Position numbers and translations under genes: made by a program
The notes under the pieces: model-generated
Seen by the model: only the letters and a program-made list of their open reading frames with translations
The model's database searches: none
What the model was told of the DNA's origin: nothing
Shown here: in pieces, positions 1-64,000 of the stretch
How positions within the stretch are numbered: position 1 is the stretch's first letter
Layout of the letters: every line of letters starts with the position of its first letter
Source of the DNA: Leucoraja ocellata
Lineage: Eukaryota
Direction of reading: 5' to 3'
DNA: 64,000 bases
Assembly: GCA_036785375.1 (NCBI GenBank)
Contig: JAWMAR010000054.1
Span: 3,658,001 to 3,722,000 of the forward strand

Positions 1-275
1 CCAGGGGCCACAGATTAAGAATAAGGAGTAAGCTATTTAGAAAGGAGAGTGGTGAGTCTGTGGAATTCTCTGCCTCAGAGGGCGGTGGAGGCGGGTTCTC
101 TGGATGCTTTCAAGAGAGAACTAGATAGGGCTCTTAAAAATAGCAGAGGCAGGGGATATGGGGAGAAGGCAGGAATGAGGTACTGATTGGGGATGATCAG
201 CCATGATCACATTGAATGGCAGTGCTGGCTAGAAGGGCCAAATGGCCCACTCCTGCACCTATTGTCTGTTGTCTA
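1..275 (+). mobile_element. CR1/HER1-type LINE 3' fragment
   Basis: Encodes ...SLWNSLPQRAVEAGSLDAFKRELD...; conserved 3' UTR gatcagccatgatcacattgaatggc...cctgcacctatt; CTATTGT-type tail. Confidence 0.9.
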
Positions 276-465
276 AGTTGGAGATGGATACATATATGAA
301 AGATTGAAGAATTGTAGGTTATGGGAACTGGCGTGGAAGACAAGTTGAGGCCAACATAAATCAACAGTGATCATAATGCGTGGTCAGGATAACCTAAAGC
401 CTCTGGTTGAATTGAGGAAAAGTTTAAAATGTGATCAGGACCTCAGACATGACATAAACCTCTTA

Positions 466-816
466 AGGCCCTGTCCCACGAGCATGCGACTCCATGTGGC
501 AAGCGCGACCTAACGTGGTCGCTTGAGCCGTACGGCCTCGCGGGGCCGGTCCCCTTCGATCGCCGGAGCCGTATGGAGTTGTGAGGAGCTGGTCCCGACA
601 TCGCGCGGGGCTCCGAAAAACTGACCGTGTTCAAAAATTCCGCGCAGCAACGGCCTGCTGGCCCGCAGCCGCCTCGACGCCATGTCACTCACTCAACCTC
701 CGCGCGGCTCCCGCTTCTGGTTTGGTCACGCTTGCCGCATGCAGGCGCATGCTGGTGGGACCGGCCCTTTAGGTCACGCTTGCCGCATGTAGGCGCATGT
801 TCGTGGGACAGGCCCT
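466..816. mobile_element. PIF/Harbinger-like MITE, family A (GC-rich), with tandem duplication of its right end
   Basis: TTA|AGGCC-CTGTCCCAC ... GTGGGACAG-GCCCT|TTA; the last ~48 bp are duplicated (about 724-771 and 772-819). Confidence 0.75.
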
Positions 817-1754
817 TTAGTCTACAAGGTAGGAGTGTTGGCTGGTCTTCTATGTGCTTCTAAGATCTGGAATACTTACAGTGGGCATCTCAGGACACTG
901 GAAAAATACCACCAATGCTAACAGGAAGGATAAGCTAACACCAACCCCCATAGCCAGGCCAACATTCCCAGCATTAAGGCCCAAAATCAATTCCATTTGC
1001 CAGCCCATATTTTTCACATGCCTGACCCCAGATTTCTTGAGTCAGCCATACTATTATGAGCCCTGTCATAGGAGGTCAGAAAAATATTAAATTGCTACTA
1101 TTTCAATATTCGTTCATATCCTTACACAACACATCCTTACTTTTGCTCATTTGGAGTTTGTTTTAAAACCATTGTCCTCCAGGTTATTCTGAAGCATAAC
1201 ATCGGGATTCACTTTGACAGCTCAATCCCTTGTTACTTTTCATTGCTTCTCTCCCATGCTGAGCCATCTATCTGCTCGACTGATATCATCCCTTATAAAC
1301 GATGCTGACCCATGTCCTTAATATTGTTTTTACATTTCCTTCTGAAACGCTGAATGCCCTGGAACATTTAGCTCCTAGCTTTGCTCACACTGTGACTGTT
1401 TCTGTAATGGCAACTACTTATGCTGTTTATTTCAACCATTTTGTTATGGCTGTAGTGTACTTTTAGATATGGCAACTTTATATTTGGCTTTTTAACTTTT
1501 CTCCTATTTCAATTATTTTTACCTATTTATTTTGCTTTCTACATTTCAATCTCCCACTTTCACCTTTGTTCCTCTCCCTCCTGTCAGACTACCATCCTCT
1601 TGCCAAGCCAGTTTAATCATTCTGGGCTCCTCAAATGTTCCTGGATGAAATTCGAGAAGCAGTTAGGCCTTTATAACAATCCAGAGGTTTCAATCAACAT
1701 AACCTGATCTTAGATTTGCAAATTTATTTAATTACTTGGATTTAAGTTTACTAG

Positions 1755-1830
1755 CAGCCATGGTGGGATTTGAACTCCTGCCTCTAGCAGCCGATAGTCA
1801 AGGCCTCTTATTATTAACCATTTTGCTACC
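1755..1830 (-). mobile_element. Old tRNA-derived SINE head
   Basis: Minus strand GAGTTCAAATCCCACCATGGCTGC resembles a B-box of a tRNA-derived SINE; degraded. Confidence 0.4.
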
Positions 1831-2017
1831 AAACCTAGGCTGCTGTTGCTGACCCTGGTAAATACATATGGACATGGATCTTTTCACACCTGTCTTTTAG
1901 CCTAGTTACAGCGTTTCATCTTTATCAATATTCAGCCCTATTTGTGGCCACTCCTGACATAGAGTTTTCCTTCATAAAAGGACTCCTCGTTTCCCTCTTC
2001 CAGCTGGGTAAGTCTTA

Positions 2018-2214
2018 TAGCCCTGTCCCATGGTATGAGTTCATTCCAAGAGCTCCCCCGAGTTTAAAAAAAAATCAAACTCGTGGTAAGCACGGAGAAT
2101 GAACGTAGCGGGTACGTCGGAGCTCGGGGATGTCTCTTAGCGGCTCGTAACACTAACGGCAGGTACTCGGGAAGATTCGCTCTTGGAATGAACTCGTACC
2201 GTGGGACAGGGCTT
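2018..2214. mobile_element. PIF/Harbinger-like MITE, family B (internally deleted)
   Basis: TTA|TAGCC-CTGTCCCA(T)GGTATGAGTTCATTCCAAGAGC ... GCTCTTGGAATGAACTCGTACC-GTGGGACAG-GGCTT|TAA. Confidence 0.8.
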
Positions 2215-3402
2215 TAAGTGGGCATGTTTAACCTGCCTGTGTTGAGTGAATTCTCTGTGAATCCTTTATCTCCAGCCAGGTGTTCTATAACTCTTATCTT
2301 GTTTTAAAACTCTATGCTTTGACATACGGAAGTTTTAACGCACATTTCTGCTTTCTAAATTGATTTATGTTTATTTCATTTTGTGTGTCACATCCTGACA
2401 CAATCCGCCCTCAGTTGCTGAATTGGTGTTTGTTTTGTAACCACCGTCTTCCAGGTTATCCTGCACCATAACATTCAGATATACTTTTACTGATTGTGAT
2501 TGCTCATTGTTTCCATTCCTTCTCTCCCTTTAGTATTCATAAAGATATTGGTACTGCCCTTATTCACATGAAATTTGTACCACCTGTAGAATGCTTCCTG
2601 CCTCAGAACTTCCCCCGGGGTTTGGGGAATGTAAAGCATTTGCCTCGATGCCACAATGATTCATTCTACAATGATCGTCAAATTGAAGGTGACCTTTGAA
2701 GGAGCTAACCAAACAAACGTCAGAGCAGTGTTACCCAAACCTTGTCATCTAGAAATGACGATCATTAAGAACTTTGTAGTTAGCATTCAAAACTTCATGC
2801 ATTTCTCCATGAAGAACATGCAAAAAAATCCCCAGTTGAAGTACTATACTCATTAGAGGAAAAGGAAAGAAATCATAACACTACCGAAGCATTTATTAAT
2901 TCAATAGTTACTTTATTGTGACATATACCTATATATACAGTGAAATATTTTGTTTTGCACCCAGCCTAGTAAAATCATAAGCACAATCATACGTAAATAA
3001 AAGAGTGCCAAGATTATAGTTGTAAAAAGAATAGTCAATTTATTCGGAGGCTGTACACAATGAGATCATCTTATACCTTTTAAGTATCGTTTTTAAAAGT
3101 ATCGTGTCCCATCTTGTATTCTTATGCTTGCCATTGGAGGCCTTCATAAGTGTCCTAGTGCCTACTTTGAAACGTCTACATAGTACAGTTCAAGTGTCAG
3201 CAGCATTTGACATGGATAGCTACTAATGTTCTGAAGGGGAAGTTCGAATATCCTTGTGGAACTTTCAAAAGACTCCCAGAGCCAAAGAGCATGGAAACAT
3301 TCCTTGAGACCCACGGTGTCCAATCATCCCCATCAAGAGCCTTCCGTGCCATATTGTTACAAGTGCACAACTAAATACTTCATTGCTGTTGTAGCATTGT
3401 AA

Positions 3403-3616
3403 TGCCCCTGTCCCACTTAGGAAACCTGAACGGAAACCTCTGGAGACTTTGCGCCCCACCCAAGGTTTCCGTGCAGTTCCCGGAGGTTGCAGGTGGCTTC
3501 CGGAGGTTGCAGGTAGGGAGACTGACATAAACCTCCGGGAACCGCACGGAAAACCTTGGGTGGGGAACAAAGTCCCCAGAGGTTTCCGTTCAGGTTTCCC
3601 AAGTGGGACAGGGGCA
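3403..3616. mobile_element. PIF/Harbinger-like MITE, family C (near-perfect palindrome)
   Basis: TAA|TGCCC-CTGTCCCACTTAGGAAACCTGAACGGAAACC ... GGTTTCCGTTCAGGTTTCCCAAGTGGGACAG-GGGCA. Confidence 0.8.
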
Positions 3617-3789
3617 AGCTTCCTCTGTCAGTGTGCTCCAGATTCCAACTGCTCGCTGGGTGAAATGTTTTTTTTAATCCAATCTCCACTAAGCCATTTG
3701 CCTTAAATTTATCTTCTCTGGTTATAAACCTCTCGGCTAACAGGAAACGTCTTTCACCACCTCACCTATCTATGTCCCTCAAATGGGAG

Positions 3790-4610
3790 ACATACAGGCA
3801 CACTGGGGTTGGGGTTGGGGGGGGAGACTAATACTTGAAATTGGAGAATTCAAAGTTCACATTGTTGGGTTGTAGGCTACCCAAGCAGAATAAACAATGC
3901 TATTCTTCCCGTTTGTGTGTGGCCATGGAGGAGGCCCAGGACAGGAAGGTCGGTATGGGAATGGGAAGGGAAGTTAAAATGGGAGATTTAGCAGGCCTTG
4001 GTTGTAGAGTGCAAGTGTTCAGTGAAATGGTCGCCTGTACCCTCTAGTTTACACCTGCCACCCGGGTTCTCAATGCGCACTGATTTCTCCCACTGACCCC
4101 GACCACCCTAGTCACCCTGCTCCTATCAATCCACACACTCATCTCCCATCCCCGAGTTCCCCATTTTTTTCCTCCCCCTGTCTCCTTCCGCCCATATACC
4201 TCCCTCTGGTTTTACAGTTCACTCCTGTTCTATTTTTCCGTATCTGGCTCCCTTTTGTCTTCTTTTCACTTCTTGCCATTGTCACTTACTCCGCCCATCT
4301 CCCAACCAACACCCTCCCCCCTCCCCCCCCCCCATCCTCTGTATCCACCAATCAGTTGCCAGGTTTTGCCCCACTCCCTTTTCTCTATCTCCCCTCTACT
4401 CCATCAGTCTGAAGAAGGATCACGACGCAAAACATCGTCCGTCCATTCCCCTCCACAGATACTGCCTGACCTCAGATTCAGATTCAATTTAATTGTCATT
4501 GTCAGTGTACAGTACAGAGACAACGAAATGCATTAGTGGAGGACCTGTTGAGTTTCTCTAGTGCCTCGTTTCTGCTCCAGATTCCAGCATCTGGACCTTC
4601 CTGTCTCTGC
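3790..4610. mobile_element. Degraded Penelope-like fragments in both orientations, with a short Rex1-type 3' tail inserted (about 4472-4533)
   Basis: Similar to 5126-5620; contains cagtctgaagaagg..aaacatc and the tail (AGATTC)n...gacaacgaaatgca. Confidence 0.6.
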
Positions 4611-5125
4611 TGTTCAATGTAATTTCCCATACAGTTAACTCTAGAATATATGCGATGTTGGTCTCAGAGATGAAACATTGATTCACATTACGCCCCTCCC
4701 TTGTCATCTCCTGTTTCGCAGAGAGCTGAAGAGGACTAGTTCCTTGAAAGCTTCAACGTATGGAAATACTTGATTACGTAGTTGGGGCCAATTTGAAATA
4801 TTCGTTTTGGATATCATACACAATCTCGTAAACGGGCTGTAACTGGTCAGCTTGACAAAGGCTGATGAAGCTCAACAGCTGGCAGTAGAACATGAGTTTT
4901 TTTCTATGATGTGCAAAGTGGTTACAAAGGAAGTGTGATGGTCCACCCCTTCAATCTGATACGAGGTTTTTAATTGGGGGTTGGAAAAAGCTATCTCCAC
5001 ATTTATAACATCCTTGTATTAAGATATGCTTTCTGAATAGCCTATATTTAGTTTAGTTTACTTTAGATACAGAATGGAAACAGGCCCTTCAGCCCACTGA
5101 TTCCATGCTGACCATCGATCATCTG

Positions 5126-6742
5126 TTCAAGATAGACACAAAATGCTGGAATAACTCAGTGGGGGCAGGCACCATTTCTGGAGAAAAGGAATGGGTGACG
5201 TTTCGGGTCGAGACCCTTCTTCACACAGGGGATCGGGGAAGGGGGAGACACCCGAGATATTGGGATGAGGATCAAGATAAATGTAGAGTAGATCATTGTT
5301 AGCTAGGGGAAGTTGACAACGAAGCATGCAGAGATAAAATATAATCAGGAGGAGAGTCAGACTGGTTGGAGAACTGGGATGGAGGACGGATGGATAGAGG
5401 GGATTAAACACAAGGATTACTTGAAGTTAGAGAAGCCAATATTCATACCACTGGGTTAAACTGCCCAAGAGAAATATGAGGTGCTGTTCCTCCAATTTGC
5501 ATTGGGCCTCACTCTTAATAGTGGAGGAGGCCCAGGACAGAAAGGTCAGAGTGGGAATGGGAGAGGGAGTTAAAGTGTTTAGCAACTGGGAGATGATGTA
5601 GGTTTAGGCAGACTGAGTGGAGGTGTTCAGAGAAACGATTGCTGACCCCTGCACTTGGTCTCGCCTATATAGAGGAGTCCACATCTGGAACAGCGGATAC
5701 AGTAGATGAGGTTGGAGGAAGTGCAAGTGAACCTCTTCCTCACCTGAAAGGACAGTTGGGATTCTTGGACGGAGTCACGCAGGAGGTGTTGCATCTTCTG
5801 TGGTTGCAGGGGAAAGTACCCAGGGAGGGGGTGGTTTGGGTGTGAAGGGATGAGGTAACCAGGGAGTTGCGGAGGGAACAGTTTCTGTGGAAATGGATGG
5901 GGATGGGAAGATATGGCTAGTGGCGGAATCCCGTTGGAGGTGAGGCAAAAATGTCAGAGGATTATGTGTGTATGTGTTTAAAGATAAGGGGGAAATCTTT
6001 TAGGACCGAGATGAGAAAAACATTTTTCACACAGAGAGTGGTGAATCTGTGGAATTCTCTGAAGGTAGTTGAGGCCACAGTTCATTGGCTATATTTAAGA
6101 GGGAGTTAGATGTGGTCCTTGTGGCTAAAGAGATCAGGGGGTATGGAGAGAAGGCAGGTACAGGATACTGAGTTGGATGATCAGTCATGATCATATTGAA
6201 TGGCGGTGCAGGCTCGAAGGGCCGAATGACCTACTCCTGCACCTATTTTCTATGTTTCTATTTGACGGCTGATGGGGTGAAAGGTGAGGACTAGGGGGAC
6301 TCTGTCCCTGTTGCAACTGGGGGGGGGGGGGAAGGGGAGCAAGAGCGGAGTTGCGGGATATCGAGGAGATCCTTGTGAAGATCTCATCTATGATGGAAGA
6401 GGGGAACCTCCCGTTCCCTGAAGAATGAGAACTTCTCAGATGTCCAGGTGTGGAACACCTCATCTTGGGCGCAGATGCAGCATAGACGTAGGAATTGGGA
6501 GTAGGGGATAGAGTCTTTGCAGGAGGCAGGGTGGGGAAAAGTGTAGCCTAGATAGCTGTGGGAGTCAGTAGGTACACAATAGATATCAGTTGATGGTCCA
6601 CCTCCTGTGATGGAGACGGTGAGATCAAGAAACGGTAGGGAGATGTCGGAGGTGGTTGAAATGAATTTTAACGCAGGATGAAAATGAGTAATGAAGTTAA
6701 CGGATTCCGTGAGTTCTGCATGGGTGCAGGAGGTAGCCTCGA
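5126..6742 (-). mobile_element. Penelope-like retroelement (3' RT, GIY-YIG endonuclease, terminal repeat), decayed, interrupted by a CR1 at 5977-6261
   Basis: Minus strand encodes NLIYCIRCSRCGLLYIGETK...RFSEHL (GIY-YIG) and HPASCKDSIPYSQFLRL (Penelope RT C-terminus); terminal repeat carries gaagaagggtctcgacccgaaacgtc. Confidence 0.88.
5977..6261 (+). mobile_element. CR1 3' fragment nested in Penelope
   Basis: gataagggggaaatctttt...gagttggatgatcag...ttttctatgtttcta tail. Confidence 0.9.
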
Positions 6743-6759
6743 TGTCACCAATCTAGCTC

Positions 6760-6955
6760 TATTTTATCCCACTTTCTTATCCACTCCCCACACACTAAAA
6801 GTAATTTACAGTAGTCAATTAACCTACAAACCTGCACGTCTTTGGGATGTGGGGGAAAGCTGGAGCACTCGGTATAAACCCACACAGTCACAGGAAGAAC
6901 TTGCAGAGTCCACACAGACAGCACCTGAGGACAGGATCGAACCTGGGTCTCTAGC
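6760..6955 (-). mobile_element. HE1-like V-SINE fragment
   Basis: Shares ttaacctacaaacc..tctttgg..cacagacagcacc..caggatcgaacc with the copy at 50530. Confidence 0.75.
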
Positions 6956-7202
6956 CATCACCTATCCATATTCTTGGCAGATGCTGCCGGACACACTGAA
7001 TGACTCCAGCACTTTGTGTCTTCCCTTCTAAAATTGCTATGAGTTTGCTAAAACCTGACTAGCCTTTTACAAATCCATGCTGCCTCTTTGGTCTGCTACA
7101 CACGTACGCAATCACTTTGATCTTATTTATGACTTAGTAAATGCCCGGCAGTGATTGATACAGAAACTGATCCTTTGTTTCCCAGTTTCTCAGCTTTCGT
7201 GA

Positions 7203-7592
7203 TTAGATAGATAGATAGATAGCCTTTTATTGTCATTCAGACCGAAGTCTGAACGAAATTGCAGCAGTCATACATATAATACCATACAATAAAACAACAA
7301 TAAACACATATTAACATCCACCACAGTGAGTCCACCCAGCATCTCCTCACTGTGATGGAGGCAAAAGTCTTAGGTCTGCAGTCTCTTCCCTCCTCTTCTC
7401 CCTCTGCGCTGGGGCGATACCCCCCCCCCCCCCCCCCCCCCGGGCGATGTTAAGAACAGTCCCGCGGCTCAAACACCGCGGCCCGGGGTGGTTGAAGCTG
7501 CCGCCCACCAGTCCTGCAGAAACAGCTGCTGGCCCGCGGCCGAACCCCGGACTCAGGCCACCGCCGCCAGAACACCGTCCCAGCCCAGGCAT
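7203..7592 (-). mobile_element. GC-rich non-autonomous retroelement with Rex1/L2-type 3' stem-loop and (ATCT)n tail
   Basis: (agat)n, tttattgtcattcagaccgaagtctgaacgaaa, catccaccacagtgag..ctcactgtgatgga; related copies at 24900, 46090, 52990. Confidence 0.65.
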
Positions 7593-7989
7593 TAAGAGTG
7601 ATAGGAAGAATTTTATAATTTACAAAAAAAATCCTGAATTAAGAGAACTGGAAAATGACTGCTCATATATGTACTGTTCTCACCCAATTTTTTAATATCC
7701 CTGTGACACAAGGCAACTGGTCCTGTTAATCTTGTCATTACTTTCACCCTGCTTAATTTTTTTTACATCTCTGCATTAAACTCAATATTGTTTTTCTCGT
7801 AATTTTCTGTCATGTTTCCATTACTATAAATTGAGATATTAAAAGATTATTTCTTGTAGCCATCATTTTATTTATTGTAATACCACAGTTAGTCATTTTC
7901 AAGAGACCCAGGTTGGTCCTGCCTGCTGTTACATCGGATGTCTTCACCCCAAAATTAACAGTAAAACATGTATATTAATATAAATGAGC

Positions 7990-8360
7990 AAATATAAAAT
8001 TATAAAAGGACTGGACAAGCTAGATGCAGGAAAAATGTTCCCAATGTTGGGCGAGTCCAGAACTCGGGGCCACAGTCTTAGAATAAAGGGTAGGCCATTT
8101 AAGACTGAGGTGAGAAAAACCTTTTTCACCCAGAGAGTTGTGAATTTGTGGAATTCCCTGCCACAGAGGGCAGTGGAGGCCAAGTCACTGGATGGATTTA
8201 AGAGCGAGTTAGATAGAGCTCTAGGGACCAGTGGATTCAAGGGATATGGGGAGAAGGCAGGCACGGGTTATTGATTAGGGATGGTCAGCCATGATCACAA
8301 TGAATGGCGGTGCTGGATCGAAGGGCCGAATGGCCTCCTCCTGCACCTATTTTCTATGTA
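7990..8360 (+). mobile_element. CR1 3' fragment
   Basis: ORF 7984..8274 YKIIKGLDKLDAGKMFP..TRGHSLRI..FFTQRVVNLWNSLP plus CR1 3' UTR. Confidence 0.92.
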
Positions 8361-8430
8361 ATGATTTGTTTATTCTCCTTTGTAAACTCAAGCAAAAATG
8401 AGGCACTAATTCAATGATATTTCCCTAAAG

Positions 8431-8516
8431 GTAAAAAAATTACAAGCCTTCAAAGATGATGTGAACAAACTGTCACTGGCAGATTCCTTCATGATCCTAT
8501 TGATACAAGTCCCAAG
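8431..8516 (+). CDS. FHDC1: FHDC1 coding exon (first one identifiable in window; FH2 domain), VKKLQAFKDDVNKLSLADSFMILLIQVP
   Basis: AG acceptor (ccctaaag|GTA) and GT donor (cccaag|gtaagg); 86 nt, ends phase 2; translation matches my recollection of the FHDC1 FH2 segment VKKLKAFSGDVSKLSLADSF. Confidence 0.9.
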
Positions 8517-8607
8517 GTAAGGAAGCCGTGTCATGCACCTTCTTCGTACTAATAAAATATACCCATTTTTGATCTTTTGTTTTTGAACAATTTTTGTTGG
8601 TTTGCAG

Positions 8608-8708
8608 CTATGCTCTTCGGATGGAAGCCATGATCCTTAAAGAAGAGTTTACACCTGCCTGCTTCACATTACACAAGGAAATGGATACAATGCAGACAGC
8701 CACTAAAG
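8608..8708 (+). CDS. FHDC1: FHDC1 coding exon, (S)YALRMEAMILKEEFTPACFTLHKEMDTMQTATK
   Basis: tttgcag|C acceptor, aaag|gtaatg donor; 101 nt, phase 2 to 1, continues the frame of the previous exon across a 91-nt intron. Confidence 0.92.
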
Positions 8709-9184
8709 GTAATGGACATGATTCATTACATAAGGACATGCCAACTTGGGGCTGTAAAATGGCTGTATATTTCTGCTGGGTGGCTGATGAACTAAGAAGA
8801 GGACACAGAAAGGCTGTAGAGGTATATAGACCTGTATGGTGAAATGTCAAAGGGCATGGCCCAGGAAAAATTGTTAAAGTCATACATTTGATTTTTTAAA
8901 TGGAAAGATAAAGTGTGTAAAAAAAAAAAAAGAAAGATGATGGTGTTCAGAGGGACCTGGGTATTCCTGTATGCAAAGTGAATGTGCAGCAATTAGGATG
9001 TCAAACAGTATCGTTCTTGGCCTTTGTTGTAAAAGGATTTGAGTATAAGAGCAGAGCTATCCGGATCCATTATATAGAGCACTTGTGTTAACGCATCTGA
9101 AATACACTGTGCAGGTCTAGACTTCCTATGAGAGGACTGCTGTAAAACATCACCAGATTTATTCCTGGGGTGACAGGTTTGTTC

Positions 9185-9625
9185 AATTCAGATTCAGATT
9201 CAAACTTTATTGTCATTGTGTAGTGTACAGTACAGAGACAACAAAATGCAGTTGCATCTCCCCCAGAAGAGCGAACATAGAATAATGAGCAATCAATATA
9301 TATACGTACATACAGTTGTAGTAGTGCAATTTCTCTGGGGGAAGGAGTGTCCGGGGGGGGGGGGTGATTGGCAATTACCGAGGTACAGAGTTAAGTTGTG
9401 TAACAGCCGCAGGAAAGAAGCTGTTCCTGGACCTGCTGGACCGGCAACGGAGAGACCTGTAGCGCCTCCCGGATGGTAGGAGGGTAAACAGACTGTGGCT
9501 GGGGTGAGAGCAGTCCTTGGCGATGCTGAGCGCCCTTCGCAGACATCGCTTGCTTTGGACAGACTCAATGGAGGGGAGTGAGGAACCGGTGATGCGTTGG
9601 GCAATTTTCACCACCCTCTGCAGTG
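9185..9625 (-). mobile_element. Rex1/Babar LINE 3' fragment inserted in an old CR1 (about 8840-9990)
   Basis: ALQRVVKIAQRITG..HPSHSLFTLLPSGRRYRS..RNSFFPAAV; (ATCTGA)n tail; near-identical to 40266-40916. Confidence 0.88.
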
Positions 9626-10375
9626 CAGTGTTAGGTAGAGTGGTCCCAAACGCTGAGAGATGGAACAATCGGAGTGCATAAAAAATACAGAGGGCTTGAC
9701 AGAGAAGATGGAGCTTAAGTATCTAAAATCAGGGGTTACATGTTCAAAGCAAAGGGATATCCGTTTAAGACTGAGATGAGAAGAAATTTCTTCAACCAGA
9801 GAATAGTGAATCTTTGAATGTCTTGGCCGTACAGGTCAATGGAAGCTCATCTGTTGGGTATATTCAAGGCAGATCAATAGAATTGTAGATGTTAAGGGAA
9901 TAAAAGGACGCAGGAGAATGGGACTGAGAAACAATCAGAAATGATCTTATTGATGGCAGGCTGGGCACCCCTATTACTAATGTTCTTACATGGCACATTA
10001 CATTTGATCCATTGTATGGTAGAGGCTTGGATCCACATTAGCCTACACATTCAAACCCGTCTTCTTTTCCTGGGCAATATTTCCTGTGGTTATCGATTCT
10101 GTCTGTGATTCATTGAAATCTCACTAAAACGTGTATGTGAGAGAGGATGTGTACGTATTTGTGTGTGTGTGACAGAGAGTGAGGGTGTGTGTAAGTATGA
10201 ATGCATTTCTGAACGATTTCTCCCACTGAGCTGTATTGATCACATTGATATTTTAGACGGCCATCAATCACAGTATGACAAAGGTGAGGACAGCTGTACA
10301 GCACAACAACCTTTAGGCATTCATTTGAGTTACAATCACATTCATTCACACTCACACGTAAACTTTCCACACTTA

Positions 10376-10591
10376 TGCCCCTGTCCCACTTAGGGAACCT
10401 GAACGGAAACCTCTGGAGACTTTGCGCCCCACCCAAGGTTTCCGTGCGGTTCCCGGAGGTTTTTGTCAGTCTCCCTACCTGCTTCCACTACCTGCAACCA
10501 CCTGCAACCTCCGGGAACCGCACGGAAACCTTGGGTGGGGCGCAAAGTCTCCAGAGGTTTCCGTTCAGGTTTCCTGAGTGGGACAGGGGTA
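10376..10591. mobile_element. PIF/Harbinger-like MITE, family C
   Basis: TTA|TGCCC-CTGTCCCAC ... GTGGGACAG-GGGTA|TTA; long inverted arms. Confidence 0.82.
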
Positions 10592-10901
10592 TTACCCACA
10601 TCGGTCTTCCTTCCGATACTCTTCGTGAGACACAGCCCACAGGTACCTAGTCGAAGACTTGAACCTTCGACAGCCCATTGGCGGGGGTTCCAAACCTCCT
10701 GTCGCAATTGCTATTCCTTTTTCTGTTGCCGCGATTGCCCCCTAAAGTGACCAATGTGATGGCGTACTTCAACTAGTCTACACAGGAAGAAATCTCAGTT
10801 CCAGCGAAAGTTCAGTCCGATTGCTCAAAGATGAGCTGCCGCGGACTCGGGTCTGACCTGTCATCGGGGCTCAATTTCGGTCTCGCGTATAGTGAAGCTA
10901 A

Positions 10902-11225
10902 AACCCCTGTCCCACGGTACGAGTTCATTCCAAGAGCTCTCCCCAGTTTGCCCTGATTCGAACTCGGAGATTGACGGTAATGGCCACTCGTCGGTACTCG
11001 GGGCTCTCGTGGACATTTTTCAACATGATCTTCACGAGTCTTCCCGTGCTTACCTGCCGTTAGCGAGTCTTCCTGAGTACCTGCCGTCAGCATTACGAGC
11101 CGCTAAGAGACGTCCCCGAGCTCCGACGCACCCGCTACGTTCATTCTCCGTGCTTACCACGAGTTTGATTTTTTTCTTAACTCGGGAGAGCTCTTGGAAT
11201 GAACTCGTACCGTGGGACAGGGCTA
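10902..11225. mobile_element. PIF/Harbinger-like MITE, family B
   Basis: TAA|AACCC-CTGTCCCACGGTACGAGTTCATTCCAAGAGCTCTCCC ... GTGGGACAG-GGCTA|TTA; reverse complement of 54901-55230. Confidence 0.82.
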
Positions 11226-11541
11226 TTAAGGCGAGTCATCTCAACGGAACCTCCAAGAAGCTGTGGTCACCGATCAACTGAACTCTGACTGAATCACACA
11301 TACATAATGTTCACTTAAGGAAGGTACCACAATGCCCAAGTATCAAACCCCACAAAGAAATGTAGGTGAAGGAAGCTGAACACTGGGTATTTATTCAGGG
11401 TTTGGGTCCAAAGTTGTTGAATAAGAAATAAGTTTATTTGCATGTAAAGTTCTAAATATGATGTGGAATGTCACATGTTGCGTTTCCTGCTCTTTTTTTT
11501 AGCTCCCATTAAACTTTGAACCTTTTGTTAACATTTTGCAG

Positions 11542-11612
11542 AACTGATGGCCTGTGAAGAACTTCATGCAGTTTTACATTTGGTTCTACAGGCGGGCAAC
11601 ATCATGAATGCT
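11542..11612 (+). CDS. FHDC1: FHDC1 coding exon, (E)LMACEELHAVLHLVLQAGNIMNA
   Basis: ttttgcag|AA acceptor, gct|gtaagt donor; 71 nt, phase 1 to 0; contains the FH2 hallmark GNxMN. Confidence 0.95.
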
Positions 11613-11701
11613 GTAAGTGATCTGTGCTGTTCATTTTGATACCACAAAGCTTCTGTGTATCTTTCTTCTCCATTGATGGTTTTCTTCTCCTTTCTCTCCA
11701 G

Positions 11702-11809
11702 GGAGGTTATGCAGGAAATGCTGTGGGGTTCAAGCTATCTTCATTGTTGAAACTAGCAGACACAAAGGCAAACAAGCCAGGAATGAACTTGCTGCATTTT
11801 GTCGTTCTG
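11702..11809 (+). CDS. FHDC1: FHDC1 coding exon, [36 protein letters not shown]
   Basis: ctctccag|GGA acceptor, ctg|gttagt donor; 108 nt, phase 0; FH2 motif AxGFKLSSLxKLxDTK with the actin-binding Lys. Confidence 0.96.
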
Positions 11810-11859
11810 GTTAGTATTTGGATATTTCCCCATATTTATTCTTCCCAATATTACCTAAA

Positions 11860-12174
11860 GCACGGCAGGTACTTTAAAACTTTGACCGCCGGCCTGCGGC
11901 CTACACCAGCCTGAAGCCGCGGTCTCTGGTTGGGAAGAGCCGATCCTGGACTCACCTTGACTTTGACTTTGTCCCTTACCATCTGGACGCCCGCAGCAAC
12001 GGTGGTGGAGGGTGGAGGTCCCAACCACGGGGGAAAATGGAGGAGGACCGGCCAGGTTCTGTGCCTTCCACCACAGTGATGAATGCTGTGGTGGATGTTT
12101 GTGTAAAATTTTTATTGTGGTTGTGTGTTCTTTATTACTGTACCGCTGCTGGCAACCCAAATTCCACCGACCTT
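11860..12174 (+). mobile_element. GC-rich non-autonomous retroelement (runs into the gap)
   Basis: Homologous to 33955-34250 (gccgccggcctgcggcctacacca..ccttccaccacagtgatgaatgctgtggtggatg). Confidence 0.7.
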
Positions 12175-12629
12175 NNNNNNNNNNNNNNNNNNNNNNNNNN
12201 NNNNNNNNNNNNNNNNNNNNNNNNNNNNNNNNNNNNNNNNNNNNNNNNNNNNNNNNNNNNNNNNNNNNNNNNNNNNNNNNNNNNNNNNNNNNNNNNNNNN
12301 NNNNNNNNNNNNNNNNNNNNNNNNNNNNNNNNNNNNNNNNNNNNNNNNNNNNNNNNNNNNNNNNNNNNNNNNNNNNNNNNNNNNNNNNNNNNNNNNNNNN
12401 NNNNNNNNNNNNNNNNNNNNNNNNNNNNNNNNNNNNNNNNNNNNNNNNNNNNNNNNNNNNNNNNNNNNNNNNNNNNNNNNNNNNNNNNNNNNNNNNNNNN
12501 NNNNNNNNNNNNNNNNNNNNNNNNNNNNNNNNNNNNNNNNNNNNNNNNNNNNNNNNNNNNNNNNNNNNNNNNNNNNNNNNNNNNNNNNNNNNNNNNNNNN
12601 NNNNNNNNNNNNNNNNNNNNNNNNNNNNN
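12175..12629. other. Assembly gap (455 N)
   Basis: Run of N. Confidence 1.
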
Positions 12630-12949
12630 GGTCATTTATAGATTTAATTCTAACAGACGAGTGAATAGATTCCTATTTTTCGTAGGTTCATTGTTTTCTG
12701 GAATTGGTTCAAGAAGAGATCATTTTCCATTAGAAAATAGGAATTACTGAAAATTCGTGGCTGATAGGATGCATTCCCATCTCCAGAAGATTTGTATTCA
12801 CTTTTCTGTCAGCACATATGAATAGCTAATTGCAAATAACAATAGTTCTTTGACTCCCATAGAAGATGAGATGTCATTTGAATTGTGTGTTTTACATTCA
12901 ACAATTGTAGCAGTTGTAGCAGTAACAATTATTGTTTTTTTCCAACCAG

Positions 12950-13020
12950 GAAGCACAAAAAAAGGATGCGACTCTTTCAACTTTTCCCGAAAAGCTGAAG
13001 CATGTTCAGGCAGCAGCCAG
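12950..13020 (+). CDS. FHDC1: FHDC1 coding exon, EAQKKDATLSTFPEKLKHVQAAA(R)
   Basis: ccaaccag|GAA acceptor, gccag|gtaata donor; 71 nt, phase 0 to 2. Confidence 0.92.
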
Positions 13021-13925
13021 GTAATACAAGAGGGTTTGTTGTCTTTATATCATCTCCTTTCTCCCCTCCCCACTTCTCACGCACCAAAAATAGACGTCGG
13101 AAAACAAAGATGGCAGCAGCATTAGGGAATGATCGTCAAATTATAAATATGTCCCAAATATATTCTGAAGAATCCAGAATTTTTTTTTTCTGCAAACAGA
13201 TTTTGGAAGATGCACCTTTTTGTTTTGGTTCAGACGCACATTACAGATATTCCCACCTGCAGCTGAGTTTACTGAAATGTTTGTATTTGTCACATCTTTT
13301 TGTTTCCATCACGTACCTGCAGTCTACTATCTAAACATTCGTGTTCCTGAGCTTTGTTATTACCTGAATGTTTGTGCTGGAAAACTGCAGGTTCAGATCT
13401 GAGCAACTTTAGTGCAGGATAAACTCTTCAGCATTGTTAACAAATTCACTTTGTGAAGTCTGGCCAAGAAAGTACATGTTCATTCAATCCCTGATATGTT
13501 CACTGAGTCATGAACAAGATGTGTCGAGTCATGAGCAAGAGAAGTTAACATGCTAGATATTTCAATTTTACAATGCGGAGATGTGCACTTCAATTCCAGA
13601 ATCTTAACTTATTTTATACTAGAGCAAGTGAGACCCCAACGCTGGGAGGGGGGGGAGGGAGGGGGGGGGGAGGCACGGTGTCTCAGGGGAGACCTAAGTA
13701 GGCCACAACATTGTGGTTGACTCCTCACCGCCCTTCTGCTGTAAGAACAGAGTTAACTACGCTAGCCAAATCCTAAAGGATCAACCTGCCCGTTTGGATC
13801 TGTGGAGATAGTCAGCAAAATAGCACAAGTGATAATCCTACTTTTGTTCTCATCAGTCTACCAGTTGCGGGACCATCTATGTGTGATGGCAAGAATGGCC
13901 ATTGCATAGGTGTTGTAGAGACTAA

Positions 13926-14275
13926 AGGGCCTGTCCCACTTGTGTGTCCTTGGCATGCAAATTACACGACCTCATGGTTGCGTTGAGGCACACGGGCATC
14001 GTATGGCCGCGCGGGGCCGGTCCCATTGAGAAGCGCGGAGGGGTATGTAGTTGTGCGTGACATCGCGCGGGGCTCCGAAATTTTTGTAGCGATCAAAATC
14101 TTCGCGCGCCAACGGCCTGTCGCGGAACTGACGGCCAAAGTGGGACAGGCCCAAGACCCTGGCGCGACGCAACGTCTCACCAGAAGCAGGCAAACGATCG
14201 CCGAGCTCGGCCTGGGGCTCACGGCCGTTGCGGTCCGGATCCGCCCCCACTTCTACTCCCAGAGCGAGGCCAAGA
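13926..14275. mobile_element. PIF/Harbinger-like MITE, family A-related, truncated
   Basis: TAA|AGGGC-CTGTCCCAC; shares gcggggccggtccc..gacatcgcgcggggctccgaaa with 466-816. Confidence 0.65.
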
Positions 14276-14279
14276 AAAT

Positions 14280-14412
14280 TGAAGATGGACACAAAATGCA
14301 GGAGTAACTCAGTGGGACCGGCAGCATCTCTGGAGAGAAGCAATGGGTGACGTTTCGGGTCAAGACCCTTCTTTCAGACTGAAGAAGAGTCTCGACACGA
14401 AACGTCACCCAC
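14280..14412. mobile_element. Penelope terminal-repeat fragment, head-to-head inverted, carrying hammerhead-like cores on both strands
   Basis: gggtgacgtttcgggtcaagacccttctttcagACTGAAGAagagtctcgacacGAAACGTCaccc. Confidence 0.8.
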
Positions 14413-14904
14413 TCTTGGGAGGGCTGCCTCTCTTGAAAGGACTGTTGGTGTTCTTAGATGGTAGGAATGGAACTGGCAGAAGGAGTAGTGCTGCTCCTCA
14501 TGCAGTTTCCTAGTTCAGCCAAAGGGACTTTGACCCAGATGGCTACCTTCCTTTTTCTTTCTGCAGATTAACCCATAAGATGTAATTTTCAGTTAACCAA
14601 CTCTTTGTTTATGTTTACTAATGTGGTGCAAGTGGATAATATCCTAAAAATGAAGATCACTAAAATGTTAGCTGTTCCTTATTGTTATACTGCAATGCAT
14701 GCTGAATTTATAATCTACCGTTGTTTAGGATCCACAGTGGAGCTGCAAAAAGCAAAAATGGAAACAAGTTAGTATCCTTGCAAGATAAGCTGGTCATAGG
14801 AAAACCTTGTCTACAAGGACTGGTGACTAATTAGCAGTATTAATTTGCCAACATTTAAATAAGCGAAAACGGCATCAAAATTAGGTTTGGATACTTGATG
14901 GAAG

Positions 14905-15190
14905 TATAAAGGGTCAGCCATTTAGGACTGAGATGAGGAAAAACGTCTTCACCCACAGAGTTGTGAATCTGGAATTCTCTGCCACAGAAGGCAGGGGAGG
15001 CCAATTCATTGGATGTTTTCAAGAGAGAGTTAGATTTAGCTCTTAGGGCTGAGAGAATCATGGGATATGGGGAAAAAAGCAGGAACGGGGTATTGATTTT
15101 AGATGATCAGCCATGATCATATTGAATGGCGGTGCAGGCTCGAAGGGCCGAATGGCCTACTCCTGCACCTATTTTTCTATGTTTCTATGC
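14905..15190 (+). mobile_element. CR1 3' fragment
   Basis: CR1 3' UTR and ttctatgtttctatg tail. Confidence 0.88.
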
Positions 15191-15758
15191 TGTCTGACGC
15201 GTCCAGTATTTTCTGTTTATCTTTCATATTTACAGCATCTGCAAAAAATTTTTGTTTTCATGATACGTATCCTCATATCCCTGTATATCCCATGCTCCAT
15301 CATTACTATCCAGGGAATGTATTCTTGGTTCAATGAGAAGTGTAGCAGGGCAGGCCCAGAGCAGTCTAGGGATACCTAAATATAAGACCCCAACCCGACA
15401 AAGTTGAAGTCGGCCAATGCCTGTGTTAAATAGCACAAGTAACATGCTGTAGGGCAAAGTGACTTCATTAGCGATGGATCACGTCAAAGCTCTGCAGTCA
15501 TTCAAGTAGTGAAGAAGAAGGGTCTGGACCTGAAACATCACCCAGTCCTTCTCTCCGGAGATGCTTCCTGTCTCGCTGAGTTACTCCAGCATTTTGTGTC
15601 TGTAGTTCCTTCCTATACACTAACTATCAGCCAATCTACTCTCAGACATCAGCAAGGCAATGGAAGGTATCATTGGCACTTGCTCACCAGTTTCCTACAT
15701 AATACGACATAAATACCGAGGCAACAGTAGGAGGTCACACCTTATATATCCTGTAGAG

Positions 15759-16135
15759 CAGTGGTTCCCAACGTGGGGCGTACGCCCCACAGGGGGGCAA
15801 TTTGATTTTTAAGGGGGGCAATTGAGTGCGACTGAGGAGGTCTGGGTCCAAATTTTCGATTTTTATTTTTTTGGATTTTCCATCAGTTTTATGTAGTTTA
15901 TGTTTCAGGTGTTATTTTGAGTAAATAACTTTTTTGGGGGTAAAAAAGGTCTTTATTGTGTAGTTATTTTTTGAAGCTTGTTTAAACCAAGGTATTGGCG
16001 TTTTAAGCTTCTTCAGCTGAAACGGAGTTCATTTTTTAAATGATAAGAATTATATATCACCATATGGGGAGGGGGGCATCAGGATTTTAGAGGTGATTAG
16101 GTGGGGCATGGCCAATAAAAGGTTGGGAACCACTG
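15759..16135. mobile_element. hAT (Charlie-like) non-autonomous DNA transposon
   Basis: TIR CAGTGGTTCCCAAC...GTTGGGAACCACTG with perfect 8-bp TSD CTGTAGAG (15751-15758 and 16136-16143). Confidence 0.93.
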
Positions 16136-16579
16136 CTGTAGAGTGTGACGCACCTGTGAACTCCCATCTACCAGGTGTTAGTCAGGAGTTTAATAGAATA
16201 CACTCCACTCGCCTGGATGTATGCAACCCCAGCAGTACTGATGGTGCTCAACACCATTTAGAGCAAAGCAGTTCACTTGATTGTGGGGGGAGTGGGTAGA
16301 AAGCTGGAAGAGAGGAGGGGCAGGACAATATGTGGCAGGTAATAAATAGGTGAACACAGACAAAGGGGGGGGGGGGGGGGGGGGTTGATAGGCAGATGGT
16401 TTGAGAAAGGCAACAGATCTGCCTATCATCCCCTCATGCCTATGTTCACTTATTACCTGCCACACGTTGTCCCACCCCTCCTCTCTTCCAGCTTTCTCTT
16501 TCCCCCTCCTGCCAGGAAGAAGGATCCTGACCCGAAATGCCACTTGTCCATTTTCTCCAGGGAGGCTGCTTGACCTGGT

Positions 16580-17216
16580 GTGCTGGCCTTTTGGTGTGCT
16601 GGCCTTTATAAATCAGAGCATTGAGTATAGAAGTTGGGATGTAATGTTAAAATTGTATAAGGCATTGGTGAGGAGTATGGTGTACAATTTTGGTCGCCTA
16701 AGTATAGGAAGGATGTCAACAAAATAGAGAGAGTACAGAGGAGATTTACTAGAATGTTGCCTGGGTTTCAGCAACTAAGTTACAGAGAAAGGTTGAACAA
16801 GTTAGGGCTTTATTCTTTGGAGCGCAGAAGGTTAAGGGGGGACTTGATAGAGGTTTTTAAAATGATGAGAGGGATAGACAGAGTTGACGTGGACAAGCTT
16901 TTCCCACTGAGAGTAGGGAAGATTCAAACAAGGGGACATGACATGAGAATTAAGGGACTGAAGTTTAGGGGTAACATGAGGGGGAACTTCTTTACTCAGA
17001 GAGTGGTAGCTGTGTGGAATGAGCTTCCAGTGAAGGTGGTGGAGGCAAGTTTGTTTTTATCATTTAAAAATAAATTGGATAGTTATATGGATGGGAAGGG
17101 AATGGAGGGTTATGGTCTGAGCGCAGGTATATGGGACTAGGGGAGATTATGTGTTCGGCACGGACTAGAAGGGTCGAGATGGCCTGTTTCCGTGCTGTAA
17201 TTGTTATATGGTTATA
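16580..17216 (+). mobile_element. CR1 LINE 3' fragment, second subfamily (TTATATGG-type tail)
   Basis: ORF 16754..17140 MLPGFQQLSYRERLNKLGLYSLERRRLRGDLIEVFK; tail ttgttatatggttatat. Confidence 0.92.
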
Positions 17217-17284
17217 TGACCTGCTGAGTTACACCTGCATTTAGTGTTTTGTTTTTTTTGTAAACCAGCACCTGCAGTTCCTTG

Positions 17285-17468
17285 TTCAAGAAGGAACTGC
17301 AGATGCTGGAAGATCGAAGGTACACAAAATTGCTGGAGAAACTCAGCGGGTGCAGCAGCATCTATGGAGCAAAGGAAATAGGCGACGTTTCGGGCCGAAA
17401 CGTCGCCTATTTCCTTTGCTCCATAGATGCTGCTGCACCCGCTGAGTTTCTCCAGTAATTTTGTGTAC
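17285..17468. mobile_element. Palindromic Penelope terminal-repeat derivative
   Basis: About 75-bp near-perfect inverted arms centred on tttcgggccgaaa. Confidence 0.8.
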
Positions 17469-18573
17469 ATGCAGTTCCCTGTTTCTATCACCTGGTGGTT
17501 AGTCTCCAAAGTGCACATCATTCTGACATGGGAATATATCACTGCTCTTATACCAAAGTCTAAAACTTGGGCCTTACGACATAACCCTTTGCAGCATGAC
17601 AGCACCAGTTCACAAAGGCAACTCATGTTCCAAAACGTACATTTAAAAAAAAACTGGACAACTAAAAATGAGATAGACCATAGAAATGAAAACCATTCCT
17701 TGGCTGATAAATAATACTCATGAGTAAATTTGACTAAGAATTAAATAGTGGGAAATTGAGATTGTATCATTGTCAAAAAGGTGGATATGTTTGCCATTGG
17801 AGAGCTTGGTGACATAATATGCGCATTACATTTCAGAAAGTATGGTAGATATGCCTGGAATCAATAGCAACCTATAGGGTTTCAATCTAATATTCTTCCC
17901 ATAATTGTGATATTTCTATTTTCCAGCCTGCTTTGACATTAAACCTAATAATATTTCCAGAGTCCAGTAATTTCAGGATAACTAATTTAATTTATTACAG
18001 TATACTTTAAATTATATAAACACATAATAGTATGTCAAATGTCCTCATAATGTGTGATCCATTAATCTGTGTAGTCATTGGGAAGAAGGTTACACAAAAA
18101 GGAAGACAGGAGGTGTTGCATGTTGCTAACATCACATTTTTGGTATTTAAAAATTAAAATATGAAAACAAAATTTTTCAAAGGTAAAACTTAGATGCTTG
18201 GAATTCAGAAATTAACAAAAACATAGAGCAGATTAGTTAACATTTGATAACATTTTAACTCCTGAATTGTTCAATCCTTGCCTTTATTTATTACAGTAAT
18301 ACTGATTTGTTGTGGCTCTCCTTGCTTTTCCAAAGCAAATTAAACACAGATATATTAATTTGCATAATTATTGCTAGCTGTGGTTACATAATGGGATTCC
18401 TACACAACACCATAGCTACTCAATGGACATATTTAAACAATGGACTTGGTTGTTCTTTCCTTTAAAACACTGCATCTTACATTGTGGATCTGTTGTAGGT
18501 TGAGAGACAAGCCAGAAACAAACATTTTTATTTGGAAATTCTGACATGTTTTAAACATATATTTTCCTTCCAG

Positions 18574-18691
18574 ATTGTCCAGTGATAGCGTTAATGCCGA
18601 CCTACATTCACTTGACAGTAGAACAAAATCGATGCAAGTACATCTAAAGCAAGACGTTGACCTATTTCATCAAATGGAGGATTTCATTCAG
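18574..18691 (+). CDS. FHDC1: FHDC1 coding exon, LSSDSVNADLHSLDSRTKSMQVHLKQDVDLFHQMEDFIQ
   Basis: ccttccag|A acceptor, cag|gtgagc donor; 118 nt, phase 2 to 0. Confidence 0.92.
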
Positions 18692-18764
18692 GTGAGCCAG
18701 TATCTAATAGACAAACTAGTGCATGTCCAAATAACAGCAAGATGGAGTACAGTTTTAATTATTA

Positions 18765-19070
18765 CTAGACCAAGTGCAGACCCGTTGGGTCTGCTCCCCC
18801 AATGGTGTGATCCCCCAACCCAATATTCCACCATGCACCCGTCTCCTCCAATGGAACTGAAGCCGTTCTCAAAAGTAAGATTCCAGCACTCCCCTGCCTC
18901 TTTAAAAAAAATCCCTGCCTGCTGCAGCAGTGAAAAGTTCAGTGTTCCTGTCTTGCAACATTGTTTCGAAGTGTGTTGGAAGCTGAGGAAGGAGCAGCCG
19001 TCAACGAATCGAAAGGCAGGAAGGGATCCGTACTGCAGGCGGACTGATTTGAGTTTTATATATATATAGA
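18765..19070 (-). mobile_element. Non-autonomous Helitron
   Basis: Minus strand starts TCTATATA.., ends CAGACCCAACGGGTCTG (hairpin)-CACTTGGT-CTAG, inserted between A and T with no TSD. Confidence 0.88.
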
Positions 19071-20319
19071 TGGTGAGATGACTGCAGTTTATTTAAAAAC
19101 AGCATGGAATTCTAAGCTTCTGCGTTAGATTGCATGAGCTAGAAAAATTAACAAATGCAGGTCTGTTTGTTGCTCTGCTGGCAATCTTAATGTTCACACT
19201 GTACCTATCTCAAATGTCCAATGTTCTTCATGAGCTTTGTTTGAATTTATCGAGAATATTCAGAGTTTAGTTCTGGAGTACAATATTTATCCCACAACTG
19301 GGGTGATCAAATGACATACAATTGGTGTATACATTGGTGACTTGTGGCCATCTTCCCTTGTGTGGAATAAATCTATATTCATTGCCTAAACAAAGAACAT
19401 TCTGTTTCTCGCATAATTATAAGTATTAAATAACTGTTCAGAATTTTTGAAAGAGACCAAAAAGAACATGATTATTATGCTAACAAAATTTGGCAGCCAT
19501 TTTAAAAATTGGACTTTATTCAAAGTAACACAATAAATTCCAATCGTATTAGGTTAATGATAGAGCTAGAAAATTGTAGCTCTGTTAATGGCGGCACAAA
19601 GTTTGATCAGTAAGATTTAACTGTGCCAATTACAGGACAGAATCTTTGCTTATTCAACCTTTGCTGGATGTATCATTTAGAGCGTTTGATAGAGAATTCT
19701 ATTTCTGCTAGCAGTAGGGAAATGAATAATGTGTAAGACATGCCTAGGGAAGAAGTACTCATAAAATACGGGTGGTTAAAAAAAACCTCCAAAGGCTGTG
19801 GAGCCGGAGGATCTTGATTCAATGTTGTAGGATTTCCGAAAAAAAGTGATGGGGAGTTTGTGATTTTATTCTTGAATAATTTAACTCGCATTGAACACGA
19901 ACATAAGTAATAGGATCAGGAGCTGCCCTTGTGGTCCTCCAAGCTGGCTACACTATTGAATAAGGCAGTGGCTGATCTAATAATGATAAGATAATGATTT
20001 GCCTCATTTTCCGCAATCCCTCGCCTCCTCCTTCTTAAGAGTCAAGTTAAGAGTGTTTTATTGCCATTTGTCCCAGATAGAACAATGAAATTCTTACCTC
20101 CCCCCCCCCCCCCCCCCCCTCCTCCTCACATCTCATGATCATTAACTCGTCCATGGACAAGTAAAGTGTGCATCAGGGCCCTGAATAGATACAGTGAAAG
20201 TACCAGGCTATTTCACATTAGGCCAAAGTAATACCCAGATACATGAGGCTCATTATTTGCTTTAATTATTAAATTAATGATCAAGCTAGATAACAGGTAC
20301 TGGCTAACATTTCGTGTCA

Positions 20320-21598
20320 TCTATATATTACTAAAACTAAGATCTTGACCACTTTCTGACTTTCTGTTTCGTGATTTCTGAAAGAACGCCGCCACTTACG
20401 GCTGTGATTTTTGGCCACCTCGCTCAGAGTCCCTCTCCGCTGAGCTGGACCAGAGGATTTTTCCCATGGATGAAACATAAAAGAGTTATTAATGTTCAGA
20501 AAATGTTGATATTCTCTCTGCTGCCCCTGCTGGTGGGAGGGGGGAAGGGACTATAAAACCCGGAAGTGGTGTGCCTCAGTCAGTCTCTGCAAGATGGGGG
20601 AACTGAGAGGGTCACGTCTCTCAGTCTGAGCTGTGAATACCACTGAACACATGTCTACTAAACTGTGAGTGTGGTTTTACTTAACTTGAGTGCCCTTAAT
20701 GTGGTTTGAAAATGAAAATATGGTTGGTTTGAAGTAAAAGCACTGCAAATGGTTGGTGGGGGTTTGGGTTGAAGTTAAAAGCACTGTAAATAGTTGGTGG
20801 GGGTTTGGGTTGAGGTAAAGAGCAATGCAAATGGTTGTTTGGGGGTTTTGGGTTGAAGTAAAAAGCACTGCAAATGGTTGTTTGTCTAAACTTGACAACT
20901 TCCTGTTTGCACTGTATATTGATTTTAGATAAAAGGCTATCACCTATGGCTGTCATTTTTGGCCATCTGACTCAGTCCCCCTCTGCTCATCAGGTGCAGA
21001 GGATTCTTCCCATCAATGAAAAAATAAGTGTTATTAGTGTTTAAAAAATGTTGAGAATCTCTCTCCTGTCAATCACGCCATGAAGGCCACAGCTTTTCCA
21101 GTGGGAGGGGGAGGGATTATAAAAACCGGAAGTGTGGGTGGCTCAGTCCCTACATGATGGGGGAGGGAGAGGTCACAACTCTGAGCTGTGAATCAACTGA
21201 ACACACTGAATGTCTACTGAACTGTGAGTGTGGTGTTCTGTGTGGTTTTATGGTGGCCTTGCACCCTGCATGAAATGGTATGAAACTGCACGAATTTGGT
21301 GGCCTTGCACCCTGCTTGAAATGGAATTTCAAGGAATAGCCGTGAGTCAACTGCCATCCCACCAGCCGTGAGTGAGCTGCCAGCACATCAGGCTTGAGGG
21401 TCTGAGCTGCCACCCCAAGAATCCATTTGGCCCACAATGTCCATATTAGCCCTCGGGAGACCAGTCCCTTCAGCCCACAACACCCATACCAGCACTCCAG
21501 AAAGCCTGGAATTGTAATTGGTGGAGAGGTGGAATATTGCGTCGGGGGACCAGCCCTCCCGTGTGAACATGGGACCCAACTGGTCCCACTCAGTCTAG
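20320..21598 (+). mobile_element. Non-autonomous Helitron with internal ~290-bp duplication and ~40-bp tandem repeats
   Basis: A|TCTATATATTACTAAAAC ... GGGACCCAACTGGTCCC hairpin, ACTCAGT-CTAG|T; duplicated blocks about 20385-20675 and 20935-21235; tandem units about 20720-20880. Confidence 0.88.
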
Positions 21599-21873
21599 TT
21601 TGCTTCTAAAATCTTAATAACTATAATTTAGAAGAACAAGAAAGCTAGATTTTTTCAAAAACATCATCATTTAGATTACCTGATTTTAGGACATTATTGC
21701 AATGTAACCTGTATGCTGTTTGCAGATAATGATTTGTGAGAGATTCACTGTATCTTAATTGGTACACGTGGCAATAAAATACCTTTGAACTTTTTGAACC
21801 ATTGAGAATGAAGGCACAATGTTATTTCTGTTCATCGCGTGTTTGCTGATGTACTGTATATCTTACCCTGCAG

Positions 21874-22038
21874 CAAGGTTTGGGAGAAGTGGACAGATTA
21901 GAGGCACAACGGATGGAATTGCAGAGGGAAGCCAATACTCTCATTGATTTCTTCTGTGAAGACAAAGAAACAATGAAATTAGAAGAATGCTTCAAAATTT
22001 TCCAAGACTTTTGTGATAGATTCAAAAAAGCTGTCAAG
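21874..22038 (+). CDS. FHDC1: FHDC1 coding exon, QGLGEVDRLEAQRMELQREANTLIDFFCEDKETMKLEECFKIFQDFCDRFKKAVK (end of FH2)
   Basis: ccctgcag|CAA acceptor, aag|gtaagt donor; 165 nt, phase 0; FH2 C-terminal motif FFCED...F.IF.DF. Confidence 0.94.
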
Positions 22039-22044
22039 GTAAGT

Positions 22045-22158
22045 GGGCCCGAAACGTTGCCTATTTCCTTCGCTCCATAGATGCTGCTGCACCCGCTGAG
22101 TTTCTCCAGCTTTTTTGTGTACCTTCGATTTTCCAGCATCTGCAGTTCCTTCTTAAAC
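22045..22158 (+). mobile_element. Penelope terminal-repeat fragment directly after an FHDC1 splice donor
   Basis: gggcccgaaacgttgcctatttcc..ccagcatctgcagttccttctt; reverse complement of about 17288-17396. Confidence 0.82.
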
Positions 22159-22243
22159 ACAACTACGCTGACTTGCCTGTGAACCATTTTGTCGGCTTTT
22201 GGAATGAGGGATTTCTGATTGCCTCACTGTCACCAAATATATA

Positions 22244-22258
22244 CAGTAGATGGCGCTG
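22244..22258 (+). promoter_or_regulatory. CTCF-like motif CAGTAGATGGCGCTG
   Basis: Close match to CTCF core CCASYAGRKGGCRSY in non-repeat intron sequence. Confidence 0.55.
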
Positions 22259-22361
22259 TTTACTGAATAATTAAAGGAAAGCTCTCATAACTCTGAAACC
22301 TAAAATCTGAAGCAAATCTTAAAATAAGATAACAACCAAATGTATTGTAAGTGCAGCTGAG

Positions 22362-22840
22362 TAGACAATAGACAAATAGGTGCAGGAGTAGACCATTCGG
22401 CCCTTCAAGCCAGCACCGCCATTCAATGTGATCATGGCTGATCATCCCCAATCAGTACCCCGTTCCTGCCTTCGCCCCATATCCCCTGACTCCGCTATTT
22501 TCAAGAGCCCTATCTAGCTCTCTCTTTAAAGCATCCAGAGAACCTGCCTTCACCGCCCTCTGAGGCAGAGAATTCCACAGACTCGCCACTCTCTGTGAGA
22601 AAAAAGTGTTTCCTCGTCTCCATTCTAAATTGCTTACTCCTTATTCTTAAACTGTGGCCCTGGACTCCCCCAACATCGGGAATATGTTTCCTGCCTCTAG
22701 CGTGTCAAAGGCCTTAACAATCTTATATGTTTCAATGAGATTTCCTCTCATTCTTCTAAACTCCAGAGTGTACAAGCCCAGCTGCTCCATTCTCTCAGCA
22801 TATGACAGTCCCGCCATCCCAAGAATTAACCTTGTAAACC
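22362..22840 (-). mobile_element. CR1 3' fragment
   Basis: Reverse complement of the CR1 3' end with agacaatagac tail. Confidence 0.9.
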
Positions 22841-23924
22841 TATGAATAAGAATGATGAATGAATAAGTTTATTGGCCAAGTATTCCCATACAAGGAATTT
22901 GCCTTGGTGCTCTGCCCGCAAGTGACAACATGACATACAGTGACAGTTAGGAATGACACATAAAACATTAAACATTAATAATAAAACATTATTGATTAAA
23001 CATGTGAATTCAATAAAATACCAGAGCAAAAGGAGGCTACAGATTTTTGGTTATTGAGTAGAGCTACTACTCGTGGGGAAAAAAAGCTGTTTTTATGCCT
23101 GGCTGTGGCAGCTTTGACAGTACGGTATCAGACAACCAAAAAATCAGCCTTCATTTGAAAAACATTTGAGGTTGATGTTGCAATTGGTGCATGCCCCGTC
23201 TCGGACCGACAATGAAACATCGACTGGACATCGCTCTGCGTTGACTGAGGTTTCTCAAGCTGGGCAGCTCCAGGTGTTTTACTGGCTTTGCTGCAGGTGA
23301 GAGAAAGGAGCCATCGTCTCCAGTCCTGATGCTAATCAGTGACTCAAACTAATATTTTATGTAGACAGACATTCTTCAAGGACAAAATCTAGATCAGTTA
23401 TGATTACAGATCATGAATCAAAACAAAAATCCTGTCTGATTTAATGCACAACTTAAAATAACATTTTGGTCAATGAACATTAGAGGGAATAGCTATAAGG
23501 TGGGAGGGTAATGTTTAGCCTGATCACTGCCAAGTTATTCTTCACTATTGGCCATGAGCCTTGTATATCCACCACATATCATATCAGTGTGTCCATAATG
23601 AAGATGTGTGGGGCAAGGTTTTACACAGAGAGTGGTGGAAGACCTGGAACACAAGGCCAAGGGTGGTGGTGGAGGCAGCAGAGATGATAGTGGTGTTTGA
23701 GGCTTTTGCATAGACACTTAGAAGTGCAGGAAATAAAGGAATATGGATCATGTACAGGCAGATGTGATCAGTTTAACTTGGCATCATGTTTAGCTCAAAC
23801 ATGGTGGCCTGAAGGGTTCCTTCCTGGGCTGTTCTGTTCTGTTCTATTAATTATTATCTATAGAATGGAGAAGGGCCCACTGAATCACACTTGTAAATTC
23901 CATCCTGCCCAAAGACCATAAGAC

Positions 23925-24542
23925 TAATCAGAGCATTGAGTATAGAAGCTGGGATGTAATGTTAAAATTGTACAAGGCATTGGTGAGACCAAATCTGGAG
24001 TATGGTGTACAATTTTGGTTGCCTAATTATAGGAAGGATGTCACCAAAATAGAGAGAGTACAGAGGAGATTTACTAGAATGTTGCCTGGGTTTCAACAAC
24101 TAAGTTACAGAGATGGGTTGAATAAGTTAGGTCTTTATTCTCTGGAGCGCAGAAGGTTAAGGGGGGACTTGATAGAGGTCTTTAAAATGATGAGAGGGAT
24201 AGACAGATTTGATGTGGACAAGCTTTTCCCTTTGAGAATAGGGAAGATTCAAACAAGAGGACATGACTTCAGAATTAAGGGACAGAAGTTTAAGGGTAAC
24301 ATGAGGGGGAACTTCTTTACTCAGAGAGTGGTAGCTGTGTGGAATGAGCTTCCAGTGGAAGTGGTGGAGGCATGTTCGTTGGTATCATTTAAAAATAAAT
24401 TGGATAGGCATATGGATGAGAAGAGAATGGAGGGTTATGGTATGAGTGCAGGCAGGTGGGACTAAGGGAAAAAAAATTGTTCGGCACGGACTTGTAGGGC
24501 CGAGATGGCCTGTTTCCGTGCTGTAATTGTTATATGGTTATA
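23925..24542 (+). mobile_element. CR1 LINE 3' fragment, second subfamily
   Basis: ORF 23959..24465 MLKLYKALVRPNLEYGVQFW..; near-identical to 55376-55989 (-). Confidence 0.93.
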
Positions 24543-24804
24543 ATGGGCTCTTTTGAGAGTTAATATAGGAAATATCAATGTTTTCTCCAGAAGAGGGGAG
24601 ATGTTTGAACCAAACAAATTATTCTAAGAAGAAAATAACTGAATTGTATTTGTGATTTTCAGACATTTTTGCCACAAGGGATTCTCCAAAATATCATTCA
24701 TAATCTAGGATTAGAAAGATTTATTTTATGTTGTGCATCAAATTGGACAGGAGTTTTGTTTTGAATTTCCATGTCAACATAATTCAAGAAGCATCATTAG
24801 TCAA

Positions 24805-25265
24805 TGTTCAAGTCAAGTCAAGAGAGTTTATTCCCAGACGGGACAATGAAATCATCAGCACTACAGCACACAGAATATAGTAGGCACAAATACAGAACAT
24901 ATTAGATTAGATTAGATTAGATTCCTTTATTGTCATTCAGACCTTTCGGTATGAACGAAATTTCGATGCCTGCAGTCATACATAATAATAATAAACAACA
25001 AAACATACAATAAACACAAATTAGCATCCACCACAGTGAGTCCACCACATGTCATATCAGTGAGTCCATATACCATTATATAAATATATACACACATCAA
25101 TAAATAAGCAGTTAAAGTGCAAATAAACAGATAATGGTCTCTTAATGTTCAGAGATTTGTTTCAGTTGAGTTTAATAGCCTGATGGCTGTGGGGAAGTAG
25201 CTATTTCTGACCCTGGACGTTGCAGTCTTCAGGCTCCTGTACCTTCTACCTGAAGGTAGCGGGGA
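24805..25265 (-). mobile_element. Rex1-type 3' fragments, nested ((ACTTG)n tail and (ATCTA)n tail)
   Basis: caagtcaagtcaag and attagattagattag tails; tagcctgatggctgtggggaag body. Confidence 0.65.
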
Positions 25266-25359
25266 GTTAATGTGGGGATTTTGCGTTTATTTATTTAAGG
25301 GAAATTGGCATTAAAATAAAATAATGAATTAATGAAAAACTAATCTCTGTACCCCATAG

Positions 25360-27756
25360 GAAAACAGAGACAGAGAAATTAAGGAACTCTGTCAACAACA
25401 AAGGCAAAAGGAATTGGATGAGAAACGGCATTCGTGGGCTGCTGGTGAACGGAGTATCTTTGGAAGGAGTAGTAGCGAAAATGATGTGAAACTGCTCATC
25501 AAGGATGGACTACATGACCTAATAGCTTTCACTCATCCGAGATCTCAAAGCCCCGGGAGTGTGAAGAGAAATAGAAGCAGACGTTTGCGCTCATCGGAAG
25601 GTGCTGCTATTGACAGCCATTTATTGTCATTTTTGCAGGCTGCACATACAGAAGAACAAGCTAAGTCAAACAGTATCCCTCGTTCTGTTGCACGTAGCTC
25701 TAGACAGAGGGTAGCCTGGCAAAAGATGTCAGAAACCCATGATGGAAGCTTAGATAGTGCCCACTTTGACTCCAATCAGGGCTGTGCTCATACCACAGTT
25801 ATAAAAGACAGCTATCCCTGCTTGGCTTCAGCTGAGCCGTGCACTGCTAGGAATACAGAGACCGCTCCTACAGAGAACTTCGCAAAGACTGAAAGTGCAA
25901 TTGGTCAGCATGAACAAGATGCCTACAATAACAATGAGAATATAATAAAGGATAATGCCCACACAAAGTATACAGACATCACGAACCTTAACCAGATGAT
26001 TGCCTCCGAACAGCAGCTTGAGCTTCTTGAAGGCTTACAGATTTTCAATTGCACCAGTGCCGCTGACTCTAGCCAAGTGACGACCTGTGATGATGTTACA
26101 CTAACAGACCTGGAGTACAGCGAAGACCTGAGTTTGCAGACTCCTACAGATGTGAGTTTGTCGACACCGAGTACAGATGTGAGTGTGCAGACTCCAAGTA
26201 CAGATGTGGGCATGCAAACTCTCAGTATAGATGTGGGTGTGCAGACTCCCAGTGCAGATGTGAGTGTGCAGACACCTAGTACAGATGTGAGTGTACAAAC
26301 TCCTAGTACAGAGGAGAATCTGCAGACTACTGATACAGATGTCAGTGTGCAGGCCTGTGACACAGATATGAGTCCCCTGATGTCTAGCACCAGTGTAGGC
26401 ATTCAGACATCCTCTAGCTCTGATTCTGGTGCATTTTCTGGTCTGGTCTCAAAGATATTTGATGGTGAGTCTTACTGCTTTACGGATTCTCGGTCATTAC
26501 CACAGAAAATAAAGAATATAGAAGGCACTGAAGTATCCATCCAGAGTTCAGATGCAACGAATAACAAGGAAAGCAGAACGGTGTTTTTTGTTTTGGGATA
26601 TACAGGAGGTGGAGATTGTTCTGAACCTTCAGAGCAATGTGAAGTCAAAGCTGCCTGCCAGAAAATCCAAGTAGAATCACACCACCAATTTAAAAGCCCT
26701 AAAGGAGATCACACTGAAGTTTCTAATGATTTGTCGGACAATTCTCTCATTCCCATTACCAAAAATATAACCATTAATAATGACCGTGCTATTGAGGCAG
26801 CCTCGGAGACAATGAACTTACCAAAGGTAGCAAAGCAGATTTGCAGTTTAAAGCAGCCTAGTACGGTTAGAGGAGAAGCATTGCCCACTCCAAAATCAAC
26901 TTTGCATTGTTTGAGCAGTCCAGTTCCTCCTAAAACCTCAAGGACAACAAACCACCCTAATAACGAGGAAATGAGGAGGGTTTTGCCAATATCAAAGTCA
27001 AGTAGAAGATCCAACAGTGTCAGAAGACCAGAAGCAAAAGCATTAAGTAATGATGAACAAAAACACTCTCATAAGGCTTCAGGGTCAAAGTGGCGAGACG
27101 GTTTGTCAAAGACTCCTCGCAGGTCCAGCTATCCAGTGGCAGAACAAAAGCCAACAAAAGAGACTGCTGCTTTGGCAAACTCATCTAATAGCATTGCAAA
27201 GCGTAAAGACTCCCTCAGAAAACCTGCCGCTAAGCCAGTCCGAAATATCCCCAAGCCAAAGCCTGATGAAAGCAGTAAGATTTGTCGCTCAGTTACAAGA
27301 AGCTTCCCCAGGCACAGCACAAATACAGGCGGAACAACAGAGTCCACGGGAGGAAATAGCAATTCAGCCTCACCAATGCTTACTCCCAACTTTGCCAGAA
27401 ACACTGTGGCCTCTTCCTCTCGACGCCAGAGGACAGATCCCAGACCGATTCCCAGCACACCTCCACAGCCCGCCAAAGCAACAAACCTCACCAGAACCTC
27501 TTCGCAGAGGCAATCTACGCCCAAGCACGTTGGGACAAACCATACAAAGAGCAGTGAAAATACCAGCATGAAACGGCCAAGTACCCAAAAACTGGGGAGC
27601 AAGACCGAAGAGGAGGAGAAGGCACCAACATGCAAAACACAGTCCACCTACACAGGCGACAACACTTCGCAAACATCAGCCGAAAAGAAACACCTTCCAG
27701 CCACAGATTCCATTAGAAGCAAGAAAACTCCAGAAAGATCATCGAAGTGGAAGTAA
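25360..27756 (+). CDS. FHDC1: FHDC1 terminal coding exon (798 aa + stop): coiled coil, GRSSSENDV motif, QT-repeat array, Ser/Thr/Lys-rich microtubule-binding tail
   Basis: ccccatag|GAA acceptor in frame with the 780-aa ORF 25414..27756; ENRDRE..RHSWAAGERSIFGRSSSENDV, MRRVLPISKS, KPVRNIP and PNFARNTVASSSR match my recollection of conserved FHDC1 C-terminal blocks. Confidence 0.93.
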   Translation, partial: ENRDREIKELCQQQRQKELDEKRHSWAAGERSIFGRSSSENDVKLLIKDGLHDLIAFTHPRSQSPGSVKRNRSRRLRSSEGAAIDSHLLSFLQAAHTEEQAKSNSIPRSVARSSRQRVAWQKMSETHDGSLDSAHFDSNQGCAHTTVIKDSYPCLASAEPCTARNTETAPTENFAKTESAIGQHEQDAYNNNENIIKDNAHTKYTDITNLNQMIASEQQLELLEGLQIFNCTSAADSSQVTTCDDVTLTDLEYSEDLSLQTPTDVSLSTPSTDVSVQTPSTDVGMQTLSIDVGVQTPSADVSVQTPSTDVSVQTPSTEENLQTTDTDVSVQACDTDMSPLMSSTSVGIQTSSSSDSGAFSGLVSKIFDGESYCFTDSRSLPQKIKNIEGTEVSIQSSDATNNKESRTVFFVLGYTGGGDCSEPSEQCEVKAACQKIQVESHHQFKSPKGDHTEVSNDLSDNSLIPITKNITINNDRAIEAASETMNLPKVAKQICSLKQPSTVRGEALPTPKSTLHCLSSPVPPKTSRTTNHPNNEEMRRVLPISKSSRRSNSVRRPEAKALSNDEQKHSHKASGSKWRDGLSKTPRRSSYPVAEQKPTKETAALANSSNSIAKRKDSLRKPAAKPVRNIPKPKPDESSKICRSVTRSFPRHSTNTGGTTESTGGNSNSASPMLTPNFARNTVASSSRRQRTDPRPIPSTPPQPAKATNLTRTSSQRQSTPKHVGTNHTKSSENTSMKRPSTQKLGSKTEEEEKAPTCKTQSTYTGDNTSQTSAEKKHLPATDSIRSKKTPERSSKWK
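26125..26409 (+). repeat. Coding 27-bp tandem repeat (9-aa unit, consensus TDVSVQTPS) in the FHDC1 terminal exon
   Basis: Units DLSLQTPT, DVSLSTPST, DVSVQTPST, DVGMQTLSI, DVGVQTPSA, DVSVQTPST, DVSVQTPST, EENLQTTDT, DVSVQACDT, then SVGIQTS; DNA unit about acagatgtgagtgtgcagactccnagt. Confidence 0.95.
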
Positions 27757-29770
27757 AATGTTTTATTGATCACTTAGAGCTTAGGGCAGTAGCAAGTTAA
27801 AATCTTTGTAGACCTTCCCGAATGGAAGTTCTCCCTTTGTGTGCCTGCAGTTCGATTTTCCATTGGTGTGTATTGGTGTTCTGCGTTGGTCAAACATGCC
27901 GGGTCTTGCCGGCAAGAATCAGTTATCTTTTGTGAACCATCCTTTGTGGCACCAAGAAATGGAGCAGGAAACTGCCAGGACCAGCTCTGCCTTTCAGACA
28001 TGAATCTCCTGCCATTCATTCACAAATTCATTGATGTACAGAAAAAGCCAGTTGGCCTTATCGCATCTAAACATGGCAGCAAGAGGCAGAGATTGGAAAT
28101 CCAGTGGGGGGGATGATAATTGAATTTGGAAATAATAATCCCATTCGACAGAGGCCGAACCAGATCTCAGCAGCGTTTGGTAAAGTTGCGACGTATTTGC
28201 TAATTCCTCAGGAAGAAGTACCGATCCGTGGTATTTTCAGGATTAAGTGTGAGTGCTGCTTCTCCGTGATGGATTTTGATCCATTCCATGAAAATGTCAA
28301 GAAGCTAAGCTAGCTTTATATCTCTCTGCAGCTGGTGAATGTATCTTTTTAAAATGTCAAGATTAAATCTTCCAATTTTTAGAAGATGGCTATTTATAGT
28401 TATGGTGGGCTCCTACTTTCTTTTTAAGGGAGGAAAGTACTGGTGCTAAGGAATAGAAATGTATAGAGAAACTAGTGGACGACTGAGTGGGCTGGAGTTT
28501 CCACTTGATTACATAGTTGCAGCACAATAATTTATTTTTTGTATTGTGATATGAATAATGTGTATAAATACACAGTGCATAGCATATTCTGTACAGTATT
28601 GGTATATCTTAGTTAAACTCCATGGACGGGATAACTATTGTGTTCAGTCACTTTCACCAAGGGCTCATTACGACTATAGAGATTGGAACCAAGGGTTGAA
28701 GGGACCACTATATGTAGCTGGGACAAGTCAATATAAATTGATACTTTTTCTGGTCGCCCCTATGTTGGAGGAGTCACATGAGTGCAAACCGATGAACATT
28801 GTAGAGTTCTTACTCTGAAACACAACGATAGCCCATTCGATGTCGAACGTTGGCTGGTGAATTTTGAACACAAGCAGTGCCACGAAACAGCCGCACACTT
28901 TGTAGTTAATGATATCCTTATATTGAATATTGTGCTAGTATGCATATGGGGATGTTGCACTGTTTCTTCAGCAGTTGGCTTTTTACTGATGTCATTAAAC
29001 ATGAAAGCTGCTCGTTTGTCTGCAACTGCTTTGTTAGGCCTGTGCCTGTCCGAGCAATGGCGTATGGGACATTTCCTGCTCTCGTTCTATAGTGTTTTTT
29101 ATGGGGCTATGTTACACCCAAATTTCTCTCCAGGTGGTACTTTAACCTAAAAAATATATATTTTTGTTAGATATGAGATCATTATATCTCTTAACAGCCA
29201 CACATACTGCCTGTGAAACGGACAAGACTGAATGTGGGTAGGACTGCTTCTGAAGCTGCCCCATTTACTTGAGATGAATGTTTTTTTACTATTGGCAGAT
29301 TAAGGAATTCCAGTCTCTTATTGTTTGTAATTCAATTAGCATGGGGTGTTACTACACATCCGCAAAAGTGTTAGAGTTTAGTGTAATATAACAAGACTGA
29401 TTTACCTCCTGAAGAGGTCAATTTTAAAGTGTCTATTTTTTTTCGTCTTCATAATTTGGTCATTTGGATTTGAGGATTGAATTTGGCTTCATTGTCCATT
29501 CCAACCCGTGTGTATTGCGCCCTCTGGTGGCATTGTGTAACATATCTATGGTAATTGCTTTCTTTTACCGTTCCATCTGCATCCACCCTCATTAACTATT
29601 AAATTGCAACGGCTCAATGGACGTTCAAATTTTAAGATCACCTTACATTTGTAAACAAAAGTGATGTATCTCTGTAAATTGAAATGAAGTGTTGTAGTAT
29701 TTGCACGTTCCACATAACTCCTGTTCAGTCAAGTATTAAAAGTCAGTTCTGTCCCATCAAATAGTGATTG
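27757..29770 (+). other. FHDC1: Probable FHDC1 3' UTR
   Basis: About 2 kb after the stop with no recognisable transposon, unlike the flanks; candidate ATTAAA signals at 29598-29603 and 29735-29740, the latter followed by GT-rich sequence; exact end is inferred. Confidence 0.6.
29517..29532 (-). promoter_or_regulatory. CTCF motif TGCCACCAGAGGGCGC
   Basis: Reverse complement of gcgccctctggtggca is an essentially perfect CTCF core. Confidence 0.7.
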
Positions 29771-29919
29771 TGTTGCCTACTTATTGCAATGTGCTTTCCT
29801 AATGAAGCTTTATAAAGATTAGCTGTTAGAAACTGCAATCTAAGTTGGGCCCTAACGGTGTGCAAAATTGGGACCGTGATTTGCGCTGTCAATGTTCAGT
29901 TCCATTTCTGAATAATACA

Positions 29920-30305
29920 GTCTAGATTCGAGATACAGCGTGGAAACAGGCCCTTCAGTCCACCGAGTCCGTGCCGACCAGTGATCCCCATCCACTAGCA
30001 CTATCCCACACACACTAGGGACAATTTACAATTATACCAAACCTGAACGGAAACCTCTGGAGACTTTGTGCCCCACCCAAGGTTTCCGTGCGGTTCCCGG
30101 AGGTTGCAGGTGTTTGCCGGAGGTTGCAGGTAGTGGAAGCAGGTAGGGAGACTGACAAAAACCTCCGGGAACCGCACGGAAACCTTGGGTGGGGCGGAAA
30201 GTCTCCAGAGGTTTCCGTTCAGGCTTCTTTCCTAAGTGGGACAGGGGCATAAGGCAGCAACTCTACCACTGCGTCACCGTGCCGCCCTCTACTGCTACGC
30301 CACCG
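29920..30305 (-). mobile_element. HE1-like SINE with a family C MITE (about 30039-30249) inserted at a TAA
   Basis: gagatacagcgtggaaacaggcccttc.. and ..taaggcagcaactctacc flank a MITE missing its left TIR. Confidence 0.8.
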
Positions 30306-32576
30306 TGCATGATAGGGATTGATGGAACAATGATAGGTGTTGAATTTTGCAGCCTCGATGGCAAAGATAGATGAACGAATGAATAAGTTTATTGGCCAAG
30401 TATTCACATACAAGATGCTTTGCAAAATCACACTAATTGAAATGTGATTGAAGTTTTGCATCATAACATCCCAAAGAGAGATCTGTGATAGCAATCTTCT
30501 AACTTTGAAGAGTTAGTATTTATTCTTTTCCCACTGTGTCCATGTATTCATTACTGGATTGCAGTGGGAGTTGGAAAGGTGGAGAACTGAGCACATGGAT
30601 GTCAGTGGTTGTTTAGTAATGGACGCATGCATAAGCAGCAACATAGGATATAACCCCTTGAATGTGATCTACATTGATAAGAACGTCTGATCTTGGCTGT
30701 TCATTCCCTGAACCGGTTGTCCCCCAGGTTGCGGCAGGGTCCTGTGCCTCAAACTGTCTGTAAACAACAGTTCACAATTTGGAAATGTGCCTGTGAACGG
30801 AGTTCCCACACAGCTGAAGTTGCCTGTACCCCGCAGCGGCTGGCAAACCCGACCTACAATCGGTCATCCAATTGTTTATTTGTATGCATGGGCTGTACAT
30901 AAGTCACCCGTTCATAAACTGTAACTCTTGATGTCCAAGTGATCTATCCGAACCTTGAGTATATTCAATGACTCAATCACCTCAGCTGCCTTGGGTAAAT
31001 GTTTTTTAAATATTTGAAAGCTACAAGGAGGATACTAAAACATGCCGGCTCTAGTGTACTGTCTAACTGTGGTCTATCTTACACTCTTACACTTGGTATG
31101 AGATTGTTGCCTAATGTATAGTGGAATCATCACTGAATTGTATCCAAAAACATAATTTCACTGTACTTCAGTACACAGGACAATAAAGTACCATTGATAA
31201 AGTATTATTGAACTATTAAATAATTCCAAATGCTCTGTGAGTGGAAAGAAAATACACTCATCTCCAGACTAAAAGATAGACTCCATAATCTAGAGCAATT
31301 CCCCCTCGTTCCTGGGTCGCCAACATGTAAACGCTCTCAGTATTCACCCTGTCAAGCCCAGACTCTTACACATTTCAGTAAGTTCATCTCCCATTCTAAA
31401 CACCAATGAGCGTATGTTCAATCTGCTCAACTTCTCCTCCAAAGGCAACCCCAAGTAAACTTTCTCTCAACTTACTTTTAATAGAAATATATTGGTATCT
31501 GGGATAAGGTGATCTGTTGCCTTGGAGAATAGCAGTCAGTGTGACTGGGACAAGGGATAAAGGGGGAAGGTATGACACTTATGATAAAAAAAAAACCGAA
31601 ATGGGACTGGTCAGGTTGTGCACCACCTGATTTATGGAAATCTGCCTTTATGAAAAATTATCTCATTCATTTTTTAAGATTTTTTTCAAGATAGTAATAT
31701 ATTTCATGGTATCATTAATAACCCGGATGCGGTATATGTTTCATCAGATACATTATGGGAAATGTTAAGGAGAACCTAGAAAATATTCAATGAAGCAAAA
31801 GAATTATAGGAAGTCTATGTTAAGGGCAGTGACAAAAAAAATTATATTAAAAAGAAAAATCAGTAAATGCAGTTCCTCATCAAATGGAACCTTACGTAAC
31901 CCAGCGACAACCTGTTATCTGCTATCCCACTTCAGAAATCAAGATGAGTTAGTATCCATTTCACTGGTAGCTACTTTCTGAGCTCCCTTTTATACATCAG
32001 AGCACTGGTTACCATGCTCTCTTTCACACACGGGCATGGTCCATGCACTCCCTTTCACACAGTGGGACTTCAGTTGCAACGCTCCAATTACACCGACGGT
32101 GCCCAGTTTCAACACCCCCATTAAACTCAGCATTTATTCCTGCATTCGTTTGAATCTCACCCAGCTTGGTTTTTAGCACTCCTTTGAAACGTGGTCAGGC
32201 CTGGCTTCCCGTGTCCTTTGAACTTACCTTATTAACTGGAAAATGTATTCTTCTACTGTGTAATATCTCAAGAAAGTGTCGGAGAATTAATAAAAAGAAA
32301 TCCAATTGGCCAGAAAATCTACTAGTTCACCACTGAGACTGAGCATTCTGGACTAACAGAAATTTACTGTAGGTGTGGGTTAAACAACGCATTGGAGAAT
32401 CACTGGGTATCCACGGTACAGCAATGTGAGTGATTTAGTACACATTGCACTGATGTATAGTGTTAGTTGGCATTTTAACATTACAATTTGCTGACACTTC
32501 CCTCCTGAACTGCACATGATAAAAGTTGATAGCATTGTGATTCATTCATTAGCAAGGATTGAGAACTAGCTAACAA

Positions 32577-33045
32577 ATTCCTGGGATGTCAGGACTGGTT
32601 TATGAAGAAAGACTGGATAGACTTGGTTTATACTCTCTAGAATTTAGGAGATTGAGAGGGGATCTTATAGAAACGTACAGAATTCTTAAGGGGTTGGACA
32701 GGCTAGATGCAGGAAGATTGCTCCCGATGTTGGGGAAGTCCAGTACAAGGGGTCACAGCTTAAGGATAAGGGGGAAATCCTTTAAAACTGAGATGAGAAG
32801 AACTTTTTTCACACAGAGAGTGGTGAATCTCTGGAACTCTCTGCCACAGGGGGTAGTTGAGGCCAGTTCATTGGCTATATTTAAGAGGGAGTTAGATGTG
32901 GCCCTTGTGGCTCAGGGGATCAGAGGGTATGGAGAGAAGGCAGGTACGGGATACTGAGTTGGATGATCAGCCATGATCATATTGAATGTAGGTGCAGGCT
33001 CGAAGGGCCGAATGGCCCACTCCTGCACCTAATTTCTATGTTTCT
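32577..33045 (+). mobile_element. CR1 3' fragment (young subfamily)
   Basis: ORF 32586..32957 MSGLVYEERLDRLGLYSLEFRRLRGDLIETY.. Confidence 0.93.
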
Positions 33046-33175
33046 AAATCGGGATAAAAGAGCCATTTTCATATTAGCAAAGAATCTGGAAAGGGGAATG
33101 GTCAACATTTCAGGTCTTGTAAGATATTACGGATTCAGCTTGTAGATAGAAACAAGCGCAGGTTTTCAGTTCCAC

Positions 33176-34515
33176 TGTTGCCAGTATCGGTCTTTATTGT
33201 GTAAAAGTACACTGCACATACTCATATTCACAAGACTGATAAGATATAGAATATATCACATGACATAGATCATACCATTCTAGTACTCAGTTCTTAAAGT
33301 TACAGTTACCATTATATACACGACACTGTTCTCCCCTTAGAAGGTCAAATAACTTGTAAATTATACGACCAAGAATAATTTTATACATTTCATCTGACGA
33401 CTGGTTTACGCACTCGTACTGATCTGCTGAGTGGTTTAGGGGGAGTGTCAGGTTGTTGTTCTAAAGGAGAGTCAAGTTCAGGATTATTTACCTTGGTCTC
33501 TACTTTGTTTGGAGATTCTGCTCTTACATCTGAACTTGGAATAATACCAAGGCTCTGACAGATCTGTTTCTTCGTCTATGCTTTGCTCTTGTACCGGTTC
33601 AGCGATCCCTTGCTGGGATCATATGGTTTATGTGCACACTTCTAACATGTCCTCCAATTTCCACCAAGTATTTCCTGGTACCACACACTTCAACTACGGT
33701 TCCCACCCCCCCATTTGCTTTGTAAGTGGGGCTGAGAACACGAACCTGATCATATGTATTGAACCTACATTCTTTTTGACTTCCACTATAATGACGTTTC
33801 TGATCAGATTGTTTGCATTCAACCTTAGGAGATAGGTTAGGTAACGGACCCGCGGCCAACTTCTACCGCGGGTCCGGTATGGACTTACATCACCCCTGGA
33901 GGGGAGCTTCGACCGCCGGCCCTGCAGACTGCGGTGCTTACGGCTGCGACGTGGAGGGAACTTTAAATCTTCGGCCGCCGGCCTGCGGCCTACACCAACT
34001 AAAAGCCGCGGTCTCCGGTGGGGAGGAGCCGACTCTGGACTTACCTGGACTTGTACCTTGTCCTTTTACCATCTGGACGCCCGCAGCAACGGCTGCGGAG
34101 GGTTGAGGTCCCGACCACGGGGGGAAATGGAGGAGGACTGGCCAAATTGTGTGCCTTCCACCACAGTGATGAATGCTGTGGTGGATGTTTATGTTAAAAA
34201 TTTATTGTGTTTTTGTGTGTGCCCTTTATCATTGTATCGCTGCTGACGTATCATTTCACTTGCACTTTTTGTGCAATGTGACAAATAAACCGTTGTATTG
34301 TATTGTAGAAGCAAATTCAGTCTAGTTCTGAGCCTTCCTTTCATAAATTCACCAGGCGTAGCTTGTGGCGTGGTACGATATTTCAGTAAGAAACTAGCTA
34401 GCTGCTGTGACATACTGAATTTTGAATTCCCTTCAAGAACTTGTTGCTTGAGAGCTCCTTTGATTATCCTGACTGACCTCTCCGCCGCATCGTTAGATGC
34501 CAGATGGTAAGTTGG
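33176..34515 (-). mobile_element. Gypsy-type LTR retrotransposon remnant: integrase C-terminus, PPT and 150-bp 3' LTR (33176-33325); interrupted at about 33841-34306
   Basis: Minus strand PTYHLASNDAAERSVRIIKGALK..LASFLLKYRTTP..RLRTRLNLL, then GTVVEVCGTRKYLVEIGGHVRSVHINHM; PPT AAGGGGAGAACAG abuts TGTCG...AATAAA...CAACA. Confidence 0.85.
33841..34306 (+). mobile_element. GC-rich non-autonomous retroelement with (TTGTA)n tail inserted in the Gypsy integrase
   Basis: Ends tgacaaataaaccgttgtattgtattgta; homologous to 11860-12174. Confidence 0.75.
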
Positions 34516-35045
34516 CAAGACGAGAAAAAATGAGGAAGATGAGAATATGTTTTGCTTTATAGATTTATGTATTGAGTGTGAGCATTTTAAAATCATGTTG
34601 TTTTGGCCATTGCAATTGGTACGGCCTTGTTTGGTGTTTTGAAAACACCAGGATACCGTGTTGTTGCAATGGTCCTTCACCCAAAGTTGTACAGTTTTTA
34701 AGCACTTGTTTCTCTCAAACTACTAATCTGGCCATGTTTTTAAAAAGATCTGCCATTGACCTGTCTGCTACTCACTTTCTCTAATTTGTTCATTAACCCA
34801 CATATACAATAATTTAGACAATTAGTCTGATAAAGGACACAACACTTCACCTGGTCAATTCATCTCCACATATGATGCCTGAACTTGCTGCATTCCTCCA
34901 GCCCTTTATGTTTTACTAACCAGTTTATTTTTGTAAAGAAGTGATGCCTGTAATGTGAGAACAGATGATTTTCCCTAAAATAAAACATATATACAAAATA
35001 CTGTGCAAAAACATTTCATGCATCCTCGATGTCTACACATTAGAT

Positions 35046-35750
35046 AATGTCAAGTCAAGTCAAGTTTATTCGTTAAATGAAAAGTGGCAATGCTCGCGGA
35101 TTGTGCAAAAAAACAAACTACAAAATAGAATGGAACAGAATCACATATTCACATATTACATATTTGTGGGAGGGAACCCCCCCCCCCCCCCCCCCAGCAA
35201 TTTTAAAAAGACACCACACAACAATAGAATGGTTCAGCAAAGTTAGTCCCTGGTGAGATAGGAGTTTACAGACCTAATGGCCACTGGGAAGAAACTCCTT
35301 CTCATCCTCTCCGTTCTCACAGCATGGCAACGGAGGCGTTTACCTGACTGTAGCAGCTGGAACAGTCCGTTGCTGGGGTGGAAGGGGTCCCCCATGATCA
35401 TGTTGGCTCTGGAGTTGCACCTTCTGATGTATAGTTCCTGCAGGGGGGCGAGTGAAGTTCCCATAGTGTGTTCGGCCGAACGCACTACTCTCTGCAGAGC
35501 CTTCATGTCCTGGGCAAAGCAGTTCCCAAACCAAATCGTGATATTTCCGGACAAGATGCTTTCCACAGCCGCTGAGTAGAAGCACTGGAGGATCCTCAGA
35601 GACACTCTGAATTTCTTCAATTGCCTGAGGTGGTAAAGGCGCTGCCTTGCCTTACTCATGAGTGCTGCAACGTGTGATGTCCATGTCAGATCGTCTGAGA
35701 TGTGGACTCTCAGGTATTTAAAGCAGCTCACCCTATCCACAGTATCCCCA
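35046..35750 (-). mobile_element. Rex1/Babar LINE 3' fragment
   Basis: ORF 35243..35809 FKYLRVHISDDLTW..KARQRLYHLRQLKKF..VESILSGNITIWFGNC; (ACTTG)n tail. Confidence 0.9.
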
Positions 35751-35809
35751 TCAAATAGTGTCATAGTGTTCATAACAATCTTTAAACTGCCTGCAGTCCA
35801 CCCTTTCAC

Positions 35810-36600
35810 CCTTTTTAATTTTTATTTTTAGTCCTGTTAAAAACAAAATGTTTGTTGGAGGTCTTTTATGTGGTGGGTGGGGGGAGGGGAAGGGGAAACT
35901 TTATTTCCTGGTCCCTACCTAGTCGGAGAGGCAGCTTTCCTCCGAGCTGCTTCTTCGCCCCTTCCGTCGCGGCCTACCATCGGACTGGAGCGGCCTTTCC
36001 TGTCGGGACCGGCCGGGACTACAGCTTCGGCAGCGGCGCAGTGCTGGGACACCATCACGGAGCGGGCGATGCCTTACCGGGTTGCCGTGCGGTGAGCTCC
36101 GGAGTGCTGTGACCGCCGACTCCAACATCAAGGCGCTGTGGCTGCGGAGCGTACAGCCGCGGGAGAGCGGCGCTGGATTTAAAACACCGCGGTGCCTGGG
36201 ATCCAAGATCAAAAGAGTCGGAGCTCCAACCAGCGCGGCCTGAGGACTTCGGGTGCCGCGGTCTCCGGGGAGGGAGCGGCCGCTCCAGACATTTCCAAGT
36301 CGCGGAGGAGTGTTAACCCGACGCCGGAGTTCCAGCTTCCCGGCAAAGAGGGCCTGAAAACATCGGACTGGCTGCAGAGGCCACAAATAGGCCCTGACCT
36401 CAGGTGATTCACAGAGGAAGAGGACTTAACCTTTTGTTGCCTTTCCCCACAGTGGAAATTTTTGATTCTGTTGTGGGGGAACGTTCATGTTGAATTCTAT
36501 AATGTGTTGTGCCATTTTAATTTTTCAATGGATGTACAATGGATGAAACTTTATTATTTATTTTATGTAAAGCACTTTGGTTTCAACACGAGTTGATTTA
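35810..36600 (+). mobile_element. GC-rich non-autonomous retroelement
   Basis: CpG-rich body, ttgcctttccccacagtg..ctgttgtggggga, 3' tgtaaagcactttgg; related to 52990-53850. Confidence 0.6.
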
Positions 36601-36727
36601 ACTTTACTAATTTACTAAACAAATCACCTTTGCCACTCATGTGGCTCCGAGGTGTTTGAGTTATCGTCCCCACTGGAGAAGCCGGGATTTTCCAGGGCGG
36701 TGAGACGGAGAGCCAACGTCCCAGAAC

Positions 36728-37231
36728 AAGAGGGAGTGCAGAGACGGTTCACCAGACTGATTCCTGGGATGTCAGGACTGTCTTATGAAGAAAGACTGGA
36801 TAGACTTGGTTTATACTCTCTAGAATTTAGGAGATTGAGAGGGGATCTTATAGAAACTTACAAAATTCTTAAGGGGTTGGACAGGCTAGATGCAGGAAGA
36901 TTGCTCCCGATGTTGGGGAAGTCCAGGACAAGGGGTCACAGCTTAAGGATAAGGGGGAAATCCTTTAAAACCGAGATGAGGAGAACTTTTTTCACACAGA
37001 GAGTGGTGAATCTCTGGAACTCTCTGCCACAGAGGGTAGTTGAGGCCAGTTCATTGTCTATATTTAAGAGGGAGTTAGATGTGGCCCTTGCGGCCAAGGG
37101 GATCAGAGGGTATGGAGAGAAGGCAGGTACGGGATACTGAGTTGGATGATCAGCCATGATCATATTGAATGGCGGTGCAGGCTCGAAGGGCCGAATGGCC
37201 TACTCCTGCATCTAATTTCTATGTTTCTATG
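36728..37231 (+). mobile_element. CR1 3' fragment (young)
   Basis: EGVQRRFTRLIPGMSGLSYEERLDRLG..; tail ttctatgtttctatgt. Confidence 0.93.
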
Positions 37232-37239
37232 TAATAAAC

Positions 37240-37545
37240 GAGAAGTTCTCTCAATGACGAGCGTTCTGCAACACCCTCTCTTGCCGCTCCCCCCTCTGGG
37301 CAAAAGACTGTGTGCATCTACCCGATCTATTCCTCTCACGATCTTGTACACCTCTATAAGATCATCCCTCATCCTCCTGCGCTCCGTGGAATAGAGACCC
37401 AGCCGACTCAACCTCTCCCTATAGCTCACACTCTCTAGTCCTGGCAACATCCTCATAAATCTTTTCTGAACCTTTTCAAGCTTGACAATATCTTTCCTAT
37501 AACACGGTGCCCATAACTGAACACAATATTCTAGATGCAGTCTCA
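37240..37545 (-). mobile_element. Older CR1 fragment
   Basis: ORF 37160..37456 (-) RMLPGLESVSYRERLSRLGLYSTERRRMRDDLIEVYK. Confidence 0.85.
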
Positions 37546-37549
37546 GTAG

Positions 37550-38822
37550 GCGAGATCAGTCAAAGTCAGCATGGATTTATGAAAGGGAAATCATGCGTGA
37601 CTAATTTGGGAATTTTTTGAGGATGTAACAAGTAGAATGGATAAGGGAGAGCCAGTGGCTGTGGTAGATCTGGACTTTCAAAAAGTCTTTGGCATGGTCC
37701 CACACAAGAGATTAGTGTGCAAAATTAGAGCACATGGTATTGGGAGTAGGTTATTGACATGGATAGAGAACTTGTTGGCCGACAGGAAGCAAATTGTAAG
37801 AATTGACTTGTCCTTCCCAGAATGGCAGGCAGTGACTAGTGGGGTCACTGCTGGGACACCAGTTGTATACAATATAGATTAACGATTTAGACGAGGAAAT
37901 TAAATGTAACATCTCTAGGTTTGCAGATGACACAAAGCTGGGGGGCAGTGTGAGCTGCGAGGAGGATGCTATGAGGCTGCAGGGTGACTTAGATAGGTTG
38001 GGTGAGTGGGTAGAAGCATAGCAGATGCAGTATAATGTGGATAAATGTGAGGTTATCCACTTTGGTGACAAGAACAGGAAGGCAGATTATTATCTGAATG
38101 GTGCCAGATTAGGAAAAGTGGAGATGCAATGAGACATGGGTGTGCTGGTAGTGATGAAATTGGCTGAAAGCTAATGACATGTTGGCCTTCATTGCAAGAG
38201 GATTTGAGTTTAGGAGCAAAGAGGTCCTACTACAGTTGTGCAGGGCCTTGGTGAGACCGCACCTGCAGTATTGTGTGCAATTCTGGTCTTCTAATATGTA
38301 GAAGGATATTATTGCTATTGAGGGAGTGCAGCGTAGATTCACCAGGTTAATTCCCGGGATGGCGGGACTATCATATAATGAAAGAAAGGGTCGACTGGGC
38401 ATGCATTCGCTGGAATTTAGATGGATGAGAGGGGATCTTATAGAAACATACCAAAATCTTAGAGGATTGGACAGGGTAGTTGCAGGAAAAATGTTCCCGA
38501 TGTTGGGGGTGTCCAGAACCAGGGGTCACATTTTAAGAATAAGGGGCAGGCCATTTAGGACTGAGATGAGGAAAAACCTTTTCACCCAGAGAGTTGTGAA
38601 TCTGTGGAATTCTCTGCCGCAGAAGGCAGTGGAGGCCATTTCACTGGATGTTTTCAAGAAAGTTAGACTTAGCTCTTAGGGCTAAGGGAATCAAGGGATA
38701 TGGTGAAAAAGCCAGAACGAGGTACTGATTTTGGATGATCAGCCATGATCATATTGAATGGTGGTGTTGGCTCGAAGGGCCGAATGGCCTGCTCCTGCAC
38801 CTATTTTCTATGTTTCAATGTA
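37550..38822 (+). mobile_element. CR1 RT plus 3' end, decayed
   Basis: SQHGFMKGKS, DLDFQKVF..VPHKRL, FADDTKLGG with stops and frameshifts. Confidence 0.92.
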
Positions 38823-39502
38823 TCTCAAGCGTGTTTCGTTTTTTAAATTAAAAGTTATAATGAAATTTTTAATGGGATAGTAAACTTTACGATTGCTAAA
38901 ATAATCTTTTGCCTGTTAAGAATTACTTTTATATTTTTGGATTGTGTTTATTCCAAAGTATTTGAAAGTATGAATACGTAGGAATAATGAAAACAATATT
39001 TAAAAAATATTTATAAAATTCACTGACGCTTTTCTCTGATGCATTTGTGCTCTATATGTTGTTTGAAGCACTTATCACCAATTGCACCTTTTGCATTCTG
39101 TTTGAGACTTATGAGTATCTGTTCGTTTGAAGACCCTGCTTACCAGCGATTCCCTGGTATAGTGGGTGTTTTTGCTTTGCTGCTGAATGCAGGATTCAGG
39201 CCCATGTGTGAAGATATTTCTATATCTACAAAACCTACTGAGTGGGGGTCTGCTGCATTGCCATGTGGCCTTCAGTTTGTTTGTCATCAGAAAAAGTACA
39301 AGCAAACTATGACAAATTAGAAATGATGCTACAAGTCAAAGAACGGGATTTGCACAAAACAAGTTTTGGAGCAATGAAGCATTTTATATGTTCAATGAAG
39401 ACAAAAAGCAAATGCAACTATATAAAGCTAAAAATGCATTAAGAAAACACAATGTAGTTATGGGAACAGCATCTGACATGGAGGCCGAATCATGTGTTGT
39501 TT

Positions 39503-39517
39503 CAGTAGAGGGCGCTG
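39503..39517 (+). promoter_or_regulatory. CTCF-like motif CAGTAGAGGGCGCTG
   Basis: Close match to the CTCF core in a unique-sequence island; an RFX-like half site GTTGCCATGG lies at 39567. Confidence 0.55.
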
Positions 39518-40265
39518 TAGGCTGTGGATTCCAGTGGCGTTTGGGATTCCACACAGCATCAATTTGGTTGCCATGGTGTATTTACGGTATTGGCGTTCTC
39601 TAGATGTCACGGCCGTAGCAGGTGTCTGCAGGGGGAGGTGGGGGTTTGCATTGGGGCTCTTCAGGTAAAGTTGGCTTTTGGTTGCAATTCTTGCAGCTGC
39701 AACAAAATATACGATCAATCAAATATATATTTCTCATTAACACAGTCATAGAGCTATGCCGCACAGAAATATGCCAACTCCCCCATGCTGACCAACATGT
39801 CAAACTGAGCTAGCCCAGTTTCCTCTATCCCTCTGAATCTTGTCTATCCACTTATCTGTCCAAATGTTTTTAAACATTGTAACTATATCAACCGCTACAA
39901 CTCATTCTGGTAGCTGGTTCTCTAAGCCCATCACCATCTACATGGATGAAAATTATCCCTCCCGTACCTTGAAATCTCCCCCCCCCCTCACCTTAAATCT
40001 ATGCTCTCTAGTTTTAGAATCCCTGCTCTGGGAATATGCTGTGATCATCCACTTTCTTAACACTCCTCCTGATCACATATACCTCTATAAGGTCTCCACT
40101 CTACCTCCGACAATCCAGGGGTCAAAATCCCAGCCCATTTCGCCTCTCTTTGTAACTCAAGCCCTCCAATCCCTGTTACATCCCCATACATTTCTTCAAT
40201 CCCCTTATCAGATTGATGACATATTTCCTGCAGCTTGGCGAGCAGGACTGCACGGAGAACACCAA

Positions 40266-40916
40266 GTGTGGTTTCTAGCTTCAGGTTCCTGGGAGTCAAC
40301 ATCTCCGATGACCTCTCTTGGACCCACAATACCTCTACTCTGATCAAGAAGGCTCATCAGCGTCTCTTCTTCCTGAGGAGACTGAAGAAGGTCCATCTGT
40401 CTCCTCAGATCCTGGTGAACTTTTACTGCTGCACCATCGAGAGCATCCTTACCAACTGTATCACAGTATGGTATGGCAACTGCTCTGTCTCCGACCGGAA
40501 GGCATTGCAGAGGGTGGTGAAAATTGCCCAACGCATCACCGGTTCCTCGCTCCCCTCCATTCAGTCTGTCCAAAGCAAGCGCTGTCTGCGGAGGGCGCTC
40601 AGCATCGCCAAGGACTGCTCTCACCCCAACCATGGACTGTTTACCCTCCTACCATCCGGGAGGCGCTACAGGTCTCTCTGTTGCCGAACCAGCAGGTCGA
40701 GGAACAGCTTCTTTCCGGCGCCTGTCACTCTACTCAACAACGTACCTCGGTGACTGCCAATCACCACCCCCCCCCCCCCCCCCCCCCGGACACTTATTAT
40801 TATTTATTCAAATCGTTTGCTATGTCGCTCTTCAAGGGAGATGCTAAATGCATTTCGTTGTCTCTGTACTGTACACTGACAATGACAATTAAAATTGAAT
40901 CTGAATCTGAATCTGA
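40266..40916 (+). mobile_element. Rex1/Babar LINE 3' fragment inserted in an old minus-strand CR1 (about 39745-41300)
   Basis: FRFLGVNISDDLSW..KAHQRLFFLRRLKK..TIESILTNCITVWYGNCS; (GAATCT)n tail. Confidence 0.92.
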
Positions 40917-41654
40917 ACCACCACTTTTACAACTGTGACATGATGTCCACATTTCCATAGTCAATAGAAATAGCCCCTAACCAATGAAGAGAAGTGTGCC
41001 CAACTCCTTCTTCATCCCCCCCCCCCCACCCCCCTTTCTATCTGTGTTGCCACTTTCAGGGAACAATGCACGTGTAACTCTAAGCTCCTGCATTCTACAA
41101 TACTCTCCAGGGTCCTACCATTTACTGTGTACATCATGCCCAGGTTTAACTTGCATTAGGCACTTGTCAAAGTTAAATTCCATCTGCAATTCCTTAGCTC
41201 ACTCCTCCAATTCATCCAACTCCTGTTGTCATCTTAGATAACTGTCTTCATTATCCACTACATCACCAATATTGATGTCGTCCACAAACTTACTATTCAG
41301 GAGGTTGTGTAGCTTACTATTCAGGAGTTCCTCTTCTTGCCCTGATTTCCTTCTTCAGTATAGCCCTACATCTCTTATACTCCTCAAGGGATTCACTTGA
41401 TCCCAGATGCCTATACCTGAAATATGCCTCCATTTTCCTTACCAGTGCCTCAATATCCCATGTCAACCAAGGGTCCTTCATACTTATCAGTTATATCTGA
41501 GCCATGAGAACATGAACTGTTAGGACAATTCTGGTTTTAATCTAAATCACATAACGCCACTTATTTTGTTGTCCTTTCACCATTGTCAATATGCCATTGA
41601 GCACAACTTTGGACCATTGGAAATCATTCAGACTGCCATGTTTGTGGTGTCTCA

Positions 41655-42153
41655 ACATAGAAACATAGAAACATAGAAATTAGGTGCAGGAGTAGGCCAT
41701 TCGGCCCTTCGAGCCTGCACCGCCATTCAATATGATCATGGCTGATCATCCAACTCAGTATCCCGTACCTGCCTTCTCTCCATACCCCCTGATCCCCTTA
41801 GCCACAAGGGCCACATCTAACTCCCTCTTAAATATAGCCAATGAACTGGCCTCAACTACCCTCTGTGGCAGAGAGTTCCAGAGATTCACCAATCTCTGTG
41901 TGAAAAAAGTTCTTCTCATCTCGGTTTTAAAGGATTTCCCCCTTATCCTTAAGCTGTGACCCCTGGTCCTGAACTTCCCTAACATCGGGAACAACCTTCC
42001 TGCATCTAGCCTGTCCAACCCCTTAAGAATTTTGTAAGTTTCTATAAGATCCCCTCTCAATCTTCTAAATTCTAGAGAGTATAAACCAAGTCTATCCAGT
42101 CTTTCTTCATAAGACAGTCCTGACATCCCAGGAATCAGTCTGGTGAACCGTCT
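41655..42153 (-). mobile_element. CR1 3' fragment (young)
   Basis: ORF 41755..42210 (-); (acatagaa)n tail. Confidence 0.93.
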
Positions 42154-43769
42154 CACAACATAAATGTGAAGTTCATACCCACTTCCAGCTTTTTCTCCCA
42201 AACTCTGCACATGAGTCCTCTTTAAATATAGTTTCTATTGTTATTGGAAGTTGCTCTTTCACATTATGTATAATGATGTATCACAAATCTGAATAACCCT
42301 CGATTTGAAAACATTCTGCTCATTTCCTTGTAGATACAAGAAGGTCTGCAGAAGGCTCCTGACCCGAAACATCACTTATCCACGTTCTCCAGAGATGCTG
42401 CCTGACCCGCTGCGTTACTCCTGCATTTTGTGTCTTTTTCTGCTGATTTACTCAGTTGTTTTGACTATTTTACCCGTTCACTTATCTGAGAAGATGGTTC
42501 TTCTGGCAATATTAAAAACTAAAACTATACTGAATATACCTTTAGATCTCCTTTTTGCCAAAATGTCCAACTGAAGCTTTCATACAATGATGGAGTCAAA
42601 TTGAAAAACAGCAGGGAGATGGGTCTGTTGGCTCACCTAGTCAGCAACAACCATCATGCATCCAATTTTACACAAATCCTAATTATTTAACACTAATTCG
42701 TTTTATTCTCCCCACATTCACGATTAACGTTTCCTCAGATTCTACCACTCATCTACACATTAGCGGTAATAGAGAACTGCCTGGTAACCCGCCAACCTTC
42801 ATGATTTATAAACGTGGAGGAAACCAGAATATTCAGGATCCCACATAGTCACAGAGAAATGGTACAAACTCCATGAAACAGCAGCCGAGGTCTGGGGCTA
42901 AGATCAGAGGAGCAGAAGACAGCCGCTCTACTAATGACACCACCGTTCAGCCTGAGTTATTCAGTTGTTGCTGAATAATCAGAAATGGCTCAAGGAGGCC
43001 TGATTGTAGCTGTTGTTCCGAATTACACCACGTATTAAAATTTGAATACCAGATCTATTTCCCAGATGTCAGGTGTAGGCTGTGTTCTGAAACCTGCTCT
43101 AATTATAAATTGCAAAAAAAAGAGATAAAAATATAAATCATACAAATCTGAAATTTTGTAGACAAACTTGCTCCGAAGAGGGGAGGTTGGATCTGAAATG
43201 TTCTCTCTGCTCCTCGTGGGAACTCTGCAATAAAAGAACAATTAAGACCCATTTTAACATTGCCAGAAATTGGCAGCCAAATGCCATGAAATCATTCTGC
43301 ACGTGGAGACCTGACAGCATGGACAGCTGTGATTGTCCAACCATTGTAGATGTGAGTAGGCAATATCAGTAATTGAAGGAAGAAAGTCATGAATTAAAAT
43401 AATCATTTGAGGATTATTGCCTATGGCCAAGTAGTAATTACTGTAGCAATCGAAAAGAACAGCATCCTGCATAATGATTGTACACGTTAAATAGCAAACC
43501 TCACCCAGTATAAAGACTATACCAAGTTGAAACTGAGTCGGTTTTGGATGATATAAGGTTGCTCCAGAGAATAATATGCAGTGAACTTTTTAATTCAGCT
43601 TGTAAATTCATTATCTCTTGGAAATTATTACAGGAAGTTGTCTTTCACATAATGGAATGGAAAGGTATTGCATTATGTTAGGACATTCAGGGATGGATTG
43701 GTCTTTCACAGATGATTAGATACATCTATTCTTTTCCATAGCCTAGTGCTTCTTATAGTCACTAGACAT

Positions 43770-44062
43770 TACTTTAGAAAACAGGCCCTTCAGCCCACCG
43801 AGTCCGTGCCAACCGCCGATCTCCCCATATCCTGTATTAACAATATCCTACATATTAGTGACAATTTTTGTACAACATACGGAAGGCAATTAAATTTACA
43901 AACCTGTACATCTTTGGAGTGTGAGGGGAAACCAGAGCACCTGGAGAAAACCCACGTGGTCACAGGGAGAACGTACAAACTCCACAGAGTGAGCACCCGT
44001 AATCAGGATTGAATGCAGGTCACTAGCGCTGTAAGGCAGCAACTCTACTACTGTGCCACCCC
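43770..44062 (-). mobile_element. HE1-like V-SINE
   Basis: aaacaggcccttcagcccaccgagtcc..ggaaaccagagcacctggagaaaacccac..taaggcagcaactctac. Confidence 0.82.
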
Positions 44063-44111
44063 TACTACTTTTCCTATGAATTGCCCGCCCAGCAAACATA
44101 ACACCAGCTTA

Positions 44112-44337
44112 TGCCCCTATCCCACTTAGGAAACCTGAACGGGAACCTCTGGAGACTTTGCTCCCCACCCAAGGTTTCCGTGCGGTTCCCGGAGGTTGCA
44201 GGTGGTTGCCGAAGGTTGCAGGTAGTGGAAGCAGGTCGGGAGACTGACAAAAACTTCCGGGAACCGCACGGAAACCTTGGGTGGGGCGCAAAGTCTCCAG
44301 AGGTTTCCGTTCAGATTTCCTAAGTGGGACAGGGGCA
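44112..44337. mobile_element. PIF/Harbinger-like MITE, family C (complete)
   Basis: TTA|TGCCC-CTATCCCACTTAGG ... CCTAAGTGGGACAG-GGGCA|TAA. Confidence 0.82.
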
Positions 44338-44489
44338 TAACTCTTCATTCAGTGAAGACATGTTCAGTTCTCTGTGGCAATCTTCACTATGGATACCAAT
44401 ATTTTCAATGTTTATCTTTGTGCAGCGACAGTGTTCACTTTATTTAGAGAAATATGCACCAACACGAGTAATTGGAGCATGTCAGGGTA

Positions 44490-45435
44490 ATGCATCTCGT
44501 AGTGGCATGGAACTATAATGTTGTGGCCATTATGGAGACTTGGTTGCGAGAGGGACAGGACTGACAGCACAATGTTTTCAGGGTTTTGATGTTTCAGACG
44601 TAATAGAGAGGGAGGTAAAGAGGCGGAGGATTTGCATTACTAATCAGGGAGAATGTCACAGTGGCACTCAGAGATGGCACAGAGGGCTCATCCACTGAGG
44701 TAATATGAGGATAGCTCAAAAATAAGAAACCTGCAATCACTCTGATGGGATTATACTATAGTCCTCACAATAGCCAGCAGGAGATAGAGGGACAGATATG
44801 TAGATAGACTGTGGGAAGAGTCAATATGAATGGTGGTGTTATAATGAGTGAATTTAACTTCCCCAATATTGACTGGGATTTCCTTAGTGCAAAAGATTAG
44901 GACAGGGCAGAATTTGTAAGGTGCATCCAAAAGGGTTTCTTGAACCAATTTGTGGATTGTTCAACTAGAGGAGGGACTATACTGGACCTGTATTGGGAAA
45001 TGAACCTGGCCAGGTGTTTCTGTGGAAGAACATTTTAGGAACTGTGATCACAACTCCATAAGTTTTAAGATAGTTATGGAGAGGGGAAAGTCGGGACCAA
45101 TGGACAAAAGTACTAAATTTGGATAAAGCAGAGTATAACATTATTCGCCACGAGCTTTTATAGAGTATATTGGGAGCAGCATTTATGGAGAAGTCCACAT
45201 CAGATATTTGGTATTTAGCAAAAAAGTATCAGAGTTAATCAGAGTTGAGGATCAGCATGTTCCAGCAAGGAGGAGGGAGAAACATGGCAAAGGAAGAGAA
45301 CCTTGGGTGATAAGAGAGGTTGTAAAATTGGTCAAAAAGTAAAAGGAAACATATGTAAGGTTCAGGAAGATGAAATCAGACAGGGCCTTCGGGGAATACA
45401 GAGCAAGCAGGAAATAACTCAAGCAAGGAATCAGA
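44490..45435 (+). mobile_element. Decayed CR1 ORF2 N-terminus (APE endonuclease region)
   Basis: VVAIMETWL-like and VVIMSEFNFPNIDW motifs with many disablements. Confidence 0.75.
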
Positions 45436-45729
45436 ATGGTTGTTAGGGGTTGTATTATGGTCTGGCTCTGGGGTGGAAGATTGCAACCTTCACGTGGTCC
45501 GCCCTGTTTCGACTAATGCAATCGACTCGACGTACACAAATGGAAAATCAAATAGAACAAGTTGTCCAACAACTTTAGGCTGTACACGCCACATGAAGGA
45601 AGAAGATGGTCTGACTCTGACATTTATATTGATTGCCTCCTTTTAGTGATAATGATTCAATGAACCACAGCACAAAAATGCCTACAGTCTCCAATAATTA
45701 GTCTTTTCTTGTTTTCAACCATGTGGGTA

Positions 45730-45800
45730 CATTGACCCCCCCCCCCCCCTTGCAAACGCGCTTTGGGAAAACAGACCCAACGGGTCTGCACTTGGTCTAG
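45730..45800 (+). mobile_element. Helitron 3' end
   Basis: CAGACCCAACGGGTCTGCACTTGGTCTAG|T, identical to the terminus at 18765. Confidence 0.8.
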
Positions 45801-46334
45801 TTGACATGTAAAAATGCATTTACTTACACAATGTGTATATCCCTCATGAGCTGCTCCACAGGTTCGCCATTAGGCAATGCAGAAACAACTGTTTTGGCTG
45901 TGACAGTCATGCATTTACATTCTGATTTAACTAGAAGGTGGCTTTCAGCATCAGCTGTAAGAAAATAGACATGGTTATTAGCTTTCTGAATCAGTAGCAT
46001 TTATAATAAGTGTGGACGTTACAATGTCCAGCAAATCCAGGCGCAAATTGAATGCATCTGTTAATTGGCTTGCGAGTACAGAAAAAAAACTATAAGGTAA
46101 GATAAGATAAGGTAAAATACCGTTTATTGCCGTTTGAACCTAAGTTCAAACAAAATGTCGTTTCTGCAGTTGTACGAACAAGAAAAAAAAAACAAGACAC
46201 ACAATTAACACAATTTACACAAACATCCATCACATTGAATCTCCAAACACCTCCTCACTGTGATGGAAGGCAAAGTCTTGTCTCTCCCCTGTTCTTTATT
46301 CTTCTCCTGATGTTTGTATGTATGAATGTATTTA

Positions 46335-46552
46335 TGGAATTCCCTGCCACAGAGGGCAGTGGAGGCCAAACCACTGGATGTATTTAAGAGAGAGTTAGAT
46401 AGAGCTCTAGGGGCTAGTGGAGTCAAGGGATAGGGGAGAAGGCAGGCACGGGTTATTGATAGGGGACGATCAGCCATGATCACAATGAATGGCGGTGCTG
46501 GCTTGAAGGGCCGAATGGCCTCCTCCTGCACCTATTTTCTATGTTTCTATGT
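46335..46552 (+). mobile_element. CR1 3' fragment
   Basis: Same subfamily as 7990-8360. Confidence 0.88.
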
Positions 46553-48399
46553 ACACAATATTTTAAATGCAGCCTCAGTAAGCCTAGATAATTGTTTAAG
46601 CCATTTGTATTTTTGTACTCGAATCCTCTTGCAATAAAAGCCAACATAACTCAAGACATGTTGTGCCTGCATGCTATCTTTTAGTAATTCATGTAAATGG
46701 TCACGCAGATTCCTCTATCACGCCATTCAATCTTTAATTACTTAAAAAGACGCTACCTTTCAATTTTTTCTACCAAAGTGTACAAATGTACATGTTGCCA
46801 CAATCAGTTCCTGCCTGTTTTCCTGAAGCCTCTGCACCCTCATCACAACCAACATTGCTACCCAGCGATGTAGCAAGTACGAATGTGGAGATGTTACATG
46901 ATATCTAAATGGACATAGAATGTGAACTGTAGTTGCTCAGTCACTCTGTTTCACAGATCTCTGTACCTTCTGGCAGATGAGTGCTGGCCCACCAACATGC
47001 CATAAACATTCATCACAAACAAAGGATTATATCTAAGCTGACGGATTTGTGGTTATCTGGTTTATCTCATCTAAAATAATTTGGTGATAGCAGAGCTCTG
47101 AAAAATTATATAAATTGTTTTACAATACTTAAGATTTAAAAAAAATTCCTACAGTGAAAATCATCATGCCTTGAAGATTTATTTACCAAAAATCAATTAT
47201 GTTTTTCCTTTAGCTTTTACCATTTACATTCATTCAATTTTCCTTTGATTTGCGTTTTGTTTTGTGTCGTTGATATTTTATTTCCCTCGGGATATAAGAT
47301 ATTAATTCCAAAAGTGCTCCGTTCACTTAGTGTTCAATACAATCTCACTGGTATCTTTTACCAGATAGATCTTCCCTAGTAGTGTTATTTTTCAAAATGC
47401 ATTTATATTAAAAATTAGATTTTTGGTTTTAACCTTGGTGATGCTTGCAATTCTTTTTTCAATTTCTTCCATTTATTACTTAACATGCACTCCTGACGTA
47501 GCTCTGAGCAAAGATGTGGTTATCTTATTCAAAAATAGTATTATAATGGCTGGCGTTAGAAACGTAAATGTCTCGTTTTTGGCAGTGAGTATGCGTTCGG
47601 CACTGGGTTCAACTCGCATTGATTGGGTTGAGGTAGAGGGTAGTCAAGTAATAAATGCAAGAACATGAAAAAAATTGCATGTACCATCAAAGTTAACACT
47701 CATTTATTAGTTCATTTGAATTAAATCATGAAATAATGTATTTTGGAGCCTTTGAAACATAGTAGAGTTTTAGGAAACAGAACAGTTTTTAAATTTGCTT
47801 TACATGTGATTTTAAAAATTGTAATAATCTTTTGTGAATCTGACCATTCATTTATACATTTATATTCAACAATTGCATTTTACTTGAATTTTAAATCTTT
47901 TCATTAAGTTTTTTAGTTTATTTTTGTTTTATTTATTTCTAAAAGTCTTAATTAATAGTCAAGGAGGCCCAATATAGCAGTGTCCTATCTGCTTGGGTAT
48001 GGATATCAGTATGGGATGTTTTAGGACCTGTTATGACACTTTGCTTAAATAACTAAATGGAAATAAAGAATCCGAGCTCCTCAATTGATGAGTTGGGAAT
48101 TAATATTCCCTTTCTTTAGATCCATGTGTTACAGATTGACATTGGAACTACCGGTAATCTGGAGTTAATTTATGGTGAGTAGAAACTAAAACCTCTGTAG
48201 CAGAAACTAATTTTAAGTGGTTGCTCAAATTTGGGAGGAATTACACAATTAGTAACTTCTATTTAAAAAAAGTCAAGATATGCCAAAGATGCACATTCAT
48301 GGCCACGGGATACACAGCAAGAACAATGTTATCATTCATAAATCACTGGGACCGCTGCATGCGGAGGCGATCATATTCATCTGCAAAGAGACGGCATGA

Positions 48400-48710
48400 G
48401 TATACGATACAGCATGGAAACAGGCCCTTCAGCCTTTCGAGTCTATGCTGACCATCGATATATCGACTATCACACGTTCTATGTTATCCCACTTTCTCAT
48501 CCACTCTCTACACATTAGGGACACGTTACAGAGGCAAATTAACCTACAAACCCGCACGTCTTTGGAATGTGGGGGGAAAACCAGAACACCGCGAGGAAAT
48601 CCGAGCGATCACAGAAAGAACGTGCAAACACCACACAGACAGCACCCAAGGTCAGGATCGAACCTGGTGTTGTGAGGCAGCAGCTCTACCAGCTGCACCA
48701 CTGTGCCGCT
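48400..48710 (-). mobile_element. HE1-like V-SINE
   Basis: atacagcatggaaacaggcccttc..aacctacaaacccgcacgtctttgg..caggatcgaacc. Confidence 0.8.
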
Positions 48711-49889
48711 CTAGTGCTCGTACAGTCCACAAATCAATTCACATCTAGTCTAATCTAGGCTTGTACCAATGTCTCCACAAACAGTCAACTCATTGTCGTT
48801 GCTTCTCATTATGTAGGAAGAAAACTTCTTCATTAGTTTTTAGTTTTTATACTTTTGACGTTTCTATTGCTAAGAAAACAGGAAATATTTACGCATCACA
48901 TTGAACAATGAAAAATGTCATAATTAAACACCACACCTGCTGCAAGAATTGTGAAAAGCAGAATTGCTGCAAAAGGCTTCAGTACTTGTTTGTTCTTCAT
49001 AACTGGAGCTTCACCTTCTTTGATCTTCCGTTTGTCTTGTGGCTCTACACGAGGTCTGATCAGAGTGCTCACACAAAACGAAAGACCAAAGTGTTTTGCC
49101 TGTTTTTTTGAATTTGTTCCTTTAATTAGCTTCAAACTATTTTCGGTTCCATTTTAAGACATAGCTTTAGACAGAAACCAGATGCTGGATCCGCTGCCTT
49201 TGATTGGGGAGTTTTAAAAATAAAAAACGCAGCTGAAATTAATTCAGACCACAACTGGACAGCTTGCAATGATTTTTCTTAGTAAATAAATCCAGTTTTG
49301 GCTCTAAACAGTGCAAGAAGCAGTAGAGACCCACAGATGAAGTGAGATGCAAAGAATGGTGACAGTAATATGGGCTGAAAAAACTAACAAGTAAAAAAAA
49401 AACTTACGTATTAATAAGGACAAACTAAAAAGTTTAACAGGTATATTGAGCTGGTGGCTGAAGAAATATCGAGCCCTCCAAAGGCAGATGCAAGGGATAT
49501 TTTAAATGCAAATCAGAAAACCGCAGAGCAGTTAAAAATATTTCTTGAATTCTCACAATAGGGATATGAGGAAACTAAAAATAAATCTATTGAAGACATT
49601 TTACTGGGTTTTTAAGAAATAAAAGAAAAGTTATGGTAAAAATAATAGCTTAGAATTGATTTTGCAACAATATTTTTCAGTGTTAAATCACTATTAGCGA
49701 TCTCTGTGAAGTGGCTTTGAGCATTTCTGACAGGAGTGCCTTTATTGGTGCCTGCATGAAAACTATGGGATGATTTATTTTATCAAATGCTGCTGTGCTT
49801 CATGCAGGCAGACAAGGCGTCATTACCCAAACCTCGTGTTACTGCCATATATCCTTACACCTCTGACTTCCTTTAAAGAGTCACGCCAC

Positions 49890-50346
49890 ATATAACCATA
49901 TAACAATTACAGCACGGGAACAGGCCATCTTGCCCTTCTAGTCTGTGCCGAACACTTATTCTCCCCTAGTCCCATCCACCTGCACTCAGACCATAACCCT
50001 CCATTCCTTTCCCGTCCATCTACCTATCCAATTTATTTTTAAATGATAAAATCGAACCTGCCTCCATCACTTCCACTGGAAGCTCATTCCACACAGCTAC
50101 CACTCTCTGAGTAAAGAAGTTCCCCCTCATGTTACCCCTAAACCTTTGTCCCTTAATTCTCAAATCATGTCCTCTTGTTTGAATCTTCCCTACTCTCAAT
50201 GGGAAAAGCTTATCCACGTCTATCCCTCTCATAATTTTAAAGACCTCTATCAAGTCCCCCCTTAACCTTCTGCGCTCCAAAGAATAAAGACCTATCTTGT
50301 TCAACCTTTCTCTGTAATTTAGGTGCTGAAACCCAGGCAACATTCT
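49890..50346 (-). mobile_element. CR1 3' fragment, second subfamily
   Basis: ORF 50020..50352 (-); ccatataaccatataac tail. Confidence 0.92.
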
Positions 50347-50529
50347 TGCCACAATGCAAGGAGAAATTTTCCAGCCAGCAGGGAATGTTCACAAGGGAAG
50401 ATTGAATTCTCTGGTGCTGGGTTGGGAGGGAAGGGGTTGATATATCCTGGGATCAGAGAAACCTACACTCTCTGGAGTAGAATCGTGTGTGGAGGAGGCA
50501 TTTTCCTAGTCCAAGGACATTTCTTTTAG

Positions 50530-50830
50530 TGCGGCACAGTGGCTGCCTTACAGCGCCAGAGACCCTGGTTCGATCCTGGCTACGGGCGCTGTCTGTATGG
50601 AGTTTGTGTGTTCTCCCTGTGGTCGTGTGGGTTTTCTCCGGGTGCTCCAGTTTCCTCCCACACTCCAAAGATGTACAGGTTTGTAGATTAATTGGCTTTG
50701 GTAAAAATTGTAAATTGTCCCTAGTGTGTAGGATGGTGCTAGTGTACAGGGATCGCTGGTCGGCGCGGGCTCAGTGGGCCGAAACGCCTGTTTCCACGCT
50801 GCATCTCTAAAACTAAAAACTAAAAACTAA
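50530..50830 (+). mobile_element. HE1-like V-SINE, near full length
   Basis: tRNA-like head with GGTTCGATCC B-box, V-domain gtgggttttctccgggtgctccagtttcctcccaca, CR1-like tail gggccgaa..cctgtttcc and (CTAAAA)n. Confidence 0.88.
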
Positions 50831-51327
50831 GATGGTATGGTTTCAGTGAGATCACAAATGCGTGCTCTGAGCTTTGTGAAATGTTGCAAATGCAGATCCC
50901 CCTCTGAATGATAAAGTCACATCAACCAAAAAGTCAAAAGTTCCCCACCATAAAGGTTGTATATTTTGACCTTTATTATGCCGCAGTGATTTATAAGTTA
51001 CTGGCTGCAGAATTGTGAGACTGCATTTCAGGGAGGTGGTGACCTTCACCTTGAACAAGGGCAATAGACACACTTGCGTGAGGTAGTTCTTGGCGATTTC
51101 AGAGATCACTCGTGTATGTGTGGACTTCCTGGTGTGAGGATATCCTGAGTGATAGGTTGATAATAGACCTTCAAAACCAGGAGTGGATAATGTGTTGGAA
51201 TACCCACTCTTTTCTCAAATAGTTTCTCGTTGCTCATTTCTCAGCTGATGAACGTGAAACTACTCATGTATTTGCATAAATTATCGGTGTTTCATCACTA
51301 GCTTGTGAGATTCTCGGTGTTTCAGCA

Positions 51328-51635
51328 TCTATCCCACCTCGACAACAGAGACACCTGCGTGAGAATGCTGTTCATCGACTTTAGCTCAGCAGTCAACACC
51401 ATTATCCCCTCCAAACTGATCACCAAACTCATCGACCTGGGCATCGACCCCTCCCTCTGCAACTGGATACTGGACTTTCTAACCTCCAGACCCCACCCAG
51501 TCTGTTAGGTTAGACAAGCACACCTCTTCAACCCTCACCCTGAACACCGGCGTTCCACAGGGCTGTGTGCTGAGCCCCTTCCTCTACTCCCTCTTCACCT
51601 ACGACTGCACACCTGTACATGGTACTAACACCATC
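51328..51635 (+). mobile_element. Rex1/Babar RT fragment
   Basis: [35 protein letters not shown] and LNTGVPQGCVLSPFLYSLFT. Confidence 0.88.
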
Positions 51636-52989
51636 ATCCAGGAAAGAGAGTTCACGTCGCGGCCCTGCTTCCACCAATCTTTCCACCACCACGCTCAAGA
51701 AGCTCAAGAAGCGACAAGGCGGACACCATTGTATGCAGATGCCGAGAAGTGTGTTCAGCTCTGAACAACATCTAATCTTGTGAGGTGGATGAATGGGGTG
51801 CATTTAATCTGGCTTTCGTCAGTGATGCCAATGTTCTTGTGTCGTTGAAGCTGCACTCGTGCTGGCAAATGGAAAATAACGCATGCCGTCCCCGACTTAT
51901 ATAGTGGAAGGCTTGGCAAGTTAGTTGAAACCAGTGTCACAGAATACACAGCCTTTGACTGACCATTGTAATTACAATAATTATATAGATGTCTTGTTTC
52001 AGTTTCAGACCAACGGTGACTCCTACAATATTGCTTTCGTGGCTTCATGAAAGTTAATGCTGTTGAATGTCAAGGAAAGTTAGTTACATTATTTCTTGTA
52101 AGAAACAAGTATTGTCTCCAACATGGACTTGATGTGATAGTGTGCACATGTATGTGCCTCAAAAAAGTCAAAAATAAGATTTTTCAATATTTTTAATATT
52201 ACAAAATGATGACTAAATTGAAAAAGTAAAATGTATTAATTTTGCCCACAAGCAGCTTATAGTGCGATGATCTGCCATAGACAACAACAGCAAGGAGCAA
52301 TAGAAACAGAAATATAGGTGCAGGAGTAGGCCATTTGGCCCTTCTAGCCAGCACCGCTATTCAATATGATCATGGATGTTCATCTAAAATCAGTACTGCG
52401 TTCCTGCTTTTCCCCCATATCCCTTGAATCCTTTAGCCCGAAGAGCTACATCTAACCCAATACGTGTACCTGCATCTTTTTGTCTACAAATAAAGCACCG
52501 TGTCAAATATCGACACAACACAAAGCGCAGGAGGAACTCAGAAGGTCAGGCAGCATTTGTGGAGGGAATGGAAAGATGATGTTTGGGTCGGGACCCTTCT
52601 TTAGTCTGAGCTTCTCCAGTATTTTGTGTTTTGCTCAAGATTCCAGTATCTGCAGTTTCTTGCGTCTCCACTGTTTCAAACTTGTTGGGGCATATGTCAC
52701 TTGTCACACGAGTCCAGTACTGAATAATGTCTCTATTTTGAGGCCCCATTTTCTTCATGTTTGCAATTCAATTCAATTCAAGCATTTTCTCACTTAAAAC
52801 AAGATAGGAACATGCCAATATACAAACCAACCAAGTTGGAGCAAGAGTGGCACTTTCAGCCTGTTCTGCCATTCAAAAATATTGCAACCTCAATCTGAAT
52901 TCCTGCTGACCCAGTTAATCTTTCACCCCCATGCTCATCAACATTGTTTCTACCTCTGAATTAAAAATATTCAAGGTTTCTGTTTCTCA

Positions 52990-53493
52990 ACATTCAAGAT
53001 TCAAGATTCAATTTAATTGTCATTTGGACCCCTTGAAGTCCAAACGAAATGCTGTTTCTGCAGCCATACATTACAAACAGATAGACCCAAGACACAACAT
53101 AATTTACATAAACATCCATCACATAGCTGTGATGGAAGGCCAAAAAAACTTATCTCTCCACTGCACTCTCCCCCCCCCCCCCATGTCAGAGTCAAAGTCA
53201 AAGCCCCCGGCTGGCGATGGCGATTGTCCCGCGGCCATTAAAGCCACGCCGGGTGGTGCGAGGTCGCACACCGGGTCTTGATGTTGGAGGCTCCGGCGTG
53301 CGCTCGCAGAGTCCCGCGGCCATTCCAAGCCGCGCGGGGCGGTGATGTCAGGCCCCGCTCCAGGAGCTCTTCGACCCCGCAACTCGGACGGGAGAAGTCG
53401 CCGTTGCGAGAGCCCTGAAAAGAGGTCTCCCTCCAGGGACCCGCGGGCTCCCGGTGCCGCCGTCCACCAGACCCGCAGTTGCAGCCTCCGAAT

Positions 53494-53531
<38 letters not shown>

Positions 53532-53850
53532 CTCCACCACCGCTCCGGACTTGGCCAGCTCCGCGACGGTGAGGTGAGTTGTCGGCACCAGAGCCCCCGG
53601 TCTTCCTGTTGGAGGCCGCTCCTCATTGCAGCCCCAACGACAACGGAGACCCGACAAGAAAAGGTTGGGTCTCCCGTGCAGGGAGAGATTTAAAAGTTAC
53701 CCCCTCCCTCCCACCCCACCCCCACCCCCCCCCACACACACACCCCAACAAAAAATAACAAAAACTACATAGAAACATAGACAAAAAATAATAAAAACGC
53801 GGACGGGCTGCAGAGGCCGCTGCTGACCAGAGTCGCGCCGCCTACCGAGT
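52990..53850 (-). mobile_element. GC-rich non-autonomous retroelement with Rex1-type 3' stem-loop and (ATCTTGA)n tail; contains (CAG)12
   Basis: ttcaagattcaagattc tail, catttggacc..gtccaaacgaaa stem, catccatcaca..tgtgatggaagg; CAG run 53494-53529. Confidence 0.7.
53494..53529. repeat. (CAG)12 microsatellite
   Basis: Direct reading. Confidence 0.95.
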
Positions 53851-54900
53851 TTCTACTTCCCTTTCAGGAAGACATTCCAAAACTCATTATTCTTGGTAGA
53901 GAAAAAAGTTCCCCAAGCTGCCTCAACCCTGACTTAAATGAATGACTCCTTCTTTTTAAACAGTCCCCCCTAATTAGAGATTCTCATCCAAAATGCAAGG
54001 TCCTTTCACATCCTCCATGTCAAGCCACCTTGGGATGTGCTATCAGTCTGACATTCCAACAAAAAAACGGGGCTCCCGATATCATCTTCTTCCATCTCCC
54101 CCTTCTATACCTTCTCCTCACCTCCTACTGTTCCTGCACCTCCTCTTTCTACCTTAGACCATATTGGTGGGTGTGGGCGAGTGGGGCTGAAGAGCATCTT
54201 TCCACACTATATGACTATAACTATAATCACCTTCCCAGATGTTGGCAAATGCTGACTCTATAATAGCCAGGTTAGAGAAGGGTCCTGACCCGAAACGTCA
54301 CCTGTCCATGTTCTCCCGAGATGCTGCCTGACCAACTGAGTTAATCCTGTATTTTGTGTTTTTAATTATAAAGTGGGATATCTACCACCTGCTGAACTGC
54401 AAGTTGCAGAGTACGTGGTCTGGTGTTGGAAGTCAGTTAATACAACTGATTCTGCGAGGCCACAAAGTACCTTCCAACTAACTCTAGACTTGGAAAACTG
54501 CTGTACATTGGGGTGTGCAGAACATGAGAGTGAGATGATGACTTTAATGTTAACATTAATGGCCGTGTAAGGGCTGGTCGTGTGACTTTCCTTGTGCAGA
54601 TGAGACCACTGCAAAGAAGGATTTGTCAGATGGTGCACAAAAATGCTGGAGAAACTTAGCGGGTGCAGCAGCATCTATGGGTGCAGCTGCATTTTCCAGC
54701 ATCTGCAGTTCCTTCTTGAACACTTTGTCAGATGGTGTGTAGGTAGGTTCTATGAAACTCAGTCACATCAATAAGGCATTGCATGTAACATGGTGTGTAG
54801 CATCTGAACATTAATTCAGATGATCTTGTCCGTTATAATTGTGAATATGCTATAAAATTATATCTCTGAGTAAAGTTTTGAGATGAACTTTAATATCTAA

Positions 54901-55230
54901 AAGCCCTGTCCCACGGTAAGAGTTCATTCCAAGAGCTCTCCCGAGTTTTAAAAAAATCAAACTCGTGGTAAGCACGGAGAATGAACGTAGCGGGTACATC
55001 GGAGCTCGGGGATGTCTCTGAGCGGCTCATAACGCTAACGGCAGGTACTCGGGAAGACTCGCTAACGGCAGGTAAGCACGGGAAGACTCGTGAAGATTTT
55101 TCACCATGTTGAAAAATGTCCACGAGAGCCCCGAGTACCGACGAGTGGCCATTACCGTAAATCTCCGAGTTCGATTCAGGGCAAACTCGGGAGAGCTCTT
55201 GGAATGAACTCGTACCGTGGGACAGGGGTT
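54901..55230. mobile_element. PIF/Harbinger-like MITE, family B (complete)
   Basis: TAA|AAGCC-CTGTCCCAC ... GTGGGACAG-GGGTT|TAA. Confidence 0.85.
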
Positions 55231-55375
55231 TAACTCAGATCAACAAACCTTGCACAGTTCTTGAAGGATTTGGAAAAGGTTAGGGATAGTTTTAAGTTAC
55301 AGTAGACAATGCCTTTATTCAAAAGGTTAGTTTTGAATAGACTTAAAGTTTTCAGTCATTTGTTGATGAGTTATT

Positions 55376-55989
55376 TAACCATATAACCATATAACAATTA
55401 CAGCACGGAAACAGGCCATCTCGGCCCTACAAGTCCATGCCGAACAAATTTTTTTCCCCTTAGTCCCACCTGCCTGCACTCATACCATAACCCTCCATTC
55501 CCTTCTCATCCATATGCCTATCCAATTTATTTTTAAATGATACCAATGAACCTGCCTCCACCACTTCCACTGGGAGCTCATTCCACACCGCCACCACTCT
55601 CTGCGTAAAGAAGTTCCCCCTCATATTACCCCTAAACTTCTGTCCCTTAATTCTGAAGTCATGTCCTCTTGTTTGAATCTTCCCTATTCTCAAAGGGAAA
55701 AGCTTGTCCACATCAACTCTGTCTATCCTTCTCATCATTTTAAAGTCCTCTATCAGGTCCCCCCTTAACCTTCTGCGCTCCAGAGAATAAAGACCTAACT
55801 TATTCAACCTATCTCTGTAACTTAGTTGTTGAAACCCAGGCAACATTCTAGTAAATCTCCTCTGTACTCTCTCTATTTTGTTGACATCCTTCCTATAATT
55901 GGGCGACCAAAATTGTACACCATACTCCAGATTTGGTCTCACCAATGCCTTGTACAATTTTAACATTACATCCCAGCTTCTATACTCAG
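55376..55989 (-). mobile_element. CR1 3' fragment, second subfamily
   Basis: ORF 55460..55966 (-), nearly identical to 23959..24465. Confidence 0.93.
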
Positions 55990-56790
55990 TGCCTCGATTT
56001 AGTGCCTCGATAACTCAGAACTTACGCTATTTCTCGTAGGGAAGTTAACTCCCCACACATGTGTCTTCTGCTTTATAGTTTTATGCTGCTCCTCCCTATA
56101 TTTATTGTTTAAATATTGTAAGATGTCACCCTATGTCCTTTCATTCAAGATACATTTATTTGTCACGTACTAATTGGTACAGTTAAATGTGTGAAATAAG
56201 TTCATTCTGACATAGCAGGTGTGAAGGTTTTACAAATAACTGGATGTCTAAATGTAATCTAGAGTAAGATTTCCAGTGGTTACAAACAGGAAATAACCGT
56301 TCTTTAAAGCTATACATCTGTCATTTTGCATATCCTGATAGAATTAATTGCTGACTAATATAATGAAGACATTCCATGTGAGAATCTTGCTACAAAACTT
56401 TTAAGCAGATTTTTATCATTTTTCTTGCCGCAAAAGCAATACAATTAGTTTCCAAATTTAAGGAAAATGGCAGAAATATTTGAATAAATGCTCGAGTCTG
56501 TGAAGGAGCAAAGTGTGCCAAAGTATTTCAAAAGATCACAGTCAGATTACAACGATGATAAGATAAACTTTAGGAAGGGTCATAGAAAAGTTAGCTGAAC
56601 AGGTGAACCTTAAGGAAAAATTAAAAGGAGGCGAGATGGAGGAAGTTATAGAGACAAATTTAGAATGTATGGCGGAGAAAATTGGCAAAGATAACAATTG
56701 CTGTGAAATACAATGAGGGAACATAGAAAAGTACAACGTTGGAACAGGCCCACAATGCCCGCTCCAAACCGGATGCCAAATTAAACCAAA

Positions 56791-57416
56791 TTTGAGTATA
56801 GGAGCAGGGAGGTTCTACTGCAGTTGTACAGGGTCTTGGTGAGACCACACCTGGAGTATTGCGTACAGTTTTGGTCTCCAAATCTGAGGAAGGACATTAT
56901 TGCCATAGAGAGAGTGCAGAGAAGGTTCACCAGACTGATTCCTGGGATGTCAGGACTGTCTTATGAAGAAAGACTGGATAGACTTGGTTTATACTCTCTA
57001 GAATTTAGGAGATTGAGAGGGGATCTTATAGAAACTTACAAAATTCTTAAGCGGTTGGACAGGCTAGATGCAGGAAGATTGTTCCCGATGTTGGGGAAGT
57101 CCAGGACAAGGGGTCACAGCTTAAGGATAAGGGGGAAATCCTTTAAAACCGAGATGAGAAGAACTTTTTTCACACCGAGAGTGGTGAATCTCTGGAACTC
57201 TCTGCCACAGAGGGTAGTTGAGGCCACAGTTCATTGGCTATATTTAAGAGGGAGTTAGATGTGGCCCTTGTGGCTAAGGGGATCAGAGGGTATGGAGAGA
57301 AGGCAGGTACGGGATACTGAGTTGGATGATCAGCCATGGTCATATTGAATGGCGGTGCAGGCTCGAAGGGCCGAATGGCCTACTCCTGCACCTAATTTCT
57401 ATGTTTCTATGTTTCT
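56791..57416 (+). mobile_element. Young CR1 3' fragment inserted into an older opposite-strand CR1 tail
   Basis: ORF 56824..57258; apparent TSD TAAACCAA on both sides. Confidence 0.9.
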
Positions 57417-57701
57417 AAACCAATCTTGTCTGCCTGTACATGATCTATATCCCCCCACTTCCTGTATATCCATGTGCCTATCCAAAAGCCACTTTAATTT
57501 CTCTTAACTTTAGTTTAGTTTAGTTTAGTTTAGAGATACAGCACGGAAACAAGCCCTTCGGCCCATCGAGTCTGCAACGACCAGTGGTCCCCGCACATTA
57601 ATGCTATCCTACACACACTAGGGACAATTTACATTTACACCAAGCCAATTAACCTCCAAACCTGTACGTCTTTGGAGTGTGGGGAGAAACCGAAGATCTC
57701 A

Positions 57702-59505
57702 CCCTTGACCCTTGAAGACCGAAAAAGGTGAATTTATTATGGGGAATAAGGAAATGGCAGATGAGTTGAACAGGTACTTTGGATTTGTCTTCACTAAGGA
57801 TGACACAAACAATCTTCCTGATGTACTAGTGGCCAGAGGATCTGGGGTGACAGAGGAACTGAAGAATATCCACATTAGGCAGGAAAAGGTGTTGGATAGA
57901 CTGATGGGACCGAAGGTTGATACATCCCCAGGGCCTGATGGTCTGCATCCCAGGGGACTTAAGACAGTGGCTCTAGAAATTGTGGATGCATTGGTGATAA
58001 TTTTCCAATGTTCTATAGACTCAGGATCAATTCCTGTGGATTGGAGGGTAGCTAATGTTATCTTTGCCAATTTTCTCCGTCATACATTCTAAATAGGAAA
58101 GGCGGGAGAGAGAAAACAGGGAATTATAGACCAGTTAGCCTGACATCGCTGGTGGGGAAGATGCTGGAGTCAATTATAAAAGATGAGATAGCCGCACATT
58201 TGGCTAGCAGTAACAGGATCGGCCTGAGTCAGCATGGATTTACGAAGGGGAAATCGTGCTTGACTAATCTTCTGGAATTTTTTGAAAATGTTACTAGGAA
58301 AATGGACAAGGGAGAGCCAGTGGATGTAGTGTACCTGGACTTTCAAAAAGCATTTGATAAGGTCCCACATATGAGATTAGTGGGCAAAATTAGGGCACAT
58401 GGTATTAGGGGTAGAGTGCTGACATGGATAGAGAAGTGGTTGGCAGACAGGAAACAAAGAGTAGGGATTAACGGGTCCCTTTCAGAATGGCAGGCAGTGA
58501 CTAGTGGGGTACCGCAAGGCTCGGTGCTGGGACCGCAGCTATTTACGATATACATCAATGATTTGGATGAAGGGATTCAAAGTGACATTAGCAAATTTGC
58601 AGATGACACAAAACTGTGAGGAGGATGCTATGAGAATGCAGGGTGACTTGGACAGGTTGGGGGAGCGGGCAGATGCATGGCAGATGAAGTTTAATGTGGA
58701 TATATGTGAGGCTATCCACTTTGGTACCAAAAACAGGAAGGCAGATTACTATCTAAATGGCGTCAAGTTGGGAAAAGGGGAAGTATAACGGGATCTGGGG
58801 GTCCTTGTACATCAGTCTATGAAAGTAAGCATGCAGGTACAGCAGGCAGTGAAGAAAGCGAATGGCATGTTGGCCTTTATAACAAGAGGAATCGAATATG
58901 GGAGCAAAGAGGTCGTTCTGCAGTTGTACAGATCCCTAGTGAGATCACACCTGGAGTATTGTGTGCAGTTTTGGTCCCCTAATTTGAGGAAGGACATTCT
59001 TCCTATTGAGGGAGTGCAGTGTAGGTTTACAAGGTTAATTCCCGGGATGGCAGGACTGTCATATGCTGAGAGAATGGAGCAGCTGGGCTTGTATACTCGA
59101 ATTTAGAAGGATGAGAGGAGATCTCATTGAAACATATAAGATTGTTAAGGGCTTGGACATGCTAGAGGCAGGAAATATGTTCCCGATGTTGGGGGAGTCC
59201 AGAACCAGGGGCCACAGTTTAAGAATAAGGAGTAAGCCATTTAGAGCAGAGATGAGGAAACACCTTTTCTCAGTGGTGAGTTTGTGGAATTCTCTGCCTC
59301 AGAGGGCGGTGGAGGCAGGTTCTCTGGATGCTTTCAAGAGAGAGCTAGATAGGGCTCTTAAAAATAGCAGAGTCAGGAAATATGGGGAGAAGGCAGGAAC
59401 GGGGTACTGATTGGAGATGATCAGCCGTGATCACATTGAATGGCGGTGCTGGCTTGAAGGGCCAAATGGCCTACTCCTGCATCTATTGTCTATTGTCTAA
59501 TGTCT
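57702..59505 (+). mobile_element. 1.8-kb CR1 (RT domain to 3' end, disabled) inserted in an HE1-like SINE (about 57508-57700 and 59506-59640)
   Basis: [60 protein letters not shown]; ATCTC duplicated at the SINE break. Confidence 0.93.
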
Positions 59506-60100
59506 ATCTCGGAGAAAGACCACGTGGTCACGGGGAGAACGTACAAACTCTATACAGATAGCACCCGTAGATCAAACCCAGGCCTCCAACACTGCAATAG
59601 GTGTAAGGCAGCAACTCTACTGCTGCGCCACCATGCCGCACAGTAATATTTAGTTTAGTCTAGTTTATTGTCATGTGCACTGAGGTACAGTGAAGTTGCT
59701 TGTTGCACGCTATCCAGTGTGTGGAAAAACAATACATCATTACAATCGAGCTGTGCACAGTGTACAAATACAGGATAAAGGGAATAACATTTAATGCAAG
59801 ATAAAGTCCGGTGAAGTCCAACTAAAGATAGTCTGTGATTCTCCGATGAGGTAGATGGTAGGTCAGGGCAGCTCTCCAGTTGGTGATTGGAAGGTTCAAT
59901 TAGCTGATAACAGCTGGGAAGAAACTGTCCCTGAATCTAGAAGTGCGCATTCTCACACTTCTGTTCCCTTTCCCTGATAGGAGAAGAGGGAATGTCTGGA
60001 GTGAGACTCGTCCTTAATTATGCCGGTGGCTTTGCCAAGGCAGCATGAAATTTAGATAGGGCCAATGGAATAGATGTTAGGATGTTAGATGTCAGATGGA

Positions 60101-60392
60101 ATAGGATAAGGGGGAAATCCTTTAAAACCGAGATGAGGAGAACTTTTTTCACACAGAGAGTGGTGAATCTCTGGAACTCTCTGCCACAGAGGGTAGTTGA
60201 GGCCAGTTCATTGGCTATATTTAAGAGGGAGTTAGATGTGGCCCTTGTGGCCAAGGGGATCAGAGGGTATGGAGAGAAGACAGGTACAGGATGCTGAGTT
60301 GGATGATCAGCCATGATCATATTGAATGGCGGTGCAGGCTCGAAGGGCCGAATGGCCTACTCCTGCACCTAATTTCTATGTTTCTATGTTTC
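60101..60392 (+). mobile_element. CR1 3' fragment (young)
   Basis: Near-identical to the 3' end of 36728-37231. Confidence 0.92.
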
Positions 60393-61064
60393 TGTGTTGG
60401 ATTGTGTGATGGTCTGGTCTGCGACCACTAATTAAGAACTTATTAAGTGGAGCACTAATTGCACGCTGATATAAACATTGATAGATGAACAGATTAAGAC
60501 ATTGCTCCAGTGAAGTAAACTGTGTGTATCCAGGAGCAACCAACCAGCCTACTGTATGCAAAGTAAATGGGGCCGGGATTACAGCTCATTTCATGCTCTT
60601 TCTCCACTTAATTATGTGGAATAATAGAGGATCAACTCACAAATATTTGTTGTGTTTTTCCAGATAGTAGCGCTGAGTGAACTAAGGAGCCGAGTGCTGA
60701 TAATTACTGAAAGACTGCAAATTACTGAGAGGACAGTAATATTCAATGTACAGTCTGCTTTGATGCAAGATTTGACCATGGAGATCAAATAAACATATTA
60801 AAGATGGAGATAAACTCATGAGAAGGGATGGGCCATGAATACAGGTTGTGAAATGTTGTGCAACAACCTGTTCTAATTGTTGTGAAATCAAAAACCGTTT
60901 GAGTGCTAACTCATGGGGCCACCACCACAATTTGTACTCTATCATTGGTGATCGAGGGCGGGGACATTATATTGAGCAGAATTCTCACAATTTAAAAACA
61001 TTCAGTAATACTTAAAGGGAATTGCGATGACAAGAAAACATTTCACCAGGATGGATCACAGCTT

Positions 61065-61805
61065 ACATAGAAACATAGAAACATAGAAAATAGGTGCAGG
61101 AGTAGGCCATTCGGCCCTTCAAGCCTGCACCGCCATTCAATATGATCATGGCTGATCATCCAACTTAGTATCCTGTACCTGCCTCGTCTCCATACCCCCT
61201 GATCCCTTTAGCCACAAGGGCCACATCTAACTCCCTCTTAAATATAGCCAATGAACTGGCCTCAACCACCCTCTGTGGCAGAGAATTCCACAGATACACC
61301 ACTCTCTGTGTGAAAAAAAATGTTCTCATCTCGGTCCTAAAAGACTTCCCCCTTATCCCCAAACTATGACCCCTTGTTCTGGACTTCCCCAACATTGCGA
61401 ACAGTCTTCCTGAATCTAGCCTGTCCAACCCCTTAAGAATTTTGTACGTTTCTATAAGATCCCCCCCTTAATCTTCTAAATTCCAGCGAGTACAAGTCTA
61501 GTCTATCCAGTCTTCCTTCATCTGAAAGTCCCGCCATCCCAGGAATCAGTCTGGTGAACCTTCTCTGTACTCCCTCTATGGCAAGAATGTCTTTCCTCAG
61601 ATTAGGAGACCAAAACTGTACGCAATACTCCAGGTGTGGTCTCACCAAGGCCCTGTACAACTGCAGTAGTACCTCCCTGCTCCTATACTCAAATCCTTTT
61701 GCTATGAATGCTAACATACCATTCGCTTTCTTCACTGCCTGCTGCACCTGCATGCCTACTTTCAATGACTGGTGTACCAGGACACCCAGGTCTCGGTACA
61801 TCTCT
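61065..61805 (-). mobile_element. CR1 3' fragment
   Basis: ORFs 61433..61801 and 61165..61428 (-). Confidence 0.92.
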
Positions 61806-61819
61806 TCATTTCCTAATCA

Positions 61820-62325
61820 GCTTGCGTTGGGAACAGCTCCATCCAAGACTGCAAGAAATTGCAGCCAATTGTGGACAGAGCCCAGCTCAGACCATCACAC
61901 AATCCATCCTTCCTTCTATTGACTCCATTTATACCTCACGCTGCCTTGGCAAGGCCAGCAGCATAATCAAGGACGAGTTGCACCCTGGCCACTCCCTCTT
62001 CTCCCCTCTTTGATCAGGCAAAAGGTATAGAACTGAAAAACGCACACCTCCAGATTCAGTGGCTGTTTCTTCCCAGCTGTTATCAGGCAATTGAATCATC
62101 CTACCACAACCAAAGAGCAGTGCTGAACTACTATCTACCTCATTGGTGACCCTTGGACTATCCTTGATCGGTCTTTGCTGGCTTCACCTTGCACTAAACA
62201 TTATTCCCTTATCATGTATCTATACACTGTAAATGGCTCAATTGCAATCATGTTTTGTCTTCCTGCTGACTGGATAGCAGGCAACAAAAGCTTTTCACTG
62301 TACCTCGGTACACGTGACACTAAAC
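61820..62325 (+). mobile_element. Rex1-type LINE 3' fragment
   Basis: LPSIDSIYTSRCLGKASSIIKD..HPGHSLFSPL; 3' tttcactgtacctcggtacacgtgac. Confidence 0.8.
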
Positions 62326-62496
62326 AAAAGTTCGAGGTGGGAATAAATGCTGGTCTTGAGATCTTGGATAATTTAACAAAAAATGTTGCTGAGGGTGGTA
62401 TGATTGATGTATAGATGGCCGTTCACAGAGCTGACAGACACACGATAGAACAAGCAGCCTTTGTCAGTGCAACATTATTAAAAGTTTTTCCATTGT

Positions 62497-63798
62497 TCTT
62501 GTCAAAAGTTTTAGAAAGAGTTCTGCTGGATAGAATAAATGAGTTTGTTAACTCCACAGATAACCAGTTTGGCTTTAAAGCTAAACATGGCACTGACTTA
62601 TGCATATACAGTGTGCCCTAAAGGAGATTGTAAACAAATATAGAGGCAAAAACTCTTCAATCCTTATGTGCTTTATTGATGCTTCCAAAGCCTTTGACTG
62701 TGTTAATCACAGAAAGCTGTTTGGTAAAATGAGTCAAAGAGGGGTGCCTAAATACATTGTTAGAATTCTGGCCTACTGGTATGCCCACCAGACTATGCAA
62801 ATAAAATGGGGCAATAGGGTCTCAGCCACATTTGGGGTTAGCAATGGTGTTAGACAAGGGGGGATTTTGTCCCCAGTCCTTTTTAATCTGTATATTGATG
62901 ATCTGTCTAAACAATTGAAGGCCTGTAACACTGGGTGCGTGATTGGTAATATTTTAGTGAACCATATTATGTACGCAGATGATCTTGTGGTCTTTAGTCC
63001 ATCTAGCACTGGTCTCCAGCAGCTCCTTACTATATGTTCTGTGTATGGTGTGGAACATGAGATTAAATATAATGCTGGTAAGAGTGCTGTTATGATCTGT
63101 AGAACCAAAGAGGATAAATGTCTAACATTTCCTGATTTTAAATTGTCTGACAATAATCTTAGTGTCTGTAATAAGGTAAAATATCTAGGGCATATTATTA
63201 CAGAACAAATGACAGATGATGAGGATATTTATAGGCAACGACGCATGCTGTATGTACAGGCGAATATTCTATTGCGTAAATTTGGTGCGTGTGCAGGTGT
63301 GGTGAAGATGTCGCTATTTAGAGCATACTGCACACCACTCTACACTGCGCACCTGTGGTCGAACTATGGAAAGACAAGTATGCAGAGACTAAAGGTGGCA
63401 TATAACGATGCCATGAGAACACTGCTAAGGAAACCTAGATGGTGTAGTGCCAGTAATATGTTTGTGGCTGCAGGAGTCAGTACTTTAGAAGCTATCCTAA
63501 GACATCACATGTATTCATTGTAGGATAAATGACTCTAAAAATGTGATTATTGTGGCCTTGTCAAACATAAGGGTTAGCACTACACGCTACAAATCCCAGC
63601 TGTGGAGACACTGTTATTGTTGTCTCGTTGTAGGACATTGATCATTCTTTTAATCTGGATTTTTAACTTATGTATTGTGGTTTTTTTTGATATAATTCAT
63701 CTGTACTTTATGATATTTAATATGCAATGCATTTTTAATGTAATGTTGCCCCTTGTCTGCACCTCGAGTCCGTAATAACATTTATTTATTATTATTAT
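62497..63798 (+). mobile_element. 5'-truncated LINE RT, Proto2-like (distinct from the CR1 and Rex1 copies)
   Basis: LSKVLE..DNQFGFK..GTDLCIY, then ORF 62600..63523 with FIDASKAFD, GVRQGGILSP.LFNLYIDDL, YADD, QANILLRKF, AYNDAMR.LL..PRWCSAS; (TTA)n tail. The clade assignment is from memory. Confidence 0.75.
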
Positions 63799-64000
63799 CA
63801 AAATTAGGCGCGTAAATATTTATGATAGTTAATGGTGTATTGTAAATTTCTCCCGTGACTATAACATATCTTCCCTCTTTATCAGATATGGATTTCTTTA
63901 ATTTAAAAGCTATGCCTTTCCGAATTATAATGGCCGTGCCTATTTATTATTATTATTAACAGCAGTGTGTCTCTTGCGACACGGACAATCAGTTTGTATG

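What the first reader, a model, noticed from the sequence alone, without database searches (positions are those of the whole stretch)
26125..26409. Tandem array of LC8/DYNLL-type QT motifs inserted in the tail of the formin FHDC1
Seen: a 27-bp/9-aa repeat gives DLSLQTP, DVSVQTPS (x3), DVGMQTLS, DVGVQTPS, ENLQTTD and SVGIQTS (plus degenerate DVSLSTP and DVSVQAC) in an acidic, low-complexity region of the terminal exon. Units differ mostly at third codon positions (CAG/CAA, ACT/ACA, CCT/CCA/CCC/CCG), which suggests selection on the peptide rather than plain slippage. Established: dynein light chain LC8 binds D/S-x-x-[TVI]-Q-T motifs (Bim DKSTQTPS, Bmf DKATQTLS), and multivalent QT arrays occur in ASCIZ/ATMIN and Nup159. 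FHDC1/INF1 is a dimeric, microtubule-associated formin. Inference: this lineage may have gained a multivalent LC8 ladder between the FH2 dimer and the microtubule-binding tail, which could stiffen or dimerise the linker or tune it to LC8 levels. I do not recall such an array in mammalian FHDC1. The 9-residue spacing is tight but close to one LC8 groove footprint.
Basis: partly seen in the sequence, partly recalled or inferred. Interest (0 to 1): 0.85.

Follow-up and report, generated by a model that had tools for sequence, protein, structure and literature searches.

The report
Nine-residue QT repeat in skate FHDC1
The last exon of a skate formin gene (FHDC1) carries a real, transcribed tandem repeat of nine amino acids, shared by sharks and skates but not by bony vertebrates, whose units look like docking sites for the dimerising hub protein LC8, though no binding has been shown.

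Summary
A 27-bp, in-frame array (9 units, window 26122-26361; TRF score 224) lies in the last exon (25360-27756) of FHDC1, which is confirmed by FH2 exons upstream and named orthologues. Spliced transcripts and RNA reads keep the array.

It is not a gain of this lineage alone. All 7 other elasmobranch FHDC1 clusters found carry it, with 3-15 units. None of 144 non-elasmobranch FHDC1-type proteins does; they hold at most a single seed box.

The LC8 reading is plausible but unproven. Skate units (DVSVQTPS, DVGVQTPS) meet the published positional rules and nearly equal validated VQT binders.

Four results count against it:
- Shark units carry LQT, and the one LQT peptide tested in print did not bind.
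- T(+1) is no better conserved than average.
- Among six skates, QT is hit as often as other positions.
- The 9-residue period leaves at most 1 linker residue, against 3 or more in known ladders.

Rivals are an acidic spacer, a Thr-Pro phospho-array, and a beta-rich fold.

I put LC8 binding at about 0.4.

The parts
26122..26361 (+). In-frame array of 9 nonapeptide units (27 bp each; units 1-2 are spaced 24 bp), consensus T-D-V-S-V-Q-T-P-S
   Evidence: TRF. Unit coordinates and translations. pN/pS between units 0.27-0.57.
26173..26307 (+). Core units 3-7. Four of them are 'classic' sites: V at -1, Q, T, with D at -4, V at -3, S or G at -2 and P at +2. The fifth is DVGMQTLS.
   Evidence: Rule-based classing, using the rules read in PMC6607443 section 9.
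26389..26412 (+). Outlying TSVGIQTS site, 9 codons after the array. It is kept in all 6 skate sequences but not in sharks.
   Evidence: Three of 3 IQT peptides in Table 2 of PMC6607443 were non-binders.
25360..27756 (+). Last coding exon of FHDC1 (798 codons plus stop). The acceptor AG lies at 25358-25359.
   Evidence: tblastn of stored skate proteins matches 25360-27753. RNA contigs begin to fit at 25358.
21868..22038 (+). Preceding exon, the end of the FH2 domain (…FKKAVK)
   Evidence: Pfam FH2, E 9e-8. tblastn.
11541..11833 (+). FH2 exon(s) carrying [29 protein letters not shown]. tblastn gives two pieces, 11541-11612 and 11702-11833.
   Evidence: Pfam FH2, E 1.5e-10. tblastn.
26860..27753 (+). 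Basic, Ser/Pro-rich C-terminal tail with blocks invariant across vertebrates (F678-S687 of the exon, FARNTVASSS). It corresponds to the microtubule-binding part of mouse FHDC1.
   Evidence: Net charge +11 to +15 per 100 residues. Invariant columns. MTBD passages.

Best explanation
**What is there (shown).** The feature is an old coding minisatellite in the tail of the formin FHDC1. A single short box found in jawed vertebrates ([DE][DE]LS[LFI], next to a conserved TDLE) was amplified, before sharks and skates split or in parallel afterwards, into a head-to-tail array of nonapeptides T-D-V-S-[L/V]-Q-T-P-[D/S]. The array has 3-15 units depending on species and 9 units here. It is transcribed and kept in spliced mRNA.

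**How it most likely works (inferred).** The array is a multivalent short-linear-motif platform for the dimeric hub protein LC8/DYNLL.
- Each unit is an amphipathic beta-strand former ended by proline. V(-3), V/L(-1) and T(+1) lie on one face, which is the face that enters the LC8 groove in solved complexes. D(-4), Q(0) and P(+2) match the preferred residues.
- The FH2 domain is a dimer (established knowledge of formins), so two tails are presented side by side. LC8 dimers could zip them in register and turn a flexible acidic linker into a stiffer rod between the actin-nucleating head and the basic microtubule-binding tail.
- The period is only 9 residues, so neighbouring units can probably not all be filled. 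I expect occupancy of about every second unit, with sliding registers.
- The Thr-Pro in 45 of 75 units would allow a proline-directed kinase to switch binding off, as reported for Bim.

In skates the core units have the validated VQT anchor. In sharks they have LQT, which may bind weakly or not at all.
For: - **Gene and place:** FH2 exons, named FHDC1 orthologues, exon map.
- **Expression:** oligo-dT RNA reads cover the array bins at about the depth of the rest of the exon. Two Logan contigs are spliced: 1085 aa on 3770 nt and 844 aa on 3363 nt. Both cross the 22038|25360 junction and carry all 9 units. Every one of the five further annotated shark entries read (isoforms and fuller gene models of three species) keeps it.
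- **Age and constraint:** the array is present in 8 of 8 elasmobranch species-level sequences. The unit consensus is 7/9 identical between skate and sharks, while 150-residue flanks are 43-61% identical. pN/pS between units is 0.27-0.57, and lowest at D(-4) 0.14, Q(0) 0.18 and T(+1) 0.20. Over 75 units the two least-kept positions are -5 and +3, at or outside the edge of the LC8 core footprint.
- **Fit to LC8 rules** (PMC6607443 section 9): the rules ask for a polar residue or D at -4, a residue at least Val-sized at -3, no bulky aromatic at -2, mid-sized residues at -1 and +1, Q at 0, and P/D/E at +2. Four of 9 window units and 5 of 10 Amblyraja units pass with [TVI] at -1.
- **Validated binders in that paper's Table 2**: ZFPM1 DKGVQTPS differs from unit DVGVQTPS only at -3. 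SON CVSVQTD has the same VSVQT. MAST1 QSVQTE also binds. That is 3 of 3 VQT peptides binding.
- **Avidity:** bivalent presentation raises LC8 affinity 80- to more than 500-fold (PMC3078936).
- **Weak motifs can suffice:** weak non-canonical motifs with short linkers form cooperative LC8 rods in KANK1 (preprint 10.1101/2025.07.16.665182, abstract and Discussion).
- **Phospho-switch precedent:** JNK phosphorylation of the Thr in Bim's LC8 site is reported to release it (as cited in PMC2362050).
Against: - There are no binding data.
- 56 of 75 units have Leu at -1. That is outside the classical [T/V/I] set (abstract of PMC3078936), and the one LQT peptide tested (PLK1) did not bind.
- ANKIB1 DVSSQTPQ shares the DVS-x-QTP frame and did not bind.
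- T(+1) deviates from the species consensus in 15 of 75 units, which is the average over positions. Replacements include I, M, A, N and P.
- Anchors are broken in 22 of 75 units.
- Among six skate sequences the array is not better kept than the rest of the tail: 8/80 against 47/695 variable columns, Fisher p 0.26. Three of the 8 changes hit Q or T(+1).
- The period of 9 leaves at most 1 linker residue. The shortest known linkers are 3 (dASCIZ), 3-4 (KANK1) and 4-5 (Nup159), and 3 already gives heterogeneous complexes.
- The ELM expression quoted in PMC5746249 is not matched.
- An abalone extracellular mucin-like protein has about 30 PDVVVQTSS nonapeptides, so such repeats arise without LC8.
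- Disorder is not shown: the charge-hydropathy value is borderline.
- The best-kept core, D-[VL]-S-[LV], is shared with the QT-less seed box of bony vertebrates. The selected element may therefore not be QT.
Confidence: 0.4

Rival explanations
1. An acidic, low-complexity spacer with no specific partner. The array is kept only as a frame-preserving, Ser/Thr/Asp-rich stretch of the already acidic mid-tail. Its copy number drifts by slippage or unequal exchange, and the likeness to LC8 motifs is coincidence.
For: - Copy number runs from 3 to 15, with conserved first and last units and a variable interior.
- Anchors are broken in 22 of 75 units.
- The array evolves no slower than the rest of the tail among skates.
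- The same region is acidic in bony vertebrates without any array.
- An unrelated extracellular abalone protein has a similar nonapeptide array.
- No Pfam family passes its cut-off.
Against: - The unit consensus is 7/9 identical between skates and sharks, against 43-61% in the flanks.
- pS between skate units is about 0.4 while pN/pS is 0.27-0.57.
- Seven consecutive positions are kept and two are free. This looks like selection on a peptide, not on composition alone.
Confidence: 0.28
2. A proline-directed phospho-acceptor array that tunes charge. The repeated Thr-Pro sites are phosphorylated by CDK- or MAPK-type kinases. This adds negative charge to a stretch that already has net -13 over 80 residues. 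The stretch then acts as a phospho-platform, like the Spt5 C-terminal nonapeptide repeats. Or it folds back on the strongly basic microtubule-binding tail and lowers its affinity for microtubules.
For: - TP occurs in 45 of 75 units.
- The best match among solved structures is the Spt5 nonapeptide TP repeat region, E 0.0023. This is an analogy of period and TP, not homology.
- The array has net -13 with no Lys or Arg, while the tail has +11 to +15 per 100 residues.
- One unit in both named skates is S-T-P, the core recalled for Polo-box binding. FHDC1 is linked to Cep170, a PLK1 partner.
Against: - P(+2) is kept in only 56 of 75 units and T(+1) in 60 of 75. D(-4), S(-2) and Q(0) are kept better, which a bare TP site does not explain.
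- There is no full CDK ([ST]Px[KR]) or MAPK (Px[ST]P) context (read from the units; the consensus patterns are recalled).
- No phosphorylation data exist.
- This reading is compatible with, and may coexist with, LC8 binding.
Confidence: 0.2
3. A self-folding beta-rich repeat domain (beta-roll or solenoid-like). Each nonapeptide gives one short strand (V-S-V-Q-T) and one turn (P-S/D-T-D), stacked into a rod without any partner.
For: - Hydrophobic and polar residues alternate strictly, with a Pro/Asp turn.
- Charge-hydropathy is on the border, not clearly disordered.
- There is a sub-threshold Pfam hit to the beta-strand repeat family Toastrack DUF4097: E 0.008, 16 bits against a cut-off of 22.9.
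Against: - Pristiophorus has only 3 units, too few for a solenoid.
- Units are irregular at the ends and many carry Pro, Gly or charge changes.
- No family or solved structure matches above threshold.
- Structure prediction could not be run.
Confidence: 0.07
4. Not part of the mature protein: an assembly artefact, or a segment spliced out of the mRNA.
For: Short-read contigs break inside the array. Depth over the exon is low, at 1-7 reads.
Against: - The same array occurs in six skate sequences from different sources and in six sharks.
- Two spliced transcript contigs carry it whole.
- RNA reads cover the array bins at the depth of the flanks. No listed joint skips it, although 92 joints were not shown.
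Confidence: 0.02

Closest known systems
Multivalent LC8/DYNLL clients: ASCIZ/ATMIN, Nup159, KANK1 L2, Chica
   Same: Several QT-type motifs lie in a row in a non-globular stretch of a protein that is itself dimeric. The expected result is a duplex 'ladder' that stiffens or aligns two chains. Weak motifs can be rescued by multivalency, as in KANK1.
   Different: - Here the sites are exact tandem repeats made by a 27-bp minisatellite, not independent motifs.
- The period is 9 residues, leaving at most 1 linker residue, against linkers of 3 to more than 40.
- The anchor is VQT in skates and LQT in sharks, never TQT.
- Valency varies from 3 to 15 between species.
- No binding has been shown.
   Same: Skate unit DVGVQTPS equals the ZFPM1 site at 7 of 8 positions. 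DVSVQTP shares VSVQT with SON. The T-P after Q is as in Bim, whose Thr phosphorylation is reported to release LC8.
   Different: Position -3 is Val, not Lys or Arg. The sites are repeated without spacers.
FHDC1/INF1 of mouse and human
   Same: Same gene: FH1-FH2 head, long non-globular middle, and basic C-terminal microtubule-binding domain. The roles are on Golgi-derived microtubules and at the basal body.
   Different: Bony-vertebrate proteins have at most one seed box (for example DDLSFHS in birds, EDLSLYS in coelacanth) and no array. All 144 non-elasmobranch FHDC1-type proteins seen have at most 2 [TVILM]QT per 120 residues. I found no report linking FHDC1 and LC8.
Spt5 C-terminal repeat region (nonapeptide TP repeats)
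   Same: Period 9, with one Thr-Pro per unit in a tandem array. It was the best hit among solved-structure sequences, E 0.0023.
   Different: There is no homology, only shared period and TP. The rest of the unit differs, as do the protein and the cell compartment.
Mucin-like nonapeptide array of an abalone membrane protein (P0040, Haliotis rufescens)
   Same: About 30 units of S-S-P-D-V-V-V-Q-T: the same period and the same D-V-x-V-Q-T core.
   Different: It lies beside SEA, Ig and chitin-binding domains after a transmembrane segment, so it is extracellular and out of LC8's reach. It shows that the motif-like repeat can arise for other reasons.

Membership tests
FHDC1 (FH2 domain-containing protein 1) orthologue | FH2 domain exons on the same strand upstream of the exon | tested here: met
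   Pfam FH2 E 1.5e-10 and 9e-8 on two exon ORFs. The 9e-8 match scores 32.1 bits, just under Pfam's 34.8-bit cut-off. tblastn of skate FHDC1 proteins maps 7 pieces from 8591 to 27753.
FHDC1 (FH2 domain-containing protein 1) orthologue | Best hits over the whole tail are proteins that their sources name FHDC1; conserved C-terminal blocks | tested here: met
   94% identity to Amblyraja radiata FHDC1 and 53-58% to six sharks. FARNTVASSS and other columns are invariant across 16 vertebrate sequences.
LC8/DYNLL-binding linear motif | Anchor: Q at 0 with mid-sized H-bonding or hydrophobic residues at -1 and +1 (classically [TVI]-Q-[TV]) | tested here: inconclusive
   Met by 4 of 9 window units and 5 of 10 Amblyraja units (VQT). 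In sharks only 1 of 56 units is met; 33 have L at -1 and pass the flank rules, and the rest are broken or off in the flanks. The only LQT peptide in the published tables did not bind.
LC8/DYNLL-binding linear motif | Flank preferences: polar residue or Asp at -4, at least Val-sized at -3, no bulky aromatic at -2, P/D/E at +2 | tested here: met
   Over 75 units: D at -4 in 72, V/L/M at -3 in 71, S/N/G at -2 in 75, and P at +2 in 56. The rules are from PMC6607443 section 9.
LC8/DYNLL-binding linear motif | Match to the ELM regular expression ([^P].K.TQT, as quoted in PMC5746249) | tested here: not met
   No unit has K at -3 or T at -1. The same paper says only 13 of 67 known motifs match it, so this is a weak criterion.
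LC8/DYNLL-binding linear motif | Lies in an accessible, intrinsically disordered stretch | tested here: inconclusive
   Charge-hydropathy H is 0.463 against a boundary of 0.472.
LC8/DYNLL-binding linear motif | Direct binding to LC8 that mutation of the anchor abolishes | not testable with these tools
   This needs ITC, FP or pull-down. No multimer prediction tool was available.
LC8/DYNLL-binding linear motif | [quoted passage not shown] | not tested
   The matrices are in a figure and in supplements, which were closed. There is no web access.
Multivalent LC8 ladder (ASCIZ, Nup159, KANK1 type) | Several motifs in one chain of a dimeric or oligomeric client | tested here: met
   There are 8 QT sites within 97 residues. 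FH2 dimerisation is established knowledge and was not tested here.
Multivalent LC8 ladder (ASCIZ, Nup159, KANK1 type) | Linkers of 3 or more residues between 8- to 10-residue motifs, so that neighbouring LC8 dimers fit | tested here: not met
   The period is 9 residues in 65 of 67 spacings and 8 in 2. Known linkers are 3 residues at the shortest (dASCIZ), 3-4 (KANK1) and 4-5 (Nup159).
Coding minisatellite | Head-to-tail units whose length is a multiple of 3; copy number differs between related species; edge units are conserved | tested here: met
   Period 27. Unit counts are 9, 10, 15, 11, 11, 8, 3 and 8 in eight species. Among skates, 9 against 10.
Proline-directed phospho-acceptor repeat (Spt5 CTR-like) | One Ser/Thr-Pro per unit | tested here: inconclusive
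   TP occurs in 45 of 75 units. The kinase and any phosphorylation are unknown.

The most novel reading that the evidence does not exclude
Sharks and skates turned a single conserved box of the formin FHDC1 into the most tightly packed natural LC8 ladder known, with one site every 9 residues. Its valency is set by minisatellite slippage (3 to 15 sites), and its anchor shifted from LQT to the validated VQT in skates. LC8 would zip the two tails of the FH2 dimer into a rod of species-specific length between the actin-nucleating head and the microtubule-binding tail. Thr-Pro phosphorylation would unzip it. This would be a natural titration series for the rules of multivalent LC8 assembly, and the first formin regulated by LC8.
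Probability: 0.3. Interest if true: 0.7.

Novelty: new variant of a known kind. Interest (0 to 1): 0.5.

Why it matters
If the array binds LC8, it would link the LC8 hub to a formin that couples actin and microtubules at the Golgi and the basal body. It would also add to the reported expansion of LC8 partners in the cilium and centrosome system.

For the LC8 field it would offer something no studied client has: identical motifs at a fixed, very short spacing, with valency ranging from 3 to 15 between species. That makes questions about linker length, cooperativity and register directly testable with natural sequences.

It would also show a route by which a linear-motif array can arise, namely amplification of one pre-existing conserved box by a coding minisatellite.

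If it does not bind LC8, it remains a clear case of an old lineage-specific coding repeat in a conserved cytoskeletal gene. It would also be a caution that QT-containing nonapeptide repeats arise on their own, as in the abalone protein.

Tried and rejected
- **Structure and disorder of the tail.** A charge-hydropathy estimate was borderline.
- **LC8Pred or a PSSM score.** The matrices are in a figure and in supplements, which I could not see, so I used the rules stated in the text instead.
- **Holocephalans and rays.** None appeared in three homology searches or in the representative search. The age of the array beyond 'sharks plus skates' is therefore open.
- **Other motif readings, checked by eye against the units** (patterns recalled, not from a call):
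  - Fbw7 phosphodegron: position +4 is Asp, not Ser/Thr/Glu.
  - SxIP: the spacing is wrong.
  - Caspase DxxD: P4 is Pro.
  - SUMO-interaction motif: only two hydrophobic residues.
  - Polo-box S-T-P: found in one unit only.
  
  None fits as many positions as the LC8 rules do.
- **Pfam and PDB sequence searches of the array.** These gave only sub-threshold, low-complexity matches.
- **Literature.** FHDC1 with DYNLL1 gave 6 papers, with neither term in a title or abstract. I opened one of them, which mentions the two separately. FHDC1 with LC8 gave 3 papers, none about an interaction as far as the listing and the passages of PMC7855621 show. The FHDC1/elasmobranch search listed no paper holding FHDC1 among its top 10. 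Supplementary interactome tables, for example the FHDC1 BioID list of PMC6080654, could hold DYNLL1 and could not be seen.


Full report
**1. The observation**

The sequence at 26125-26409 is as described. Tandem Repeats Finder reports one array at 26129-26352: period 27, 8.4 copies, 77% matches, score 224. It lies in a 780-codon + strand ORF.

The frame stays open upstream to a polypyrimidine-AG acceptor at 25358-25359, so the exon runs 25360-27756. In that frame there are nine units:

| Unit | Start | Peptide |
|---|---|---|
| 1 | 26122 | EDLSLQTPT |
| 2 | 26146 | TDVSLSTPS |
| 3 | 26173 | TDVSVQTPS |
| 4 | 26200 | TDVGMQTLS |
| 5 | 26227 | IDVGVQTPS |
| 6 | 26254 | ADVSVQTPS |
| 7 | 26281 | TDVSVQTPS |
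| 8 | 26308 | TEENLQTTD |
| 9 | 26335 | TDVSVQACD |

A separate TSVGIQTS follows at 26389-26412. The other two frames hold stops or unrelated peptides.

Variable sites by codon position are 8/6/8 for all nine units and 3/2/5 for units 3-7. Nei-Gojobori pN/pS between units is still below one: 0.57 for all nine, 0.34 for units 2-7 and 0.27 for units 3-7. pS is about 0.40-0.45, so the units are old copies rather than recent slippage products. The lowest per-position ratios are at D(-4) 0.14, Q(0) 0.18 and T(+1) 0.20. With nine 27-base units, these figures carry no test of significance.

**2. The gene**

Two upstream ORFs on the same strand match Pfam FH2 (E 1.5e-10 and 9e-8; the second, at 32.1 bits, is just under Pfam's 34.8-bit cut-off).

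The exon's translation finds proteins that their sources name FH2 domain-containing protein 1:
- Amblyraja radiata at 94% identity;
- six sharks at 53-58% (Heterodontus, Stegostoma, Scyliorhinus torazame, Cetorhinus, Pristiophorus, Chiloscyllium);
- then birds, turtles, sturgeons, bichir and teleosts.

tblastn of stored skate proteins against the window places exon pieces at 8591-8707, 11541-11612, 11702-11833, 12950-13021, 18557-18718, 21868-22038 and 25360-27753. I searched exons one by one and built no joined model.

The array sits at exon residues 255-334. It follows the FH2 end and precedes a basic tail. That tail has net +11 to +15 per 100 residues and blocks invariant across vertebrates such as FARNTVASSS. 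In mouse FHDC1 the C-terminal part from residue 958 is the microtubule-binding domain (passages of PMC4713130 and PMC6080654).

**3. Expression**

I laid four runs of a close relative on 21850-27840. The relative is a coded organism, and its contigs differ from the window by about 1-2.5%.
- Two oligo-dT RNA-seq runs, read as raw reads, cover the whole last exon thinly.
- The bins that hold the array (26050-26249 and 26250-26449) have summed depths of about 2 to 7, like the neighbouring bins.
- Contigs of two further runs begin to fit at 25358, with 13 and 62 earlier letters not placed in the listing. That fits the acceptor.
- Contigs break inside the array, as short-word assemblies do at repeats.
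- No listed joint removes the array, but 92 joints were not shown and depth is low.

Stronger evidence comes from the 90% cluster of the Amblyraja protein, which holds four unnamed Logan proteins. P0085 has 1085 residues on a 3770-base contig, and P0086 has 844 residues on a 3363-base contig. Both run from FH2 exons straight into the last exon. They can therefore only be spliced transcripts, and both carry nine units. The five further annotated entries read for Heterodontus, Stegostoma and Scyliorhinus (isoforms or fuller gene models) all keep the array.

**4. Distribution**

Every elasmobranch FHDC1 found has the array at the same place, between a conserved TLTDLE..EDLSLQTP start and a conserved FFVLGY block.

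| Species | Units |
|---|---|
| Window skate | 9 |
| Amblyraja | 10 |
| Heterodontus | 15 |
| Stegostoma | 11 |
| Scyliorhinus | 11 |
| Cetorhinus | 8 |
| Pristiophorus | 3 |
| Chiloscyllium | 8 |

- Spacing is 9 residues in 65 of 67 intervals.
- The shark consensus is TDVSLQTPD and the skate consensus TDVSVQTPS, identical at 7 of 9 positions. In contrast, 150-residue flanks are 43-61% identical between the window and the sharks.
- First and last units are recognisably orthologous, while the interior varies. That is the usual behaviour of a minisatellite.

A search restricted to residues 225-425 found only these seven clusters. The representative search, which reads every protein, gave 49 hits. 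A whole-length search with the Cetorhinus protein listed the same seven elasmobranch clusters, with coelacanth next. No chimaera or ray turned up, so the array's origin can only be placed at or before the shark-skate ancestor, or in parallel expansions after it.

Bony vertebrates have at most one box at this place and no array:
- coelacanth: LEDLSLYSSST
- a frog: EDLSLRSFSF
- birds: DDLSFHSLST
- a turtle: DDLSLRSLST

Of 159 fetched proteins with the FHDC1 tail signature, the 15 elasmobranch entries have 2-9 [TVILM]QT in their densest 120-residue window. The 144 others have 0 (119 proteins), 1 (17) or 2 (8). That sample is heavily weighted towards birds.

**5. Which positions are kept**

Counts over 75 units:

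| Position | Commonest residue(s) | Units with it | Deviations from own-species consensus |
|---|---|---|---|
| -5 | T | 52 | 23 |
| -4 | D | 72 | 3 |
| -3 | V | 61 | 14 |
| -2 | S | 65 | 10 |
| -1 | L 56, V 12 | – | 14 |
| 0 | Q | 68 | 7 |
| +1 | T | 60 | 15 |
| +2 | P | 56 | 19 |
| +3 | D | 36 | 30 |

There are thus seven kept positions in a row and two free ones. Within the seven, however, the best kept are D, Q, S and V, not the QT pair.

Among six close skate sequences, 8 of 80 ungapped array columns vary, against 47 of 695 outside (Fisher p 0.26). Three of the eight changes hit Q(0) or T(+1): Q to H in unit 1, and T to N and T to A elsewhere. Q passes and T does not.

**6. Fit to LC8**

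I read sections 9, 12 and 23 of Jespersen et al. 2019 (PMC6607443), plus passages of its Tables 1 and 2. The stated rules are:
- Q at 0;
- mid-sized H-bonding or hydrophobic residues at -1 and +1;
- P, D or E at +2;
- no bulky aromatic at -2;
- a side chain at least as large as Val at -3;
- a polar residue such as Asp, and nothing hydrophobic larger than Ala, at -4.

The skate units DVSVQTP and DVGVQTP meet all of them. By a rule script, 4 of 9 window units and 5 of 10 Amblyraja units are 'classic'.

The same tables give mixed evidence:
- **For:** validated binders are ZFPM1 DKGVQTPS (7 of 8 positions equal to DVGVQTPS), SON CVSVQTD (same VSVQT) and MAST1 QSVQTE. That is three of three VQT peptides binding.
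- **Against:** three of three IQT peptides did not bind, one of them from the formin FMN2. PLK1 KMLQTDP, the only LQT peptide, did not bind. ANKIB1 DVSSQTPQ, which has the same frame but S at -1, did not bind.

Leu at -1 is outside the classical [T/V/I] set (abstract of PMC3078936), and 56 of 75 units have it. The ELM expression quoted in PMC5746249 is not matched, though that paper says it misses most known sites.

Two points favour the LC8 reading. Presenting a motif as a dimer raises affinity 80- to more than 500-fold (PMC3078936). A recent preprint reports that KANK1 binds 15 or more LC8 dimers through motifs too weak to bind alone (abstract and Discussion of 10.1101/2025.07.16.665182).

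**7. Spacing**

The shortest linkers described are 3 residues in Drosophila ASCIZ, where they already give heterogeneous complexes and 'steric pressure'. KANK1 has 3-4 and Nup159 has 4-5. A period of 9 leaves one residue, or none, between 8- to 10-residue motifs.

I infer that neighbouring units cannot all be occupied. If LC8 binds, it would fill about every second unit, in more than one register. This was not tested.

**8. Other readings**

- **Acidic spacer.** The array has net charge -13 over 80 residues and no Lys or Arg. It precedes a strongly basic tail, and the mid-tail is acidic in bony vertebrates too.
- **Phospho-array.** Thr-Pro occurs in 45 of 75 units. The best match among solved-structure sequences is the nonapeptide TP repeat region of Spt5, E 0.0023; this shares period and TP only. 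A phospho-tunable acidic module acting on the basic tail is therefore a fair rival. It could also coexist with LC8 binding, since phosphorylation of the Thr in Bim's LC8 site is reported to release it (as cited in PMC2362050).
- **Beta-rich fold.** This cannot be excluded. Hydrophobic and polar residues alternate, charge-hydropathy is borderline, and there is a sub-threshold Toastrack hit.
- **Coincidence.** An abalone membrane protein with SEA, Ig and chitin-binding domains carries about 30 PDVVVQTSS nonapeptides in what must be its extracellular part. Such repeats therefore arise without LC8.

**9. Literature**

- FHDC1 with DYNLL1: six papers, neither term in a title or abstract. I opened one of them, and it mentions the two apart.
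- FHDC1 with LC8: three papers, none about an interaction by listing and passages.
- The FHDC1 BioID screen names Cep170, EB1, Snap29 and Arl2 in its text. Its full table is supplementary and was closed.

**10. Verdict**

The feature is real, coding, expressed and old. The claim that 'this lineage' gained it is too narrow.

The LC8 reading is the best specific mechanism I can name, and it is strongest for skates. It rests on motif likeness alone, and it meets real objections: Leu anchors in sharks, average conservation of T(+1), and a spacing below any known ladder.

I put it at about 0.4. The rivals are a partner-less acidic spacer at about 0.28, a phospho/charge module at about 0.2, a self-folding repeat at about 0.07 and an artefact at about 0.02.

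Noticed in passing
window 22050-23050 and 23850-24650: The intron before the last exon holds transposon-derived sequence, including a 168-codon ORF at 23959-24465 that looks like the tail of a reverse-transcriptase-type element. RNA-seq depth there is hundreds to thousands on both strands, far above the FHDC1 exon. Similar ORFs recur at 16754-17140, 55460-55966 and elsewhere.
   Followed up: no
window about 12170-12620: A run of N lies inside an FHDC1 intron, seen as runs of X in ORF translations.
   Followed up: no
window 11541-11612 and 11702-11833: tblastn splits one conserved FH2 stretch into two pieces in different frames, 89 bases apart. This could be a very short intron or an indel in the assembly.
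   Followed up: no
window 20724-20880 and 724-820: Two further non-coding tandem repeats: 41 bp x 3.8 copies and 48 bp x 2.0 copies.
   Followed up: no
P0040 (Haliotis rufescens, residues about 230-520): About 30 tandem nonapeptides S-S-P-D-V-V-V-Q-T sit in a membrane protein with SEA, Ig and chitin-binding domains. This looks like a convergent look-alike of the FHDC1 unit in an extracellular setting.
   Followed up: partly
window about 27270-27300 (exon residues about 637-646, KPVRNIPKPKPDE): A block kept across vertebrates in the basic tail contains x-N-I-P, which resembles the SxIP motif recalled for EB1 binding. EB1 is named among FHDC1 BioID hits in PMC6080654.
   Followed up: no
window about 26580-26640 (exon residues about 406-425, VFFVLGYTGGGDCSEPSE): A short hydrophobic-acidic box about 70 residues after the array is recognisable in sharks, coelacanth, birds and teleosts ([FY][FY][VI]..[CD]T..DCS). 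D419 is invariant in 16 sequences. Its function is unknown.
   Followed up: no
P0029 (Elephantulus edwardii FHDC1), mid-tail: A single stretch GSLQSPDTSDPS resembles one shark unit (VSLQTPDTD). It may be chance or a remnant of the ancestral box.
   Followed up: no
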